Assembly: GCA_944381105.1 (NCBI GenBank)
Contig: CALWJU010000023.1
Location: 1-63,477 of the forward strand
Origin: an uncultured Clostridia bacterium
Lineage (GTDB): Bacteria; Bacillota; Clostridia; Christensenellales; UBA1242
Direction of reading: 5' to 3'
DNA length: 63,477 nt
Made by a program: the position numbers and the translations under genes. Below are positions 1 through 63,477 of the stretch, piece by piece. The notes under the pieces are model-generated. The model had not been told where the DNA came from, did not search any database, and was given only the letters and a program-made list of their open reading frames with translations. Position 1 is the first letter of the stretch. The number at the start of each line of letters is the position of its first letter.

Positions 1-102
1 CAGTGCGAATATTGCAATAAATATCACAGCAAGCACTAGTAAAAATAGCATTATCATTGCAGTCAATCGCCACCTATAACTTCTCTTGTACTTCTCGTCC
101 AT
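1..102 (-). CDS. N-terminal fragment of a membrane-anchored protein that continues past the window start. Its position after ftsW suggests FtsQ/DivIB, but that is only a guess.
   Basis: ATG at 102-100 (minus) has a GGGAGGG Shine-Dalgarno a few nt upstream. It translates to MDEKYKRSYRWRLTAMIMLFLLVLAVIFIAIFAL, a basic head plus one TM helix. It is absent from the ORF track because the window edge truncates it. Confidence 0.35.
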   Translation of the reverse strand, partial: MDEKYKRSYRWRLTAMIMLFLLVLAVIFIAIFAL

Positions 103-229
103 ATTTCCCTCCCTTTTTATCTTGTGAAAAATCTTATAAAATAAACTTTATTTTTCATCTTTATTTTACCCTTCCCCAACTTTTCATGTCAAGCAATTTG
201 GTAAAATTGTGCAAAATTTGTCAAAAAAG

Positions 230-1405
230 TCAATTTTTCTTTTGTTTAGTTAAACTTAGTTTTCTAAGTTTTTTAATCGAAATAGGTCTTATGTCTTCTC
301 CTTTGCTTTGTCTTAGTACGTTTAAGCATATTCCTATACCTGCCATAAAGACTGAGACAGATGTACCACCGCTTGAAATAAATGGAAGAGGAAGTCCAGT
401 AGGAGGAATAGAACCTGTTACGACTGCAATATTGAGAAGGGTTTGCACAGCAATTATAAAAGCCACTCCACTTACCAGCATTGCACCAAACCTATCCTTC
501 GCCGAAAGAGCGATTTTAATCAATCTATACACAAGTATAAAGAACACTAGCATAAGAATAGTTGTCCCTACAAAGCCAATTTCTTCGCCGATAATGGAAA
601 GTATAAAATCAGATTCAGCAAATGGCAAAAAGAGGTATTTTTGTCTTGAATTAAAGAGACCGACACCAAACCAACCGCCATCACCAAGAGAGTAAAGAGA
701 TTGAATAAGTTGAAAGCCTTCCCCTTGTGGAGATGCCCAAGGATCAATAAAAGCCAGAAGTCTTCGTAACCTGTATGGTTCAATCAAGATTAGGACTGGC
801 ACAACCGCACCAGCAGGCAGAGAGAACATAAGGGTATGCTTCTTGCTCATTCCTCCTATTATCAGCATGAAAAGAGTTACAAAAGCAATGCACATTGTTA
901 CACTCATAGAGGGTTCTAGCATAATTAACACGCACATAAACCCTCCAACTATTAAAACAGGCATAAGTCCTTTAAGTGTCTTAACTTTATCATGATTGTC
1001 AGACATATACCCTGCTATAAATATCACGAGAGCAAATTTGGCTATTTCCGATGGCTGAATAGAAAAACCGAGTATTGACACCCAGCGTTTAGCACCATAA
1101 CTTTCCATACCAAGACCTGGAATAAAAACTAGGGCAAGCAATACAAAAGTTATTGCAATTATCCACCATTTGTATTTTTTAAAGAGATGATAATCACAAA
1201 AAGTAAAGAACGTCATAGCAACAATGCCTAAAACAACACCTAATATCTGCTTTAATAGGAAGAAATATTTGTTTCCATAATGATAATTTGCACTATAATA
1301 GGACGCACTATAAACCATTAAGCACCCAAATATGACAAGTGCCATAACCAATAAACAAATAATTAAAATATCATTACGACATTTCGATTTTTTCAAAATT
1401 GTCAA
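230..1405 (-). CDS. ftsW: SEDS-family peptidoglycan glycosyltransferase (FtsW/SpoVE/RodA)
   Basis: 391-aa polytopic membrane ORF with family motifs GAKRW...QPSEIAKF and LPFISSGGTS. It lies directly downstream of murD in dcw order, and its start overlaps the murD 3' end by 32 nt. Confidence 0.85.
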   Translation of the reverse strand: MTILKKSKCRNDILIICLLVMALVIFGCLMVYSASYYSANYHYGNKYFFLLKQILGVVLGIVAMTFFTFCDYHLFKKYKWWIIAITFVLLALVFIPGLGMESYGAKRWVSILGFSIQPSEIAKFALVIFIAGYMSDNHDKVKTLKGLMPVLIVGGFMCVLIMLEPSMSVTMCIAFVTLFMLIIGGMSKKHTLMFSLPAGAVVPVLILIEPYRLRRLLAFIDPWASPQGEGFQLIQSLYSLGDGGWFGVGLFNSRQKYLFLPFAESDFILSIIGEEIGFVGTTILMLVFFILVYRLIKIALSAKDRFGAMLVSGVAFIIAVQTLLNIAVVTGSIPPTGLPLPFISSGGTSVSVFMAGIGICLNVLRQSKGEDIRPISIKKLRKLSLTKQKKN

Positions 1406-2681
1406 ACATTATCTCCTTAAAAACCTCTCCTCTTGCCGAATATGAGGAAAACTCATCAAAACTTGCACATGCTGGCGAGAGAAGTATCTTTTGCCCCTCG
1501 CAAGCATTTACCTTTGCGTAATAAGTGGCAGATTTCATAGAGGGAAATATTTGAGATGAGTAGCCATATTTTTCTGCACATTCAGCAATTTCTCCACCTG
1601 CCTGACCAAAACAAATCAAATTTTCAAAATCATAATTTTTATTAAAAATCTCGTCATATGTCTCGCCTTTACTTTGTCCGCCTAATAGAAGCACAAGCCC
1701 TCTTTCTCCCAGAGAGTTTATTGCCGATAGCGTTGCCGAAACATTAGTGGCTTTTGAGTCATCAAATACATCTGCACCATTTACCTGACCTAGATATTCA
1801 AGTCTATGTGGTGGTGCTTTAAATGAAATTATTGCCTCTCTTAGTACATTTGGTTTAATTTTGAATTTGACCGAAATAGCAACAGCAGCCAAAACATTCT
1901 CTAAATTTTTTTGTCCAAACAAAGTGATGTCATTTAGTGATATTATTTTATTATTGTTGTAATAGATTGCGTTATTTTTAATAAAAACACCTTTATTTAG
2001 CAATTTTTTAGAAAAAAATGTTGTTTTTTTATCTATTTTTAAAATTTTTGTTTCTTCATCATCAAAATTTAAAACCACCTTTTGTTTGCCACCTGTTAGT
2101 ATTTTTTCTTTAACACGTTTATATTCTTGATAACTACCATGTCTATCCAGATGATCAGGAGCAAGGTTTAATATACATGCCAAATTCGGTTTAAAATATC
2201 TTGAAAGTTCTAATTGAAAATTGCTGACCTCGACAATAGAGTTTGAGGTGTTACTACTTTTCAAAGCAACAGAGGATAACGGCAAGCCAATATTCCCGCA
2301 AACAAAAGTCTGTTTGCCTGCTTTTTTAAATATCTCTCCAACAAGAGATGTAACCGTCGTTTTACCATTTGTCCCAGTTATGCCTATAATTTTGCCTTTT
2401 GTAAAAAGATAGCCAAGGTCGAGTTCGCTAATGATAGGTGTTTTGCTCATTATAAAATGAGAAATTATCTGATTTCCTATCACCTTTATTCCAGGGCTCA
2501 CCACTACCAAATCGTACTTTTTTAGTAATGGCTCTGTCTCAAAACTATAAACATTTGAAAAACGTTTCTCGTCATCATATATGCTCACGCATGCACCTTT
2601 CTCATGCAGTAGTTTGCAGGCTGACTGTCCGCTTATGCCCATGCCATATACTAAAACTTTTTTGCCTTTTAACCTAATCAT
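1374..2681 (-). CDS. murD: UDP-N-acetylmuramoyl-L-alanine--D-glutamate ligase
   Basis: It has the Rossmann motif VLVYGMGISGQS and the Mur-ligase P-loop GITGTNGKTT. I moved the start to ATG 2681 (MIRLKGKK...), which forms an ATGA overlap with the mraY stop. The ORF-track start at 2729 lies inside mraY. Confidence 0.9.
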   Translation of the reverse strand: MIRLKGKKVLVYGMGISGQSACKLLHEKGACVSIYDDEKRFSNVYSFETEPLLKKYDLVVVSPGIKVIGNQIISHFIMSKTPIISELDLGYLFTKGKIIGITGTNGKTTVTSLVGEIFKKAGKQTFVCGNIGLPLSSVALKSSNTSNSIVEVSNFQLELSRYFKPNLACILNLAPDHLDRHGSYQEYKRVKEKILTGGKQKVVLNFDDEETKILKIDKKTTFFSKKLLNKGVFIKNNAIYYNNNKIISLNDITLFGQKNLENVLAAVAISVKFKIKPNVLREAIISFKAPPHRLEYLGQVNGADVFDDSKATNVSATLSAINSLGERGLVLLLGGQSKGETYDEIFNKNYDFENLICFGQAGGEIAECAEKYGYSSQIFPSMKSATYYAKVNACEGQKILLSPACASFDEFSSYSARGEVFKEIMFDNFEKIEMS

Positions 2682-3637
2682 ATTACCCCTGTAACAAACA
2701 TATACCCTATAAGCGAACCAAGTCCGCAAACAAGAGTTATTATTATATATACTGCCACAATTCGATTTTCATGCACGCCATTTTTCTCAAAATGGTGATG
2801 AAGAGGTGTCATTTTAAATATTCTCTTATGCGTCTTTTTAAAGTATAGGACTTGAATAATATCAGATAGAGCAGACAATACAAACATTATCCCTATTATT
2901 GCCATAATTAGTTCGAGCCTCGAAAACACAGCAAGGCTTGCGATAGCCCCACCAAGAGCAAGAGATCCTGTATCTCCCATGAATATTTTGGCGGGAAAAC
3001 AATTGAAGACCAAAAAGCCTAACAAAGAACCAGCAAGAGCAAATGAAATTATAGAATAATTACTTTCACCAAGGAGAGCAACAATCACACCAAAAATTAA
3101 TAGATAAACCATACTTACACCGCCAGCAAGTCCATCTAGTCCGTCAGTAAGATTTACCGAATTTGTAACCGCAACATAGAAAAAGACTATAAAAGGGATA
3201 ATAAATAGTCCAAGGTCAATTTCAAAACCAAACAAATTGATGGAAGTTCCTATATTAAAATAAGCAAAAATTGCAAGTATTAGCGCCAGAGAAACCTGTC
3301 CTATTATCTTTTGATAAGGCTTTAACCCCTCATTTTTATGGTATTTAATCTTTATAAAATCATCAAGAAAGCCAAGGACTCCATATCCAAGCATGGCAAG
3401 AAGAATTAACACAGGAGTATAAAACTTACCCCTAATAAAAATCAGGCTTGCAATTATACTTGATAAAATAAAAATCACACCGCCCATGGTAGGAGTTCCA
3501 CTTTTACCTGCATGCTTGTCCACATAATGCAAAATTGTTTGTTGAATATGAAATTTCTTTGATATTTTTATGACAGGAAAACCTATTATTAAGGCAAGAA
3601 CAAGTCCAACTATAAAAACCAATAAAAAATCAAGCAT
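2678..3637 (-). CDS. mraY: phospho-N-acetylmuramoyl-pentapeptide transferase
   Basis: Membrane ORF with MraY motifs GTPTMGG, NLTDGLDGLAGG, MGDTGSLALGG and PLHHHFE. I set the start to ATG 3637, which is preceded by a GAGGTGG SD. Confidence 0.9.
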   Translation of the reverse strand: MLDFLLVFIVGLVLALIIGFPVIKISKKFHIQQTILHYVDKHAGKSGTPTMGGVIFILSSIIASLIFIRGKFYTPVLILLAMLGYGVLGFLDDFIKIKYHKNEGLKPYQKIIGQVSLALILAIFAYFNIGTSINLFGFEIDLGLFIIPFIVFFYVAVTNSVNLTDGLDGLAGGVSMVYLLIFGVIVALLGESNYSIISFALAGSLLGFLVFNCFPAKIFMGDTGSLALGGAIASLAVFSRLELIMAIIGIMFVLSALSDIIQVLYFKKTHKRIFKMTPLHHHFEKNGVHENRIVAVYIIITLVCGLGSLIGYMFVTGVI

Positions 3638-3754
3638 ACACCACCTCAAAATATATTTATTTAATATTTTGTGCAAGTATGCTTGAAAAAATTAATTTAT
3701 ATTGAATAAATGTTCTCTATTTTTGATTTTTGTTATTTATAAATTTCTTTTGCG

Positions 3755-5266
3755 CTATTCTCTTTCCTCTTCATCTAAACAATTTGCCAATTGACTAGGA
3801 CTTTCTTGTTTGTTTTCATTGTCTATTAAACACATCTTTTCTCTATAATATTCATAGACCACATCAAAATCATTATAAGGATATTTTTCTCCTTTAATTT
3901 CTTGATATTTTTCTCCGCCTTTGCCAGCGATTACAATTGTTTCATTTTGATTAAATTTTTCAAGGGCGTATCTTATTGCTTCTTTCCTATTTTCTATAAC
4001 CTTGCAATTTTTCACCACTCCATCAACTATATCGCCTATTATTGCATAAGGATCTTCATAGCGAGGATTATCGCTTGTCAAGATTACCTCATCTGCAAGA
4101 CGTGAGGCAATTGTCCCCATAATAGAACGTTTTTGTCTATCACGATTTCCGCCACAGCCAAATATGGCAACTAGTTTGTTAGATGAAAGTTCTTTGGCAG
4201 TTTTTAATATTTTTTCTAGTCCATCAGGAGTATGGGCATAGTCAATCACAATGTTGTTGTCCCCCATTTTTATGACATTAAATCTTCCCTCGACTGGATT
4301 TATACAACTCATACCTAAACTTATCAATTCCTTTGGCTCACCTAAACTTCGACATATCGCAATTGAGGCAAGGGCGTTTTGAATATTATATTCCCCTATT
4401 AAATTGCTCTTAATTTTAAACTTCTCCCCCAAACACTCACAGTCAAAGGTTGAGCCACTGAAAGACTTTTGGATATTTTTTGCATTTACATCACAAAAAT
4501 CACTGAGTCCATAGGAAATTACAGGTACTTTCGGGCGCAATAATAAACCTCGACCTATATGATCATCTCCGCATATAATTCCAAGTTTAACTCTATTTTT
4601 ATCAAAAAGTTTAAGTTTGGCATTTGCATAGTTTTCCATATTGCCAAAAAAATCGAGATGGTCCTCGGTAATATTTGTCAGAACTCCTAGATCAAAATTT
4701 ATACCATCAAGTTTATTAAGAGCAAGGGCGTGAGCAGAGGCTTCCATTACCACACATTCACATCCATTTTCTTTCATTTCTTTAAACAGTTTGTGTAGCA
4801 TGTATGGATCAGGTGTGGTAAGTCCTGTATCCACCACTTTGTCGTCAATTTTCGCACCCATAGTTCCTATAAGTCCCGCCTTTACACCAGAGTAACGTAA
4901 AAGTTCATAGGTTGTCGAGGCAGTTGTAGTTTTTCCATTTGTTCCAGTAATTCCAACAATCTTTAACTTATCGCAACACCTGCCGAAAAAATTTTTACAA
5001 GCAAGAGCATAAGCACTTCTTGCATCTTCTACCACAACAACTCTCTTGTCATCACTCGGATGCTGAGAAAATATAACACTAGCACCTTTGTCTAATGCGT
5101 TATTTATAAAGTTATTTCCATCAAAGTTTTTCCCTTCAAGTGCAATAAACAAGTCCCCTTTACGTACATCCTTATCAGATATTTTTATATCACTTATTTC
5201 TGTCTCATCGAGAGAGGTGTCATAATTTTTAATTCTTATATCCTGTAATATGTGTGATAATTTCAT
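3755..5266 (-). CDS. murE: UDP-N-acetylmuramoyl-L-alanyl-D-glutamate--2,6-diaminopimelate ligase
   Basis: Mur-ligase P-loop GITGTNGKTT. The DNPR motif (LTSDNPRYEDP) is characteristic of meso-DAP-adding MurE. Confidence 0.9.
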   Translation of the reverse strand: MKLSHILQDIRIKNYDTSLDETEISDIKISDKDVRKGDLFIALEGKNFDGNNFINNALDKGASVIFSQHPSDDKRVVVVEDARSAYALACKNFFGRCCDKLKIVGITGTNGKTTTASTTYELLRYSGVKAGLIGTMGAKIDDKVVDTGLTTPDPYMLHKLFKEMKENGCECVVMEASAHALALNKLDGINFDLGVLTNITEDHLDFFGNMENYANAKLKLFDKNRVKLGIICGDDHIGRGLLLRPKVPVISYGLSDFCDVNAKNIQKSFSGSTFDCECLGEKFKIKSNLIGEYNIQNALASIAICRSLGEPKELISLGMSCINPVEGRFNVIKMGDNNIVIDYAHTPDGLEKILKTAKELSSNKLVAIFGCGGNRDRQKRSIMGTIASRLADEVILTSDNPRYEDPYAIIGDIVDGVVKNCKVIENRKEAIRYALEKFNQNETIVIAGKGGEKYQEIKGEKYPYNDFDVVYEYYREKMCLIDNENKQESPSQLANCLDEEERE

Positions 5267-5413
5267 TTTTTGCCTCCATTATTCCAATTATACTCAGTTA
5301 TTAAAAAATTGAGTTATAGACGACAAATTAACTCAATTATATTAAATTATTGACACTAACACTAAAAAATCAATAAAAAGCGACAAAAGTATGTTTTTAA
5401 GTATTAAAGATTA

Positions 5414-5565
5414 TATTATCGGAAGTTGTCGTCAAGCAGGGCAAAGCCATATTTGACAGCAACTGATGGTCATACATACTATGTGATGAGTGCTAAAAGC
5501 ACACAAATTCGCAAGAATTTAATAAAATTTTGCGTTAGTAAAATTTTATCATCACTTAGTTTATA
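5414..5565 (+). repeat. Modular cloverleaf repeat, unit A1 (alpha cassette, variant long 5' hairpin)
   Basis: The 5' module is TATCGGAAG + hairpin GTTGTCGTCAA/TTGACAGCAAC + CTGATGG. Closing stem ACTATGTGATGA (5478-5489) / TCATCACTTAGT (5549-5560) encloses three hairpins: GTGCT-AAA-AGCAC, AAATTC-GCAA-GAATTT and TAAAATTTT-N8-AAAATTTTA. Confidence 0.85.
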
Positions 5566-5702
5566 ATATCGGAAGTCGAACTTGCTTGCAAGAGTGAGAC
5601 TGATGGTCATACATACTATGTGATGAACACAATTTATTGTGTTTTTGCGTTTAGCAAAATTAAAATTTAACTTGCTTAAATTTTAACATCACGTAGTTTA
5701 TA
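5566..5702 (+). repeat. Modular cloverleaf repeat, unit A2 (beta cassette), in tandem with A1
   Basis: The 5' module is TATCGGAAGTCGAACTTGCTTGCAAGAGTGAGACTGATGG. Closing stem ACTATGTGATG (5615-5625) / CATCACGTAGT (5687-5697) encloses ACACAAT-TT-ATTGTGT, TTTTGC-GTTTA-GCAAAA and TTAAAATTTAA-CTTGC-TTAAATTTTAA. Confidence 0.85.
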
Positions 5703-5746
5703 TTTTAGGGAAGGACAATCAAGAAAAGTTATAGACAGGGATAAAT

Positions 5747-8700
5747 ATGGACTACCTCAAAGAAGACTTAAAAAACTTACTCAGTTGTAAGATAATATCG
5801 AACGTCGGAGAGGGCGAGAAGATAATGATTATGCAAAACTTATCTCGCCTAATTTTTTTGTGTCCAAATTTTGTTAGTGCAGGAAAGATTAAGAGAGGAC
5901 TTGAATCTTTTGGTAAAAAGGTTGAGATAGTTTCAAGTGCGAGAGAGAACGAAGACGTTCATGACAAAAACCTCATGCCGTTTATCGAGAGTATAAATAG
6001 ATATTTGCTCGGAGAAATTGATGCTCTCATCTTTTTGCCCTGCTCAATGATAATAAAATTTGACCTAAATAAGTTTAGGGCAATTGAAATAAAGAAAGAC
6101 CAGACAATAAGACTAAATGACTTGATAGAAAATCTTGTGTCCTATGGATATGAGAGAACTAGTCTTGTCGCAAACCCAGGAGAGTTTGCATTAAGAGGAG
6201 ATATACTTGATATATTTACGCCAACAGCAGAAAATCCATTTAGGATAGAGTTCTTTGATGACTTTGTTGAAAATATTTCTGTTTTTGACCCAAGTACGAT
6301 GAAAAACATTGAAAAACTTGAAAAGACAATTATACCACTCGCTCTTTTACCACTTGGCGATAATGACGTGTTTGACCTTGATGGCAAGAAAATTCTTGAT
6401 GAACCTAAAAGACTTGACGAGGAAATATCACTTTTAATGGCTTCCTATTCTGCTATGTCCTTTTACCGACATGAAAATTATCAAAATTTTGATGCCTTGC
6501 AAAGCAAAAGTGATATGATATTTGATAACTTTCAAACGATTAGACCTGACTATCACAATGAAAAGGTTGGTGAGCAAAGTTATCTTACAAATTTTATGCT
6601 TTTAAAACAGGATATAAACGATTTTATAAATTTGAAACAAGGGATAATTTTATTTGCTGGTAGTGATAGATACTGTAAAACTCTCTCCGATTTTTTAACT
6701 GAAAATGGAATAAATTTTACTTCATATAGCGGACAAAAGATTGAAGAGGGCAATGTCTATATCTCTTCTCTTGCATGTCCTTATAGTTTTTCATTTTTAA
6801 AAGAGGGTGTTGTCGGTATTGGATGTGATAGTCTATTTAGAAACACTCTTGCCACCTTTACAAAGAGTAAACACTCTGTATTTTATCTGCCAAAACTTGG
6901 CGATTATGTTGTACACACCTTTCATGGTATAGGCAAATGTATCAAGATTGAGAGGATGAAAATATCTGACGTAGAAAAAGATTACTTTGTAATCGAGTAC
7001 AAAAACGGAGATATATTATATCTTCCAAGTGAAGAGGCAAACACCATATCAGCCTATATTGGAAGCGAAGAAAGTCCAAAACTTTCATCTCTCGGTGGCG
7101 GTGAGTTTACAAGGCTCAAACAAAGAGTAAGAGCAAGCATAAAAGAGATGGCTATAAACCTTGTGGAGATGTACAAGGCAAGGGAGACCTTGAAAGGCTT
7201 TAAATTTAAACGTGATGACTACTTAGAAAAGCAATTTGCCGACGACTTTGGCTATCAAGAGACGCCAGACCAGATAAAAGCAATCATGGACGTTGATAAG
7301 GATATGGAAAGTGATAAGGTTATGGATAGGCTTATCTGTGGCGATGTAGGTTTTGGCAAGACCGAAGTCGCTCTTAGAGGGGCTTTTAAATGTATCTATA
7401 ATGGTAAGCAGGTTGCCCTCCTTTGTCCTACGACCATCCTATCGCAACAGCACTACATGTCAGCAAAGCAAAGGTTAGAACCTTTTGGCGTTCAAGTTGA
7501 GGTCATCAATCGTTTTAAATCGCCCTCGCAAATCAAAGAGATAATAAGAAAAACAAAAGATGGCGAGATAGATATGCTTATTGGTACACATAAAATACTT
7601 AGCGACAGCGTTGAGTTTGCAGACTTAGGATTGTTAATTTTAGACGAAGAACAGCGTTTTGGAGTGGAACATAAAGAAAAAATAAAGAATAAGCATAGAA
7701 ATGTTGATGTACTTACTCTTTCAGCGACGCCTATTCCTAGGACGCTAAACATGTCGCTTTCTGGCATACGAGATATTTCTGTTATAGAGACGCCACCACG
7801 TGATAGACTTCCTATACAGACCTATCTAGCCGAAGAGAATGACCAACTGATTAAGGACGTAATAAATAGAGAGCTTGCTCGTGGCGGACAGGCGTTTATC
7901 ATATATAATAGAGTAGAAAGCATAGAGGAGTTTGCCTCGCACATAAGAAAACTTTTGCCTAGTGCAAGTGTAGGAGTTGCACACGGTCAAATGCCAGAGA
8001 AACTCCTAGAAAATGTGATTGATAGGTTGTACAAGGGCTTTTATAATGTGCTTGTGTCTACAACTCTAATTGAAAATGGAATAAATCTTCCTCTTGCAAA
8101 TACCATGATTGTAATCGAGGCTGATAGATTAGGACTAAGCCAACTCTATCAACTTAGAGGAAGAATAGGGCGTAGCGATAGGCTTAGTTATGCCTATTTA
8201 ACCTATGTAAAAGATAAACATCTTACAGATGAGGCTTATAAGAGACTTGAAGCAATCAAGGAGTTTAGTCAACTCGGCAGTGGTTTTAAAATAGCCATGA
8301 AAGACCTAGAAATAAGGGGAGCAGGTAATATTTTTGGCAAGGAGCAACATGGCCATATTGCTAAGGTAGGATATGACATGTTCGTCAAACTGCTTGATGA
8401 AGAGGTTAAGGAGGTTAAGGGCGAAAAGGTTGAAATTAAAAACGACGTTAGGCTTGAAATATCGCTCAGTGGCTTTATTAGCGAGAATTATATATCAGAC
8501 GATGAGCAGAGAATTGTATACTATACAAGAATAAGCGAAATATCCTCACAAGAGGAGGAGAAGAATATACTTCAAAGTCTTAGAGATGGTTATGGCGAGC
8601 CTCCACAAGAGATAATAAATCTTTGCCAACTTGCATATCTAAGAAACATTGCTGGTAATTTTGGAGTTACAAAAATAAGGGTAAATAAGTATGATATGTT

Positions 8701-8878
8701 GGTATTTTTAGACAAAAAAGAGGAAATAATAGACCAAAGACTATCAAAATACATCTCTGAATTTTCTGGCAAATTAGCCTTTGATAGTTCGGTTAAGATA
8801 AAATTTGACTGCTTGTGTTCGGTGGCGGAAAAAGTGAAAAGATTGATTGATTTCTTTGAAAAAGCATTAAAAGAGTAA
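5747..8878 (+). CDS. mfd: transcription-repair coupling factor
   Basis: 1043 aa with a CarD/TRCF-like GDYVVHTFHGIGK, helicase Walker A GDVGFGKTEVA, DEEQRFG box and SATPIPRTL. Confidence 0.9.
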   Translation: MDYLKEDLKNLLSCKIISNVGEGEKIMIMQNLSRLIFLCPNFVSAGKIKRGLESFGKKVEIVSSARENEDVHDKNLMPFIESINRYLLGEIDALIFLPCSMIIKFDLNKFRAIEIKKDQTIRLNDLIENLVSYGYERTSLVANPGEFALRGDILDIFTPTAENPFRIEFFDDFVENISVFDPSTMKNIEKLEKTIIPLALLPLGDNDVFDLDGKKILDEPKRLDEEISLLMASYSAMSFYRHENYQNFDALQSKSDMIFDNFQTIRPDYHNEKVGEQSYLTNFMLLKQDINDFINLKQGIILFAGSDRYCKTLSDFLTENGINFTSYSGQKIEEGNVYISSLACPYSFSFLKEGVVGIGCDSLFRNTLATFTKSKHSVFYLPKLGDYVVHTFHGIGKCIKIERMKISDVEKDYFVIEYKNGDILYLPSEEANTISAYIGSEESPKLSSLGGGEFTRLKQRVRASIKEMAINLVEMYKARETLKGFKFKRDDYLEKQFADDFGYQETPDQIKAIMDVDKDMESDKVMDRLICGDVGFGKTEVALRGAFKCIYNGKQVALLCPTTILSQQHYMSAKQRLEPFGVQVEVINRFKSPSQIKEIIRKTKDGEIDMLIGTHKILSDSVEFADLGLLILDEEQRFGVEHKEKIKNKHRNVDVLTLSATPIPRTLNMSLSGIRDISVIETPPRDRLPIQTYLAEENDQLIKDVINRELARGGQAFIIYNRVESIEEFASHIRKLLPSASVGVAHGQMPEKLLENVIDRLYKGFYNVLVSTTLIENGINLPLANTMIVIEADRLGLSQLYQLRGRIGRSDRLSYAYLTYVKDKHLTDEAYKRLEAIKEFSQLGSGFKIAMKDLEIRGAGNIFGKEQHGHIAKVGYDMFVKLLDEEVKEVKGEKVEIKNDVRLEISLSGFISENYISDDEQRIVYYTRISEISSQEEEKNILQSLRDGYGEPPQEIINLCQLAYLRNIAGNFGVTKIRVNKYDMLVFLDKKEEIIDQRLSKYISEFSGKLAFDSSVKIKFDCLCSVAEKVKRLIDFFEKALKE

Positions 8879-8993
8879 AAAAATAACCAGATTGAATAAA
8901 TTTTTTCTCGAAATGCTTAAAAATGTTTGAAAAATTAGATAATAATGTGTTATATTTAAGAGTACGAATATTGTTTAGCAATATGGAGAGACA

Positions 8994-10739
8994 ATGAAAA
9001 AGAAATTTACTGGAATTTTACTAAGTTTTTGTTTACTTTGCATGGGCTTGCTTGCAGGGTGTTCTTTGGTTGAAACAGATTATGATAGATATTACAATCA
9101 AGTAGTTGCCGTTGTTGAAAATAAAGAAACAGGTAGACGTGAAGAGATAACAAAATTAGACCTTGTTTCTGGCTATTCAAGTTATGGATATACCTATGAG
9201 CAGTATTATGGCTATTCGAGAGAGGAAGCAGTAGAAATGACGCTTGAACTGCTTGAAAATAGGTTGATTACCATAATCACAGCCGAGGATGAATATGGCT
9301 ATGATAGAGATGGAACAGGATTAAGCGACCTAGAAAAGACATACCTATGGCAACAAGTTGTAGACTCGCTCAATGAAAATTTAAACTCTTACTACGATAG
9401 CATTGTAGGAAGTGATGATGAAGAAGAAACAGACGAGGTTACCTTTGGGGGATATGATAAGACTGCAAAACTAGTTGTAGGTTATGATGAAAAGGGAGAA
9501 ATCTACTATACAATTGAAAGTTTGGCAGAAAATGAGCATCCTCTTGATAATTTCAGACCAACAGTAAATAGAGACTTTAATGATAGCGAAGATAGGGCTT
9601 TAATATTTGAAAGTTTTAGAGATAATGTGATTGAATCTGATAGTGATTATAAACGAGCCTATCAAAATTATTTAAATGACCTCATTTCAAGCGAAAGAGG
9701 ACAAAATTTGTCTGAGGACGCACCATCTGTTTTTGAAAGAGAGATTGAGAGGTTATATGATACAGCATATGAAAATTATCTGCTTGAACTTTATTCATAT
9801 AACAATCGTCCACAATCAAATTCGACATCAATTACAGCATCTCAAATAGTCAATCTTTATGTTAATAAGGTAAGATCAGATTATCTACAATACAATATAG
9901 AAAATGACAGCGGATATGATGATGATGTTCAAGATAGTTTAAATGATATGTACTATTTTAACACTACAAAAGAGGGTGCTACTCAATTTTTCACTGTTGC
10001 AAATGTACTTTTCATGTTTACCGACGAGCAACAAGATGAATATGACCGACTGACAGAAAAGTATGAAAATAACGACGGTGGCTATACAAGAGTTGAATAT
10101 GAAAAAGACCTTGATGCTCTATATTCACAAATCACTCCTGTTGTGCGAAAGTACAATGCTCAAACGGACGCATATGAGGAGATTGAATCGACTTTGACAG
10201 TAGATGACGTTTATGATATTATGTCTCAAAAACTTGACTCTGCTAAAAAAGAGGGTAATGTAAATAAAATAGGCGATACTATAAACGAATTTATTTACAC
10301 ATATGGCGAAGATACAGGTATGTTTAATGCAGAGTCAAACTATGTAATCGGTGTAGACTCAAATGGTGAGGCTGTTTCGAGTTTTGTAGACTCTTTCAAT
10401 GAGGCAGGTCTTGAACTTTACAACAATAACGCAGAGATAGGAGATATGTCGGCTATTGTTAGGTCGGAGTATGGCTTGCATGTATTAATATATACAGGAA
10501 AATGTGAAAACCTCTTTGGCGATGGCATAACTCTTAATTTCACACTTGATGAAAGTGCTGTTGAAAAATTAAATGATACAAGGGTAAATTTGCTTGTTGA
10601 CCAAACTTATTTTGATGTTCTTTATGATGAACTTTATACCGACAACTTTTCAAATTATGAAAATATGAATATTGAGACTTTGCGTGAAAATTATACAATT
10701 ACAGTTTACTCAGGCAGATATTCAGACTTAATTGGATAA
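8994..10739 (+). CDS. acidic lipoprotein with a C-terminal parvulin (PpiC)-like domain (PrsA/SurA-like foldase candidate)
   Basis: Lipobox LLAGC and a GGAGAG SD. The C-terminal ...FVDSFNEAGLEL...GDMSAIVRSEYGLHVLIY resembles the parvulin signature. A position after mfd is typical for prsA-like genes in Bacillota. Confidence 0.5.
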   Translation: MKKKFTGILLSFCLLCMGLLAGCSLVETDYDRYYNQVVAVVENKETGRREEITKLDLVSGYSSYGYTYEQYYGYSREEAVEMTLELLENRLITIITAEDEYGYDRDGTGLSDLEKTYLWQQVVDSLNENLNSYYDSIVGSDDEEETDEVTFGGYDKTAKLVVGYDEKGEIYYTIESLAENEHPLDNFRPTVNRDFNDSEDRALIFESFRDNVIESDSDYKRAYQNYLNDLISSERGQNLSEDAPSVFEREIERLYDTAYENYLLELYSYNNRPQSNSTSITASQIVNLYVNKVRSDYLQYNIENDSGYDDDVQDSLNDMYYFNTTKEGATQFFTVANVLFMFTDEQQDEYDRLTEKYENNDGGYTRVEYEKDLDALYSQITPVVRKYNAQTDAYEEIESTLTVDDVYDIMSQKLDSAKKEGNVNKIGDTINEFIYTYGEDTGMFNAESNYVIGVDSNGEAVSSFVDSFNEAGLELYNNNAEIGDMSAIVRSEYGLHVLIYTGKCENLFGDGITLNFTLDESAVEKLNDTRVNLLVDQTYFDVLYDELYTDNFSNYENMNIETLRENYTITVYSGRYSDLIG

Positions 10740-10820
10740 AATCAAATTAAAGATGCTTTTGAAATCGGACATAAATGGTATGTTTAAAATTTGTAATTGC
10801 GATAACTTAAAAATTATTTT

Positions 10821-10858
10821 AAAAAAGGTGTCTTTGCTTGACAAGGTACACCTTTTTT
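10821..10858 (+). terminator. intrinsic terminator overlapping the next promoter
   Basis: Hairpin AAGGTGT...ACACCTT followed by a T6 run. Confidence 0.6.
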
Positions 10859-10866
10859 GATACTAT
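10838..10866 (+). promoter_or_regulatory. sigma-70-type promoter TTGACA-17-TACTAT, with the -10 ending 6 nt before ATG 10873 (leaderless candidate)
   Basis: TTGACA at 10838-10843, a 17-nt spacer, and TACTAT at 10861-10866. There is no SD between the -10 and the ATG. Confidence 0.5.
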
Positions 10867-10872
10867 ATATAC

Positions 10873-12423
10873 ATGAGACAAAAAACAGGACAAAAAGATT
10901 TATCTAAAAAGATTTCTCAGCAGGAGAAAGACTTTTTTGTCCAAACAAATATAGATGATTTAGTAAATCAAAATATAGAAAAATCAGAAGAAGAAAAATT
11001 AGAGGATACTCTAATAAACGAGATAAAAGAAGAAAATAAATTTGAGGATGTCATTCAAGAAAACTCTGATGAAAAAGTGGTGGATGATAATATAAAAGAG
11101 TTAGAAGATGAAGAATTAGAAAAGACAAGAGAAAAACTTGTAAATATTGAGAATAAAATAAACGAAGAAATTGAGCGGACAAACAAAAAAGAAATTGAAG
11201 AAAATAAATTAACCGAAGAGGAAAAGAATAATCTCGACCAAAGGAAAAAGATAGACGAGGTAGAACAGTCTGTTTCAAAACAAAGTAGCAAAAAAAGTAA
11301 AATCATAAATATAGTATTTTTTATCATCAATATCTTTGTAGTAGCAGGCATACTTATCTATCAATTTTTACATGAGGATATGCCAGAAGGTGGACTTAAT
11401 ATCGATATTACCTATCTTCTTGTATGTATTTTAATATTTGGTCTTGTTTTAGTATTCGATACACTCTCGATAAGTTATCTGTTGAAAGTCTCGTGTGGAA
11501 AATGGAATTTCGGATTAGGATATAAGGTCGCAGAGATTGGCAGATACTATGATAATGTAACGCCTATGGCAACAGGCGGTCAGCCATTTCAAATATCATA
11601 TTTAAAAAAGAGGGGAACACCTCTTCATACATCCCTTTCAATTCCACTTGCAAAGTATGAATTTCAACAGATGGCTTGGGTAGTATTAAGTTTAATTTGC
11701 CTTATAATATCCTTTACATCAAAGGGGTATGGTACGTTTGTAGGTGTTACAAGTATACTAGGCTTTGTATTCAGTTCAATAGTACTTTTCATCACGGTAT
11801 TTTTGTCAGTCTGCAAAACAATAGGTCGTAAACTTGTTGTCAAAGTTTTAAAATTATTATATAAAATGAAGATTATAAAAAACTATGACAAACAGTACGA
11901 AAAAATAACAAAATATATAAGTGATTTCCAAGATGTTATGAAACAATATGCAAAATCTCCCAAAGATTTTATTGCTATGTTTTTAATTTCATCTGCAAAA
12001 CTAATTGTAAATTACTCAATTCCTTTCTTTATTGTAAAAATATTTATTCCTACTTTACCAGGTAGTGAATATATAACTCTTTTTGTCATGTCTCTTCTCG
12101 TTGACCTTGCATCATCATTCTTCCCTCTTCCTGGTGGTACGGGGATGAATGAAATAAGTTTTACTGCTGCCTTTGGTACTGTTATACAAAATAGTGGAGT
12201 TCTTGTTTGGGTGCTTCTCGTTTGGAGATTATTCTCATATTATATTTATCTATTACAAGGTATGTTAATTCTCTCATACGATATGGCTTATGGGAATAGA
12301 AAATATCGTTGGCAAGTTAAGAAAAATGAACTTGTGGCAGAAAGTTCTATATTTAAACAAAATCAAATTGATAGATTTAGAGCAGATAGGGCAAAGCGTC
12401 GCAAAAAGCGGACATATAGATAA
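10873..12423 (+). CDS. membrane protein with an acidic coiled-coil N-terminus plus a UPF0104/flippase-like (LPG-synthase-TM family) domain
   Basis: The E/K-rich region of about 140 aa is followed by multiple TM helices. The motif GRYYDNVTPMATGGQPFQISYLKKRG is typical of the YbhN/UPF0104 family. Confidence 0.6.
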   Translation: MRQKTGQKDLSKKISQQEKDFFVQTNIDDLVNQNIEKSEEEKLEDTLINEIKEENKFEDVIQENSDEKVVDDNIKELEDEELEKTREKLVNIENKINEEIERTNKKEIEENKLTEEEKNNLDQRKKIDEVEQSVSKQSSKKSKIINIVFFIINIFVVAGILIYQFLHEDMPEGGLNIDITYLLVCILIFGLVLVFDTLSISYLLKVSCGKWNFGLGYKVAEIGRYYDNVTPMATGGQPFQISYLKKRGTPLHTSLSIPLAKYEFQQMAWVVLSLICLIISFTSKGYGTFVGVTSILGFVFSSIVLFITVFLSVCKTIGRKLVVKVLKLLYKMKIIKNYDKQYEKITKYISDFQDVMKQYAKSPKDFIAMFLISSAKLIVNYSIPFFIVKIFIPTLPGSEYITLFVMSLLVDLASSFFPLPGGTGMNEISFTAAFGTVIQNSGVLVWVLLVWRLFSYYIYLLQGMLILSYDMAYGNRKYRWQVKKNELVAESSIFKQNQIDRFRADRAKRRKKRTYR

Positions 12424-12514
12424 AAAATAAACACTACGATGCTTATATTAATTTTTAAGTAGCCTTTAAACTATTTTCAAGAATATTTACAAAGTTTTTA
12501 TACAAAATAATATT

Positions 12515-13069
12515 ATGAAATTTAGTAAAGAAAATTTTGGATGGATATTTTTATCGTTTGCTTTGTTAATATTGCTTGCAATATCTATATATTTAGGTGT
12601 AAGCGGTTGGTTTTTTAAGACTGACGTGTCTTATACTACTGATTTGACGCTTGGAAGAACGGTATCTACAAATATAAGCAAAAACCAAGCAAGCACGATA
12701 TCTCTAACCTTTGATGGTTCATATCTGCCAGGCGAACGTCTCTCTCAAATTATTAGTGTAACTAATATAGATGAGGAAAGTGATATTTATCTTCGTGCAA
12801 AGGTGTATGTTTTATCTGGAAGTGGCGAAAATATAAGCATGGATATAGTGTCTACAGCAAACTGGACTTATAATCAAAGTGATGGATATTTTTATTATAA
12901 TGACCTATTGCTATTGCAAAGCAAAGCGACTTTATGCTCACATGTTATAGTGCCAAATGAAAATTTGCAAGGCGACCATAAGTATATACTAAATGTAGTT
13001 TTTGAATCTCTATCAAGCGAGCAAGATGTTCAATCTCTTTGGGGAATAAATCCTATTGAAAATATTTGA
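12515..13069 (+). CDS. hypothetical exported or membrane-anchored protein (weak resemblance to TasA/camelysin-type secreted proteins)
   Basis: N-terminal signal-anchor WIFLSFALLILLAISIYL followed by a beta-rich body (ISVTNIDEESDIYLRAKVYV). I see no diagnostic motif. Confidence 0.35.
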   Translation: MKFSKENFGWIFLSFALLILLAISIYLGVSGWFFKTDVSYTTDLTLGRTVSTNISKNQASTISLTFDGSYLPGERLSQIISVTNIDEESDIYLRAKVYVLSGSGENISMDIVSTANWTYNQSDGYFYYNDLLLLQSKATLCSHVIVPNENLQGDHKYILNVVFESLSSEQDVQSLWGINPIENI

Positions 13070-13117
13070 CAGATTTAGTTAAAATGTTTTATTATTGATA
13101 TAACAAAGGAGAAAATA

Positions 13118-13402
13118 ATGGAATCAATCAAACGTCCAATTCCGCCAAAACCACCTATAAAAAGTGAAAGTTTGCCACCAAAGAAGCCTGTCATAAAGAA
13201 AGAAAACAATGATGTGCAACCTCGGAATATCCAAATCGAGCAAAAAGTGGAGACAAAGCAGAGGAATGATGGACAGGTTAAACCTATAATAAAGGTTATT
13301 GACCCTGTCAAACGGGACAAGAACAGAAAAATATGGCTTTCTATTCTCATAACTTTATGTCTAATTGGTGCAATTGTGTGTTTTGTAATGCTTTTTATCT
13401 AA
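13118..13402 (+). CDS. small Pro/Lys-rich tail-anchored membrane protein, hypothetical
   Basis: AAAGGAGAAAATA-ATG SD and a C-terminal TM (WLSILITLCLIGAIVCFVMLFI). I prefer it over the overlapping antisense ORF 13075-13350. Confidence 0.45.
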   Translation: MESIKRPIPPKPPIKSESLPPKKPVIKKENNDVQPRNIQIEQKVETKQRNDGQVKPIIKVIDPVKRDKNRKIWLSILITLCLIGAIVCFVMLFI

Positions 13403-13466
13403 ATTTTTGACAACAATCTACATAAAATAAAGAGTTATATAATTAAAATAAGTCAATCATTACGAT

Positions 13467-13904
13467 ATGAAAAAAATAATGATTGGCTTTTTTGTTTTTG
13501 TTATTTTAGCTTTTTCCTTGCAGTTTGTAAAAGTTAATGAATTTGATTTTTTAGATGGTTATAATAAAATTTTAATTGTAACCGAGGATGAACTGCAAAA
13601 TCAAAGACTCCTTGCACAGAATGGAAATAATTATTACTATGAAATAAATGACATTGACAGTTTAAAGGAATACGATTACATAGGAGTTAACTTTTATTTT
13701 GATAAAACAAATTTATCCAAGTTGCTGGCTAGTTTTTCTAACATATATAGGGGCAAAGTTGTGGGTACGTACGATATTTATTATGGTTACAGTGTAAATT
13801 TTAAGGATAGCGTGAAGGTTGATGGTAAGAAAGTTAATGTACAAATTGTGCGTACTGAAAATGAAATAATAGTGGGATTTCCCTTAATTTTAACTGGCTA
13901 CTAA
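13467..13904 (+). CDS. hypothetical secreted protein
   Basis: N-terminal signal-like segment IMIGFFVFVILAFSLQF. No SD is recognisable. Confidence 0.35.
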   Translation: MKKIMIGFFVFVILAFSLQFVKVNEFDFLDGYNKILIVTEDELQNQRLLAQNGNNYYYEINDIDSLKEYDYIGVNFYFDKTNLSKLLASFSNIYRGKVVGTYDIYYGYSVNFKDSVKVDGKKVNVQIVRTENEIIVGFPLILTGY

Positions 13905-13977
13905 ATGAATTATTAAACAAAATAAAAATTATGTATAAACACATTTTTTTAGGCAATAAATGTTTCAGGAGGTAGTT

Positions 13978-14541
13978 ATGGAAATAAAAAAAGAAAATAA
14001 GGTAGTTGATTTTCTCAAAAGGTATGGAGTCTATGTGGTTGTAGGCGTGGTAGTATTTGCAGTTGCTTTAACTTTTACGTTGCTTGCCACACTTAACAGT
14101 TCTGTGCAAACAGGTGTTGATAATGCAAATTTTGTTATGCCAATGACTGATGCATCTATTGTGAAAGATTATTCTGACACAAATCTCCAATACAATGAGA
14201 CACTAAATCAATGGGAGGCACATATGTCTGTCGACCTTACATCTGAGAGTAGTGATGTCTTTGCAGTTCTTGGTGGAACTGTTACATCAGTTGACTATCA
14301 GTATCTCGATGGATACATTGTAACAATCGACCATGGTAATGGCTTTGTTTCAATCTATTCTTCACTTGCCGAGAATGTAGATGTAGAGGAAAATGACAGG
14401 GTCAGTGCTGGGCAAAAGATAGGTTCAGCAAGCGAAAGTGCATCTGGCGAACTTGAACAAGGTGCTCATCTTCATTTCACCTTAATGTTAAATGATGAAT
14501 ATGTTGACCCAAATGACTATTTAAACCTTCAATTAAAATAA
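13978..14541 (+). CDS. membrane-anchored M23/LytM-domain peptidase (SpoIIQ-like topology)
   Basis: Start at ATG 13978 after an AGGAGG SD, with an N-terminal TM. LytM motifs HGNGFVSIYSSL, GQKIG and GAHLHF are present. Confidence 0.75.
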   Translation: MEIKKENKVVDFLKRYGVYVVVGVVVFAVALTFTLLATLNSSVQTGVDNANFVMPMTDASIVKDYSDTNLQYNETLNQWEAHMSVDLTSESSDVFAVLGGTVTSVDYQYLDGYIVTIDHGNGFVSIYSSLAENVDVEENDRVSAGQKIGSASESASGELEQGAHLHFTLMLNDEYVDPNDYLNLQLK

Positions 14542-14589
14542 TCAATATCCTCAAAAAATACAATAATTGCAAAAATTATTGTATTTTTA

Positions 14590-14618
14590 TTTACATATTT
14601 TTTCATATATGTTATAAT
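14590..14618 (+). promoter_or_regulatory. acpP promoter TTTACA-17-(TGt)TATAAT
   Basis: Hexamers at 14590-14595 and 14613-14618 with an extended -10 TG. A GGAGG SD follows. Confidence 0.5.
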
Positions 14619-14637
14619 ACCAATGATGGAGGTTTTT

Positions 14638-14874
14638 ATGGATACTTTAAATAAAGTTAAAGAAATAATAGCAGAACAACTTTGTATATCTACTGACGAT
14701 ATCCCAGACAATGCTAATATTGTAGAAGATTTAGGTGCTGACTCTCTTGACATTGTTGAACTTCTTATGACTTTCGAAGAGAATTTCAATGTTAAAATTC
14801 CAGACGAAAAACTAGAAGAACTTAAATCTTTACCACAGATCGTAAAAGTAATTGATGAATATACAAAGAAATAA
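14638..14874 (+). CDS. acpP: acyl carrier protein
   Basis: 78 aa starting at MDTLNKVKEII after a GGAGG SD. The phosphopantetheine site is LGADSLDIVEL. Confidence 0.9.
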   Translation: MDTLNKVKEIIAEQLCISTDDIPDNANIVEDLGADSLDIVELLMTFEENFNVKIPDEKLEELKSLPQIVKVIDEYTKK

Positions 14875-14892
14875 TAGGTGTTTTAATATTTG

Positions 14893-14917
14893 ATAGGCAT
14901 GCAAGTGCCTATTTTTT
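14893..14917 (+). terminator. acpP intrinsic terminator
   Basis: ATAGGCA-TGCAAG-TGCCTAT followed by T6. Confidence 0.7.
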
Positions 14918-14920
14918 GTC

Positions 14921-15116
14921 AGAGAAAACCCTGGGATAATGGGTTCAAAAGAGGTTATACCTTTGATTAAAAATACCTCCTATGATATAATATTTTTGTA
15001 GTTCACGCAAAATATTATCATAGGAGGTTGTTGTCATGCATGACACTAATAGTTTAGCACATACGATCTTGTGCTCCATTTTTGGCATGCCTAAGAACAA
15101 TCAAGTTTGGTGGTAG
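14921..15116 (+). mobile_element. IS200-type left-end remnant with truncated tnpA (pseudogene)
   Basis: A hairpin AACCC...GGGTT is followed by a roughly 20-bp stem, ACCTCCTATGATA(T)AATATTTT (14975-14996) / AAAATATTATCATAGGAGGT (15009-15028), that sequesters a GGAGG SD. A 26-codon ORF at 15036-15116 (MHDTNSLAHTILCSIFGMPKNNQVWW) carries the N-terminal SLAHT signature of IS200/IS605 Y1 transposases and then degenerates. Confidence 0.5.
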
Positions 15117-15183
15117 CCAAAATTCTACAAATTATGACATAAAATTTAATTTTATGACATAGTGTATAGAGTGGAGGCTTGCA

Positions 15184-15450
15184 ATGAAAGAAGATTTAGA
15201 AGAGCGAATAAGAAGTGTGGCTAATCACATATTAAAAACGCACGATACCATCCGCAAAACTGCCAATATTTTTGGTTATAGTAAAAGTACAGTGCATTTT
15301 GACGTTTCAACTCGTCTCAAAAAACTAGATAGCAATCTCTATGAACAAACTAGAAAGGTGCTAGAAGAGAACTTCGCAGAAAAACACATAAGAGGAGGGC
15401 AGGCGACTAAGAAAAAATATCAAGAGCGTTATGAAGAAGAAAGAGAGTAA
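15184..15450 (+). CDS. spoIIID: sporulation transcriptional regulator SpoIIID
   Basis: 88 aa, with an HTH (ANIFGYSKSTVHFDVSTRL) and a basic C-terminal tail (HIRGGQATKKKY) matching SpoIIID. GGAGG SD. Confidence 0.85.
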   Translation: MKEDLEERIRSVANHILKTHDTIRKTANIFGYSKSTVHFDVSTRLKKLDSNLYEQTRKVLEENFAEKHIRGGQATKKKYQERYEEERE

Positions 15451-15492
15451 CACTAGTGTCATGAAGATAAAATACTAGCATACAAAAAATAC

Positions 15493-15575
15493 ACTGTGTG
15501 ATCTTAAAATTTAACCAAGTTAAATTTTAAATTTTGCATACGCAAAAAGCACAATAAATTGTGCTATCACACAGT
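15493..15575 (-). repeat. Diverged beta-type cloverleaf repeat core (unit D)
   Basis: Closing stem ACTGTGTGAT / ATCACACAGT encloses TTAAAATTTAA-CCAAG-TTAAATTTTAA, TTTTGC-ATAC-GCAAAA and AGCACAAT-AA-ATTGTGCT. The order matches the reverse complement of the beta cassette, and paired substitutions preserve the stems. Confidence 0.7.
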
Positions 15576-15611
15576 TAGGTAAGCACCTACTCATGCAAAT
15601 TTGCTTTTGAT

Positions 15612-15660
15612 AAAAACACGGCAATAAACTTGCTTGATAGCGGTAATTGCTGTGTTTTTT
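15612..15660 (+). terminator. terminator between convergent spoIIID and fba
   Basis: AAAAACACGGCAAT...ATTGCTGTGTTTTT. The single G-T wobble is tolerated only on the plus strand. Confidence 0.55.
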
Positions 15661-15663
15661 ATT

Positions 15664-16575
15664 CTAAATTTGATTGTTTGAAAAGAAGATATTGTCAATC
15701 TTATCAATGATGACTTGCTTAATTTGTTCTCTCCCACTTCCAAGATATTTTCTTGGGTCAAATTCGCTAGGATTTTCGGCTAGTAACTGTCGAACCTGTC
15801 CGGTCATTGCCATTCTTATGTCGGTATCTGTGTTTATTTTTATTATGTTATGCTCCTTAATTGCTTTGACAAGCAAATCTTTCGGTATACCATTTGCCTT
15901 GTTTACGTTGCCACCATATATATTAATTTTGTTGGTTAAAGATTGTTCGACAGTGGATGCTCCGTGAAGGACAAGTGGGAAACTAGGCAAAAGTCTTTCA
16001 ATATCTTCAAGGATATCAAAACGTAACGTTTTCTCACCAGAGTACTTGTATGCACCATGACTTGTGCCTATGGCAATTGCCAAAGTATCAACATTGGTTT
16101 TATCAACAAATTCTTTTGCTTTAAGTGGGTTGGTGTAGTGTTGAAAATTATTTGATACACTATCTTCAACGCCTTTAATTTGTCCAAGTTCTCCTTCTAC
16201 AAGAACGTTTTTGCTGTGAGCATACTGGCAAACTCGTCTGGTAACTGCGACATTTTCATCGAAAGAGAGAGCACTTCCATCAATCATAACACTATCAAAC
16301 CCTTTGTCAACTGCCATTTTGCATACCTCAAAACTTTTTCCATGGTCAAGATGAAGAAAAATGTGAGGATAAATTTTCTTTCCAGCCTCAAAAAGATAGG
16401 TTGTAAATTCTCCCATATAGCATAAAGCACCTTCACTAACTGAAACAATCATAGGCGACAACCTTTCCTTTGACGCCTCAATAATTCCTTGCAAACTTTC
16501 CATATTGCAAAAATTTATTGCACCAAGAGCAAAGTGATTTTTTAAAGCCTTTTGAATATAATCTTTTAATTGCAT
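15664..16575 (-). CDS. fba: class II fructose-1,6-bisphosphate aldolase
   Basis: 303 aa with motifs HLDHG, GTSHGAYK and VLHGAS. Confidence 0.85.
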   Translation of the reverse strand: MQLKDYIQKALKNHFALGAINFCNMESLQGIIEASKERLSPMIVSVSEGALCYMGEFTTYLFEAGKKIYPHIFLHLDHGKSFEVCKMAVDKGFDSVMIDGSALSFDENVAVTRRVCQYAHSKNVLVEGELGQIKGVEDSVSNNFQHYTNPLKAKEFVDKTNVDTLAIAIGTSHGAYKYSGEKTLRFDILEDIERLLPSFPLVLHGASTVEQSLTNKINIYGGNVNKANGIPKDLLVKAIKEHNIIKINTDTDIRMAMTGQVRQLLAENPSEFDPRKYLGSGREQIKQVIIDKIDNIFFSNNQI

Positions 16576-16647
16576 ATTTTTCTCTCCAATTCATTTTAAC
16601 ACATTTTTTTGTTATTACAAACATATTTATATTGAAAAGAGGTGGAT

Positions 16648-17304
16648 ATGAAAAGAAATTTTAGTTTTGCAGTCTTAGGATTGTTTTTGATTGGATTTTC
16701 ATTTGTTTTAGCCAGTTGTGGTGAGGATAGTTCGCCTCAAAATAACATTAGCGAAATAACAAAGATTTATTATAAAGGCGGAGGCAATGGTGTGGAAGGC
16801 TCAATAAGTGTGGGACAGAGAGAAGAGCCATACAAAATGGATGGTATTCATAATGATTTGTGCGATTTTTCTCTTGTGGTGGTACAATTTGATGAGCAGT
16901 TTGAGGAAAATGAAATTGAGGTAAATTTATCTATAAACGGAAATTTGCAGACACTAACAATGTATTTTAATCCTCTTTCAAATTCATATATGGCAGACTT
17001 GGGCTATCTAATAGGCAGTAACGACCAAATAAACCTTTCGTATAACACATATTCACTAGATTTTTTTAATGTCAGTGATAGTTTTTCGGTATCGTATAGC
17101 GAGGCAGTTGATATAGCACTTGACAATCTTGACATGCAAGAATACTATCAAGATGGTGTTTTTAAAGGAGAATGTTATTTAAAAATATTGAGCGAAAAGG
17201 ATAGCGACCTTGAAGATTTATTTTGGATTTTTAGCGTAGTAGGTGAAAACGGCAATGTAAAAAACATTGTGATAAATGTAGAAAATGGCGAAATTTTATC
17301 ATAA
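16648..17304 (+). CDS. lipoprotein with a C-terminal PepSY-like domain
   Basis: ATG 16648 follows an AAGAGGTGG SD. Lipobox VLASC. The C-terminus (YSEAVDIAL...VINVENGEIL) resembles PepSY. Confidence 0.5.
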   Translation: MKRNFSFAVLGLFLIGFSFVLASCGEDSSPQNNISEITKIYYKGGGNGVEGSISVGQREEPYKMDGIHNDLCDFSLVVVQFDEQFEENEIEVNLSINGNLQTLTMYFNPLSNSYMADLGYLIGSNDQINLSYNTYSLDFFNVSDSFSVSYSEAVDIALDNLDMQEYYQDGVFKGECYLKILSEKDSDLEDLFWIFSVVGENGNVKNIVINVENGEILS

Positions 17305-17317
17305 TACTTTCTTTTGA

Positions 17318-17346
17318 TTGCAAAGAAGATGATTTTTTGCTATAAT
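17318..17346 (+). promoter_or_regulatory. promoter TTGCAA-17-(TGc)TATAAT ending 6 nt before ATG 17353 (leaderless candidate for hflX)
   Basis: Hexamers at 17318-17323 and 17341-17346, with no SD. The ORF-track TTG start at 17314 lies inside the promoter. Confidence 0.5.
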
Positions 17347-17352
17347 AAAATT

Positions 17353-18459
17353 ATGAATGATACAAAAATTTTGCAAGAAAATGCCATTGTCGTGGCGGTT
17401 TGTACTAAGAAAGGAGATGCACTAAATCGAAAACTAGATGAAATAAAGCGTCTGTCTTTTTCGGCGGGTTTAAATGTTGTAAAAGAGTTTTATCAAATAA
17501 TTAAAGATTTCAATAAAGCCACAGTCCTCGGTAAAGGCAAGGTAGAGGAGATAAAAAATTATATATCCTCTTGCAGTGAGATAATAGATGTAGTTATTGT
17601 TGACTACGCTCTAAGTGGTTCTCAAATGAAGAATTTATCAAAAGAATTTAATGTAAAAGTCATTGATAGGGTGGGGCTTATTATTGACATCTTCGCAAGA
17701 GGAGCAAAGAGTAGAGAGGCAAAATTGCAGGTAAAACTCGCTCAGGATTTATATTTGCTTCCAAGACTTAGTCAGATGCAGGGTACAAGTGGTCGATTTG
17801 GCTCGGCAGGTGTAGGAATGAGAGGTCCAGGAGAGAGTAAACTTGAACTTAACAGACGTGTCCTGGAAAAAGAGATGGAAGCGCTTAGGAAACAGATTGA
17901 AAATATTAAAAATCAAAGGCAAATATCAAGAAAAGAGAGGCTAAAATCACCTCTTCCAAAGATTGCCCTTGTTGGATATACCAACGCTGGCAAGTCAAGT
18001 TTATTAAATTGCCTTGTGAAAGAAAATGTCTACTATGATGATAAATATTTTGCTACTCTTGATACGACATCTCGAAAACTCTATCTCGAACAAGGCAAGT
18101 ATGCCATAATTACAGATACAGTAGGTTTTATTTCCGACCTGCCACATCAACTTGTTGACGCCTTTTCTTCTACACTTGAAGAGGCTAGCGATGCCGATTT
18201 AATCTTGCATGTGGTAGATATTTCACTTTCAAATGTTGAAGAGGGAGAAAAGGAATATCAAGCAAACATGAGCGTTACAAATAAATTGCTTGACGAACTC
18301 GGAGCAACAAAAAATAGGGTAGTCGTCTACAATAAATCAGACCTACTTGACAAACCTATACTTTTAAAAGAAAACGAAGTGCTAGTATCAACAAAAACAA
18401 AGAGGGGTATTGAACTTTTAATAAATAAAATAAAAGAAAATTTATTTAAAAATGAGTAA
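17353..18459 (+). CDS. hflX: GTPase HflX
   Basis: HflX N-domain plus the G-domain motifs GYTNAGKSSLLN, DTVGF and NKSD. Confidence 0.85.
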   Translation: MNDTKILQENAIVVAVCTKKGDALNRKLDEIKRLSFSAGLNVVKEFYQIIKDFNKATVLGKGKVEEIKNYISSCSEIIDVVIVDYALSGSQMKNLSKEFNVKVIDRVGLIIDIFARGAKSREAKLQVKLAQDLYLLPRLSQMQGTSGRFGSAGVGMRGPGESKLELNRRVLEKEMEALRKQIENIKNQRQISRKERLKSPLPKIALVGYTNAGKSSLLNCLVKENVYYDDKYFATLDTTSRKLYLEQGKYAIITDTVGFISDLPHQLVDAFSSTLEEASDADLILHVVDISLSNVEEGEKEYQANMSVTNKLLDELGATKNRVVVYNKSDLLDKPILLKENEVLVSTKTKRGIELLINKIKENLFKNE

Positions 18460-18646
18460 AAATGTCAAAAAAATTAAAAAAAATAAAAGTATAAAAAATA
18501 TATTTTAAAATAAAAAATAACAATTTTTTTAATAAATCAGCAAAAAAAACGAAAATTAGTAGATTAATATATCATTTTTTATCGTTATAACAAAAAAAAT
18601 TATTATAATAACAAAAAAACAATTTATTATTATTTCAAATTAATAT

Positions 18647-18679
18647 AAAAATAGTGGCATTAATTTACCACTATTTTTT
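18647..18679. terminator. bidirectional terminator between hflX and the DUF1858-like gene
   Basis: AAAAATAGTGG...CCACTATTTTT, flanked by an A-run and a T-run. Confidence 0.55.
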
Positions 18680-18723
18680 CAAGTTTTAAAGACTTTAAGT
18701 TTTTTATTTTACATTTATGATTT

Positions 18724-18951
18724 TTATTTATTTTTTTTAGTATCTTGAAGATAAACCTCGTTTAATTTTTTTACAAGAAAGTCTACATCAACGTCATGAA
18801 CAAATGCAGCCTCTTCAACCGTCTCTTCAAGTCCTAAATGACAAAAAATGCAGTGCATACCAAAGCCTAGGAAAACCTCTCCTAAGTTTTCGTCAAGTTG
18901 TAGTACGTCGTCTATAATCATATCTTTTGTAATCTTTTCTATTTTTTCCAT
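18724..18951 (-). CDS. DUF1858 / hybrid-cluster-protein-associated redox disulfide-like small protein
   Basis: MEKIEKITKDMIIDDVL...GMHCIFCHLGLEETVEEA carries a CxxC motif. I moved the start to ATG 18951 because the upstream codons MWYNKY are the TGgTATAAT -10 element itself. Confidence 0.55.
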   Translation of the reverse strand: MEKIEKITKDMIIDDVLQLDENLGEVFLGFGMHCIFCHLGLEETVEEAAFVHDVDVDFLVKKLNEVYLQDTKKNK

Positions 18952-18957
18952 GTACTT

Positions 18958-18985
18958 ATTATACCACAAATAAATTAAAAATCAA
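18958..18985 (-). promoter_or_regulatory. promoter TTGATT-16-(TGg)TATAAT ending 6 nt before ATG 18951 (leaderless candidate)
   Basis: The minus strand reads TTTGTGGTATAAT-aagtac-ATG. Confidence 0.45.
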
Positions 18986-19087
18986 CAAATTTATATGATT
19001 TTGCTCTAATTTTTAATAAAAAAATAAATATTTTGTTTAATTTTGTCGATTGTTCATAAATAGGAATTAAAAAGTATAACTTATAGC

Positions 19088-19768
19088 ATGGAAAAAATAT
19101 CAAATTATATATCAAAAAAAGTTATTTCACTCGATGAAGGTGAAAATATAGGCTACATCATTAATGTGCTTTTTAGTGATGAACTGTCATCCCTTATTGG
19201 TTACATCGTGGTAGATGAGGAAAGCGACCGATTATTTATCATTGATAGGGCGGACTGCAAGGCGGTAGGCGATGATTGTATTATAATTTCTTCATCAAGC
19301 GATCTAAAAGTATTCTTGGAAGAGGAGAGTAATAATCCTATTTCAAAACAGGTATATGATACCTCGGGTTTGTATTTGGGTAGAGTTATTGATGTAATGG
19401 TAGAAAGTGGTAAGGTAAAACGCATAATAACAACTAAATGTGAGTTTTTTAGGAAAAATATAAGGAAAATAGGCAAAAATTACTTAATTTATGGCAATAA
19501 AGAAAGAAAAAAGTTGGGAAAAGCGGATGTGTTTAAGGTAGAGACCGATAATCTTCCAATTGTAAATCTTCAAAAGAATGAGGTTCAAACTAAACCTTAT
19601 AGGCTTCTCGCAAATCAAAACTCTTTGCTTGGTAGGACCATGACAAATGACCTATACGGATATAATAACGAAATAATAGCAAAAAAATACGACATTATCA
19701 ATCAAAATATAATAAATAAAGCAAAATTGCACAATAAACTTAATTTTTTAATTTATTATAGCAAATAA
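19088..19768 (+). CDS. PRC-barrel domain protein
   Basis: The N-terminus KKVISLDEGENIGYIINVLFSD...LIGYIVVDEE and a second copy (KQVYDTSGLYLGRVIDVMVE) resemble PRC-barrel (YlmC/YmxH-like) repeats. Confidence 0.5.
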   Translation: MEKISNYISKKVISLDEGENIGYIINVLFSDELSSLIGYIVVDEESDRLFIIDRADCKAVGDDCIIISSSSDLKVFLEEESNNPISKQVYDTSGLYLGRVIDVMVESGKVKRIITTKCEFFRKNIRKIGKNYLIYGNKERKKLGKADVFKVETDNLPIVNLQKNEVQTKPYRLLANQNSLLGRTMTNDLYGYNNEIIAKKYDIINQNIINKAKLHNKLNFLIYYSK

Positions 19769-19813
19769 ATAAAATATAAATGAAAATAATAAAAAATTTA
19801 ATAAATTATAATC

Positions 19814-19847
19814 AAATCAATAAATAAAAAAGTTTATTGATTTTTTT
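19814..19847 (+). terminator. intrinsic terminator
   Basis: AAATCAATAAA...TTTATTGATTT followed by a T-run. Confidence 0.5.
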
Positions 19848-19975
19848 ATTTTCTATATTTTGTTTCTATTAATTTATTATATATAATTTAACTTTATTTA
19901 AAAAATATGTAAAATCTCGTACAATCGTTTGTATTTTTGCACTAAATTGTAGTAAAATAAATTAGCGAGGTTGAT

Positions 19976-22642
19976 ATGGTTAGAATTGTTCCTAGAAGAA
20001 CAAAAGTTAAACTAGAATTTGTTAGAGGTTTTACCGCAATTGATTTACTTCTTGCTGCAATTGCTGTTGTAGTATTGATTGTTCTAATCGCCTCAAACTT
20101 TAATGGTAACATTTGGGTTGCAATCATATGGGCAATCTTTTCTATATCTATGTTCTTTAAGATTGCAGATAGTGATAGGTTTTATATTACCATAACGCAC
20201 ATTGCAAGATTTTCTATGCAGAAGAAAAAATACGAGAAATCACCAAAGAAGGGAAAACCAAATATAAAAAATATAATACCATTTGAATCTATTTATGGAG
20301 ATAGGTACATATCATATGGCTCGTACTATGCGGGAGTGCTTGAAGTAAAACCTGTTCTTTTTGACCTTCTCAATGAGTATAGCCAAAACAACCTTATAGA
20401 TATAGGTTTTGGAAATGCGTTAAGGAGACTTGACGATAATCAGGTCTGCGAAATTGTCAAAATTAATAAGGCAATGGTTCTTGATAACTATGCCTATAAC
20501 GAAAATAGAAAATATGATAGGCTTCTTGACCAACTTTACGAGAAACAGATGACGCAAGATGAGGTAGATGCGAGGACACCAATCCTTGAAGAGAGAATTG
20601 CTTTTCTTGAAGATAGAAATAGAGAAAATAAAATTTATAAAGACTACTTCTATCTTGTGGTGCTAGGAAAGGAACTCGAAGCACTTGAAAACACAATAAG
20701 TGGTATGGCTATGTCGCTTTCCTCATCTTTAACACCTGTTACAACACATAGGCTAGTGGGGAGTGAACTTGCAGTATTTTTAAGAGCCAACTACAATAGA
20801 GAATTTAATGAGCGAGACCTTGAAACTATACCATACACTGAGTATATAAATTGGGCTACTCCTGATAAGATTAAGTTTTCCTCAGCAAGATATAATATTG
20901 ATGGAAATTACTATCGAACCTATGCAATTACAGAATATCCTTTACAAGTTGGTAATGCTTGGGGTGCGTCATTCTTCCTGCTTGACCGAACAAAAGTTGT
21001 AATGAAATTTCAAAAAGCACCAAAATATGACTCAGAGAGAAAGATAGATAAAGCTATTATGGATATGGAGACCAGACTTTATAAAACTGGGCGTAGTAGT
21101 ACACGAATTGAGATTACCACGCATCTGCAAACTTTGAGAAACTTACTTGCTGAACTAAAAAATAACAATCAACAACTCTATGATGTAAACACTTTTATTA
21201 CTTGTGAGGAGTCGGCAAGAAAAGACGTTAAAGCGGTGTTAAAACAAGAAGGTTTTAGATATAGCGAAATGTTCGCTCGCCAAATAGATGCTTTTATAAG
21301 TTCGGGAATTTCAATGAGGGATAATATAAAAGAACTACAAAGAGGTATACCTACATATACTCTTGCTGGTGTCTTTCCATTTATTTCCTCTGAACTTCAA
21401 GATGAAAATGGTATATATATCGGTGATAATGCCTATCCTGTGTTTATTGACTTTTTCAAACGTGATCCACAGAGAGTAAACTCAAATATGATGATTATTG
21501 GGAAATCAGGTTCTGGAAAATCTTTTGCCACAAAAACCCTCCTTGCAAACTTTGCAGCAGACAATACAAAGATATTCATCTGCGACCCTGAAAAAGAATA
21601 TTCTAAACTTACCGATAGTTTAAAAGGAAAACTTATAGACGTTGGTTCATCTCTTCAAGGTATAATCAACCCATTCCATGTAATTCGAGCACTTGATAGG
21701 GATGAAGATGACAAGAATATAGAAGATGATGATGAAAAGGAAAGGCAAGACGACTCTTTCAATCAGCACTTGCAGTTTTTGGAACAATTTTTTAGAACAA
21801 TTCTTGAAGGTATATCCTCTGACGCTTTTGAAATAATAAACTCTCTCGTGCTTGATATGTATGCTATATTTCATATTGATGAAAACACAGACCTAAGAAA
21901 TCTTAAACCAACTGATTATCCTACTTTTGATGACCTCTATGCTCTTTTGCAAGAGAGGTTAAAGACAGCAAAAGAGGAGTTTACATTAAATAATCTTCGT
22001 GTGGCAGAGGCGTATATTCGAAAGTTTGCAAAGGGCGGACGAAACTCAAACCTTTGGAATGGTCCAACCTCAATTGAGACCAATGAAAACTTTGTGTGTT
22101 TCAACTTTCAATCACTTATTGCGGGTAACAACGATATGCTTACCAATGCACAAATGCTTTTGGTGTTCAAGTACATAGAAAACGAAATTATTAATAATAA
22201 AGATTATAACAAGTTGCACAACACCAATCGTAAGATTATAGTTGTTGTAGATGAGGCACACACATTTATAAACCCTAAATATCCTATTGCCTTAAACTTT
22301 ATGACAGCAATGGCGAAAAGAATACGTAAGTATGGTGGTATGCAGATAGTCATAACTCAAAATATAAATGACTTTGTGGGTTCAGAAGAGATAAAAAGAC
22401 AATCGACGGCGGTCATCAACGCTTGTCAATATTCACTCATCTTTTCCCTATCTCCAAATGACGTGAACGACCTTATAGAACTGTACAAAAACTCAGGTGG
22501 TATCAATAAAGAAGAACGAAACCGTATTGTTTCTGCACAAGTAGGACAGGCGTTCGTTATAACGGCACCAACTGCAAGAACAATGGTACAAATACATCCA
22601 TTAAATTATGTAGAGTCGATTTTCAAAGATAAAAATGAATAG
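19976..22642 (+). CDS. PrgI/VirB3-like membrane domain fused to a VirB4/TraE/TcpF-family type IV secretion ATPase
   Basis: The N-terminal ~95 aa (RIVPRRTKVKLEFVRGFTAIDLLLAAIAV..., two TM helices) resembles Gram-positive PrgI. Next comes the typical VirB4 N-domain opening YYAGVLEVKPVLFDLLNEY. Walker A is MIIGKSGSGKSF (about 21494-21526), followed by ICDPEKEY, Walker B IIVVVDEAHTF (about 22237-22266) and RKYGGMQIVITQNINDF. GAGG SD. Confidence 0.8.
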   Translation: MVRIVPRRTKVKLEFVRGFTAIDLLLAAIAVVVLIVLIASNFNGNIWVAIIWAIFSISMFFKIADSDRFYITITHIARFSMQKKKYEKSPKKGKPNIKNIIPFESIYGDRYISYGSYYAGVLEVKPVLFDLLNEYSQNNLIDIGFGNALRRLDDNQVCEIVKINKAMVLDNYAYNENRKYDRLLDQLYEKQMTQDEVDARTPILEERIAFLEDRNRENKIYKDYFYLVVLGKELEALENTISGMAMSLSSSLTPVTTHRLVGSELAVFLRANYNREFNERDLETIPYTEYINWATPDKIKFSSARYNIDGNYYRTYAITEYPLQVGNAWGASFFLLDRTKVVMKFQKAPKYDSERKIDKAIMDMETRLYKTGRSSTRIEITTHLQTLRNLLAELKNNNQQLYDVNTFITCEESARKDVKAVLKQEGFRYSEMFARQIDAFISSGISMRDNIKELQRGIPTYTLAGVFPFISSELQDENGIYIGDNAYPVFIDFFKRDPQRVNSNMMIIGKSGSGKSFATKTLLANFAADNTKIFICDPEKEYSKLTDSLKGKLIDVGSSLQGIINPFHVIRALDRDEDDKNIEDDDEKERQDDSFNQHLQFLEQFFRTILEGISSDAFEIINSLVLDMYAIFHIDENTDLRNLKPTDYPTFDDLYALLQERLKTAKEEFTLNNLRVAEAYIRKFAKGGRNSNLWNGPTSIETNENFVCFNFQSLIAGNNDMLTNAQMLLVFKYIENEIINNKDYNKLHNTNRKIIVVVDEAHTFINPKYPIALNFMTAMAKRIRKYGGMQIVITQNINDFVGSEEIKRQSTAVINACQYSLIFSLSPNDVNDLIELYKNSGGINKEERNRIVSAQVGQAFVITAPTARTMVQIHPLNYVESIFKDKNE

Positions 22643-22659
22643 TAACAAAGGAAGGTTAT

Positions 22660-25600
22660 ATGACAAATTCTAAAAAATTAAGTATGTTTATATTTAGTTT
22701 GCTACTTGTCGTTGCAAGCCTTCTTTTTGTTGCGTGTGGAGAGAATGATTATTCTAATGTTTCAATCTCCTCATCACAAGAGACAGTTGAACTTGTTGTA
22801 GGAGAGGAAAATTCTCAAAATATTACTTTTACAATAAACAATCCAGTTAGAAATATGGAGAGCGGTTTTGTTGTACAAGCCGAGGATGACGGAGTGTATA
22901 GTGTGCAATTACAAAGCAGTGTTTCATATTCTAGTACTTATACTATTACTGGATTAAAAGGTGGAACATCAACAATCACAGTTAGAACAAGAGAGGGGAA
23001 TATTAGCAAGAGTGTACGAGTCAATGTAAGACAGTATTCAGATGGTCTTACTAGTGCAAGCAATTCTCTCTATGTTTCACTATCAAGTGAACTTATTCCA
23101 TCATCAGCCGATTTTGTATTCTCAGATAACACCACTGAGCGAGACCTTAATTACTATTTTTACGGACAAGTAAATAGTGATATTTCTCTTGATGATGTAA
23201 TAGAAGGAGAAAATTATATAAATCAATTTGTCAGTGTAAACCTAATAAATTTAAACTCTTTGCAATATTTAATATTTGAAGATGAACAAGGTGCTCTCTT
23301 TACTCTTGGGCAGGGAGAAAGTGTTTCAGACAATATAAAATATGATTTTATTGAAGTAGAACTAGAAAATGGTCAATATTTACTTGATGAAAATGCTTCC
23401 TCAGTGATGCCAGGGCAAAGATTTTCTTTTATAGCAGTCAATGAGAACATTTCAGGAGAGCCTTTATATTGCCAGCGAGACTTTATTGTTATAACTGATA
23501 TTAATAGTGAAAGTATCTCTCGTGATGTAGGATATAGGATAGTTGGGTATAACTATACACCTGGTTCTGACTATTCATATAAGTTGCCAGAAAGCGAGGG
23601 TAGTGATATAACCTTAATACCAAATTATACAAGTACAATAGAAAATGGTGTGTTTATCGGAGAAGAGGTCAATTATGTTACTGCCTATGTTGAGGTAAGC
23701 ATAAATAGTGATAGTGATTTGTTAAGGGTATCCTCTTCAACTGAAAATGTAAATGTTATCAATACACTTTTGCTAAGTGATCCTATTAGACAAAATGGAG
23801 TTACAACATATTATTATCAAATAGATTGTGCAACCAGCCAAGGACAAACAACAAATTTCAATCTTACTTTCTACTATGATGGGTTTGAGGATAGCGATGA
23901 TGAAAATGTCAACTTTACATATTCAATACCTGTAAATATAAGAATAATTCCTACAAATGTTTTAGCAAATGATATTGATTTGTTAAATTCAGAAGAGGTT
24001 TTTACATTCTATGATATTTATTATGGTGATTATGGTTGGCAAAGGTTTTTGTTTACTTTAAATCCTGCTAATGCTGAATATGATAGTATTTCAATTGACC
24101 TTACGAATACTGATTTGGAGTTGAGATATAATGGCAGTGAGCCTTATAGAGACCAAATTGTTGAAATAGATGATTTATCAGAGCCTATTTATTTAAGAGG
24201 AATTGATGGTGCGAATATTACAGATGAAACACAAGCATTGCCTATTACATTAAATTTCAATGTTTTGCAAGAGGATAGCATTGAGGTAAATCTGCTGTAT
24301 GAAATAGTTCATGGTGTTACCGATTTTGATTATACAACAGATGACTATCGAAGTGGAATATACGTTGATTTAAATGGTGGCGACGTTGCTTTTACCGATA
24401 TCTATGCTGATGTGTCTTTTAGTAATGCAGAGATATCACTCAATAATAATTCTGCCGATGTTGCAAATATCTATTTTGGAAACCCTATTTGTACTCAGCA
24501 AGGACAGGTATATTTGCTTAACTTAATGATAGAACCAACAAATGTAGGCACAGGAGTTTATACAATTACACTAGATAATGGTAAGACTCTAACGATAACA
24601 ATTACTGTTGTAGAATCTCTTCAAAATGTCTCTATTTCTTCACAAAATGTACAAAACACCATAAGATACATTCAGCAAATTGAAGATGAAGATTATCCAT
24701 CAACACTTTTATATGTCTACAACAATGGAAATAACTCTTATTTTGACGTTTCAGTTATGGCAAATGGAGGTTCAAATGCTATAAATAGCGTACAATTTAG
24801 TTTTACCTCACAATTAATTCGACTTGATGGAGCGACCAATAATAATAAAAATTTCAATGTCTATGTGCTTGCAAATGGTGCGTCTACACTTGAACTTAGA
24901 GTAAGTGGTTATGCGGTCAATAACTTCCGCAGAGAGTCTATAACTATATTATATTATATAGATATAATAGGATTTAGTTATATAGATAATTTAAATGTAT
25001 ATAAAGAACATGACGGCAGGGGAGATTATATAGACGAAGATAGTGATAACGAAAGCATAAGAAATTATGGTGTAAGTGCTGCCTATGCAGATGTTTACTC
25101 AGGGACTAACAATACAGATGCAAGGAGTGCGACTTTCAATGTTACAGTATCAAATGATGATGCCTTCTTGTTCGCTCTTCCTTCTACAATCAGAGGTGGA
25201 GCTATTGAGTATGCTGAGCAATCATTTAGCGTAGACTTTATCTATTGGGAAACCGATTGGACTTGGGGAATTACTAAGGACGGAACAAGTGTAGATATAA
25301 TGTATTTCGAGGAGGGTGGTAGCAATATCTATACTCTTACAGGAGTTGGCACTTTTGATACCTCCACAATGACCTTTACTGCACTACCTAGTGTAGCAGA
25401 CCAGCGAAATTTTAAACTTATTGCACATGTTAGACAATATGGGCGAGTTTATTCCTATACAATAAATATTAGGGTATCTACATATGAGGATGTACAACAA
25501 ATAACATTGCAAGAATCAATCACTTCACTTGAATTTACATCAACAGAAAAGACTCATTCTCTAATTGCATACGCTACAAATCTAAATACTGCAACAAATG

Positions 25601-28600
25601 CAGAAATTACAGCATTTATTGAGGGCGGAGTAATTAGCGTTTCAAATGGAGATGGCACAACATCTACTTATAGTATGTTTGATGAAAACTCTATCGTTTT
25701 TGTAGAAAGTGATGGTAGATATCAAATTATTTTAACAGTAAGTGAGCAATTTATAGAGTTTGCAGAGTCTTATGATGGGCAGATGAGTGCAACGCTAATT
25801 ATTGTTGCAACCGATTGGCTGGATGAAAATGGCAATATTTTAACAAGTTATGAAAATGTTGTGATAGAAATACCTGTAAATTTTGCTAATGGAACGCCTC
25901 ATGCAAGATTTACTATTGAAGATGCCGATGACTTACTTAATATGAATTTAAGTGCACATTATCAAATAACCTCTTCAATAGACGTGTCGTCTATTAGTGC
26001 AAGTTTGCCACTAGGAACTTTGTCAGGCTCAATAATAGGTACAGGACAGTACGCTGAAATAACAGGAATAAATATCACAAAAGCTCAAACTTTAACAAGT
26101 GAAAATGGCTCATTTGACTATTATGGGCTATTTACCAGCATTGCAGAGGGTGCTTATATTGAATATATAGCCTTCTCAGGAGAACTTAACGTAGGGAGTG
26201 AAACAAATTTTGCACCACTAGGCAGTTATATAGGACTTGTTGCAGGCGTAAACTATGGTGATTTAATAAATATTGGTGTTACGTTAAATAGTTCATCTGT
26301 TTATATCACAAGCGGATATGTAGGCGGGGTAGTTGGATATAACTATGGCAATATATTGCAAGATTATACCTTGTTTGAAGACGATTCTTCTGTAACTAGA
26401 AGTTTGACGGCATCTCAACTTGAAAATGCAAATAATGACGAAAGTATTGTAGGTGCTGGTAGGTATAGTTATGCTGGTATGAACCCAAAAATCTTACTAT
26501 ACATGAATGGTACTGTTACGGTAAATTACCTTAACAGCAATTTCAGCAGTGAGACATATATCGGCGGTGTTAGTGGAGCAAACGGCGGACTTATAAGGAA
26601 AGTCGATTCAACTGTTTTGAATTTTACAGGTTATACTAACTATATGGCCTATGCTCTATTGCAAGCAAATCCTATCTATTCCTCACAGGTAACAGTAACC
26701 ACAAATATTACCTATGTGGGAGGGCTTACAGGATTTAGTACATCTTCAAGCACCATAGATAGTGGATATAATTTGTATAGAGATTCTGTTGTTACTTTGA
26801 CAAAGTATTATAATTATGTAGGAGCGAATTTAGATAATACCGAAAACGACTATAATGCAGGCAAAGGTATTGTAGTTGGTGGAGAGGTGCGTGGATATGA
26901 CTATATAGGTGGAGTTGTTGGCTATATTGAAAGTGTAGGCGATAGTGGTATGCAGAGAAACAACTTTACAGGTATTACTTCAAGGACCAATGTAAGAGGC
27001 TATCTTGCACAGGTATCGGGAGCGACGACTGCACAGGTAGCAGGAATTGCAAATATTAGAAATACCACATATCTAAATACTGCATTTGCTATGCAAGCGG
27101 TAGATAGTGGCAATTCTGGTATAAATGCTTCAATGATAGTTTTATATAATAACTCAATTGTAAATTCTTATTTTGATAATCCTACAACATATCAAGCAAA
27201 TTCTGATAAACTTGCTTTTGGCAATTTAAGCGGAAACAACGTGGATATTATGCAGGGGGCTGACAGTGAAAGTGGTAAACCATATACAAATGTATACACT
27301 TTCAATATATCACGAGAACAAATAGAGATACCTGATGGTCAGTCTAGCATGACAATAACAAGTTTTAATAGAACAAGTTATTATGGCGATTTCATTATAG
27401 CGGGAGACAATGGTAACACACTTTTAGGACAGTCCTTCTTTACCCTAGGCGATGATGAATTGTTATCTGTAAATGCTAAGTATAACAATAGATATATAGC
27501 AGATAATGGTACAGGACGACAAAATATTTACTATATGTTCTATTTTCAAGCCATGACTGATGGCAGTCAAGACTATCAGTCTTTGCTTGACGAATATTTA
27601 AATTATGTTGATTTTAATAGCGTTCTTTATCCATTTACAACAAATGGAGAGATTACTTTTACTTCAAACAGTAGGGATATATTGACAATAGACCAAAATG
27701 GCAGAATTAATGTAAAATCAACAGGGCTTGCTCAGATAACAGCAACTAGCGTGCTAAATTCAAATAATGCTCTTGAATTTTATATTTATGTTGTAAATTA
27801 TTTCAATCCTGATGAACCATCATTTACTCATAGTGATGAGGAAGATTATCAAGAGAATTCAATAATTTATCCAAATGGTTCATCAAACTCTACTCCTATT
27901 AATAATGTTACAATTAATATGCGAGGAGAAAATAGTACAAATTTCTATGTTAGGCCATTTTATTCATTGAATTTGGAAATTCTAGATGTCAATGGTGATT
28001 ATCACACTTTCCAGTCTGATCAATCGGGTATGGTATTATTCAATAATGTAGTATTTAATCTTGCTCAAAATACATTAGTTACCGCAGAAATTACTCAGAT
28101 TTCAAGACAGGAAGGTGATGATACGGTTGATGCTATGGATGAACTAGATATAGATATTACAGGTCAAAATATTACAATCAGAAGAAATTCAGAAACTCTT
28201 GAAGCGGACTATAAATTGACAATCGTGCCAAAACTTACTTTGACAATGACAGAGACTGATAATTATGGAAATAGAAAAGAAGTTACCTATTCTTCGTCAG
28301 TGAACAAAACTCTGGATAATGTAATAATCAATTATAGACATGGTGCAACAAATATAAATAATACAAGGTATAACAATGTTCCTATTATATCAAGTCAACA
28401 ATTAAATGAGGTTATAGTAGTTAATTCAACGGCGGAAGAGGATGAACCATATTATTATATAGTATCTCCAAACGGCGAAATCTTACAAGGAGATGAAGAA
28501 CTTTCAAGCATTTTTGCACTGGAATATCTGTATGATAATGAAGATGGTTTGTTTAATGTGTCTTTTACTACATATGAAAATAATCAAAGCAATCTATCTG

Positions 28601-31600
28601 CTCAACAATTTGGACTAACTATCACAATAAACAAATTCAGCCCTCTATATTTAGATAGATATAATCAAAATATCTATGGAGATTATACTATTTACATTTT
28701 TGCAAGTTCTAACACATTAGTCTATACAACATTTGTAATTAATTTTGAACAGACAAATATTATGTCAGTGTCAATAGATAACTATACAAATATTTCCGAA
28801 TCTACTGGTTCTGCTGGACTCTCCTCTACGTCTGAGATCGCAGTGCCTGGCGTAACAGGACTTCTTTCTATTACAGTATCACCAGATGATAGTGATTTTG
28901 ACTATATCTTAATTGAAAATGCTCAATCAAATTATCAATCAGGAAACTCAGTTGCTACATTTGGTCTTGTTGCTCGAAATGCAAACACGCTTGGTTCGTC
29001 AAATATATTTAGTGATGAGACAATATTAGGCTCTTCGACGACAACAGGAATAAGACTAAATCTTGAAGATATCATTGATGTTTATGGCAGTCAAGAGGAG
29101 GGAGAAAACCTTTATTATACGTATAATGGAGTAATTTATATAAAATACGACTTAGGCTCGTATAATGTAGTAGACGGAAGCACAACTACATTTGTTATAT
29201 CGCTTGTCAAAGATGGTGTAGTTTATACAGTCAACAAAAATCTAACGGTAAGATTGCAAAACTATGTTGCTGTTGAGATAGATGGTAAAGAGCCTACATC
29301 TTCAAACACTGATGGATATTATGCACAATATAATGTCGCAAGAGGCATGAGATATAGACTCAATATCAACTCTTATGGTTATGAACTTGATAATATTACT
29401 CCGCCTACTGTAAGTGATAGTTCACTTGCAACAATTGTAGAGGAAGATGGCGAATACTACCTAGAAATCACACCATCTACTATTGATTATACAAACGGAA
29501 GAAACACATTTACAATATCCATATCTGCAAGTCAGCAAGAAGGAGATATTCAGAGACAATCAAGCAGTGAAACTCTTGTTACAATAAGTGAATATGTGAT
29601 AAATTATGACTCTTCTGTAAATCAAGATGCAGATATTGTAAGCGGAATGGGGAATGGAGAAATAAACATTCAAGTAGGCACTCAGTACTCGTTAGAAATT
29701 GATTTGTATGATTATATAGAATACAATGAAAATATAACCTCTGTTACAAACAGCATAGACCTTCTTATGTCAAACCTATCTTATAGCGGAAATTGGGTAG
29801 CATATACAAACCTTATTACTGACACGCAACCTGATTATAGTCAAGCGGAAATAGGCAACGGAAGGAGGATGTACTCATTAGGTTATGATGACGGCAATGC
29901 TTTATCAGTATCAAATTATTATTTCTCATCAGAAGGGCTTGATATATTGCCACTTCGAACACATTTGCCAGAAAGTAGATACTATTTCTTTACATATGAT
30001 TGCTTAGTTGTATATGATCAAACTAGCGGTACTTACACAGTAGTGGATGAGGGAGCAAATACTATTGAAATTGATACAACATTTGTACTAAATGTTTACT
30101 CGTCAAGCAGTGAGGAGAGTCCTCTGCCAATATATGATTATGATGATTTAATGGATATGCAAAGTGGTGGTTATTATATTTTGCTTAATGATATAACATT
30201 GCCTAATACCGCTGACGAAGAAAATGGTGTAGAGGCGTTTACTCCTATTAGTGTGGATATAGCATCATTTGATGGCAATGGTCATACCATAAATTTTGCT
30301 GGTACTTATGATATGGGTTCTCGAAGCAGAATAGGCTTGTTCGAATCATTATCAAGTGGCTCGATAATACGCAACCTAAATGTTAATTTCACATCTGCAA
30401 CAGATGGAAGCGATTTAAATATCGACCAAGATGATGAATACGGCTGGTATGGACTGCGAACTGTAAAATTTATTACAAGTGCAAGTAGTTTTAATTTTGG
30501 TGGAATAGTCGTAGAAAATAATGGTATAATTACAAATTGTAATGTTACAACCGACGAGGTAAATGGCAGTGAGTATTATGTAGTAGTAAGGGCGGACAAC
30601 GCACTTAACGGTTCTAGTTATATGGCTGGAATATCTGCCATCAATATAGGATATATAACGAATTGTTCTGTATCTATAAACATGAAAACACCTTACAATA
30701 TGGCTGGAATAGTTGGACAAAATTCAAATAAGATTGCATCTACATATTTCAAAGATGGTTCTTTAATAAATAACTCGCAACAAGACCAACATATTGCAGG
30801 ATTTGTTGTCAATAATATGGATAATGGACAGATTATCACAAGTTATGTTGCTGGACAGACCACAAGTGATTCTATTTATAGTAAAGACAGCGAAAGTCAA
30901 ATAATATCCTCTCTTGCCTCTGCTGGTTTTGTATACCAAAATTATGGAAATATAAGTGATTGTTATACTGATATAGACTTGTCAAGTACAACAGCAGACA
31001 TGGCAGGCTTTGTATATCAAAATGCAGGACAGATTAAAAATTCCTTCTCGCTATGCAAATTACGAAACAACATAATCGCATCGGCAGGTTTTGCAAGGTA
31101 TAATACATTAGAAGGGCAAAGCGGAACATTTGAAAATTGTTACTATTTCTATAACGAAAGAACAGATGCAGGCGACGGCACAAGTTATACAAACGATGAG
31201 GGCTTTATATATGGCGAAGATGATATAAATACTTCAATTGTGCCTGTAAATTATAGTGGTATAACAAGATTGAATGCAGGTGGATTTGCAAACCTTGAAG
31301 AGAATTTTAGTTCTTATGCTTATCAAGAGACAATGGGAGTTGAGAGCATTTGGTTTTATAGCACAGGGAATACCTCTTCAACATTCGTTGAGTATATCCC
31401 AACAACCGAAAGAGTAGAACTTCCAGGCGAGGATGGCAACACTCAATCAAATACAATCTACACCACACAACTTTCAACTTTTGCGATAAATAGACTTGAA
31501 CTCGTCAGTCCAAATGTGGATGCTTTATCTATTAGGAATTTTAGTTATTCAGAGGTAGATGATGCAACAGGAGAGGTTACATATCATTATGTTGATGACA

Positions 31601-34137
31601 CATCTGCGCCAAATAGAGGCTCTTTACACAATCCTAGATTGTTGTACAATGCAGAAAACTTTGAAAGTGAAATAAATGAACAGACCTCAGCAACAGGTCT
31701 CAATACCTCATATTATAGAATGGTAAGCGATATAAGTTACTCAAATTATGAAGGTCTAGCAAGCACATACCAAACTGTCTACGCAGGTGTACTTGAAGGT
31801 AATGGTATGGAGATATCACAAATAAGTCTAGTATCTATGTCAAGTTTAACTAATGCAGGACTATTTGCTCAAATAGGATATTCTGCAAGCAGAACGGGAT
31901 CTGTTAAAAACCTTATAATTACACCAAGCCAAGTTGCATTTACAAATACAAACAGCGTAGGCACTCTTGCGGGAACATTAAGATATGGTTATTTATATGA
32001 CATTACAATAAATGATAATTCTGAGAATGAAGAGGGCATCAGTGATCTAGTTGTAGTAGGAAGAAACTTTGTCGGAGGCGTTGTTGGTAGGGCAATAGGC
32101 AATTACGATATGAAAAATATAACTAGCAGTATCAATACCTCAGCAACTTACACATCATCATCAACTGCAAAATATAGTGAAAGTGCCACCTCACTAGCCA
32201 CCTATTCTTATGCTGGCGGTGTTGCAGGTTTTCTAGGTTCAGGAAATGCCTATAACCTCAATGCTGATAATGTAGGTTCAGTTGTAGGTAGTAGAGCAGG
32301 CTTTGCTGTCGGTGGTATAGGAAACAATGGCAATATTCAATATGTTTTTGTAAATGTCATGACAGGAAGCAGAATAAGGGCTTATCATTATGGTGGATAT
32401 GTTACAGGCGAGATAAGTGGAACGCTTGATCATACACAAGTCTATGGTAGCGGAGATACAGAATCTACATTCTCTGTTGTGCCTAGGTCTGCAAACGCTG
32501 TCGGCGGTATTGCTGGTATAATCTCTGGCGGAACAATCAAAAACGCAGTTATGGAGCAGAGTTTTAGAGCAACTGCAATAAGCACCTCGAATGCAGTTAT
32601 ATCAAGTGTGGGTGGTATTGTTGGTATTGTAGATAACGCTGAAAACAGTATCTCCTTTATAAAAGATAGTATAGTAGATGCTCAGTTAATTGAAGGCTCA
32701 TCAATTGTTGGTGGTGGAGTAGGACAGGTGTCAAACTCTTTACAGATTGAAGGCCTTGCGGTAAAGGCGGATACAATCTCAATAACAGGTGAAAAACAAG
32801 ATCCTATTATTGCAGGTATAGTTGGATATAATGAGAGCAGTTTAACTATACTAAACAGTTACAGTACATCACATCTTGAAATTACAACAAATACATCAGG
32901 GCTTGCTTCAACTGCATCTGCTGGCGGACTTGTCGGAATGTCTGAAAATACACCAAATCTTGCTTACTGCTATACAACCTCAACAATTGATGCCGAAGTA
33001 GTTGATTTAAGGTCTCTTGATGAGACAAGTGATTATTCGGTATACGCAAGTGCTGGCAATGCTACTGCTTCGTTTACATATTCAACTACTAGATATAATA
33101 ATGGCTCAGCATATAATAATGTATATTATCTAGGTCATAATACATATACAACTAATGATGAGTCTTTGACTGCTTATCAGTTGAGCAGGTCATATAATAT
33201 AACTTTCTCAACAAAGGTAAGGAATAGTCAAATAGGACTTGCAGTCAACAATTATGGTGTGTCATCATTAGAATTAACTCAAAACCAAAGTCAGTCAACA
33301 CAAGAAGGTGCTTTCTATAATCTATTTAATTCGACCTATCTATCAAGGACATCCTCAATAGATGATACTAATAGTCCAACAAGCATTGTCTACAATGCTC
33401 AACAAGACTCATATATAGTTGATAATAGGTATACATTAAGTTTGCTTGAAAACAATATTTACAGATTAAATTCAGATATCTCAAATTTTGTAACTACGCA
33501 AAACGCTATTGTAGATGAAAATAACACAATTGAAGGACAAGTTAGCACCTCTCGACAACAAACTCTTTATATAAGAGATGATGGAACGAAATATATTTAT
33601 ATCGTAGACTCTGCTGGTCGCTCTGGCTTTGTTCGTGAGGATGAAATTTTAAGCACAAGTGGAACATATGAACTTCTGACATCTTTAAGTGAGGGAGTTT
33701 ATACTATTAAGACAACAAATATTTTACAAAATACACAAGGACTTGACACCACATACATATTGAACGGAGTAAATTATACTTACAGATTGGATAGAAACAA
33801 TACTTATATGTTTGTATCTGATTCTGGGGATGTACTTCTAGACTTTGTTAGTGAAGATGGCAGTGCAAACGTGCAAGTAACGCTTGATTTGAATAGTAGT
33901 GAATTATTACATCAAGGTATTTATACTAATGGTGAAAATTATTATCAACATACATATGTTCAATCAACTATTGTAACCCAGCAATTTAGAGAAGCATATG
34001 TTAATCTAGCAACAGGTCAAATTTACTATGCTGACGAATTTGATAGTACAGGACTAAGAGACGTTTGGATTTATTCAAATAGTGGACTTAGTAGGTTATG
34101 GTTTGAAGAGGATTTAGACTGGATAAGAACTGTCTAA
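22660..34137 (+). CDS. giant (3825 aa) surface lipoprotein with Ig-like (Big_2-type) domains and three GLUG-motif repeat blocks
   Basis: An AAGGAAGG SD lies 17 nt after the VirB4 stop. Signal plus lipobox LLFVAC. A Big_2-like segment ITFTSNSRDILTIDQNGRINVKSTGLAQITATSV is at about 27650-27750. GLUG-type repeats (YVGGVVGYNYGNI, YIGGVSGANGG, MAGIVGQNSNKI, SAGFVYQNYGNISDCY, FVGGVVGRAIGN, SAGGLVGMSEN and others) occupy about 25900-27180, 30125-31150 and 31630-33000. The ORF is uninterrupted over 11.5 kb. Confidence 0.8.
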   Translation: MTNSKKLSMFIFSLLLVVASLLFVACGENDYSNVSISSSQETVELVVGEENSQNITFTINNPVRNMESGFVVQAEDDGVYSVQLQSSVSYSSTYTITGLKGGTSTITVRTREGNISKSVRVNVRQYSDGLTSASNSLYVSLSSELIPSSADFVFSDNTTERDLNYYFYGQVNSDISLDDVIEGENYINQFVSVNLINLNSLQYLIFEDEQGALFTLGQGESVSDNIKYDFIEVELENGQYLLDENASSVMPGQRFSFIAVNENISGEPLYCQRDFIVITDINSESISRDVGYRIVGYNYTPGSDYSYKLPESEGSDITLIPNYTSTIENGVFIGEEVNYVTAYVEVSINSDSDLLRVSSSTENVNVINTLLLSDPIRQNGVTTYYYQIDCATSQGQTTNFNLTFYYDGFEDSDDENVNFTYSIPVNIRIIPTNVLANDIDLLNSEEVFTFYDIYYGDYGWQRFLFTLNPANAEYDSISIDLTNTDLELRYNGSEPYRDQIVEIDDLSEPIYLRGIDGANITDETQALPITLNFNVLQEDSIEVNLLYEIVHGVTDFDYTTDDYRSGIYVDLNGGDVAFTDIYADVSFSNAEISLNNNSADVANIYFGNPICTQQGQVYLLNLMIEPTNVGTGVYTITLDNGKTLTITITVVESLQNVSISSQNVQNTIRYIQQIEDEDYPSTLLYVYNNGNNSYFDVSVMANGGSNAINSVQFSFTSQLIRLDGATNNNKNFNVYVLANGASTLELRVSGYAVNNFRRESITILYYIDIIGFSYIDNLNVYKEHDGRGDYIDEDSDNESIRNYGVSAAYADVYSGTNNTDARSATFNVTVSNDDAFLFALPSTIRGGAIEYAEQSFSVDFIYWETDWTWGITKDGTSVDIMYFEEGGSNIYTLTGVGTFDTSTMTFTALPSVADQRNFKLIAHVRQYGRVYSYTINIRVSTYEDVQQITLQESITSLEFTSTEKTHSLIAYATNLNTATNAEITAFIEGGVISVSNGDGTTSTYSMFDENSIVFVESDGRYQIILTVSEQFIEFAESYDGQMSATLIIVATDWLDENGNILTSYENVVIEIPVNFANGTPHARFTIEDADDLLNMNLSAHYQITSSIDVSSISASLPLGTLSGSIIGTGQYAEITGINITKAQTLTSENGSFDYYGLFTSIAEGAYIEYIAFSGELNVGSETNFAPLGSYIGLVAGVNYGDLINIGVTLNSSSVYITSGYVGGVVGYNYGNILQDYTLFEDDSSVTRSLTASQLENANNDESIVGAGRYSYAGMNPKILLYMNGTVTVNYLNSNFSSETYIGGVSGANGGLIRKVDSTVLNFTGYTNYMAYALLQANPIYSSQVTVTTNITYVGGLTGFSTSSSTIDSGYNLYRDSVVTLTKYYNYVGANLDNTENDYNAGKGIVVGGEVRGYDYIGGVVGYIESVGDSGMQRNNFTGITSRTNVRGYLAQVSGATTAQVAGIANIRNTTYLNTAFAMQAVDSGNSGINASMIVLYNNSIVNSYFDNPTTYQANSDKLAFGNLSGNNVDIMQGADSESGKPYTNVYTFNISREQIEIPDGQSSMTITSFNRTSYYGDFIIAGDNGNTLLGQSFFTLGDDELLSVNAKYNNRYIADNGTGRQNIYYMFYFQAMTDGSQDYQSLLDEYLNYVDFNSVLYPFTTNGEITFTSNSRDILTIDQNGRINVKSTGLAQITATSVLNSNNALEFYIYVVNYFNPDEPSFTHSDEEDYQENSIIYPNGSSNSTPINNVTINMRGENSTNFYVRPFYSLNLEILDVNGDYHTFQSDQSGMVLFNNVVFNLAQNTLVTAEITQISRQEGDDTVDAMDELDIDITGQNITIRRNSETLEADYKLTIVPKLTLTMTETDNYGNRKEVTYSSSVNKTLDNVIINYRHGATNINNTRYNNVPIISSQQLNEVIVVNSTAEEDEPYYYIVSPNGEILQGDEELSSIFALEYLYDNEDGLFNVSFTTYENNQSNLSAQQFGLTITINKFSPLYLDRYNQNIYGDYTIYIFASSNTLVYTTFVINFEQTNIMSVSIDNYTNISESTGSAGLSSTSEIAVPGVTGLLSITVSPDDSDFDYILIENAQSNYQSGNSVATFGLVARNANTLGSSNIFSDETILGSSTTTGIRLNLEDIIDVYGSQEEGENLYYTYNGVIYIKYDLGSYNVVDGSTTTFVISLVKDGVVYTVNKNLTVRLQNYVAVEIDGKEPTSSNTDGYYAQYNVARGMRYRLNINSYGYELDNITPPTVSDSSLATIVEEDGEYYLEITPSTIDYTNGRNTFTISISASQQEGDIQRQSSSETLVTISEYVINYDSSVNQDADIVSGMGNGEINIQVGTQYSLEIDLYDYIEYNENITSVTNSIDLLMSNLSYSGNWVAYTNLITDTQPDYSQAEIGNGRRMYSLGYDDGNALSVSNYYFSSEGLDILPLRTHLPESRYYFFTYDCLVVYDQTSGTYTVVDEGANTIEIDTTFVLNVYSSSSEESPLPIYDYDDLMDMQSGGYYILLNDITLPNTADEENGVEAFTPISVDIASFDGNGHTINFAGTYDMGSRSRIGLFESLSSGSIIRNLNVNFTSATDGSDLNIDQDDEYGWYGLRTVKFITSASSFNFGGIVVENNGIITNCNVTTDEVNGSEYYVVVRADNALNGSSYMAGISAINIGYITNCSVSINMKTPYNMAGIVGQNSNKIASTYFKDGSLINNSQQDQHIAGFVVNNMDNGQIITSYVAGQTTSDSIYSKDSESQIISSLASAGFVYQNYGNISDCYTDIDLSSTTADMAGFVYQNAGQIKNSFSLCKLRNNIIASAGFARYNTLEGQSGTFENCYYFYNERTDAGDGTSYTNDEGFIYGEDDINTSIVPVNYSGITRLNAGGFANLEENFSSYAYQETMGVESIWFYSTGNTSSTFVEYIPTTERVELPGEDGNTQSNTIYTTQLSTFAINRLELVSPNVDALSIRNFSYSEVDDATGEVTYHYVDDTSAPNRGSLHNPRLLYNAENFESEINEQTSATGLNTSYYRMVSDISYSNYEGLASTYQTVYAGVLEGNGMEISQISLVSMSSLTNAGLFAQIGYSASRTGSVKNLIITPSQVAFTNTNSVGTLAGTLRYGYLYDITINDNSENEEGISDLVVVGRNFVGGVVGRAIGNYDMKNITSSINTSATYTSSSTAKYSESATSLATYSYAGGVAGFLGSGNAYNLNADNVGSVVGSRAGFAVGGIGNNGNIQYVFVNVMTGSRIRAYHYGGYVTGEISGTLDHTQVYGSGDTESTFSVVPRSANAVGGIAGIISGGTIKNAVMEQSFRATAISTSNAVISSVGGIVGIVDNAENSISFIKDSIVDAQLIEGSSIVGGGVGQVSNSLQIEGLAVKADTISITGEKQDPIIAGIVGYNESSLTILNSYSTSHLEITTNTSGLASTASAGGLVGMSENTPNLAYCYTTSTIDAEVVDLRSLDETSDYSVYASAGNATASFTYSTTRYNNGSAYNNVYYLGHNTYTTNDESLTAYQLSRSYNITFSTKVRNSQIGLAVNNYGVSSLELTQNQSQSTQEGAFYNLFNSTYLSRTSSIDDTNSPTSIVYNAQQDSYIVDNRYTLSLLENNIYRLNSDISNFVTTQNAIVDENNTIEGQVSTSRQQTLYIRDDGTKYIYIVDSAGRSGFVREDEILSTSGTYELLTSLSEGVYTIKTTNILQNTQGLDTTYILNGVNYTYRLDRNNTYMFVSDSGDVLLDFVSEDGSANVQVTLDLNSSELLHQGIYTNGENYYQHTYVQSTIVTQQFREAYVNLATGQIYYADEFDSTGLRDVWIYSNSGLSRLWFEEDLDWIRTV

Positions 34138-34275
34138 GTCCTAAAAACATAACATGATTATGTTTTAAATTAGAGATTTAAGTTAAAAATAATATAAAAA
34201 TACATTATCCGTCGGCAAAATATATAAAAATATGATAAAAATAGAATAAAATTATAAAAAAATGTTAAAAAACTA

Positions 34276-34305
34276 TTGACATATCTTTATTGAATGTATT
34301 ATAAT
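34276..34305 (+). promoter_or_regulatory. rpoB promoter TTGACA-18-TATAAT
   Basis: TTGACA at 34276-34281 and TATAAT at 34300-34305. Confidence 0.5.
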
Positions 34306-34360
34306 TATACAGAATATTGACTGTGGATAGGTATAATTTGACTTTTTAACTTAATAGGCG

Positions 34361-34400
34361 AGGACTATTATAGCATTTTTGTGCTGTAAGGTCCTTTTTT
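34361..34400 (+). promoter_or_regulatory. hairpin plus U-run in the rpoB leader (attenuator candidate)
   Basis: AGGAC...GTGCTGTAAGGTCCT followed by TTTTTTG, about 55 nt before the rpoB ATG. Confidence 0.4.
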
Positions 34401-34453
34401 GTGTGAAAGAAAAATTTACAGCAGTTAAAGCAAATTGAAGAAGGAGAAAGTAA

Positions 34454-37400
34454 ATGTCTGTAAAGGTAAAGAAAATCAAACAGGGCAAATCAGAAAGATA
34501 TTTCTTTGGAAGTGGAGAAGAATTAATAAATGTGCCACCACTTCTCGAAATTCAAAAGAAATCATACAAAGATTTTTTGGAAAAAGGCATCAAAAGGGTA
34601 TTAGATGAATTTTTCCCTCTTACTGACTACTCAGGCAAAGCAAAACTCTATATTACCGAAATTCTACCTTTTGCAAAACCTAAGTACGATATAAAGGAAT
34701 GTAAGCGAAGAGGTGCAACCTATTCGTCTCCACTGAAAGTGAAGGCTCGTTTTGTCGTTGAAGAGACAGGACAAGCAGTAGAACAAGAGGTTTTCATGGG
34801 CGATGTGCCTATGATGACAGAACAAGGTTCTTTCATTTTTAATGGAATAGAAAGAGTTGTTATCAATCAAATAGTCAGAGCACCAAGCGTTTATCTTTCA
34901 AGAGAAAAAGATAATAATGCAACCTTGCGTGCACAGGTTATTCCTGTTCATGGTGCATGGATTGAAATCGAACAAGGTGCAAGCGAGAATTTAAAGATAG
35001 TTTTAGAGCGAAGAAATAAAATAAGCCTAGGCGTATTCTTAAAATGTTTCGGTTTTACAAATGATGAGATATTGAAATGCTTTGGAAACAATCGTTATAT
35101 CAAACTTGTACTTGATAAAGAAACACAAACAACACAGGAAGAGGCATTACTTGAATTTTCAAGAAAAACAAGACCTACCGACGTACCTTCGGTAGAAAGC
35201 ACAAGAAGTTTCTTGAATGTGTCTTTCTTTACCGACGCTTATTATAATCTTTCAAATGTTGGTAGGTATAAATTTAATAAAAAACTTGGACTTAAAACAA
35301 GACTTCCAGGACTTATCAATGCCGAGGATATAATCGTTGACGGCGAGTTGTTAGTTCGTGCAGGTGAGGAATTTACAGCCGAGAGTGCTGCAAAAGTTCA
35401 AAATGCTGGTGTAAATGAGGTTTGGGTACAAGTAAATGGCAAAAAACACCTTATGAGAGGCAATAATAGAGTTACTCTTTCTGAGGTATTCCCTTGCAAT
35501 CAAGAAGAATTAGGAATTTACGAAGACGTATACTATCCTGTTCTTATGCAAATTTTAAGTGAGAATAAATCAAAAGAAAAGAGAATTGAGGCTATCAAGA
35601 ACAGTGCTAAGGATCTTATAATTACTACTTTAACTATGGATGATATACTTGCTACAATCTCTTGTTACCTTGATGTTCTTGAAGGTATAGCAGGTATTGA
35701 CAAGATAGAGCACCTGTCAAATAAGAGAGTCGCAACTGTTGGCGAACTTACATGCAATGATTTCAGAAAAGGTGTAACAAAACTTGCAACAAATATTAAA
35801 GAGACCTTGCAAGGAAGAGAGTTTGAAGAGGTAACTCCATCTCAAATAATGAATCCTAAGGCTGTCAACAAAGCCCTTAGAGATTTCTTCTCTCAATCAC
35901 AACTCTCTCAAATCATGGATCAAAAGAACCCACTTTCTGGAATTACTCAAAAGAGGCGTGTATCTGCGATAGGCCCTGGTGGTATTAGAAAGGAAAGAGC
36001 CGATCCAGAAATTCGTGATATTCACTTTACACACTATGGAAGAATATGCCCAGTAGAAACACCAGAAGGTCAATCAATCGGTCTTATTAACACACTCGCA
36101 ACATATGTTCGTGTCAATGACTATGGCTTCCTTGAAACTCCATATAGGGTAGTTGATAAAGAACGTGGAGTAGTAACAAAAGACATCGTCTATAAAATGG
36201 CAGATGTCGAGAATGATAGTTATATCGCTCAGGCTATTGAGCCTCTTGACGAAGAAGGTCATTTTATTAACAAACGTGTTATGTGTAGACATGGCTCTGT
36301 AAATGAGGAAGTCCCAGCAAGCAGAGTTGACTACATGGATGTTTCTCCTCGTCAAATGATATCGGTTGCTACAAGCCTTATTCCTTTTGTCAATGGTGAT
36401 GAGGCAAACAGAGCATTGATGGGTGCAAACATGCAACGTCAAGCAGTGCCTGTTCTTAGACCAGAAGCACCAATTGTTGGAACAGGTATGGAATATATTG
36501 CTGCACGTGATAGTGGTTGTGTACTTCTTGCAAAACGTGCAGGAACAGTAAATTACGTTTCAGCCAATGAAATAAGAGTCCTTACAGAAAAGGGCGACGA
36601 AGATATATATACTCTTACTAAATTTGCAAAAGCCAATGATGATATATGTTTCAATCAACGCCCATGCGTAAAGAAAGGTGAACATGTTGAAGAGGGAGAT
36701 ATCCTTACCGATGGATATTCAACTGACCATGGCGAACTTGCCGTAGGTAAAAATGTGCTTATTGGCTACATGAACTGGGAAGGACAAAACTTTGAGGACG
36801 CTATCCTCATCAATGAAAGACTTGTCAAAGAGGATGTTTATACTTCTATAACACTCTATGACCAGGAAATTAAGTGCCGTACTACAAAACTCGGTGATGA
36901 GGTTATCACAAGAGATATTCCAAACCTTGGCGAAGATGCTCTTAAAGACCTAGACGAAAATGGTATAATCAGAATAGGTGCTGAGGTGCATCCTAATGAT
37001 ATATTGGTAGGAAAGGTTACGCCAAAGGGTGAAACTGACCTTACTCCTGAAGAAAGATTACTGCGTGCAATTTTCGGAGATAAAGCAAGAGATGTCAGAG
37101 ATACATCATTACGTGTTCAACACGGTAAGGGCGGTGTAGTAGTTGATGTACAGGTTTTCTCTAAGAAGAACAAGGATGATCTTGAACCTGGCGTTACAAT
37201 GATGGTTAGAGTTACAGTTGCACAAAAACGTAAAATTTCCGTCGGCGACAAAATGGCTGGACGACATGGAAACAAAGGTGTTGTATCAATCGTTCTTCCA
37301 GAAGCAGATATGCCATTTATGGCAAACGGACAACCACTAGATATAGTATTAAGTCCTCTTGGTATTCCATCACGTATGAACATTGGTCAGGTTATGGAAG

Positions 37401-38164
37401 TACACCTTGGACTTGTTGCTAAATCTCTTGGCTGGAAAGTTGCTACACCTGCTTTTGATGGTGCAACTCTTGGCGATATCAAAGAACTTCTAAAAGAAAA
37501 TAATTTCAGCGAGGACGGAAAAGTTCAACTTTATGATGGTAGAACAGGAGAGCCATTTGACAACCTTACAACAATAGGTGTTAAATATATGCTTAAACTT
37601 GAACATATGGTTGACTCAAAGATTCATGCTCGTTCAATCGGACCTTATGCTCTTATTACACAACAACCACTTGGTGGTAAATCATTGTTCGGTGGACAAA
37701 GATTTGGTGAAATGGAAGTTTGGGCACTTGAAGCATATGGTGCAAGTCATATCTTACAAGAAATGCTCACTGTTAAGTCAGATGACCTCAATGGTAGACT
37801 CAAAACATATGAATCTATCATTAAAGGACTGCCAATCGCTGAACCAGGAATACCTGAGTCATTCAAAGTGCTTGTCAAAGAACTTCAAGCACTTGGACTT
37901 GATATTAAAATCCTTACTGATGGCAACAAAGAGATATCTCTTAGTGAACTCAGCCAGGATGAACAAGATGCTCCATCTAGCACATTGGCGCAAGATACAG
38001 AGCATGACCTTGTTGAAGGCATTTATGACTTTGATGAACATCAAGAAAAGACAGACGAAGAGCAAGAAGATAAAGATCTTCAAGATGTCTTTGAAGAGAG
38101 CACAAAACATGATACTCTTGACAATCTTGATATATTCGATGACTTCGGCGATTTTGATGACTAG
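34454..38164 (+). CDS. rpoB: DNA-directed RNA polymerase subunit beta
   Basis: 1236 aa with conserved blocks such as GDKMAGRHGNKGVVS and FGGQRFGEMEVWALEAYGA. AAGGAG SD. It has an unusual acidic C-terminal tail of about 70 aa. Confidence 0.95.
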   Translation: MSVKVKKIKQGKSERYFFGSGEELINVPPLLEIQKKSYKDFLEKGIKRVLDEFFPLTDYSGKAKLYITEILPFAKPKYDIKECKRRGATYSSPLKVKARFVVEETGQAVEQEVFMGDVPMMTEQGSFIFNGIERVVINQIVRAPSVYLSREKDNNATLRAQVIPVHGAWIEIEQGASENLKIVLERRNKISLGVFLKCFGFTNDEILKCFGNNRYIKLVLDKETQTTQEEALLEFSRKTRPTDVPSVESTRSFLNVSFFTDAYYNLSNVGRYKFNKKLGLKTRLPGLINAEDIIVDGELLVRAGEEFTAESAAKVQNAGVNEVWVQVNGKKHLMRGNNRVTLSEVFPCNQEELGIYEDVYYPVLMQILSENKSKEKRIEAIKNSAKDLIITTLTMDDILATISCYLDVLEGIAGIDKIEHLSNKRVATVGELTCNDFRKGVTKLATNIKETLQGREFEEVTPSQIMNPKAVNKALRDFFSQSQLSQIMDQKNPLSGITQKRRVSAIGPGGIRKERADPEIRDIHFTHYGRICPVETPEGQSIGLINTLATYVRVNDYGFLETPYRVVDKERGVVTKDIVYKMADVENDSYIAQAIEPLDEEGHFINKRVMCRHGSVNEEVPASRVDYMDVSPRQMISVATSLIPFVNGDEANRALMGANMQRQAVPVLRPEAPIVGTGMEYIAARDSGCVLLAKRAGTVNYVSANEIRVLTEKGDEDIYTLTKFAKANDDICFNQRPCVKKGEHVEEGDILTDGYSTDHGELAVGKNVLIGYMNWEGQNFEDAILINERLVKEDVYTSITLYDQEIKCRTTKLGDEVITRDIPNLGEDALKDLDENGIIRIGAEVHPNDILVGKVTPKGETDLTPEERLLRAIFGDKARDVRDTSLRVQHGKGGVVVDVQVFSKKNKDDLEPGVTMMVRVTVAQKRKISVGDKMAGRHGNKGVVSIVLPEADMPFMANGQPLDIVLSPLGIPSRMNIGQVMEVHLGLVAKSLGWKVATPAFDGATLGDIKELLKENNFSEDGKVQLYDGRTGEPFDNLTTIGVKYMLKLEHMVDSKIHARSIGPYALITQQPLGGKSLFGGQRFGEMEVWALEAYGASHILQEMLTVKSDDLNGRLKTYESIIKGLPIAEPGIPESFKVLVKELQALGLDIKILTDGNKEISLSELSQDEQDAPSSTLAQDTEHDLVEGIYDFDEHQEKTDEEQEDKDLQDVFEESTKHDTLDNLDIFDDFGDFDD

Positions 38165-38422
38165 GAAATATAAATATGTTGTCTAAGATATACAAAGTTG
38201 TACCTTCAAAGGATATTAAGAGCAAAGAAAAGTCAAATGAAATCACATAGGTCGATATTGACAGATTAAACTCTAAAATCAGAGAAGATATAAAACAAAA
38301 TGAGGATGAAAGACTTAAAGGTCTTGACTTCTTGCGAGAGATAAACAAAATGCAAGACTTTGAAGAATTAGAAAGATAATTTACAAGCGATTATGTAAGA
38401 AAAATTATAATAGGGGAATGTT

Positions 38423-41400
38423 ATGTTTGAATTAAACAATTTTGATTCTATTAGAATAGGTATTGCTTCACCTGAGAAGATTAGAGAGTGGTCTCACGGT
38501 GAGGTAACAAAACCTGAAACAATCAATTACAGGACACAAAAACCTGAGCGTGATGGTCTTTTCTGTGAAAAAATCTTCGGACCTAGAAAAGATTGGGAAT
38601 GTCAGTGCGGAAGATATAAGAGAATACGCTATAAGGGAGTAGTTTGTGATAAGTGTGGTGTCGAGGTTACAAGAGCAAAAGTTCGACGTGAACGTATGGG
38701 ACATATCGAACTTGCCTCTCCTTGTACTCACATTTGGTATTTTAGAAATATTCCATCAAAAATAGGCACGCTTCTTGAAATGACTCCAAAACTTTTGGAG
38801 CAAGTAGTGTACTACGTTTGTTATGTAGTATTAGATCCTAAAAAGACAGATTTAACCTATAAACAAGTCATAACAGATAAGGAATATGCAGATGCCTGCG
38901 AAAAATATGGTGCAGACGCTTTTGAAGTTGGCATGGGTGCTGAGGCAATTAAGAGACTTCTAAGCGAAGTTGACCTTGAAAAAGAGTCAAAATCATTAAA
39001 AGAATCACTTAACACTCTCAAAGGACAGAGAAAGATTAAGGCAATGAAGAAACTTGACGTTGTTGAGTCTTTCCTTACAAGTGGCAACAATCCAACTTGG
39101 ATGGTACTCGACGTTATTCCAGTGCTTCCTCCTGACCTTCGTCCTATGGTTCCACTCGATGGTGGAAGATATGCAACAAGTGATTTGAACGACCTTTATA
39201 GAAGAGTTATAAACAGAAACAACCGTCTTAAAAAACTTATAGAACTCGGTGCTCCTGATGTAATCGTTAGAAATGAAAAACGTATGCTTCAAGAGGCAGT
39301 TGATAACTTAATCGATAACGGTAAACGTGGTAAAGCAGTTCAATCTTCAAAACAAAGAGATTTGAAATCTTTGACTGCAATGCTAGGCGGAAAACAAGGT
39401 CGTTTTAGATTAAACTTGCTTGGTAAACGTGTTGACTATTCAGGACGTTCTGTTATTGTCGTAGGACCTGAACTTAAAATGTATCAATGCGGACTGCCTA
39501 AGGAAATGGCACTTGAATTATTTAAGCCATTTATTATGAATAGACTTGTTGACCTTAATAAATCTCATAACATTAAGTCAGCAAAAAGAATGATAGAGAA
39601 GGAGAAACCTGTTGTTTGGGATATCTTGGCGGAGGTTATTAAGGACCATCCTGTATTCTTGAACCGTGCTCCAACACTTCACAGACTTTCAGTTCAAGCA
39701 TTTGAACCTGTTCTTGTAGAAGGTAAGGCAATCAAACTCCATCCTGCATGTTGCGAAGCGTTCAACGCCGACTTCGACGGAGACCAAATGTCCGTTCACG
39801 TTCCACTTTCAATAGATGCTAGGACTGAGGCAAGGACACTTATGCTTGCTTCAAATAACATATTAAAATTGTCGAATGGGGAGCCAATTGTTACACCATC
39901 ACAAGATATAGTACTTGGTTGTGCATACATGACCATGATTAAGCCAGGAGCACTTGGCGAAGGCAGTGTTTACTCTTCAAAGGAAGAGGCGATAATTGCT
40001 TATCAAACACAAAATCTTCACATACAGGCAAAAATCAAGGTAAGACTTACAAAAGATGTTGACGGCAAACATTATTCTAAGGTAGTTGAAACTACTGTTG
40101 GTAGAATTTTGTTCAACGAACAAATTCCACAAGACCTTGGTTTTGTTGATAGAAGCAAAGAAGAGAATATTTGTGAACTTGAATTCAACAGAGATGTAAT
40201 TAAAAAAGACCTTCGTTCTATTCTTGCAAGGGCGTATGATAAATATGGTACAACAGCCTGCGCTAAACTTGTAGATAAGATAAAAGAGACAGGTTATAAG
40301 TACTCAACACTTGGTGCTCTTACAGTCAACGCTTTCGATATTGAAGAGCCAAAAGAAAAAGCTGAAATTTTACATGAGGCAGACCAAAAAGCATTAGATA
40401 ATGAGAAATTATTTAGACGTGGTCTCATCACTTACGATGAAAAGGTAAAAGATAATATCGAACTATGGGAAGAGACCAAAGCAAAGGTAGGTCAGGCTCT
40501 ATTTGATGAGATGGATGATCTTAACCCATTCAAAGTAATGTGTAACTCAGGTGCTCGTGGTTCAAGAGACCAACTTAACGCTCTTTGCGGTATGTCTGGT
40601 ATTAAGACAACCGCATCAGGAGAAAAAATTGACGTTCCAATTAAGTCATCTTTCGTTCATGGACTTACTCCAATTGAATATTTCTTGACTGCTCGTGGTA
40701 TTAGAAAAGGTCTTACAGATACAGCGTTAAAAACAGCCGATTCTGGATATTTGACACGTCGTCTAGTAGACATATCACAAGATGTAGTGATTACGACCGA
40801 AGATTGCTTTGCTGACTTAGGAGAAAAAGTAAAGGGAATTGAGGTTGGAGACCTAGTTGTTGATGGTGTAGTTCAAGAGTCATTGGCAGAACGTATATAT
40901 GGTAGAGTTGCTGTTGACGACATAGTAAATCCAACGACTAAGGAAGTAATTGTACCTGCAAATACTATGATTACAAAAGAGCAATCAGAAGAGGTTGAAA
41001 AGGCAGGTATTAAGAAAGTCAATATTCGTTCACTCTTTTCATGTAGATGTAAGCATGGCGTTTGTGCTAAATGTTATGGAAGAGACCTTTCAAATAAGAA
41101 TATGGTAACACTCGGTGAGGCAGTTGGTATAGTTGCCGCTCAATCAATCGGAGAGCCTGGTACACAACTTACCATGAGAACATTCCACTCAGGTGGTGTT
41201 GCTTCCGCTCTTGATATTACACAGGGGCTTCCTCGTGTTGAAGAGATATTTGAAGCAAGACGTCCAAAAGGTGAAGCGTTATTAAGTGAAGTTGCTGGTA
41301 AAATAAGAATAAGAGATGACGCTAAATATTATTACTTTACTGTTGCCTCTCGTGAAGGCGATATAGAATATGAGGCTAAAAAACCAGTTGTTTTACTTGT

Positions 41401-41980
41401 TAAAAATGGAGACACTGTTGAACCTGGAACACAAATCACAGCAGGAGCAATCAATCCATCTGATCTACTCCGTATGAAAGGTGTTAAAGGACTTCAAGAA
41501 TATCTTCTAAATCAAGTAATTTCAACTTATAGAGGACAAGACGTTAAAGTAAATGATAAACACGTCGAAATAATCATTCGTCAAATGCTTAAAAAGGTTA
41601 AAGTAGAAAATGCAGGAGATACAAACTTACTTCCTGGCGAAATTGTTGATGTTTATAAAGTTGACGAAGAAAATGACAGAATTTTGCAAGAGGGTGGAGT
41701 GCCTGCAACAGTTAAGAGAATACTTTTAGGTATTACAAAGGCTTCACTTTCAACAGAAAGTTTCTTGTCAGCCGCATCATTCCAAGAAACATCAAGGACA
41801 TTGACAGATGCTGCTGTTAAAGGAAAGGTTGATAACTTAATTGGTCTCAAAGAAAACGTTATAATAGGAAAACTAATTCCAGCAGGAACAGGTGTAAAAC
41901 AATATAGGTCAGTTATGCCTGTACTTGTAAAAGATGACACTACCTCAGATGACGAAGTAGTTGATAAAATTGCCGAATAG
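38423..41980 (+). CDS. rpoC: DNA-directed RNA polymerase subunit beta'
   Basis: 1185 aa with a Zn-finger [20 protein letters not shown] and the catalytic NADFDGDQM. Confidence 0.95.
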
Positions 41981-42031
41981 TAAGCGATTTGAATACTAAA
42001 AAACTAAATTCGACAATAGAAAAGAATTTTT

Positions 42032-42101
42032 AAAAGAACCTTATAATTTTTCATCATGAAGATTTTTATTCTTTATATGATAAATATAAGGTTCTTTTTT
42101 T
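42032..42101 (+). terminator. rpoC terminator (long-loop hairpin)
   Basis: AAAGAACCTTATA (42033-42045) / TATAAGGTTCTTT (42085-42097) followed by a T-run. Confidence 0.5.
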
Positions 42102-42465
42102 GTTCTCTATACCAAATATATTTTCTGGGCAAATCAAGTGAAACCTTTACAATTTTATAAAATTATTTAGGGCTTGAACCAGCCAAAAAGGATACAAATA
42201 AACGATTAGGTGTACAATCGTTTTGCAGTTTATCAAAAGAAATTGAATAATTTAAAAATTGGGAATGTTTCTTTGATAGTAAGTCTAGTTCTTTTAGCGG
42301 TGTCAATCATCGCCTCAGTACTAATAATTGTTTTAGTTATCTAGTTACAAAATTTAAAATAATATGTTTAATATTTTTAGGAATGGACAAGACAAGACGA
42401 TAGAACAATTTTTAGAGATAAAGACCTTAGAGCGAGAGGTAATAGAAGGAAGAGAATCTGAATAA

Positions 42466-42504
42466 GAAAAAACAGTTTAGACGCAATGTTTAAACTGTTT
42501 TTTA
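42466..42504 (+). terminator. intrinsic terminator after two small ORFs
   Basis: AACAGTTTA...TAAACTGTT followed by T5. Confidence 0.5.
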
Positions 42505-42566
42505 TAATGTAAGAATCTTCAAAGAGTACAAAAGTATTAAAGTAATTGTCAACTAGAAAACTTAAC

Positions 42567-42599
42567 AAAATAAGGCAGATTAGTAAACTGCCTTATTTT
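42567..42599. terminator. bidirectional hairpin terminator
   Basis: AAAATAAGGCAG-N9-CTGCCTTATTTT. Confidence 0.55.
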
Positions 42600-42669
42600 A
42601 ATATAATCAGACCGAACAAACCGCCTTTGTATTTTGCTATACCAAAGGTTGTGTTCGACTGATTTCCCT

Positions 42670-42683
42670 GTGGTAGCCTCAAG
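42670..42683 (-). repeat. 14-nt exact duplicate of the tRNA-Glu 3' end (att-like scar)
   Basis: GTGGTAGCCTCAAG at 42670-42683 is identical to 42851-42864, which covers the tRNA 3' acceptor/CCA end plus 1 nt. Confidence 0.8.
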
Positions 42684-42851
42684 TTGAAATAAAAAAAACT
42701 GCAAAGCGCAGTATAAGCCATCCTTATAGGAAAAGTCGCACTAAATTCACGAAAGTGAATTTACGTTTGGTGCGAGAGAGAAAAAACAAGCGCCACCGCC
42801 ATTACGTTTCGTGTTTACACAAAACTAGGCAGAAGCGCAGTTTTTTCTCAG

Positions 42852-42926
42852 TGGTAGCCTCAAGGGGAATCGAACCCCTGATTCAGCCGTGAGAGGGCTG
42901 CGTCTTGACCGCTTGACCATGAGGCC
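42852..42926 (-). tRNA. tRNA-Glu (anticodon CUC), CCA encoded
   Basis: The minus strand reads GGCCTCATGGTCAAGCGGTCAAGACGCAGCCCTCTCACGGCTGAATCAGGGGTTCGATTCCCCTTGAGGCTACCA. The acceptor stem is GGCCTCA/TGAGGCT, the anticodon stem is CAGCC/GGCTG with loop CTCTCAC, and the T-arm is GGGGTTCGATTCCCC. Confidence 0.85.
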
Positions 42927-43147
42927 TTATTATAATTTTTTTGTATCTTGCTTGAATGTCAGTTTAAAATCAACTTATTTATACTAAAAATTTTATCTTA
43001 ACCACTGACATTTTGTATTATACCAAATTTTTTTTAATTTTGCAAGTGTTTTTTGTTTTTTATTTAAAAATATTGTTTTGTTTTTAACATATTTTCGGTT
43101 ATAATTAAATAGTAAAAGGTTATTATCTAAATAATTAAGGAGATAAT

Positions 43148-43975
43148 ATGTTTGGGAAAAAGACAAAGATTGGTATAGCATTTGGTGGAGGGGGAACAAG
43201 AGGATTTTCTCATCTTGGTGCTATAAAGGCTTTTGAAGAATTTGGGTTAAAATTTGATTTTGTTGCTGGCACAAGTGCTGGTAGCCTTGTTGGTGCTTTT
43301 TATTCAGCGGGCTACACATTTAAGCAGATGTATGAAATTGTAAAAAACATTCGAGAGAAAGACATTCGAAGAAATTTAATACCATTTACTCCATCAAAGA
43401 TAGATGGTGTTGGAGAAATTATAACAGACAATCTTGGAAATATTAATATTGAACAATTAAAGATACCTTTTGCCGCTGTTGCTGTTGATATAAAATCTAC
43501 AAGAGAAATATGTCTCGCAAAGGGGAATTTAGCAAAAGCAGTCATGGGTAGTTGTGCAGTTCCTGGCGTTTTTACACCTGTCATATATGAAGATATGATA
43601 CTATGTGATGGTGGTCTCCAAAATACGATACCTGCCGATGTGCCAAGATATTTTGGATGTGATTATGTTATATCAGTCGATGTAAATAAGTCAAGAACGT
43701 ATGGTACAGAGAGCACAAAAGTGCTTGATGTTTTATCTTGCTCAATAAGAATACTAATGAAAAGTAATGCGGTGAGAGGATATGTAAACTCAGATGTAAT
43801 AATAGCACCAGAGACTAAAAGATTTCGTTCGACCAAAACTGATGGCATGGATGACATGATTGAAGAGGGATATAAGGCAACAATAGATGTTATGCCACAA
43901 ATTATGGCAATATTTAATAAAAGGAAGAGACATAAACTCAAAGCATTTTCTAGTGATATCACAATAATAAAATGA
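43148..43975 (+). CDS. patatin-like phospholipase
   Basis: Oxyanion GGGGTRG, nucleophile GTSAGS and catalytic DGG. AAGGAG SD. Confidence 0.8.
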   Translation: MFGKKTKIGIAFGGGGTRGFSHLGAIKAFEEFGLKFDFVAGTSAGSLVGAFYSAGYTFKQMYEIVKNIREKDIRRNLIPFTPSKIDGVGEIITDNLGNINIEQLKIPFAAVAVDIKSTREICLAKGNLAKAVMGSCAVPGVFTPVIYEDMILCDGGLQNTIPADVPRYFGCDYVISVDVNKSRTYGTESTKVLDVLSCSIRILMKSNAVRGYVNSDVIIAPETKRFRSTKTDGMDDMIEEGYKATIDVMPQIMAIFNKRKRHKLKAFSSDITIIK

Positions 43976-45117
43976 TAAAAGACAAAGCGTATTGGAACTT
44001 TAAAAAGAAACAAGCAAAAGAAAGAATAAAAGAGTACAAGAAGGTAATTTTTAGTAGTAACACATTTTTTAGAATAAGTTTAACAATTTTGTTTACTGCT
44101 ATCTTTTTGGTACTCTTTTTTGCATGTGGAGGTACGCTCTATTTTTATGACACCATAGTAGTTGATGAATTTCGAGGTCAAGATTTCCAAATTCATGCAA
44201 TTGATGTAGAACAGGGTGATAGTACACTTATTAAGTTGCCCAATAATCAAACTATGTTAATAGATGCAGGCGAAAGAGATATGGGCGAGCATGTTACTGC
44301 CTATGTGAAAAATTTTTTAGATGGAGAGGGATTAGAAAAATTAGACTATCTTGTATTGACACATCCAGATTCAGACCATATAGGTGGTGCAATAGATGTA
44401 CTTGAAAATATTGAAGTAGACACAGTGTTTAGACCAAAGGTTTATACGCAAGAGGAGGCGGAGAATATGAGTGGTCAGATAAGTGTCTCGACAACAAGCA
44501 CTTACGCTGAACTAATATCGTTAATAGACGAAAAGCAGTGCAACGAGGTTTTTTCTGACAATTCTATATCCTTTTATGCAGGAGGATGTTTGATTGAATT
44601 TCTTTCGCCAGCAGAGGACTATTATTCAGAAAGTAACGAATTTAGTGCAGTAATTATGCTTACATATCAAACCAAAAAGTTTTTATTTATGGGCGACGCT
44701 GATCAGACGATAGAACAGTCGCTAATTGATAGATATGGCGACTATTTAAAAGCGGATGTATTAAAGGTAGGACATCATGGCTCAAACACATCGTCATCAC
44801 AGCAATTTTTAGAGGTGGTTGATGCAGACTATGCTTTACTTTATTCAGATAGTAACAAGGATCTTCCATCCTCAGACGTGCTAAATAGATTGCATAGCAT
44901 GGGTAGTGAAATTCTAAGAACGTCTAATTTAGGCGACTATGCTCTCAGTATTTTAAATGATGAGATAGCCTATGCAACAGCCTCTACGCCAACAATTGAT
45001 ATAGCCCTGCTTATTTCAATTTATACATTACTCGTCATTATAACATGGGGAATTAGAGAGAAGCATGAATACAGAGTCAAGAAGAGACGAGTTCCTGACA
45101 AAACTTTACAAGAATAA
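43972..45117 (+). CDS. membrane-anchored MBL-fold hydrolase (ComEC/Rec2 C-terminal-domain-like)
   Basis: ATGA overlap with the patatin gene. TM helices at both ends. Motifs IDVEQGDSTLI, THPDSDHIGG and VGHHGS. Confidence 0.7.
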   Translation: MIKDKAYWNFKKKQAKERIKEYKKVIFSSNTFFRISLTILFTAIFLVLFFACGGTLYFYDTIVVDEFRGQDFQIHAIDVEQGDSTLIKLPNNQTMLIDAGERDMGEHVTAYVKNFLDGEGLEKLDYLVLTHPDSDHIGGAIDVLENIEVDTVFRPKVYTQEEAENMSGQISVSTTSTYAELISLIDEKQCNEVFSDNSISFYAGGCLIEFLSPAEDYYSESNEFSAVIMLTYQTKKFLFMGDADQTIEQSLIDRYGDYLKADVLKVGHHGSNTSSSQQFLEVVDADYALLYSDSNKDLPSSDVLNRLHSMGSEILRTSNLGDYALSILNDEIAYATASTPTIDIALLISIYTLLVIITWGIREKHEYRVKKRRVPDKTLQE

Positions 45118-45141
45118 ATTTAAATAATGATAGGTATTTGA

Positions 45142-45170
45142 TTGTACAAATTTAAATTTTATGTTATCAT
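45142..45170 (+). promoter_or_regulatory. promoter TTGTAC-17-(TGt)TATCAT ending 6 nt before ATG 45177 (leaderless candidate)
   Basis: Hexamers at 45142-45147 and 45165-45170, with no SD. Confidence 0.45.
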
Positions 45171-45176
45171 ATTTAC

Positions 45177-45644
45177 ATGAAACAAATTAAAAACATTATA
45201 AATTTTGTAATAGTTTCTCTTGATGATAGATTTAGTAAGAATGTTTCTATTGAATTATCGTCAAAAATGGATATGTACAACGCAGATGTAAAAGAATTGA
45301 TTGCCTATCAGTTGATCAATCCAAAAGAGATATTACAAAAATGTGGATATGAATATTTGAAATCACGAGAAAGAGACATTGTGCGAGGTATCATCGAATT
45401 TGAAAATACAGTAATGTCTATAAGTTTTAATTTGTTCAAAGAATATAATGATATTTTCAAAAACTCAATTATAATTTATCTAAAATTGCCAAAAGGGAAA
45501 ACAAGGTCAGTATTAAACGAGATATCCTATGAGGCAAGAGATGAGTACTTGCATAGACTAGCAGATATAGAACTTTATTTTGAAAGAAAATCAAAAATCA
45601 ATGCGACCAAATTGATAATAGAAAAATTAAGGGAGGAGTTATGA
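45177..45644 (+). CDS. shikimate-kinase-like protein lacking the P-loop (hypothetical)
   Basis: 155 aa. The layout ...DMYNADVKELIAYQLINPKEILQKCGYEYLKSRERDIV... parallels AroK (D-D..IE...G.SI.EIF...GE..FR..E). Where GxxGxGKS is expected, the sequence is VSLDDRFSKN. Confidence 0.35.
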   Translation: MKQIKNIINFVIVSLDDRFSKNVSIELSSKMDMYNADVKELIAYQLINPKEILQKCGYEYLKSRERDIVRGIIEFENTVMSISFNLFKEYNDIFKNSIIIYLKLPKGKTRSVLNEISYEARDEYLHRLADIELYFERKSKINATKLIIEKLREEL

Positions 45645-47611
45645 ATATAACAGAAAAAACTTTAAACTATGTAAAATCAATAACAGCACAGATTATATCA
45701 AATGCAGGTAGTGGGCATACAGGAGCATCACTAGGAGTAAGTTCAATCATGCTTGCTCTATTTAAGGACCATTATAACTTTGATGTTTCAGATACAGATT
45801 TTTTAAATAGGGATAGATTTGTTTTGTCGGCAGGTCATGCTTGCCCAGTTTATTATACTCTTCTATCAATGTTCGGCTTTGATGTCTCCTTGCAAGATTT
45901 AAAGAATATGAGGACTTTGGGGAGTAAAACGCCAGGACATCCAGAGTATAGAGTTACTGACGGAGTAGAAGTGTCGACAGGACCACTAGGTCAAGGCGTA
46001 GCAAATGCAGTAGGAATGGCTATTGCACAGACTATCATGGCGGAACGGTTTAATAGCGTTGGCTTTCCTATTATAAATAATTATACCTACTGTTTGGCTG
46101 GTGATGGTGATTTAATGGAAGGAGTTGCAATGGAGGCTTGCTCGCTTGCAGGGACATTAAATCTAAATAAGTTGATTTTAATGTACGATTCAAATGATGT
46201 AACAATGGATGGCACAGTCAACTTATCAAACAGAGAAAATATAGCAAAGAAATTCAAGGCAATGGGCTGGAATGTTATAAAATGTAAGAAAGGCAATGAT
46301 TTTTACGCTTGTTCAAAAGCGATAGCATGGGCAAAGAAATCAAATAAACCAACCCTTATTATATTTAAAACTACAATAGGGATAGGTACTGATAAAGAGG
46401 GAACATCCTCAGTACATGGCGTTGCACTTAGCAAAGAGGAACTTAAAGTTTTCAATCAAAAGTTGGGCATCAATGAAGAATTTTATATTCCTAACGATGT
46501 TCGTGATTATTGTATGGCAAGTGCAAGACGAGGAAAACTTAATCACGAGACATGGAATCAAGAACTTGCTGTATACGCAACATCTAATCCAGACTTATAC
46601 AGACAATTTGTAACCTTTTTTGATAGAAAGAAAGTAGACATGGATAAATTTGCAAGACTATCTTATAAATGCGAGGGCATGAGTGGTCGAGATATAAATC
46701 ATGTTTTATTAAATGAGTTTGCATCAAAACTTATTCAAATAGTAGGCGGAACAGCAGATGTTATGCATTCAAGTAGGTGCTATATAGAAAATGGTGGGAA
46801 TTATAATGCGGTAAATAGAAGAGGTCGAAACATACATTTTGGTGTAAGAGAACATGCAATGTCGGCGATTATAAATGGAATATGCTTGTACGAGGATTTT
46901 ATACCATTTTGTTCTACCTTTCTATCATTTTCAAACTACATGTTGCCATCTATAAGACTTGCAAGTTCAATGAAACTCAATTGTCTATATTTCTTTACGC
47001 ATGATAGTATATATGTCGGCAAAGATGGAATATCTCATCAACCTATTGAACAACTCAGTCAATTGCGTCAAATAGTAGGATTAAAAGTTGTTAGACCATG
47101 CGATGCAAACGAACTGTTGACAGGCTATCAATATGCACTTACAGGAGAAGGTCCTGTTGCGTTTATATTATCTAGACAAAATATGCCAGCAGTAGAAGGG
47201 GACTTCAAATATGCAATGCAGGGCGGGTATATAATTAGAGAGGTAGAAAAAGAGGCGGATATTGTTCTGTTTGCGACAGGTACAGAGGTAGGTCTTGCGA
47301 TGGAGGTTGCCGATGAACTCTCTAAGAAATACTCAGTCTCAGTTGTCTCAATGCCTTGTATCGAGGTCTTTGAAGAGCAGTCTAATGCCTATAAAAATAA
47401 GGTTTTACAAAAAAGTGCAAAACTACGAGTTGCAATTGAGGCTTCAAACGATAACATTTGGTATAAATATGTTGGAGATAATGGTTTAGTAATAGGCGTA
47501 AATGACTATCAAGGTAGCGGTGAAGGTGCTGAGGTTTACAAGAAAGCAGGTTTTACTCAAAAAGAGATAGTAAGAAAGATAATAAAAAGACTTGCAAAAG
47601 AAGACGTTTAA
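45641..47611 (+). CDS. tkt: transketolase
   Basis: 656 aa with GSGHTGASLG and the TPP motif GDGDLMEG. ATGA overlap with the upstream ORF. Confidence 0.9.
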   Translation: MNITEKTLNYVKSITAQIISNAGSGHTGASLGVSSIMLALFKDHYNFDVSDTDFLNRDRFVLSAGHACPVYYTLLSMFGFDVSLQDLKNMRTLGSKTPGHPEYRVTDGVEVSTGPLGQGVANAVGMAIAQTIMAERFNSVGFPIINNYTYCLAGDGDLMEGVAMEACSLAGTLNLNKLILMYDSNDVTMDGTVNLSNRENIAKKFKAMGWNVIKCKKGNDFYACSKAIAWAKKSNKPTLIIFKTTIGIGTDKEGTSSVHGVALSKEELKVFNQKLGINEEFYIPNDVRDYCMASARRGKLNHETWNQELAVYATSNPDLYRQFVTFFDRKKVDMDKFARLSYKCEGMSGRDINHVLLNEFASKLIQIVGGTADVMHSSRCYIENGGNYNAVNRRGRNIHFGVREHAMSAIINGICLYEDFIPFCSTFLSFSNYMLPSIRLASSMKLNCLYFFTHDSIYVGKDGISHQPIEQLSQLRQIVGLKVVRPCDANELLTGYQYALTGEGPVAFILSRQNMPAVEGDFKYAMQGGYIIREVEKEADIVLFATGTEVGLAMEVADELSKKYSVSVVSMPCIEVFEEQSNAYKNKVLQKSAKLRVAIEASNDNIWYKYVGDNGLVIGVNDYQGSGEGAEVYKKAGFTQKEIVRKIIKRLAKEDV

Positions 47612-47758
47612 AGAGAAATATTTAAATATGCACATATTTAAAATGCTACATTTTTAAAGATTATATATGACAAAAAAAGATAATTTTTTACCATAATTTA
47701 CTTTAAAATAAAATCATTTATAAGCACCAATTTGTATAATATATAAAGAGGTGCTTTT

Positions 47759-48673
47759 ATGATAAATAAAAAAAGTATAGTTTTAAATGGCGTCGAAGAC
47801 AAATCTCAAAGGGCAGTGCTAACAATTGAATGTGATGGCGAGATTGCAAACGGAAGACTGAGATTATACAATTTCGGCGTAGAGCCAAGAGGGATAATAA
47901 GTCTTGGCATAAATGATGGGAAAAAGGTTGTTAAGGCAGGACTCACTCATTCCTCTGGCATGCTTTTTACCTTTATGAGCGAATTAAAACAAATTCCTGA
48001 AAAATTTTCTTGTGCTGTTGTTAATTTTGTAGGAGGAGAGCCTAGACCTATCTTGTATGGGTGCAGTGAAGGTTATCAAGATCGAGAAAAGGTATTTGAG
48101 CAGGTAATTGATTCTCTTTCGCTCGCAAAAAATAGCAAACAGGTAGAAGAAGTGCTTGATAGGTATGATGTTGACTATGACGATAAAGAAAAACAAGAGA
48201 TAGAAGAAGAAATAGATAAAGAGATGGCTAAGGATGAAAAATGTCAAAAAGATTGTGATAATTGCGAATACAAAAAATTCTATATGGAGCATACTAGAAA
48301 AATGGATGTCAAAAATGATGCACCTGTAAAGGAGCAAAGATTTTATGACGAAATGAAAGAACAGATAGACAGCCTTTTTGCAAGTAATCCTAATGAAGAT
48401 TATCTTATGCAATTATTACCAAATTCAAAATGGGTTAAGGTTAACATTGATGACAATGGAGATTATTATGTGTTAGGATTAATCTATGAAGATGATAATT
48501 TAAAATATATTTGTTATGGCGTACCAGGAGTATTTCAAAAATTTCCGCCAAGGGAACTTTCTGGCTATCCAATATGGTTTCCTCTTGACGAAGATAAACC
48601 TGAGGGTTTTGGATATTGGCTATCCTATCAAGATTCAAATACAGGCGAAAGTGTTAAAGCGGTAGTAATATAA
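47759..48673 (+). CDS. hypothetical protein
   Basis: 304-aa ORF with an AAGAGGTG SD, an acidic middle region and a CxxC (DCDNCEY). I do not recognise a family. Confidence 0.4.
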   Translation: MINKKSIVLNGVEDKSQRAVLTIECDGEIANGRLRLYNFGVEPRGIISLGINDGKKVVKAGLTHSSGMLFTFMSELKQIPEKFSCAVVNFVGGEPRPILYGCSEGYQDREKVFEQVIDSLSLAKNSKQVEEVLDRYDVDYDDKEKQEIEEEIDKEMAKDEKCQKDCDNCEYKKFYMEHTRKMDVKNDAPVKEQRFYDEMKEQIDSLFASNPNEDYLMQLLPNSKWVKVNIDDNGDYYVLGLIYEDDNLKYICYGVPGVFQKFPPRELSGYPIWFPLDEDKPEGFGYWLSYQDSNTGESVKAVVI

Positions 48674-48686
48674 AAAGGGTTTAAGT

Positions 48687-49613
48687 ATGAGATTTTTTCT
48701 TATAACAATGTTTGTTATTTTAGTTTTAATTTTAGTGATATTTGCCTTTTATCTACTAATAGGATATTTTTCGTTTAGGTTCGCCCTTTCACGAAGAGGA
48801 AAACTGAAAAGGGGGATAGAACTAAAAAGTAGGAATGCACTATCCTCACAGCCAGAGATAAGTAAATATTTTAGTGAAGGCTTTGAAAAGATAGAAATGA
48901 CGAGCAATGATGGACTTAAACTATATGGTTTTTATAAAGACAACAATCAAAATAAACTTGCATTGCTTGTTCATGGATATGGTGGCGATCACTTTGACAT
49001 GTATAGTTACGCTAAAATTTTTGAGGAAAGAGGTTATGATATTTGTGCCATAGACAATAGGACACATGGTATAAGTGAGGGCGAAATTCTTACTATGGGC
49101 TTATATGAACATTTTGACCTAATCGAATGGATAAAGAAATTGCTGTCTAAAAAATGTAATTACAAAATAGTGCTATTTGGAATTTCAATGGGAGCAAGTA
49201 CAGTGTGTATGAGTCTTGGTGAAAATTTACCTAATAATGTTATTTGTGCAATAGAGGATTGTGGATATGATAATGCAAATAGGCAAATGAAATATGTTTA
49301 TTCTAAAACCAAACTTGCAAAACTCTTTTACAAAATATTCTATGATTATACGAAGAGAACAAAAGACATAGACTTAAAGGCAATAGATGTGAATGAAAAA
49401 CTTAGAAATTCAAAAATACCAGTGCTTTTTATTCATGGCGAAAAAGATGATTTTGTTCCAACTGAAATGGTATATTCTCTTTATGAGAGTATGCCTGAAA
49501 ATAGGAGATTTTTATATATAGCAAAAGAGGCAACACATACAAAAAGTATAGATGTAAATGAAAAAGAATATAAAAAAATAGTTTATAATTTTTTAGACAA
49601 ATATTGTATGTAA
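48687..49613 (+). CDS. membrane-anchored alpha/beta hydrolase
   Basis: N-terminal TM, nucleophile elbow GISMGAS, then downstream D and H (HGEKDDFV...ATH). Confidence 0.7.
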   Translation: MRFFLITMFVILVLILVIFAFYLLIGYFSFRFALSRRGKLKRGIELKSRNALSSQPEISKYFSEGFEKIEMTSNDGLKLYGFYKDNNQNKLALLVHGYGGDHFDMYSYAKIFEERGYDICAIDNRTHGISEGEILTMGLYEHFDLIEWIKKLLSKKCNYKIVLFGISMGASTVCMSLGENLPNNVICAIEDCGYDNANRQMKYVYSKTKLAKLFYKIFYDYTKRTKDIDLKAIDVNEKLRNSKIPVLFIHGEKDDFVPTEMVYSLYESMPENRRFLYIAKEATHTKSIDVNEKEYKKIVYNFLDKYCM

Positions 49614-49878
49614 AAAATATTGTTAAATTAAATAAATCATTTTTTTAACATAATTAATTAAAAATAAAATTCTTTATAAAATAAAAATTATATAAAAATG
49701 TAGAAATATATCTAAAAATAGCAAAAAAATACATTAAAAAATAAAGAATATTATCAACAAGAAAATTATAGCCAGTGAAAAATAAGGCGATAAGATTTAT
49801 AAAAAATAAAAAATAAAAGAAAAATGGCAAAAAAATAAAAAAAAGAATAAAAAATAGGTTAAAAATGATAAAAAATAT

Positions 49879-49906
49879 AAAAATCGGCATTAAACCGATT
49901 TTTTTA
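49879..49906. terminator. bidirectional terminator
   Basis: AAAATCGG-CATTAAA-CCGATTTT, flanked by A- and T-runs. Confidence 0.5.
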
Positions 49907-49964
49907 TGTTAAATTGTATTTTATTAGATATTTTTTGTATTTAAAAAAACAATTAAATTATTTT

Positions 49965-52900
49965 TTAATTTTTATTTTCTGTCAAATATTTTAAATAATT
50001 ATAATTTTCGACAGCATACTCTTTTTGTTTTTCCAATAGGTCGGAATATCCTTTTTCAATAGTTGAAACGAATCTTCTCTCGCCTTTTAAAAAAGCAAAA
50101 TAGTTATCATCATTTAGAGGACTAAAAAGAGATAATTTTTTATTTGTCGGATTATATTGATAGGTTGGCCAAAAACCACATTCGACTGCTTTTTTCATTT
50201 CATTCATCATATTAGATAGGTCAAAACCTTGATTTACACAAGGAGAGTATGCAACTACAAGAGATACGCCATTATAGTCCTGTGCATCTTTAAGTGCTTT
50301 TATCGTTTGATTAATGTTATAACCTAATGCTACTTGACTTACAAAAACATCTTTATAGGTCAGTGCAATTTCGCCTATATTCTTCTTGCGTCTATTCTTC
50401 CCATTTTCAGCAAATTTAACAGATGCTCCTGTTGGAGTTGCTTTGCTTTGTTGTCCACCTGTATTTGAATATGTTTGATTATCAAGAATTAGAATATTTA
50501 TATTTTCTCCACTAGCAAGAATGTGGTCAAGACCTCCAAACCCAATATCATAAGCCCAACCATCGCCACCTATTATCCAGACATTTTTATCGCAATTTTT
50601 ATTGTAATTGCTTCCAAGTTTTAGCCCTAGACCAAATTCCGCATTGTCTTCAAATAGACTATTAGCCCAAAACACACCATTTCCATTCTCGTCTTTTCCG
50701 TAAGGACAAGAGCCAAATGTCCCTCCATAGATAGAAGAACAACCTGTGGCATTTGCTATCATTAAGTTTGAACCATTAAGCATAGTCAAAATTTTGATAT
50801 AAGGAGTTTCACCGCATCCAGCACATGCTCCACTAAATCTAAACAACGACCTTTCAAATTGAAGCCCTTTTGCTGTTGTTTTTGGAAATAGTGTTTGTTT
50901 AGAGAAGGAGTAGTCTTTATTTAAATTATATTCTTTTATTTTGCTATCAAGTAATTCTTCACTTTCATTCATTTCGAGTGCTTTTTTAATTGCAGGGCAG
51001 GTTTTAGCACAAACACCACAGCCTGTGCAGTCCTCAGGAGACAAAAGCACCTTAAATAGTTTGCCATTGAGACCAATTGCTTTAACAAAACTATCTTTGT
51101 CTTGTATGTTGATGTTTTCATCTATAAGTAGACTGCTAAGAGCAGAATGAGGACATGCAAGTACACATTGCCCACATTGTATACAGTTTTCTTTTATCCA
51201 TTTAGGCAGTCTTAAAGCAATACCTCTTTTTTCGTATTGAGAGGTGTCAAGTTCGCAAGAACCATCATCGCTAAAAGCGGATACAGGTATCTGATCGCCT
51301 TGCAAATTTTTTTGTTTTTTCATTATGTTCAAGTAGAACTTGTTATCATAGTCTGCTTGACTTTTATATTCTTTTCCAACCAGAGAAATAAGAGCAACTT
51401 TTTCAAGACTATCAAGAGCAATCTTCATGGCATTAATGTTCTTTTTGACAACATCCTCGCCTTTTGATGAAAACATATGTGTAATATCTCTTTCAAGTTC
51501 TTTTGCGATTTCCTCTTTATTTAAAAGGTTTGTGCATAACAATAGTCCTGCCTGCATGATGATATTTATTTTTCCGCCAAGACCACACTCAGAGGCTATT
51601 TTTTGACCATTTATAACATAAAGGTTTGCATTTTTTTCCTTCAATTTTTCAACGTATGAGATAGGTAAAACTCTACCAATTTCATCTGCCGAAAAGATGG
51701 AATTCACAAGTACAGTTCCATTCTCTTTTAGGCCGTCAAGACAATTGTACCTTGTAACGAACGAAAAATTATTAATAGATATAACATCTTCCTCTTTTAT
51801 GAGATACTCGCTTTTTATAGGTCTGTCCGATAGCCTTAAATGAGATATTGTTAAACTTCCAGACTTCTTTGAATCATATTCAAAATAGCCCTGTACATAT
51901 TTGTTATAGTTTTCTCCTAGTATTTTAATGGTCGATTTGCTTGCAGAGACAGAACCGTCAGAGCCAAGACCAAATATTTTAATTTGAAAATCGTTTAAGG
52001 TAGATTTGTAGGAAGAAAGAGGTAGAGAGGAGTTATTTTTGTCGTCAATGATACCAATGGTAAAATTATCTTTCTTTTCTTTTTCCATGTTCATAAATAC
52101 GCTGTCAACGCATTGAGGAGTAAAGTCCTTACCGCCAAGCCCATATCGACCAGAAAGAACCTCAATATTCTTTCTAAATTTTTGAGTGCATGCCATAACA
52201 TCAAGAGCCAGAGGAGGCAACGCACCATTTTCCTTAGTCCTGTCAAGAACGGTAATAATTTTAGTTGTTTTCGGTAATTTTTCAATAAATTTCTCTTGCA
52301 AGAATGGTCTATAAAGTTTAACTTTTATAAGACCAATCTTTTTGCTTGGATTTTGCTCGATGTACTCTTCTATTGTCTCACAAGATGAGCCCATAGCAAC
52401 GACGACATGTTCAGCATTTTCTCTGCCAATATACTCAAAAAAGTCAAATTGCGAGCCAGTCAACTTGTAAATATCAGAAAATATCTCTTTTAAATCTTTT
52501 TCTATATTGTCATATTTATATTGATTTGCCTCTCTATTTTGAAAGAATACATCAGGGTTTTGAGCACTACCAAATTGCATTTCCTTATAAGAGGCTTTAA
52601 ATTTTTGATAGTAGTCCTTGATAACAAATTTTATTTCATCATCTTGTAAAATATTAATTTTTTGATACTCATGGCTTGTTCTAAACCCATCAAAAAAATG
52701 TAGTACAGGCAGACGACTTTTCATTGCAAGAGCATGACTTGCAAGTGCAAGATAATGACACTCCTGAGGATTTGACGAAGATAGCATAACGAACCCAGCC
52801 GAACGAACTGCCATAACATCAGAATGGTCGCCAAAAATGGAAAGTGCATGACTGGCAAGTGCTCTTGCAGAGACATGGATGACGGCAGGTAGACCTTCGC

Positions 52901-53198
52901 CAACAATTTTATACATATTAGGAAGCATCAATAGAAGGCCTTGACTTGATGTAAAGGTAGTCGAATAAGAATGAGAAAGAAGAGCACCATGAAGCGTTCC
53001 AGCAACGCCACCTTCTGACTGCATTTCCACCATTTTGACCTCTTCACCAAAGATGTTTTTGACATTCTTGCTGTTAAGTGCCGAACAAAATTCAGCCATA
53101 GGGCTTGATGGTGTGATAGGATAAATAGGAATAACCTCAGATAATTTATATGCGATTTCGCCAACTGCCGAGCAGGCATCTGTAATTACTTTTTTCAT
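49965..53198 (-). CDS. nifJ: pyruvate:ferredoxin (flavodoxin) oxidoreductase, single-chain
   Basis: 1077 aa with two ferredoxin motifs (CIQCGQCVLACP, CTGCGVCAKTCP) and the TPP-binding GGDGWAYDIGFGGLDH. Confidence 0.9.
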   Translation of the reverse strand: MKKVITDACSAVGEIAYKLSEVIPIYPITPSSPMAEFCSALNSKNVKNIFGEEVKMVEMQSEGGVAGTLHGALLSHSYSTTFTSSQGLLLMLPNMYKIVGEGLPAVIHVSARALASHALSIFGDHSDVMAVRSAGFVMLSSSNPQECHYLALASHALAMKSRLPVLHFFDGFRTSHEYQKINILQDDEIKFVIKDYYQKFKASYKEMQFGSAQNPDVFFQNREANQYKYDNIEKDLKEIFSDIYKLTGSQFDFFEYIGRENAEHVVVAMGSSCETIEEYIEQNPSKKIGLIKVKLYRPFLQEKFIEKLPKTTKIITVLDRTKENGALPPLALDVMACTQKFRKNIEVLSGRYGLGGKDFTPQCVDSVFMNMEKEKKDNFTIGIIDDKNNSSLPLSSYKSTLNDFQIKIFGLGSDGSVSASKSTIKILGENYNKYVQGYFEYDSKKSGSLTISHLRLSDRPIKSEYLIKEEDVISINNFSFVTRYNCLDGLKENGTVLVNSIFSADEIGRVLPISYVEKLKEKNANLYVINGQKIASECGLGGKINIIMQAGLLLCTNLLNKEEIAKELERDITHMFSSKGEDVVKKNINAMKIALDSLEKVALISLVGKEYKSQADYDNKFYLNIMKKQKNLQGDQIPVSAFSDDGSCELDTSQYEKRGIALRLPKWIKENCIQCGQCVLACPHSALSSLLIDENINIQDKDSFVKAIGLNGKLFKVLLSPEDCTGCGVCAKTCPAIKKALEMNESEELLDSKIKEYNLNKDYSFSKQTLFPKTTAKGLQFERSLFRFSGACAGCGETPYIKILTMLNGSNLMIANATGCSSIYGGTFGSCPYGKDENGNGVFWANSLFEDNAEFGLGLKLGSNYNKNCDKNVWIIGGDGWAYDIGFGGLDHILASGENINILILDNQTYSNTGGQQSKATPTGASVKFAENGKNRRKKNIGEIALTYKDVFVSQVALGYNINQTIKALKDAQDYNGVSLVVAYSPCVNQGFDLSNMMNEMKKAVECGFWPTYQYNPTNKKLSLFSPLNDDNYFAFLKGERRFVSTIEKGYSDLLEKQKEYAVENYNYLKYLTENKN

Positions 53199-53325
53199 AA
53201 TATCTCCTAGAAACTATTATATAAAATTTAAAAAAATTAGTCAATCAAAGGTTATAAAATTTAAAATTTTTAGAAAAATATAAAAATCACTTTTAGATTT
53301 AGGCAAACAATACTATAATAATGCT

Positions 53326-54060
53326 ATGAAAAGGATACTTCTTACAATAGAATATGATGGAAGAGATTATTGTGGTTGGCAGAAACAACCAAAAGTTAAG
53401 ACTATTCAGGGAGAAATAGAAAGAGCAATTCTTTCAAGTATAGGACAGACGGCAGAACTGTATGGCAGTGGTAGAACAGATAGTGGCGTGCATGCACTAA
53501 ATCAAAAAGCACATTTTGACCTAACAAAACAAGTGCCTATCTCAAAACTTGCTGATATTTTAAATAATGTTTTACCCGATGATATAGTCATTAAAAATGC
53601 AGAAGAGGTTGACAGTGATTTTCATGCTAGATTTTCTGTACATAAAAAGTGTTATAGATACAAGATATATAATTCTCCGCTTAAAAATGCTTTTTTAGCG
53701 TATAGAGCAGGCTATGTTAAACGAGAATTAGATATAGATAAAATGATTGAAGCAAGCAGATTATTGATAGGAGAGCACGACTTTAAAGGTTTTTGTTCGG
53801 CGAATACCTCAACTGACAATTTCGTACGTAAAATTTATGACATAACAGTTATGAGAGATGATGATTTAGTAGTAATTGACGTATGCGGAAATGGTTTTTT
53901 ATACAATATGGTTCGCATAATAGTAGGTACACTTGTAGACTATTCGTTAGGCAGACTTACGCTCAGTGATATAAAAGAGGCTTTGAAGAATGGTAATAGA
54001 GCAAAATCAGGACAGACAATGAGCCCTTATGGATTATATTTGAAAGATGTCATATATTGA
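53326..54060 (+). CDS. truA: tRNA pseudouridine(38-40) synthase
   Basis: 244 aa with the catalytic GRTDSGVHA. TATAAT at 53314-53319 ends 6 nt before the ATG, with no SD. Confidence 0.9.
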   Translation: MKRILLTIEYDGRDYCGWQKQPKVKTIQGEIERAILSSIGQTAELYGSGRTDSGVHALNQKAHFDLTKQVPISKLADILNNVLPDDIVIKNAEEVDSDFHARFSVHKKCYRYKIYNSPLKNAFLAYRAGYVKRELDIDKMIEASRLLIGEHDFKGFCSANTSTDNFVRKIYDITVMRDDDLVVIDVCGNGFLYNMVRIIVGTLVDYSLGRLTLSDIKEALKNGNRAKSGQTMSPYGLYLKDVIY

Positions 54061-54215
54061 TTTTATGAGGAGATGACAAGATATATATAGACATTTAAAC
54101 CAAGAAAAAATAGACATTTAAAAATTAGTGTTATTGATATATTTTACAAGGAAAATGATTGCTTTTTTCTTGACAATGTGCTAAACTATCTTTGTTAAAT
54201 TTTAGTGAGGATAAA

Positions 54216-56033
54216 ATGAAAACAGATAGACAACTTAAAGATTTATGGATAAAATTTTTTACTAAACATGGATTTGTAAGAATACCTGGATATTCTATCA
54301 TACCAGAGAATGATCCAACCGTTTTGTTTACCACAGCAGGTATGCATCCGCTAGTGCCTTATCTCCTTGGCGAGCCTCATCCAGCAGGCAATATGATTTT
54401 TGATGTTCAGAGGTGTTTAAGGACAAACGATATTGATGAAGTGGGTGATGAAAGCCATTTAACCTTGTTTGAAATGCTTGGTAATTGGACGCTAGGAAAG
54501 TGCGACAAGAGGGAGATGATAAAACTTAGTTTTGAATTTTTGACAAGTCCTGAATATTTAAATATTCCAAAGGAAAGGATAGCAGTATCTGTCTTTGCAG
54601 GCGACGAGACCGCTCCACGTGATGAAGAGGCTTACAACGCATGGAAGGAATGTGGTATTGAAGAGGTTTATTATTTGCCAAAAGAGAACAATTGGTGGGC
54701 GCTAGGTGGCGGAGTAGGACCATGTGGCCCAGATAGTGAAATGTTCTATGATACAGGAAAACCAAAATGTAGCAAAAATTGTAACCCTTCTTGTGATTGT
54801 GGAAAATATCTTGAAATATGGAATGATGTTTTCATGCAATACAGGGTAAAAGAGGCAGGCGGAAAGGCTGAAAAACTAGATAAACCAAATATTGACACAG
54901 GAATGGGGTTAGAAAGAACAATAGCAGTGCTAAATGGTGCTAAAAGTGTTTATGACTCAGGATGCTTAAAAAGGGTAATAGATTTTATAGGAACAAAAGC
55001 AGATAAGGGATATCAGCAAGACGCTCAATCTACTCGTGCTTATAGAATAATCACTGATCATATTAGGTCGGCAGTGTTTATCTTAGGCGACGAGAGGGGA
55101 GTTGTTCCTTCAAACGTAGGACAGGGTTATATTCTTAGACGTTTTATAAGACGTGCGGTAAATTGTGCAAGGAATATAGGACTTGATAGTAAATATTTTA
55201 CTGATATAGCAGATATTTATGTTGACGAATATGGTAAAGACTATTTGGATATAGCAAGCAAGAGAGACTTTATTAAAGAGGAACTTATCAAAGAGGTAGA
55301 AAAATTTTCAAAGGCTATTGAAGAGGGCTATAAAGAATTCGAAAAAGTAATAAAAGGAATTGAAAAACACAAGGAATTTGCTAGCAAAAATGGGCAAACC
55401 GTCGAGAATAAGATTAGCGGTAAGGCGGTATTTAGACTTTATGACACCTTTGGTTTTCCGTTTGAACTCACAAAAGAACTAGCAAATGAGCGTGGTTATA
55501 GCGTAGATAAAGAGGAGTTTGACGAGAAATTTAAAGAGCATCAAGAGAAGTCAAGAGTAGCCTCAGCAGGAGTATTTAAAGGCGGACTTGCAGATGGCTC
55601 AAAACAATCAGCAAGACTACACACAGCGACACATCTCCTTCTTGCAGGACTACAAAAAATGTATGGCAAACAAGTTGTGCAGAAAGGTTCGAATATAACA
55701 CCTGAAAGACTTCGTTTTGATTTTAATCTAGACCATAAAATGACGAAAGAAGAACTTGATATGGTGGAGCATTTTGTTAATGATGCAATAGAAAGAGAAA
55801 TTCCTGTAAAATGCGAGATAATGAGTTTAGAAGAGGCAAAGAGACAGGGGGCTCATGGCACATTTAACGATAAATATGGACAGGAGGTCAAAGTTTACAC
55901 AATAGGAGATGTAAGTAAAGAGATTTGCGGAGGACCTCACGCTGAAAACACCAAAGAACTTCATCACTTTAAAATAATAAAAGAGGAGTCATCTTCAAGC
56001 GGGATAAGAAGAATAAAAGCCATTCTTGATTAA
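54216..56033 (+). CDS. alaS: alanine--tRNA ligase, compact form (catalytic, tRNA-recognition and editing domains; no C-Ala domain)
   Basis: Start at ATG 54216 after a GAGGA SD. Motifs FTTAGMHPLVPY, WNDVFMQY, DTGMGLERT, and editing HTATHLL and CGGPH. The protein ends about 20 aa after the editing domain. Confidence 0.85.
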   Translation: MKTDRQLKDLWIKFFTKHGFVRIPGYSIIPENDPTVLFTTAGMHPLVPYLLGEPHPAGNMIFDVQRCLRTNDIDEVGDESHLTLFEMLGNWTLGKCDKREMIKLSFEFLTSPEYLNIPKERIAVSVFAGDETAPRDEEAYNAWKECGIEEVYYLPKENNWWALGGGVGPCGPDSEMFYDTGKPKCSKNCNPSCDCGKYLEIWNDVFMQYRVKEAGGKAEKLDKPNIDTGMGLERTIAVLNGAKSVYDSGCLKRVIDFIGTKADKGYQQDAQSTRAYRIITDHIRSAVFILGDERGVVPSNVGQGYILRRFIRRAVNCARNIGLDSKYFTDIADIYVDEYGKDYLDIASKRDFIKEELIKEVEKFSKAIEEGYKEFEKVIKGIEKHKEFASKNGQTVENKISGKAVFRLYDTFGFPFELTKELANERGYSVDKEEFDEKFKEHQEKSRVASAGVFKGGLADGSKQSARLHTATHLLLAGLQKMYGKQVVQKGSNITPERLRFDFNLDHKMTKEELDMVEHFVNDAIEREIPVKCEIMSLEEAKRQGAHGTFNDKYGQEVKVYTIGDVSKEICGGPHAENTKELHHFKIIKEESSSSGIRRIKAILD

Positions 56034-56097
56034 AAAGATTGACTTGTATAGTTGTAAAATTAAAAGTTGTATGCTATAATATAAATATGGAGGATAA

Positions 56098-57537
56098 ATG
56101 GCAGACAATAAAGTAAAGAAGGGATTTGCCACATATTTGCTTGTACTGTTACTTATTATAGTGGCAGCCTTTTTGATTGTAATAGTGGTTATGCTCTTCT
56201 CGCCTTTTCAAAATATCTTAGGTTTTCAATATTTGACATATAATGATTATTTTTATGTAGGCAATACAGCAACGTCAGATGTTATAAATTTTGCCGATAT
56301 TGAGGAAATAAATATTACATGCGAAAATGCACAAGTAAAAGTCGAGAGAAGCATGGAAGCTTCAAACGATTCTATAAGATTTGAAAATTATTGCAAAGGT
56401 TTTGCTCATGCAGGAGACAATACAGCGTTTAACTATGATATTTATTTTGCAAATGAAGAGAAAACTATATTAAACGTTGAAGTTGAAGAGCCTGAGGGAT
56501 TTCTTTTCTTTGATAATAGGGTTATTGTTAGTGTAATAGTTCCAGCAGATTCAACCTATTCACTTGAAGACACTGCTATTAATATAAGTAATACAAGCGG
56601 AACAGTTACAATTGGAAATCAAACAAGATTAACAGACGATGAGAGTGTTTCAGGTATAAGAAATACCCTTGACTTAAACTCGTTTAGCGTGAGAACAATA
56701 AGTGGAAATGTAATTCTCTATTCTTTTATTGATAGCACTTTTGATGATGTGTATGTAAGAACTGAATCGGGCAGTGTAACAATGCACATAGATGACTATA
56801 ATGTAAATGATAAAATAGAGTTTCACACAACAAGTGGAAATTTTAACCTTAACAATATAAATTATGAAGGCGAAGAAAATGTACAGGAAAATATAGTTTT
56901 TAATGTTGGCAATGGTAATTTTTATGTTGATTCTGTAAGCGGAAATGTAAGTCTGGGTATTGAAAGTGGGTATTTGAGCATAGATAACCTAAATGGAAAT
57001 TTAACCGCCATAGACTCTGTAAGACAAATGGACACTGCTCAAATATACATTGACAATATGGATGGAGACCTTAATTTGCCATTTGCAAATGCGTCTAGTA
57101 TAACGATAGGCACATTAAATCAAGGTAATCTTGTTTTTATTAGTGGAACAAGTGGGAATGTAAACATAGGTCAAATGGATGGCTATGCAGATATTGAAAC
57201 TACCTCTGGAAATGTAAGCGTAACTAACTTGTCAGATGACATGGAAATAACCACTACAAGTGGAAATATTGAGGTGTCATATGATAGTGATGTTACTAAT
57301 AGCGTGCTTAATTTTAAATCAGACACAGGACGAATAGACGTGAGGATAAGAAGCGGATTTAAATGCGTGGCAGAATTTCTGAATTCAAGTGGAGAAAGAG
57401 ATAATTCAAGAGTTGATATCCAATTTTATATTCCAGATTTTACAAACCCACTTCTTATTAATGTCAATAGTGAGCAGGATGAAGGTAGTTTAATGTATAT
57501 TACTACTGATTCAGATGTAACCTTGTCTTTGATATAA
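56098..57537 (+). CDS. membrane-anchored DUF4097-type beta-helical repeat protein (putative adhesin/LiaG-like)
   Basis: N-terminal TM plus recurring T(T/S)SGN(V/I/F) repeats (TISGNV, TESGSV, TTSGNF, TTSGNV, TTSGNI, SDTGRI). GGAGGA SD. Confidence 0.65.
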   Translation: MADNKVKKGFATYLLVLLLIIVAAFLIVIVVMLFSPFQNILGFQYLTYNDYFYVGNTATSDVINFADIEEINITCENAQVKVERSMEASNDSIRFENYCKGFAHAGDNTAFNYDIYFANEEKTILNVEVEEPEGFLFFDNRVIVSVIVPADSTYSLEDTAINISNTSGTVTIGNQTRLTDDESVSGIRNTLDLNSFSVRTISGNVILYSFIDSTFDDVYVRTESGSVTMHIDDYNVNDKIEFHTTSGNFNLNNINYEGEENVQENIVFNVGNGNFYVDSVSGNVSLGIESGYLSIDNLNGNLTAIDSVRQMDTAQIYIDNMDGDLNLPFANASSITIGTLNQGNLVFISGTSGNVNIGQMDGYADIETTSGNVSVTNLSDDMEITTTSGNIEVSYDSDVTNSVLNFKSDTGRIDVRIRSGFKCVAEFLNSSGERDNSRVDIQFYIPDFTNPLLINVNSEQDEGSLMYITTDSDVTLSLI

Positions 57538-57550
57538 AATCAATAAAATA

Positions 57551-57581
57551 AAAACCTTAATACAAAAATTAAGGTTTTTTG
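57551..57581 (+). terminator. intrinsic terminator
   Basis: AAAACCTTAAT...ATTAAGGTTTT followed by a T-run. Confidence 0.6.
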
Positions 57582-57625
57582 TTTGCAAAAATATGACAAT
57601 TTGTTATAATTTAAAAGAGGATAAA

Positions 57626-58657
57626 ATGAAAATATTACACACAGCAGATATTCATTTAGGTGCTAAAAATGTTAGATTAAGCCTTGATAGACAGGCAAAA
57701 ATCAGAGAGGAACAAAATAGGTTAATTACCAATCTTTTTTCTGATGCTTATCGAAATGACTATGATGTAGTATTGATATGCGGAGATTTGTTCCATTCTA
57801 AAAACATATCATCAAAGATAACCAATAACTTTTTTAGGTCGGTTGAAAATTTTGCACGTCCTGTTTTATACGTTAAAGGAAATCATGATGAAAAATTTGA
57901 TTTTACGAATTTGCCTAAAAATTTTATTGTCCTATATGGAGACTTTTATGAGTATAACAATGTGGTTTTTTGGGGGCAACAAGATGCAGAAATTATTGCA
58001 AAGAAAATAGATAAAAATAAAATTAATATAATGCTTTTGCACGGAGATATTAAAAATAGAAATGATAGAGACTTTGTAGATATAGAAGAATATATTTCTT
58101 TACCTTTTAACTATATAGCACTTGGGCATATTCATAGTTATGAAAAACAGATAAAAAATGATATAAGTATAGTTTATCCAGGTTCACTTTTCTCAAACGG
58201 TTTTGATGAAACTGGTAGAAAAGGTTATGTTGAATTGACATTCGACGAAAGCGGAATAAAAGATAAATTTATTGAGTATGGCACATATTCCTATATGCTA
58301 AAATATTGTGATATAACAAATCTTTCTTCTTACAATGATATTCTTGAAAAAGCAAAAGAGTCTCTTCGTGATTGTAGTGAAAACGACCTTGTTAGGCTTA
58401 TAATAAATGGCTATTATAGTGAAGATTGCGAAAAGTATTTGACTGAACTTCAAAGAGCGCTTGATAATTATTTCTATTTTGAACTTATTGATAAAAGTAA
58501 ATTAAAAATAGACTTTGAGAAAATAAAGAATGAAGAACTTTCTTTCAAGGCAGAATTTTTATTGCTGGTAGAAAATAGCAGTGAAGATGATGACAGCAAA
58601 AATAAAATCTGTCAACTAGGGATAGAAGCACTTAGAGGGGATGAATTGTCAATATGA
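57626..58657 (+). CDS. SbcD/Mre11-family metallophosphoesterase (YhaO-like)
   Basis: Start at MKILHTADIHLG after an AAGAGGA SD. Phosphoesterase motifs DIHLG, GDLFH, GNHD, LLHGD and GHIH. Confidence 0.75.
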   Translation: MKILHTADIHLGAKNVRLSLDRQAKIREEQNRLITNLFSDAYRNDYDVVLICGDLFHSKNISSKITNNFFRSVENFARPVLYVKGNHDEKFDFTNLPKNFIVLYGDFYEYNNVVFWGQQDAEIIAKKIDKNKINIMLLHGDIKNRNDRDFVDIEEYISLPFNYIALGHIHSYEKQIKNDISIVYPGSLFSNGFDETGRKGYVELTFDESGIKDKFIEYGTYSYMLKYCDITNLSSYNDILEKAKESLRDCSENDLVRLIINGYYSEDCEKYLTELQRALDNYFYFELIDKSKLKIDFEKIKNEELSFKAEFLLLVENSSEDDDSKNKICQLGIEALRGDELSI

Positions 58658-60426
58658 AATTATTAAGATTACACGTTGAAAATTTTGGAAAACTACATAA
58701 TCTTGACCTTGATTTTAAGGATGAAATTAATGAAATAATAAAAGAAAACGGATGGGGTAAAACGACACTATCAATCTTTATTAAATCATTATTTTATAGC
58801 ATGAGTGCAAGGACGAGAGGAGATGAATATAAATCGGAGAGAAGTAGATATCTGTCTTGGCAGGGTGGAGTCTATGGAGGCTTTATAGAATACGAGATGG
58901 GTGGGAAAAGGTATAGAGTTACTAGAACTTTTGGAAAGACTCCTGAATATGATACCTTTGAGCTTTTTGACTATTCAAACAATGTAGCCATAAAAGAAGA
59001 GAAAAAAGTTTTAGGTGAAGAGATTTTTGGCGTTGGGGAGCAGTCTTTTCTTATGACAGCATTTTTCCCACAACTCAACTTTAAAAGTTCGTCAAACTCA
59101 GAACTTACCGCAAATCTTACAGGTGTAAATAAATATCAAGATGATTTAGAAAGTATTGATAAAGCAATTAAGGTACTAAAAGCAAGACGACTAGATATAA
59201 AAAGAAATATACCTAAAAAGAGTGATATTGAAGAAAAAAGAATGATTTTAAATCAGGTAAGGGCAAAGACAACTGCTTTATCACAAGAAATAGATGAAAA
59301 AGAGAGAGAATTAACAAGTGCCAAAGAGAAGAAAAAACAAATAGATGATAGCGTCATTGTAGCAAAAGATAAACTTGCTCTTCAAGAAGAAAAATATCAA
59401 AACAAACTAAGCATAGAAAGCAAAATAAGAGATTTAACATCACAGGTAGCCACACTTTATGAAAAACAGTCCTCTATTCAAGATAAGGCAATAGCAAATC
59501 TTAATGGAAAGGAAAAAGACAAAAAAAATTATGCCCTAATAATTTTTGCTATTCTTTTAGCGGTACTTGCAGTCGGAGTTACTGTTCTTTATGTTTTTAA
59601 TGTAATAGACTTGACGTTATTTATTTCTATATTGGCGGTAAGTATAATTACTCTTATAATTTTAGTAGCCTTTATTACTTTAAAGACAAAAAAGGACAGA
59701 GAATTAAATTCAAAAATTGGTTCATCAGTGGATATGGCAAGAAAATTTAAGGAGCAGATTGATGATTTGAATAATAGCCTAAAAAAACTTGATAAAATGC
59801 TCAACGATAATTATGCGAATGTAACCTTACCAAAGCGAGATGATTACGAAGAGATAAAAAACAAACAAAACTCTGCAAATATGAACATTTATTCGATTGA
59901 AAATAGTTTGCTAAGATTGCGAAATGATTTGGAGGAGAGTGTTGGTCAAGAAGAGTATATTTCTTCACAAATAGAACTTTTAAAAGAAGGGTACACATCT
60001 CTTAATGAAAAATATTCTCTCGTAGAGAAGACTATTGACTTTCTTCTAAAAGCAAGAGATAACGTCGCTTCAAGATATGTAAGTTCAATTAATGGCGAGT
60101 TTTCACAGATAATGAAGAAGTTTAATATCGATGAAAATCGTTTTATAATTGATAATCAGTGGACAGTTAAGGAGCAGACGTCAATTGGCACAAAAGATTT
60201 TGAATATTCTTCACAAGGGATACAAGACATTATATCATTTTGCCAAAGGATTAGTTTAATAAATAAAATTTATAAAAAGGAAAAGCCTTTTGTAATTCTT
60301 GACGATACTTTTGTAAATCTTGATGACAATATGCTCGAATGTGCCAAAGAAGTTGTAAAAGAACTTTCAAAGGAGTTTCAAGTAGTCTATATTTGTTGCC
60401 ATAGTAGATGCTCTATTTTAAATTGA
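58654..60426 (+). CDS. SbcC/Rad50-like (YhaN/AAA_27-like) ATPase with a transmembrane hairpin in the coiled-coil
   Basis: ATGA overlap with the upstream gene. Walker A ENGWGKTT, coiled-coil segments, two adjacent TM helices (YALIIFAILLAVLAVGVTVLYVF...LFISILAVSIITLIILVAFITL), a signature-like SSQGIQD and Walker B PFVILDDTF. Confidence 0.65.
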   Translation: MKLLRLHVENFGKLHNLDLDFKDEINEIIKENGWGKTTLSIFIKSLFYSMSARTRGDEYKSERSRYLSWQGGVYGGFIEYEMGGKRYRVTRTFGKTPEYDTFELFDYSNNVAIKEEKKVLGEEIFGVGEQSFLMTAFFPQLNFKSSSNSELTANLTGVNKYQDDLESIDKAIKVLKARRLDIKRNIPKKSDIEEKRMILNQVRAKTTALSQEIDEKERELTSAKEKKKQIDDSVIVAKDKLALQEEKYQNKLSIESKIRDLTSQVATLYEKQSSIQDKAIANLNGKEKDKKNYALIIFAILLAVLAVGVTVLYVFNVIDLTLFISILAVSIITLIILVAFITLKTKKDRELNSKIGSSVDMARKFKEQIDDLNNSLKKLDKMLNDNYANVTLPKRDDYEEIKNKQNSANMNIYSIENSLLRLRNDLEESVGQEEYISSQIELLKEGYTSLNEKYSLVEKTIDFLLKARDNVASRYVSSINGEFSQIMKKFNIDENRFIIDNQWTVKEQTSIGTKDFEYSSQGIQDIISFCQRISLINKIYKKEKPFVILDDTFVNLDDNMLECAKEVVKELSKEFQVVYICCHSRCSILN

Positions 60427-60702
60427 TTTAAAAATATTTTTTATTTTGTGATGATTATAAATTTTATCCTATTAATGTTTCTATAATAGAGGATGAACTA
60501 AGAAAGGCACAACTTGTTTGTATAGAAAAACTAAATTAATATTAATTATTATAGGTAAATATAAAAAAGAATTATTTATTGTAAGGAGTAAAAAGGTTTT
60601 GTATATTATTACAACTGAATAAAAAGATTTTATTTTTATAAGATAAGCAAAAAAAGTTTTATTTATTGATGACAAATATAAGTCAAAGATAAACAAAAAA
60701 AC

Positions 60703-60785
60703 GCACTTAAAAGAATGTCTTAACGACATTTTGCAAACGCTGTTTGCAAGTTCGTTTGATTACTCAAACGAACACTTTTAAGTGC
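60703..60785. other. perfect four-way-junction palindromic module (closing stem plus three abutting hairpins); candidate structured RNA, DNA cruciform or complex terminator
   Basis: Closing stem GCACTTAAAAG (60703-60713) / CTTTTAAGTGC (60775-60785) encloses AATGTC-TTAAC-GACATT, TTGCAAAC-GCT-GTTTGCAA and GTTCGTTTGA-TTAC-TCAAACGAAC. All 35 pairs are Watson-Crick. It is flanked by A7 upstream and TTTTATT downstream. Confidence 0.7.
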
Positions 60786-61004
60786 TTTTATTATACTTGT
60801 CTAATAGATTCAATTTTATCAAATAATTAAAGTATTATTTTAATTAATATGCTATTATTTATTTAATTAAAATGACCTTAACGAAGTTATTCTCTTTCAA
60901 TATCTTCGTCGTTACAAATATCAACATTTTCAAATCTCATTTTATGAATATCATCCATATCTTTCATAAATTTTTCATGTTCATATTTTTCATACAATAA
61001 ATGA

Positions 61005-61144
61005 TATTATCGGAAGTCGAACTTGCTTGCAAGAGTGAGACTGATAGGTTTTACACACTATGTGATGAGTGCTAAAAGCACACAAATTCGCAAGAATTTA
61101 TTAAAATTTTATGCTAATAAAATTTTATCATCACATAGTTTATA
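61005..61144 (+). repeat. Modular cloverleaf repeat, unit B (canonical 5' module plus alpha cassette), solitary
   Basis: TATTATCGGAAGTCGAACTTGCTTGCAAGAGTGAGACTGATAGG... is followed by a perfect closing stem ACTATGTGATGA/TCATCACATAGT and the same three alpha hairpins as unit A1. Confidence 0.85.
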
Positions 61145-61283
61145 TTCTGTTTCAGAAAGGACATCGGATTTTACTTCAATATTATGGTCTCCGTGCTTTA
61201 ATTTCTTAATAAATTTTTAAGTATTTTTTAGATTTTCCATAATAATATTTCCTTTTATAAAAATTCAAAACAGCAAACAAAAA

Positions 61284-61315
61284 TTTTATCAAAATGTTTG
61301 GGTTCCACCCCAATT
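61284..61315 (+). repeat. 32-nt direct repeat, copy 1
   Basis: TTTTATCAAAATGTTTGGGTTCCACCCCAATT recurs at 61543-61574 with one mismatch. Confidence 0.8.
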
Positions 61316-61542
61316 TATGTATGGGTAAAAATATGAAATGTTATATCTGTAAAAAAAATTAAAATTTGATGATAAAAATGGAATCACCCCTTGTGGGTCC
61401 AAATTGATGAAAAAATCTAGAAGATTTTTTCTGAGAACGGAGGGGGAGCTGGGAGGGGAACCGAAATATTAACGGTTAGCCTCTATATGAGGCGTGCCCG
61501 TGTACCTATGGTTGATAAAATTTTAAACGGAACGTGCAAAAG

Positions 61543-61588
61543 TTTTATCAAAATGTTTGGGTTTCACCCCAATTGTTCCACCCCAATT
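61543..61588 (+). repeat. 32-nt direct repeat, copy 2, plus an extra GTTCCACCCCAATT half-copy that overlaps the proS stop codon
   Basis: TTTTATCAAAATGTTTGGGTTTCACCCCAATT is followed by GTTCCACCCCAATT (61575-61588). Confidence 0.8.
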
Positions 61589-63017
61589 AGTACTGTATCC
61601 CCCAATATACCATATGCTTTGCTTTCTTTCCACAAACTATACAGTGGTCGGAAATATGTTCCTCTTCAAATGGTATGCAACGTGATTTCATTCCACGTAT
61701 TTCTTTCATTTTGAGTTCGCACTCTTGATCTCCGCACCACATAGCCTTAATAAATCCAGGTTTTGTGTTCATAATTACACGAACTTCATCAAGATTAGTG
61801 CAAGTATAGGTTCTCTCCTTAGTATGTTTTAAAGCCTTTTCGTACATAGATATTTGTATATCATCAAGCAAAATCTTTGCTCTCTCAACGACCGTATCAA
61901 TATCTACAATTTCCTTTTCTCCATTATCACGTCTTGCCATAACAACATGACCATTTGCAATATCACGAGGGCCAATCTCAATTCTCAGAGGAACACCTTT
62001 CATTTCATACTCTGCAAACTTAAATCCAGCACTCTTGTCAGAGGTATCTAAAATCGTTCGGTATCCTTGTTCTTTTAATTGTTTTTCAAGTTTGCTAGCA
62101 ACATCTAAAACTTTTTCGTCATTTCTAATAGTCGCAATTACTATTTGCTTAGGTGCTATCTTAGGAGGTAGAATAAGTCCATTATCATCGCCATGAACCA
62201 TGATAAGTGCACCTATCATCCTAGAACTTGCACCCCAGGATGTTTGATAAACGTTTTGAATTTTATTGTTTCTATCAACAAACTTAACATTGAAAGGAAT
62301 AGAAAATTTTTGTCCAAAATAGTGAGAAGTTGCCGACTGCAAAGATACTCCATCATACATAAGTGCTTCAAGGGATAGGGTGTATTCAGCGCCAGCAAAT
62401 TTTTCTTTCTCTGTCTTTTTGCCTACAAGTACAGGTATTGCAAGATATTTTTCAAAGAAAGTTTTGTATATATTAAGCATACGCAAGGTCTCTTCTTGTG
62501 CTTCTTCTGCTGTCTCATGAATGGTATGACCTTCCTGCCATAAAAACTCACGTGTGCGAAGGAATGGTCTAGTAGATTTTTCCCATCTTACCACGCTACA
62601 CCATTGATTATAAAGTTTAGGCAAATCTCTATATGAGCCGATTATACTTGCATAATAGTCGCAAAATAGAGTTTCAGAGGTAGGGCGAACAGCCAGACGC
62701 TCTTCAAGTTTATTTTTACCACCATGAGTTACCCAAGCCGCCTCTGGTGCAAAACCCTCAACATGCTCAGCCTCTTTTAAAAGTAAACTTTCAGGTATAA
62801 ACATAGGCATGTAAAGGTTTTCATGCCTGGTTTCTTTAAACATTTTATCAAGTACAGACTGCATGTTTTCCCAGATAGCAAAAGCGTATGGCTCAAAGAC
62901 CACACAGCCTTTAACAGATGTGTAATGAGCAAGATGAGCCTGCTTTACAATATCAGTATACCATTTAGCAAAGTCATCATCACGAGATGTAATTTTTTCA
63001 TTTTTTACAATAGCCAT
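61587..63017 (-). CDS. proS: proline--tRNA ligase (archaeal/eukaryote-like type with C-terminal zinc-binding domain)
   Basis: 476 aa with class II motifs (RPTSET, FLRTREFLWQEGHT) and an anticodon-binding domain. The C-terminal CxxC...CxxC ends in ...VYWGIQY. Confidence 0.9.
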   Translation of the reverse strand: MAIVKNEKITSRDDDFAKWYTDIVKQAHLAHYTSVKGCVVFEPYAFAIWENMQSVLDKMFKETRHENLYMPMFIPESLLLKEAEHVEGFAPEAAWVTHGGKNKLEERLAVRPTSETLFCDYYASIIGSYRDLPKLYNQWCSVVRWEKSTRPFLRTREFLWQEGHTIHETAEEAQEETLRMLNIYKTFFEKYLAIPVLVGKKTEKEKFAGAEYTLSLEALMYDGVSLQSATSHYFGQKFSIPFNVKFVDRNNKIQNVYQTSWGASSRMIGALIMVHGDDNGLILPPKIAPKQIVIATIRNDEKVLDVASKLEKQLKEQGYRTILDTSDKSAGFKFAEYEMKGVPLRIEIGPRDIANGHVVMARRDNGEKEIVDIDTVVERAKILLDDIQISMYEKALKHTKERTYTCTNLDEVRVIMNTKPGFIKAMWCGDQECELKMKEIRGMKSRCIPFEEEHISDHCIVCGKKAKHMVYWGIQY

Positions 63018-63043
63018 AATAAAATCCTTTTAAATACTTTCAT

Positions 63044-63072
63044 ATTTTAGCATGCGAAAGGAAATTTGTCAA
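63044..63072 (-). promoter_or_regulatory. proS promoter TTGACA-17-TAAAAT
   Basis: Minus-strand hexamers at 63072-63067 and 63049-63044. The leader of about 20 nt carries an AAAAGGA SD. Confidence 0.5.
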
Positions 63073-63091
63073 ATCATAATAAGTGATTTTA

Positions 63092-63126
63092 TAAATTAAA
63101 ATAAAAGTCGCAATATTCTGCGACTT
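63092..63126 (-). terminator. intrinsic terminator downstream of the repeat tandem and upstream of the proS promoter
   Basis: The minus strand reads AAGTCGCA-GAATAT-TGCGACTT followed by TTATTTTAATTT. Confidence 0.6.
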
Positions 63127-63212
63127 AAATTCATATTGGATAATTTAGTTTTAGGAAATAGAATGTCAAATATAGTCTCTTAGATAAAATTATTTTTCTA
63201 CATTTTCTATAT

Positions 63213-63351
63213 TATAGACTATGTGATGTTAAAATTTTATTAGCATAAAATTTTATTAAATTCTTGCGAATTTATGTGCTTTTAGCACTCATCACATAGT
63301 ATGTAAAACCATCAGCCTCACTCTTGCAAGCAAGTTCGGCTTCCGATAATA
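63213..63351 (-). repeat. Modular cloverleaf repeat, unit C1 (alpha cassette)
   Basis: The reverse complement matches unit B over its whole length with only scattered substitutions. Confidence 0.85.
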
Positions 63352-63477
63352 TAAACTATGTGATGTTAAAATTTAAGCAAGTTAAATTTTAATTTTGCTA
63401 AACGCAAAAACACAATAAATTGTGTTCATCACATAGTATGTAAAACCATCAGTCTCACTCTTGCAAGCAAGTTCGAC
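63352..63477 (-). repeat. Modular cloverleaf repeat, unit C2 (beta cassette), truncated by the window end
   Basis: The reverse complement matches unit A2 (5566-5702) almost base for base. The window ends inside the 5' module. Confidence 0.85.

Follow-up and report, generated by a model that had tools for sequence, protein, structure and literature searches.

A modular, gene-less structured repeat family with dif-like unit junctions in uncultured gut Clostridia

Seven copies of a gene-less repeat lie in a 63,477-nt stretch of DNA from an uncultured Clostridia bacterium, hereafter the window, and belong to a family whose occurrence is restricted to about 30 species of one clade of uncultured gut Clostridia. 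Each unit, 137-152 bp in length, opens with a hairpin module on its 5' side and continues into an 83-nt core that folds into a four-way junction, and this structure is conserved via compensatory change and is under selection. We regard the family as a non-autonomous, multi-copy DNA repeat that probably folds as DNA and would be mobilised in trans, a reading to which we assign a probability of roughly 60%. A well-defined repeat family, together with a covariance model, is thereby added to an uncultured gut lineage.

Anatomy and spread of the repeat units

In the core of each unit a closing stem of 11-12 bp (ACTATGTGATGA/TCATCACATAGT) encloses three hairpins, which gives rise to the four-way junction. 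The 5' part of the scaffold reads TTATCGGAAG(Y)CGAAC, followed by a variable hairpin tip and by GAGTGAG(R)CTGATGGTYATACAT, which includes a conserved linker, and the 3' part comprises ACTATGTGATGA, the variable hairpins 1 and 2, hairpin 3 and TCATCACATAGTTTATA; the 5' terminus of the unit is accordingly TTATCGGAAG(Y), and its 3' end is TTTATA. The tip of the 5' hairpin is an exchangeable insert of which types A, B and U1 have been found: type A carries a g-CTTG-c loop, and the hairpin of type B, which covaries itself, is longer and ends in c-GAA-g or c-TTTA-g loops. Two kinds of core, alpha and beta, had been described as unrelated cassettes in an earlier note drawn up from the letters of the window; hairpins 1 and 2 do differ between them, but the closing stem and hairpin 3 are held in common. 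All combinations of 5' module and core are present (A-alpha 30, A-beta 19, B-alpha 15, B-beta 13), which bears out the proposal of a modular intergenic repeat family with alternative cassettes on one architecture, and remoter variants with other cassettes have been met at three loci (L043, L067 and L012:1812).

The six units listed in the earlier note have all been re-found where it had placed them, and its observation is thus confirmed. Locus A holds a tandem pair on the forward strand, made up of U1 (5414-5565; U1-type 5' hairpin module with a long insert and alpha core; 126.1 bits with the covariance model; fold of -47.6 kcal/mol, z -6.9) and U2 (5566-5702; type A 5' module and beta core; 105.1 bits with the same model). 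Unit B (61005-61144, forward strand; type A 5' module and alpha core; 149.7 bits) is solitary and has a counterpart in the related strain L108. On the reverse strand, C1 (63213-63351; type A 5' module and alpha core; 158.3 bits) lies nearest proS and adjoins C2 (63352-63477; type A 5' module and beta core), which is cut at the end of the window; since C2 is complete in another locus, L088, this array consists of two units only. Unit D (15488-15619, reverse strand; 45 bits), between spoIIID and fba, combines a diverged beta core at 15493-15575 with a decayed 5' module. Five instances of the core pattern ACTATGTGATG-N61-CATCACNTAGT are present in the window, each with a span of 83 nt, and shuffled sequences give an expectation of 0. 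As to the neighbouring genes named earlier, Mfd, SpoIIID and ProS have been confirmed by Pfam, and fructose-bisphosphate aldolase is a confirmed neighbour too; the mfd flank on the right of locus A is nevertheless contradicted by a second assembly from that sample, in which the array is joined to ddl. The motif AACTTGCTTG, which had been noted beside unit D, turns out to lie in the loop of the fba terminator hairpin, adjoining the decayed 5' module.

A seventh copy, termed gamma (60656-60790, forward strand; 37.3 bits, E 3e-7), which the earlier note had missed, has emerged from an unfiltered run over the window of the covariance model built from 30 units. Its architecture is identical, and the sequence of all four helices, i.e., the closing stem (GCACTTAAAAG/CTTTTAAGTGC) and all three hairpins, is different; its fold has been computed at about -46.3 kcal/mol (z -7.8). 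In its metagenomic relatives L103 and L106, the closing stem of gamma is met again, there enclosing yet other hairpins.

An exact-pattern scan with one genome per species has returned 87 stretches, all of which, apart from one chance match, derive from 30 species-level MAGs labelled uncultured Clostridia, Firmicutes or Christensenella. The chance match, from Tepidibacter (L016), is situated inside a coding region homologous to the 1236-aa ORF of the window (34454-38164) and has been set aside. Within those 675 kb of loci, a profile search with nhmmer has found about 138 copies, which make up 99 arrays (66 of one unit, 28 of two, 4 of three and 1 of four), so that the further copies that the earlier note had proposed to seek in related MAGs do exist. 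The arrays are strictly head-to-tail, units of mixed strand never being seen among the 99, and a single MAG, CAMLSW01, contains 17 blocks. At least 20 contig ends fall inside a unit, as does the end of the window itself; contigs that end in units are the signature of a high-copy repeat, and the repeat accounts for assembly breaks, and sometimes mis-joins, of the lineage at unit sites. Beyond the clade, a scan of viral contigs has given 0 matches to the family, and blastn of the locus A tandem pair (U1+U2) against 72,556 plasmids and against phages has likewise given none. Rfam, scanned over the window at the gathering score, has yielded the tRNA at 42855-42926 only and no family for the units, in agreement with the earlier statement that they fit no known RNA family, and a permissive scan of 5300-5800 has produced only sub-threshold chance matches (best 25 bits, compared with a gathering score of 84). 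A literature search on the motifs of the unit itself has retrieved only unrelated primers.

Conservation of the fold and probable folding as DNA

The closing stem and the three hairpins described in the earlier note are recovered in the minimum free energy fold of every unit, on both strands, with z-scores of -4 to -7.5 and with none of 200 shuffles folding equally well. The pairs have been counted in a model-based alignment of 94 copies, which is fitted to the model and in which much of the counted covariation is a single alpha/beta split inherited by many copies: 96.5% of the pair cells form a standard pair, compared with 85.6% after shuffling (0 of 500 reach the observed value) and 33-43% with the partners slid. 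In the same alignment 26 of 45 pairs are changed on both sides (14.7 shuffled, 6-15 slid), and the covariation score amounts to 0.296 (0.117 shuffled, 0.019-0.086 slid), so that the selection on structure postulated earlier is upheld. The closing stem is without covariation in the main set because this set had been picked by an exact pattern on that very stem. Independent changes have been observed in hairpin 1 (GTGCT, GTATGC, GTGTGC and GCGTGC) and at one pair of S2, which is C-G in 55 copies and U-A in 25, across both 5'-module types and both core types; further ones occur in hairpin 3 (U-A/C-G), in the variant L012:1812, in gamma and in unit D, whose paired substitutions (ACTGTGTGAT/ATCACACAGT and AGCACAAT/ATTGTGCT), taken earlier as the sign that this diverged copy keeps the fold, are real. 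RNAalifold, when applied to a MAFFT alignment of all 105 units, has recovered the fold only in part because MAFFT sets the alpha and beta hairpins out of register, and this alignment has been replaced by the model-based one.

The composition of the helices points to the level at which folding takes place. Among the approximately 2,950 pairs of the four core helices, about 2,900 are Watson-Crick, and G·U (25) is as rare as A·C (22), so that wobble is tolerated no better than mismatch and the two strands are equivalent. As palindromes kept Watson-Crick in this way can fold on either strand, they point to DNA-level folding, and the nested palindromes of the units would accordingly form as DNA, whether as a cruciform or single-stranded, and not as a transcript. 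That nearly all pairs are Watson-Crick had been stated in the earlier note. The one RNA-like feature is in the 5' hairpin, where three positions are conserved as G·U (193 vs 7), which renders the 5' module strand-specific and would suit an RNA too. The GNRA loop described for alpha is true of the copies in the window, but not of the family: among 58 loops of alpha hairpin 2, 55 are c-GNNA-g, and these 55 divide into 11 GNRA and 44 GNYA; the other loops are gCTTGc and cGAAg. Loops of the types c-GNNA-g, g-CNNG-c and c-GNA-g are said to be classic hyperstable DNA mini-loops.

The view that has to be weighed against this, raised in the earlier note as a family of structured small RNAs, is that the units are genes or cis-elements of a structured non-coding RNA, composed of the 5' hairpin and the four-way junction, whose amplified paralogues act at the RNA level, e.g., as sRNAs, stabilisers or protein sponges. 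The strong fold z-scores and the covariation would be expected of such RNAs as well, CUUG and GNNA are also good RNA loops, RNA parameters favour, by 2-9 kcal/mol, the fold of the strand that begins with the 5' module and bears the three conserved G·U pairs, and bcr1, the closest analogue, has been reported to be transcribed (PMC3184786). We nevertheless consider an RNA gene unlikely, given that the core treats G·U like A·C, that the tetraloops are 44/55 GNYA and not GNRA, that Rfam offers no match, that locations are not conserved between species and that contigs break at the units. The orientation relative to the flanking genes is moreover random (21 convergent, 15 divergent, 15 antisense and 12 co-directional), and, for the units at loci A and B and their surroundings, promoter- and terminator-like sites are no more frequent than in shuffled sequences. 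Terminator-like matches near these two loci have been located only on the hairpins of gamma itself and on a separate 38-nt repeat, and an outward sigma-70-like promoter on the bottom strand (TTGCAA-17-TATTAT) is no stronger than chance. The units are thus most likely mobile or recombining DNA and not an RNA gene.

Turnover and the junction between units

The genomic positions of the units change between species. Among the loci, none has been found in which a unit lies beside homologues of the genes that flank the units of the window; a single protein of the window (58654-60426) has a homologue, in L074, and the units there face the opposite way. Shared sites occur only in near-identical pairs of MAGs, and it is rare for arrays from different MAGs to have a flanking gene in common. 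One empty site has been recognised, in an orthologous convergent spacer that is only about 75-80% identical between the two genomes, where L009 carries a unit after AAATTATAT and L040 carries none. Between L024 and L030 the difference is exactly one unit, in register, such as unequal crossover would produce. Upstream of proS, within near-identical flanks, the related strain L108 has A-alpha plus U1-type-alpha' in place of the A-beta plus A-alpha of the window, and L069 and L085 likewise carry different units at one site. Within the species, units D and B are fixed, the spacer of unit D being of equal length and near-equal sequence in 10 contigs; the ten SpoIIID-bearing contigs are all of one species and for this reason gave no polymorphism. 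Decayed and truncated copies are common. Unit B had also been considered as interrupting a small gene, and this candidate has been rejected: the joined peptide of 70 aa has one relative of 43 aa, which proves to be this very ORF in a related strain, where it likewise runs into the unit, so that no empty site is gained.

The gene content around the arrays offers no mobility enzyme. The proteins that flank the arrays, 99 in number, are spread over 120 Pfam families, most of them with housekeeping roles (dnaA, recA, tRNA synthetases); neither transposases nor integrases are enriched among them, and no transposase is linked to any of the 99 arrays. An autonomous partner, in the form of orphan 5' modules or cores flanking an ORF, has been sought in the loci, with only decayed fragments as the result. 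The borders of the units are constant: the left flank logo reads TTTATA|TTATCGG and the right flank logo CATAGTTTATA|TTAT (...CATAG-TTTATA|TTAT...), so that each border carries the same 10 nt, TTTATATTAT, of which two units in tandem have a single copy between them. Most likely, units are gained, lost and swapped, head to tail, at a constant TTTATA|TTAT site by an enzyme that is encoded elsewhere in the genome, with a contribution from homologous recombination between copies; no excision or insertion event has been seen directly, and the swapping of units could be gene conversion alone.

Two further explanations bear on this turnover. According to one of them, also put forward in the earlier note, the units are PATEs of an IS200/IS605-type element, moved by a TnpA (HUH) from elsewhere via single-stranded circles and inserted 3' of TTATA. 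A remnant of IS200 (left-end hairpins and about 10 codons of tnpA) does lie at about 14921-15116 of the window, the insertion context is constant without a variable duplication, head-to-tail tandems share one TTTATA, and the wobble pairs of the 5' hairpin are strand-specific. The unit ends, however, resemble this remnant neither in sequence nor in structure, the hairpins being different and the model scoring it at 16.5 bits (E 0.07), and the two ends of a unit lack the similar hairpins of IS200/IS605 ends. No Y1 transposase is present among the 99 flanking genes, a full-length element with the unit ends, which the earlier note had wished to see, is absent from the 675 kb of loci, and the orientation relative to gene direction, taken as a proxy for replication direction, is unbiased (12 vs 15); the context itself has a constant TTTATA on the left, as for a PATE, and a conserved TTAT on the right as well. 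We therefore hold a PATE to be very improbable. According to the other, the units are DNA structural elements maintained by the host, e.g., cruciform or protein-binding sites, which serve nucleoid organisation, transcription insulation or replication pausing and have been spread and homogenised by homologous recombination only, without a dedicated mobility mechanism. Palindromes that are perfect on both strands, a strictly intergenic placement (an ORF of at least 70 aa is overlapped by only 3 of the 99 arrays), copies fixed within a species and unit indels that fit unequal crossover all speak in its favour; yet positions differ between species, decayed and truncated copies abound, a function-linked gene context has not been found, and the constant TTTATA|TTAT context at solitary copies requires a site-specific step, which makes an explanation by recombination and host function alone quite unlikely. 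Mobilisation in trans of a DNA repeat thus remains the reading that we prefer.

The junction between units suggests a candidate for the enzyme concerned. Neither the constant insertion context nor the likeness of the junction to dif had been seen in the earlier note. On the opposite strand the junction reads [A/G]CTTCCGATAA-TATAAA-CTATGTGATGA, and it has been compared with dif sequences (Kono et al., 2011; PMC3025954, supplement) by means of a PWM from 15 Firmicute dif sites, which may differ from the dif of the host lineage itself. The junction of C1 and C2 (63339-63366, forward strand; GCTTCCGATAA-TATAAA-CTATGTGATGT) is the best match in the window, at 21.7 bits, whereas 20 shuffles average 10.5 and reach 15.4 at most, true dif sites totalling 28-41 bits; the junction of U1 and U2 (5549-5576, reverse strand; ACTTCCGATAT-TATAAA-CTAAGTGATGA) is a weakened variant at 8.2 bits, with an XerC-arm score of 12.0. 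The three best XerC-arm matches of the window are 5' ends of units (17.0, 17.0 and 15.6 bits, with a maximum of 15.6 in 30 shuffles), and ACTTCCGATAA agrees at 11/11 positions with the XerC arm in the dif sites predicted for Macrococcus caseolyticus and Desulforudis. The centre TATAAA is acceptable to the PWM (+2.9 bits), and the second arm, CTATGTGATGA/T, is not XerD-like with the Firmicute PWM (-1.7 to +3.2 bits; 6-7/11 against TTATGTWAAHT). When all loci have been scanned with the PWM for the true dif of the lineage, unit junctions only have come up.

The most specific candidate for the enzyme is a Xer-type tyrosine recombinase of the host. The junction joins an XerC arm that is perfect for a Firmicute to a 6-bp AT-rich centre, beyond which the second arm is degenerate, a pattern known from Xer-exploiting elements such as TLCphi. 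If the XerD arm of the lineage is of the canonical TTATGTAAACT type, only a TLCphi-like mode is left for Xer. The match to dif was noticed after the fact, copies are dispersed, gamma does not keep the XerC arm, and a single-strand circle is not predicted with DNA parameters to form a continuous 28-bp dif-like duplex, the XerC arm not being duplex; for these reasons Xer is a lead and not a result, and we regard an involvement of host Xer in unit movement as possible but less likely than not. In its fullest form, the units would be miniature gene-less Xer exploiters: the circularised or tandem junction of a module of about 137 nt would mimic the XerC half of dif, and the recombinase of chromosome-dimer resolution would insert, excise and swap units chromosome-wide at dif-core-like TTTATATTAT sites, with the four-way-junction DNA fold as an architectural or single-stranded substrate. 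We consider this complete scheme doubtful. If true, it would describe a new class of mobile DNA, a gene-less parasite of a site-specific recombinase, and would mean that parasites of 140 bp hijack the dimer-resolution machinery at many sites, and not only phages at dif.

Relation to known elements

Several established classes can be told apart from the units by their anatomy. Classical MITEs are defined by terminal inverted repeats, a variable target-site duplication and a parent IS; in the units the inverted repeat, i.e., the closing stem, is internal, the termini are unrelated, the flanks are constant and there is no parent IS. Integron attC sites are defined by R''/L''...L'/R' boxes (RYYYAAC ... 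GTTRRRY) and bound gene cassettes; the arms of the closing stem, ACTATGTGATGA/TCATCACATAGT, are without such boxes, and units abut without a cassette gene between them. With PATEs of IS200/IS605 and with REP/RAYT systems the units share their shortness, their non-autonomous and hairpin-based nature, an action thought to involve single-stranded DNA and a sequence-specific insertion context, but they come without a related full-length IS and without matching hairpins at both ends. RAYT-associated REP/BIME are, in one definition given in PMC3733652, palindromes that measure 20-40 bp and are headed by GTAG or CGTC; the units, at 137-152 bp, are far larger and more complex, and inspection of their consensus has revealed neither a GTAG/CTAC nor a CGTC head.

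Xer-exploiting elements (IMEXs) such as TLCphi resemble the units in the dif-type XerC arm (11/11), the AT-rich 6-bp centre and the degenerate second arm, TLCphi attP possessing a dif-like XerC arm and centre and a degenerate XerD arm, and CTXphi attP(+), a folded single strand of about 150 nt, provides a parallel for a site carried on a folding-prone region of about 140-150 nt (PMC4246890). Tandem arrays and the lack of a recombinase of their own are further common traits. Known IMEXs are, however, kilobase-sized phages or islands with genes, inserted at the single chromosomal dif, whereas the units are gene-less, measure 137-152 bp and are dispersed over more than 100 intergenic sites; their second arm scores as non-XerD, and a folded dif-like duplex is not predicted for them.

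The likeness to BOX and BIME lies in modular intergenic repeats of few interchangeable boxes, which are foldable and present in many copies, and the proposal of a BOX-like element in the earlier note was right in kind. The BOX modules boxA, boxB(n) and boxC form one long hairpin, whereas here the exchangeable parts are hairpin tips within a fixed four-way-junction scaffold. The units are not known to have any sequence relation to pneumococcal BOX.

The closest described element is bcr1 of the Bacillus cereus group (group A repeats), a gene-less repeat of about 155 bp with tens of copies per genome, whose distribution varies between strains, which is flanked by a 5-bp TTTAT direct repeat and whose cruciform-like predicted fold is kept by compensatory changes; no transposase is known for it, nor is its mechanism of movement (PMC3184786, PMC6542083). 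The two are alike in size, carry a short AT direct repeat at either end, vary in location and have a cruciform-like fold in which compensatory changes occur, which amounts to resemblance and not to homology. The bcr1 repeat is drawn with two independent stem-loops and is restricted to the B. cereus group, whereas the units combine a 5' hairpin with a four-way junction and reside in uncultured Clostridia; at the level of sequence, the units show no relation to bcr1 insofar as blastn of the locus A pair has no match in phages or in plasmids, which should include bcr1-bearing plasmids of the B. cereus group. Exchangeable cassettes, strict head-to-tail arrays and the dif-like junction are features of the units that have not been reported for bcr1. 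The family is, in sum, a new bcr1/BOX-like structured gene-less interspersed repeat whose dif-like junction provides a testable, potentially novel mechanism. How gene-less structured repeats such as bcr1 move becomes testable with this family, in which the insertion site is constant, the cassettes are exchangeable, the DNA fold is strong and the candidate enzyme is one that every cell possesses.

Contig joins at array A

At the tandem pair of units designated array A (5414-5702, + strand), which is followed by mfd in the window, contigs of another assembly from the same sample have been compared with the window. NODE_3640 of BRZ_EH matches positions 2255-5704 with 99.97% identity; past the outer edge of the array it continues into ddl, not mfd (window 5703-5976; L100 1041-1065), and NODE_869 starts only at window position 5977. 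The more usual gene order is ddl-murF. Judged from these contig sequences, the window may be mis-joined, or else polymorphic, at this array.

Sequences downstream of proS

A short ORF (window 61145-61243, - strand; 2501-2632 in the related strain L108) that has a good ribosome-binding site starts downstream of proS, and its reading frame enters the solitary unit B (61005-61144, + strand). It extends to 43 amino acids in L108; the window's version meets a stop at codon 8. Probably the ORF is spurious or was created by the element. Immediately downstream of proS, a 38-nt direct repeat, CAAAARTTTTATCAAAATGTTTGGGTTYCACCCCAATT, containing the hairpin TTGGGGTGRAACCCAA, has been found at 61278-61315 and 61537-61574 (copies 95% identical), bracketing a relatively GC-rich stretch of 221 nt. 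This feature is also kept in L108, and no match to it has been obtained in Rfam.

Remnants and large proteins in the window

The IS200 remnant at 14921-15116 comprises a left-end transposase-binding hairpin (AACCC...GGGTT), a ribosome-binding site covered by a 20-bp hairpin, and the start of tnpA, of which only the first ~10 codons (MHDTNSLAHT) precede unrelated sequence. Separately, at 19976-34137, a 3825-aa ORF follows the gene for an 888-aa protein that carries a TraG/VirB4-type P-loop domain; the two may belong to a conjugative or secretion element amid otherwise housekeeping genes.

Structural variants of the repeat family

Units carrying the beta cassette in three different MAG species (L008:496-636, L014:4919-5059 and L058:3955-4095) all lack the same 2 nt on the 5' side of the closing stem (CATAC--TGTGATGA), a variant whose stem is broken and which has yet been inherited or copied. 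The closing stem of the diverged gamma copy, GCACTTAAAAG/CTTTTAAGTGC, recurs in two metagenome sequences (L101 4149-4222 and L107 4748-4821), where it encloses two hairpins, not three, which hints at a wider superfamily of repeats in which a stem closes several hairpins.
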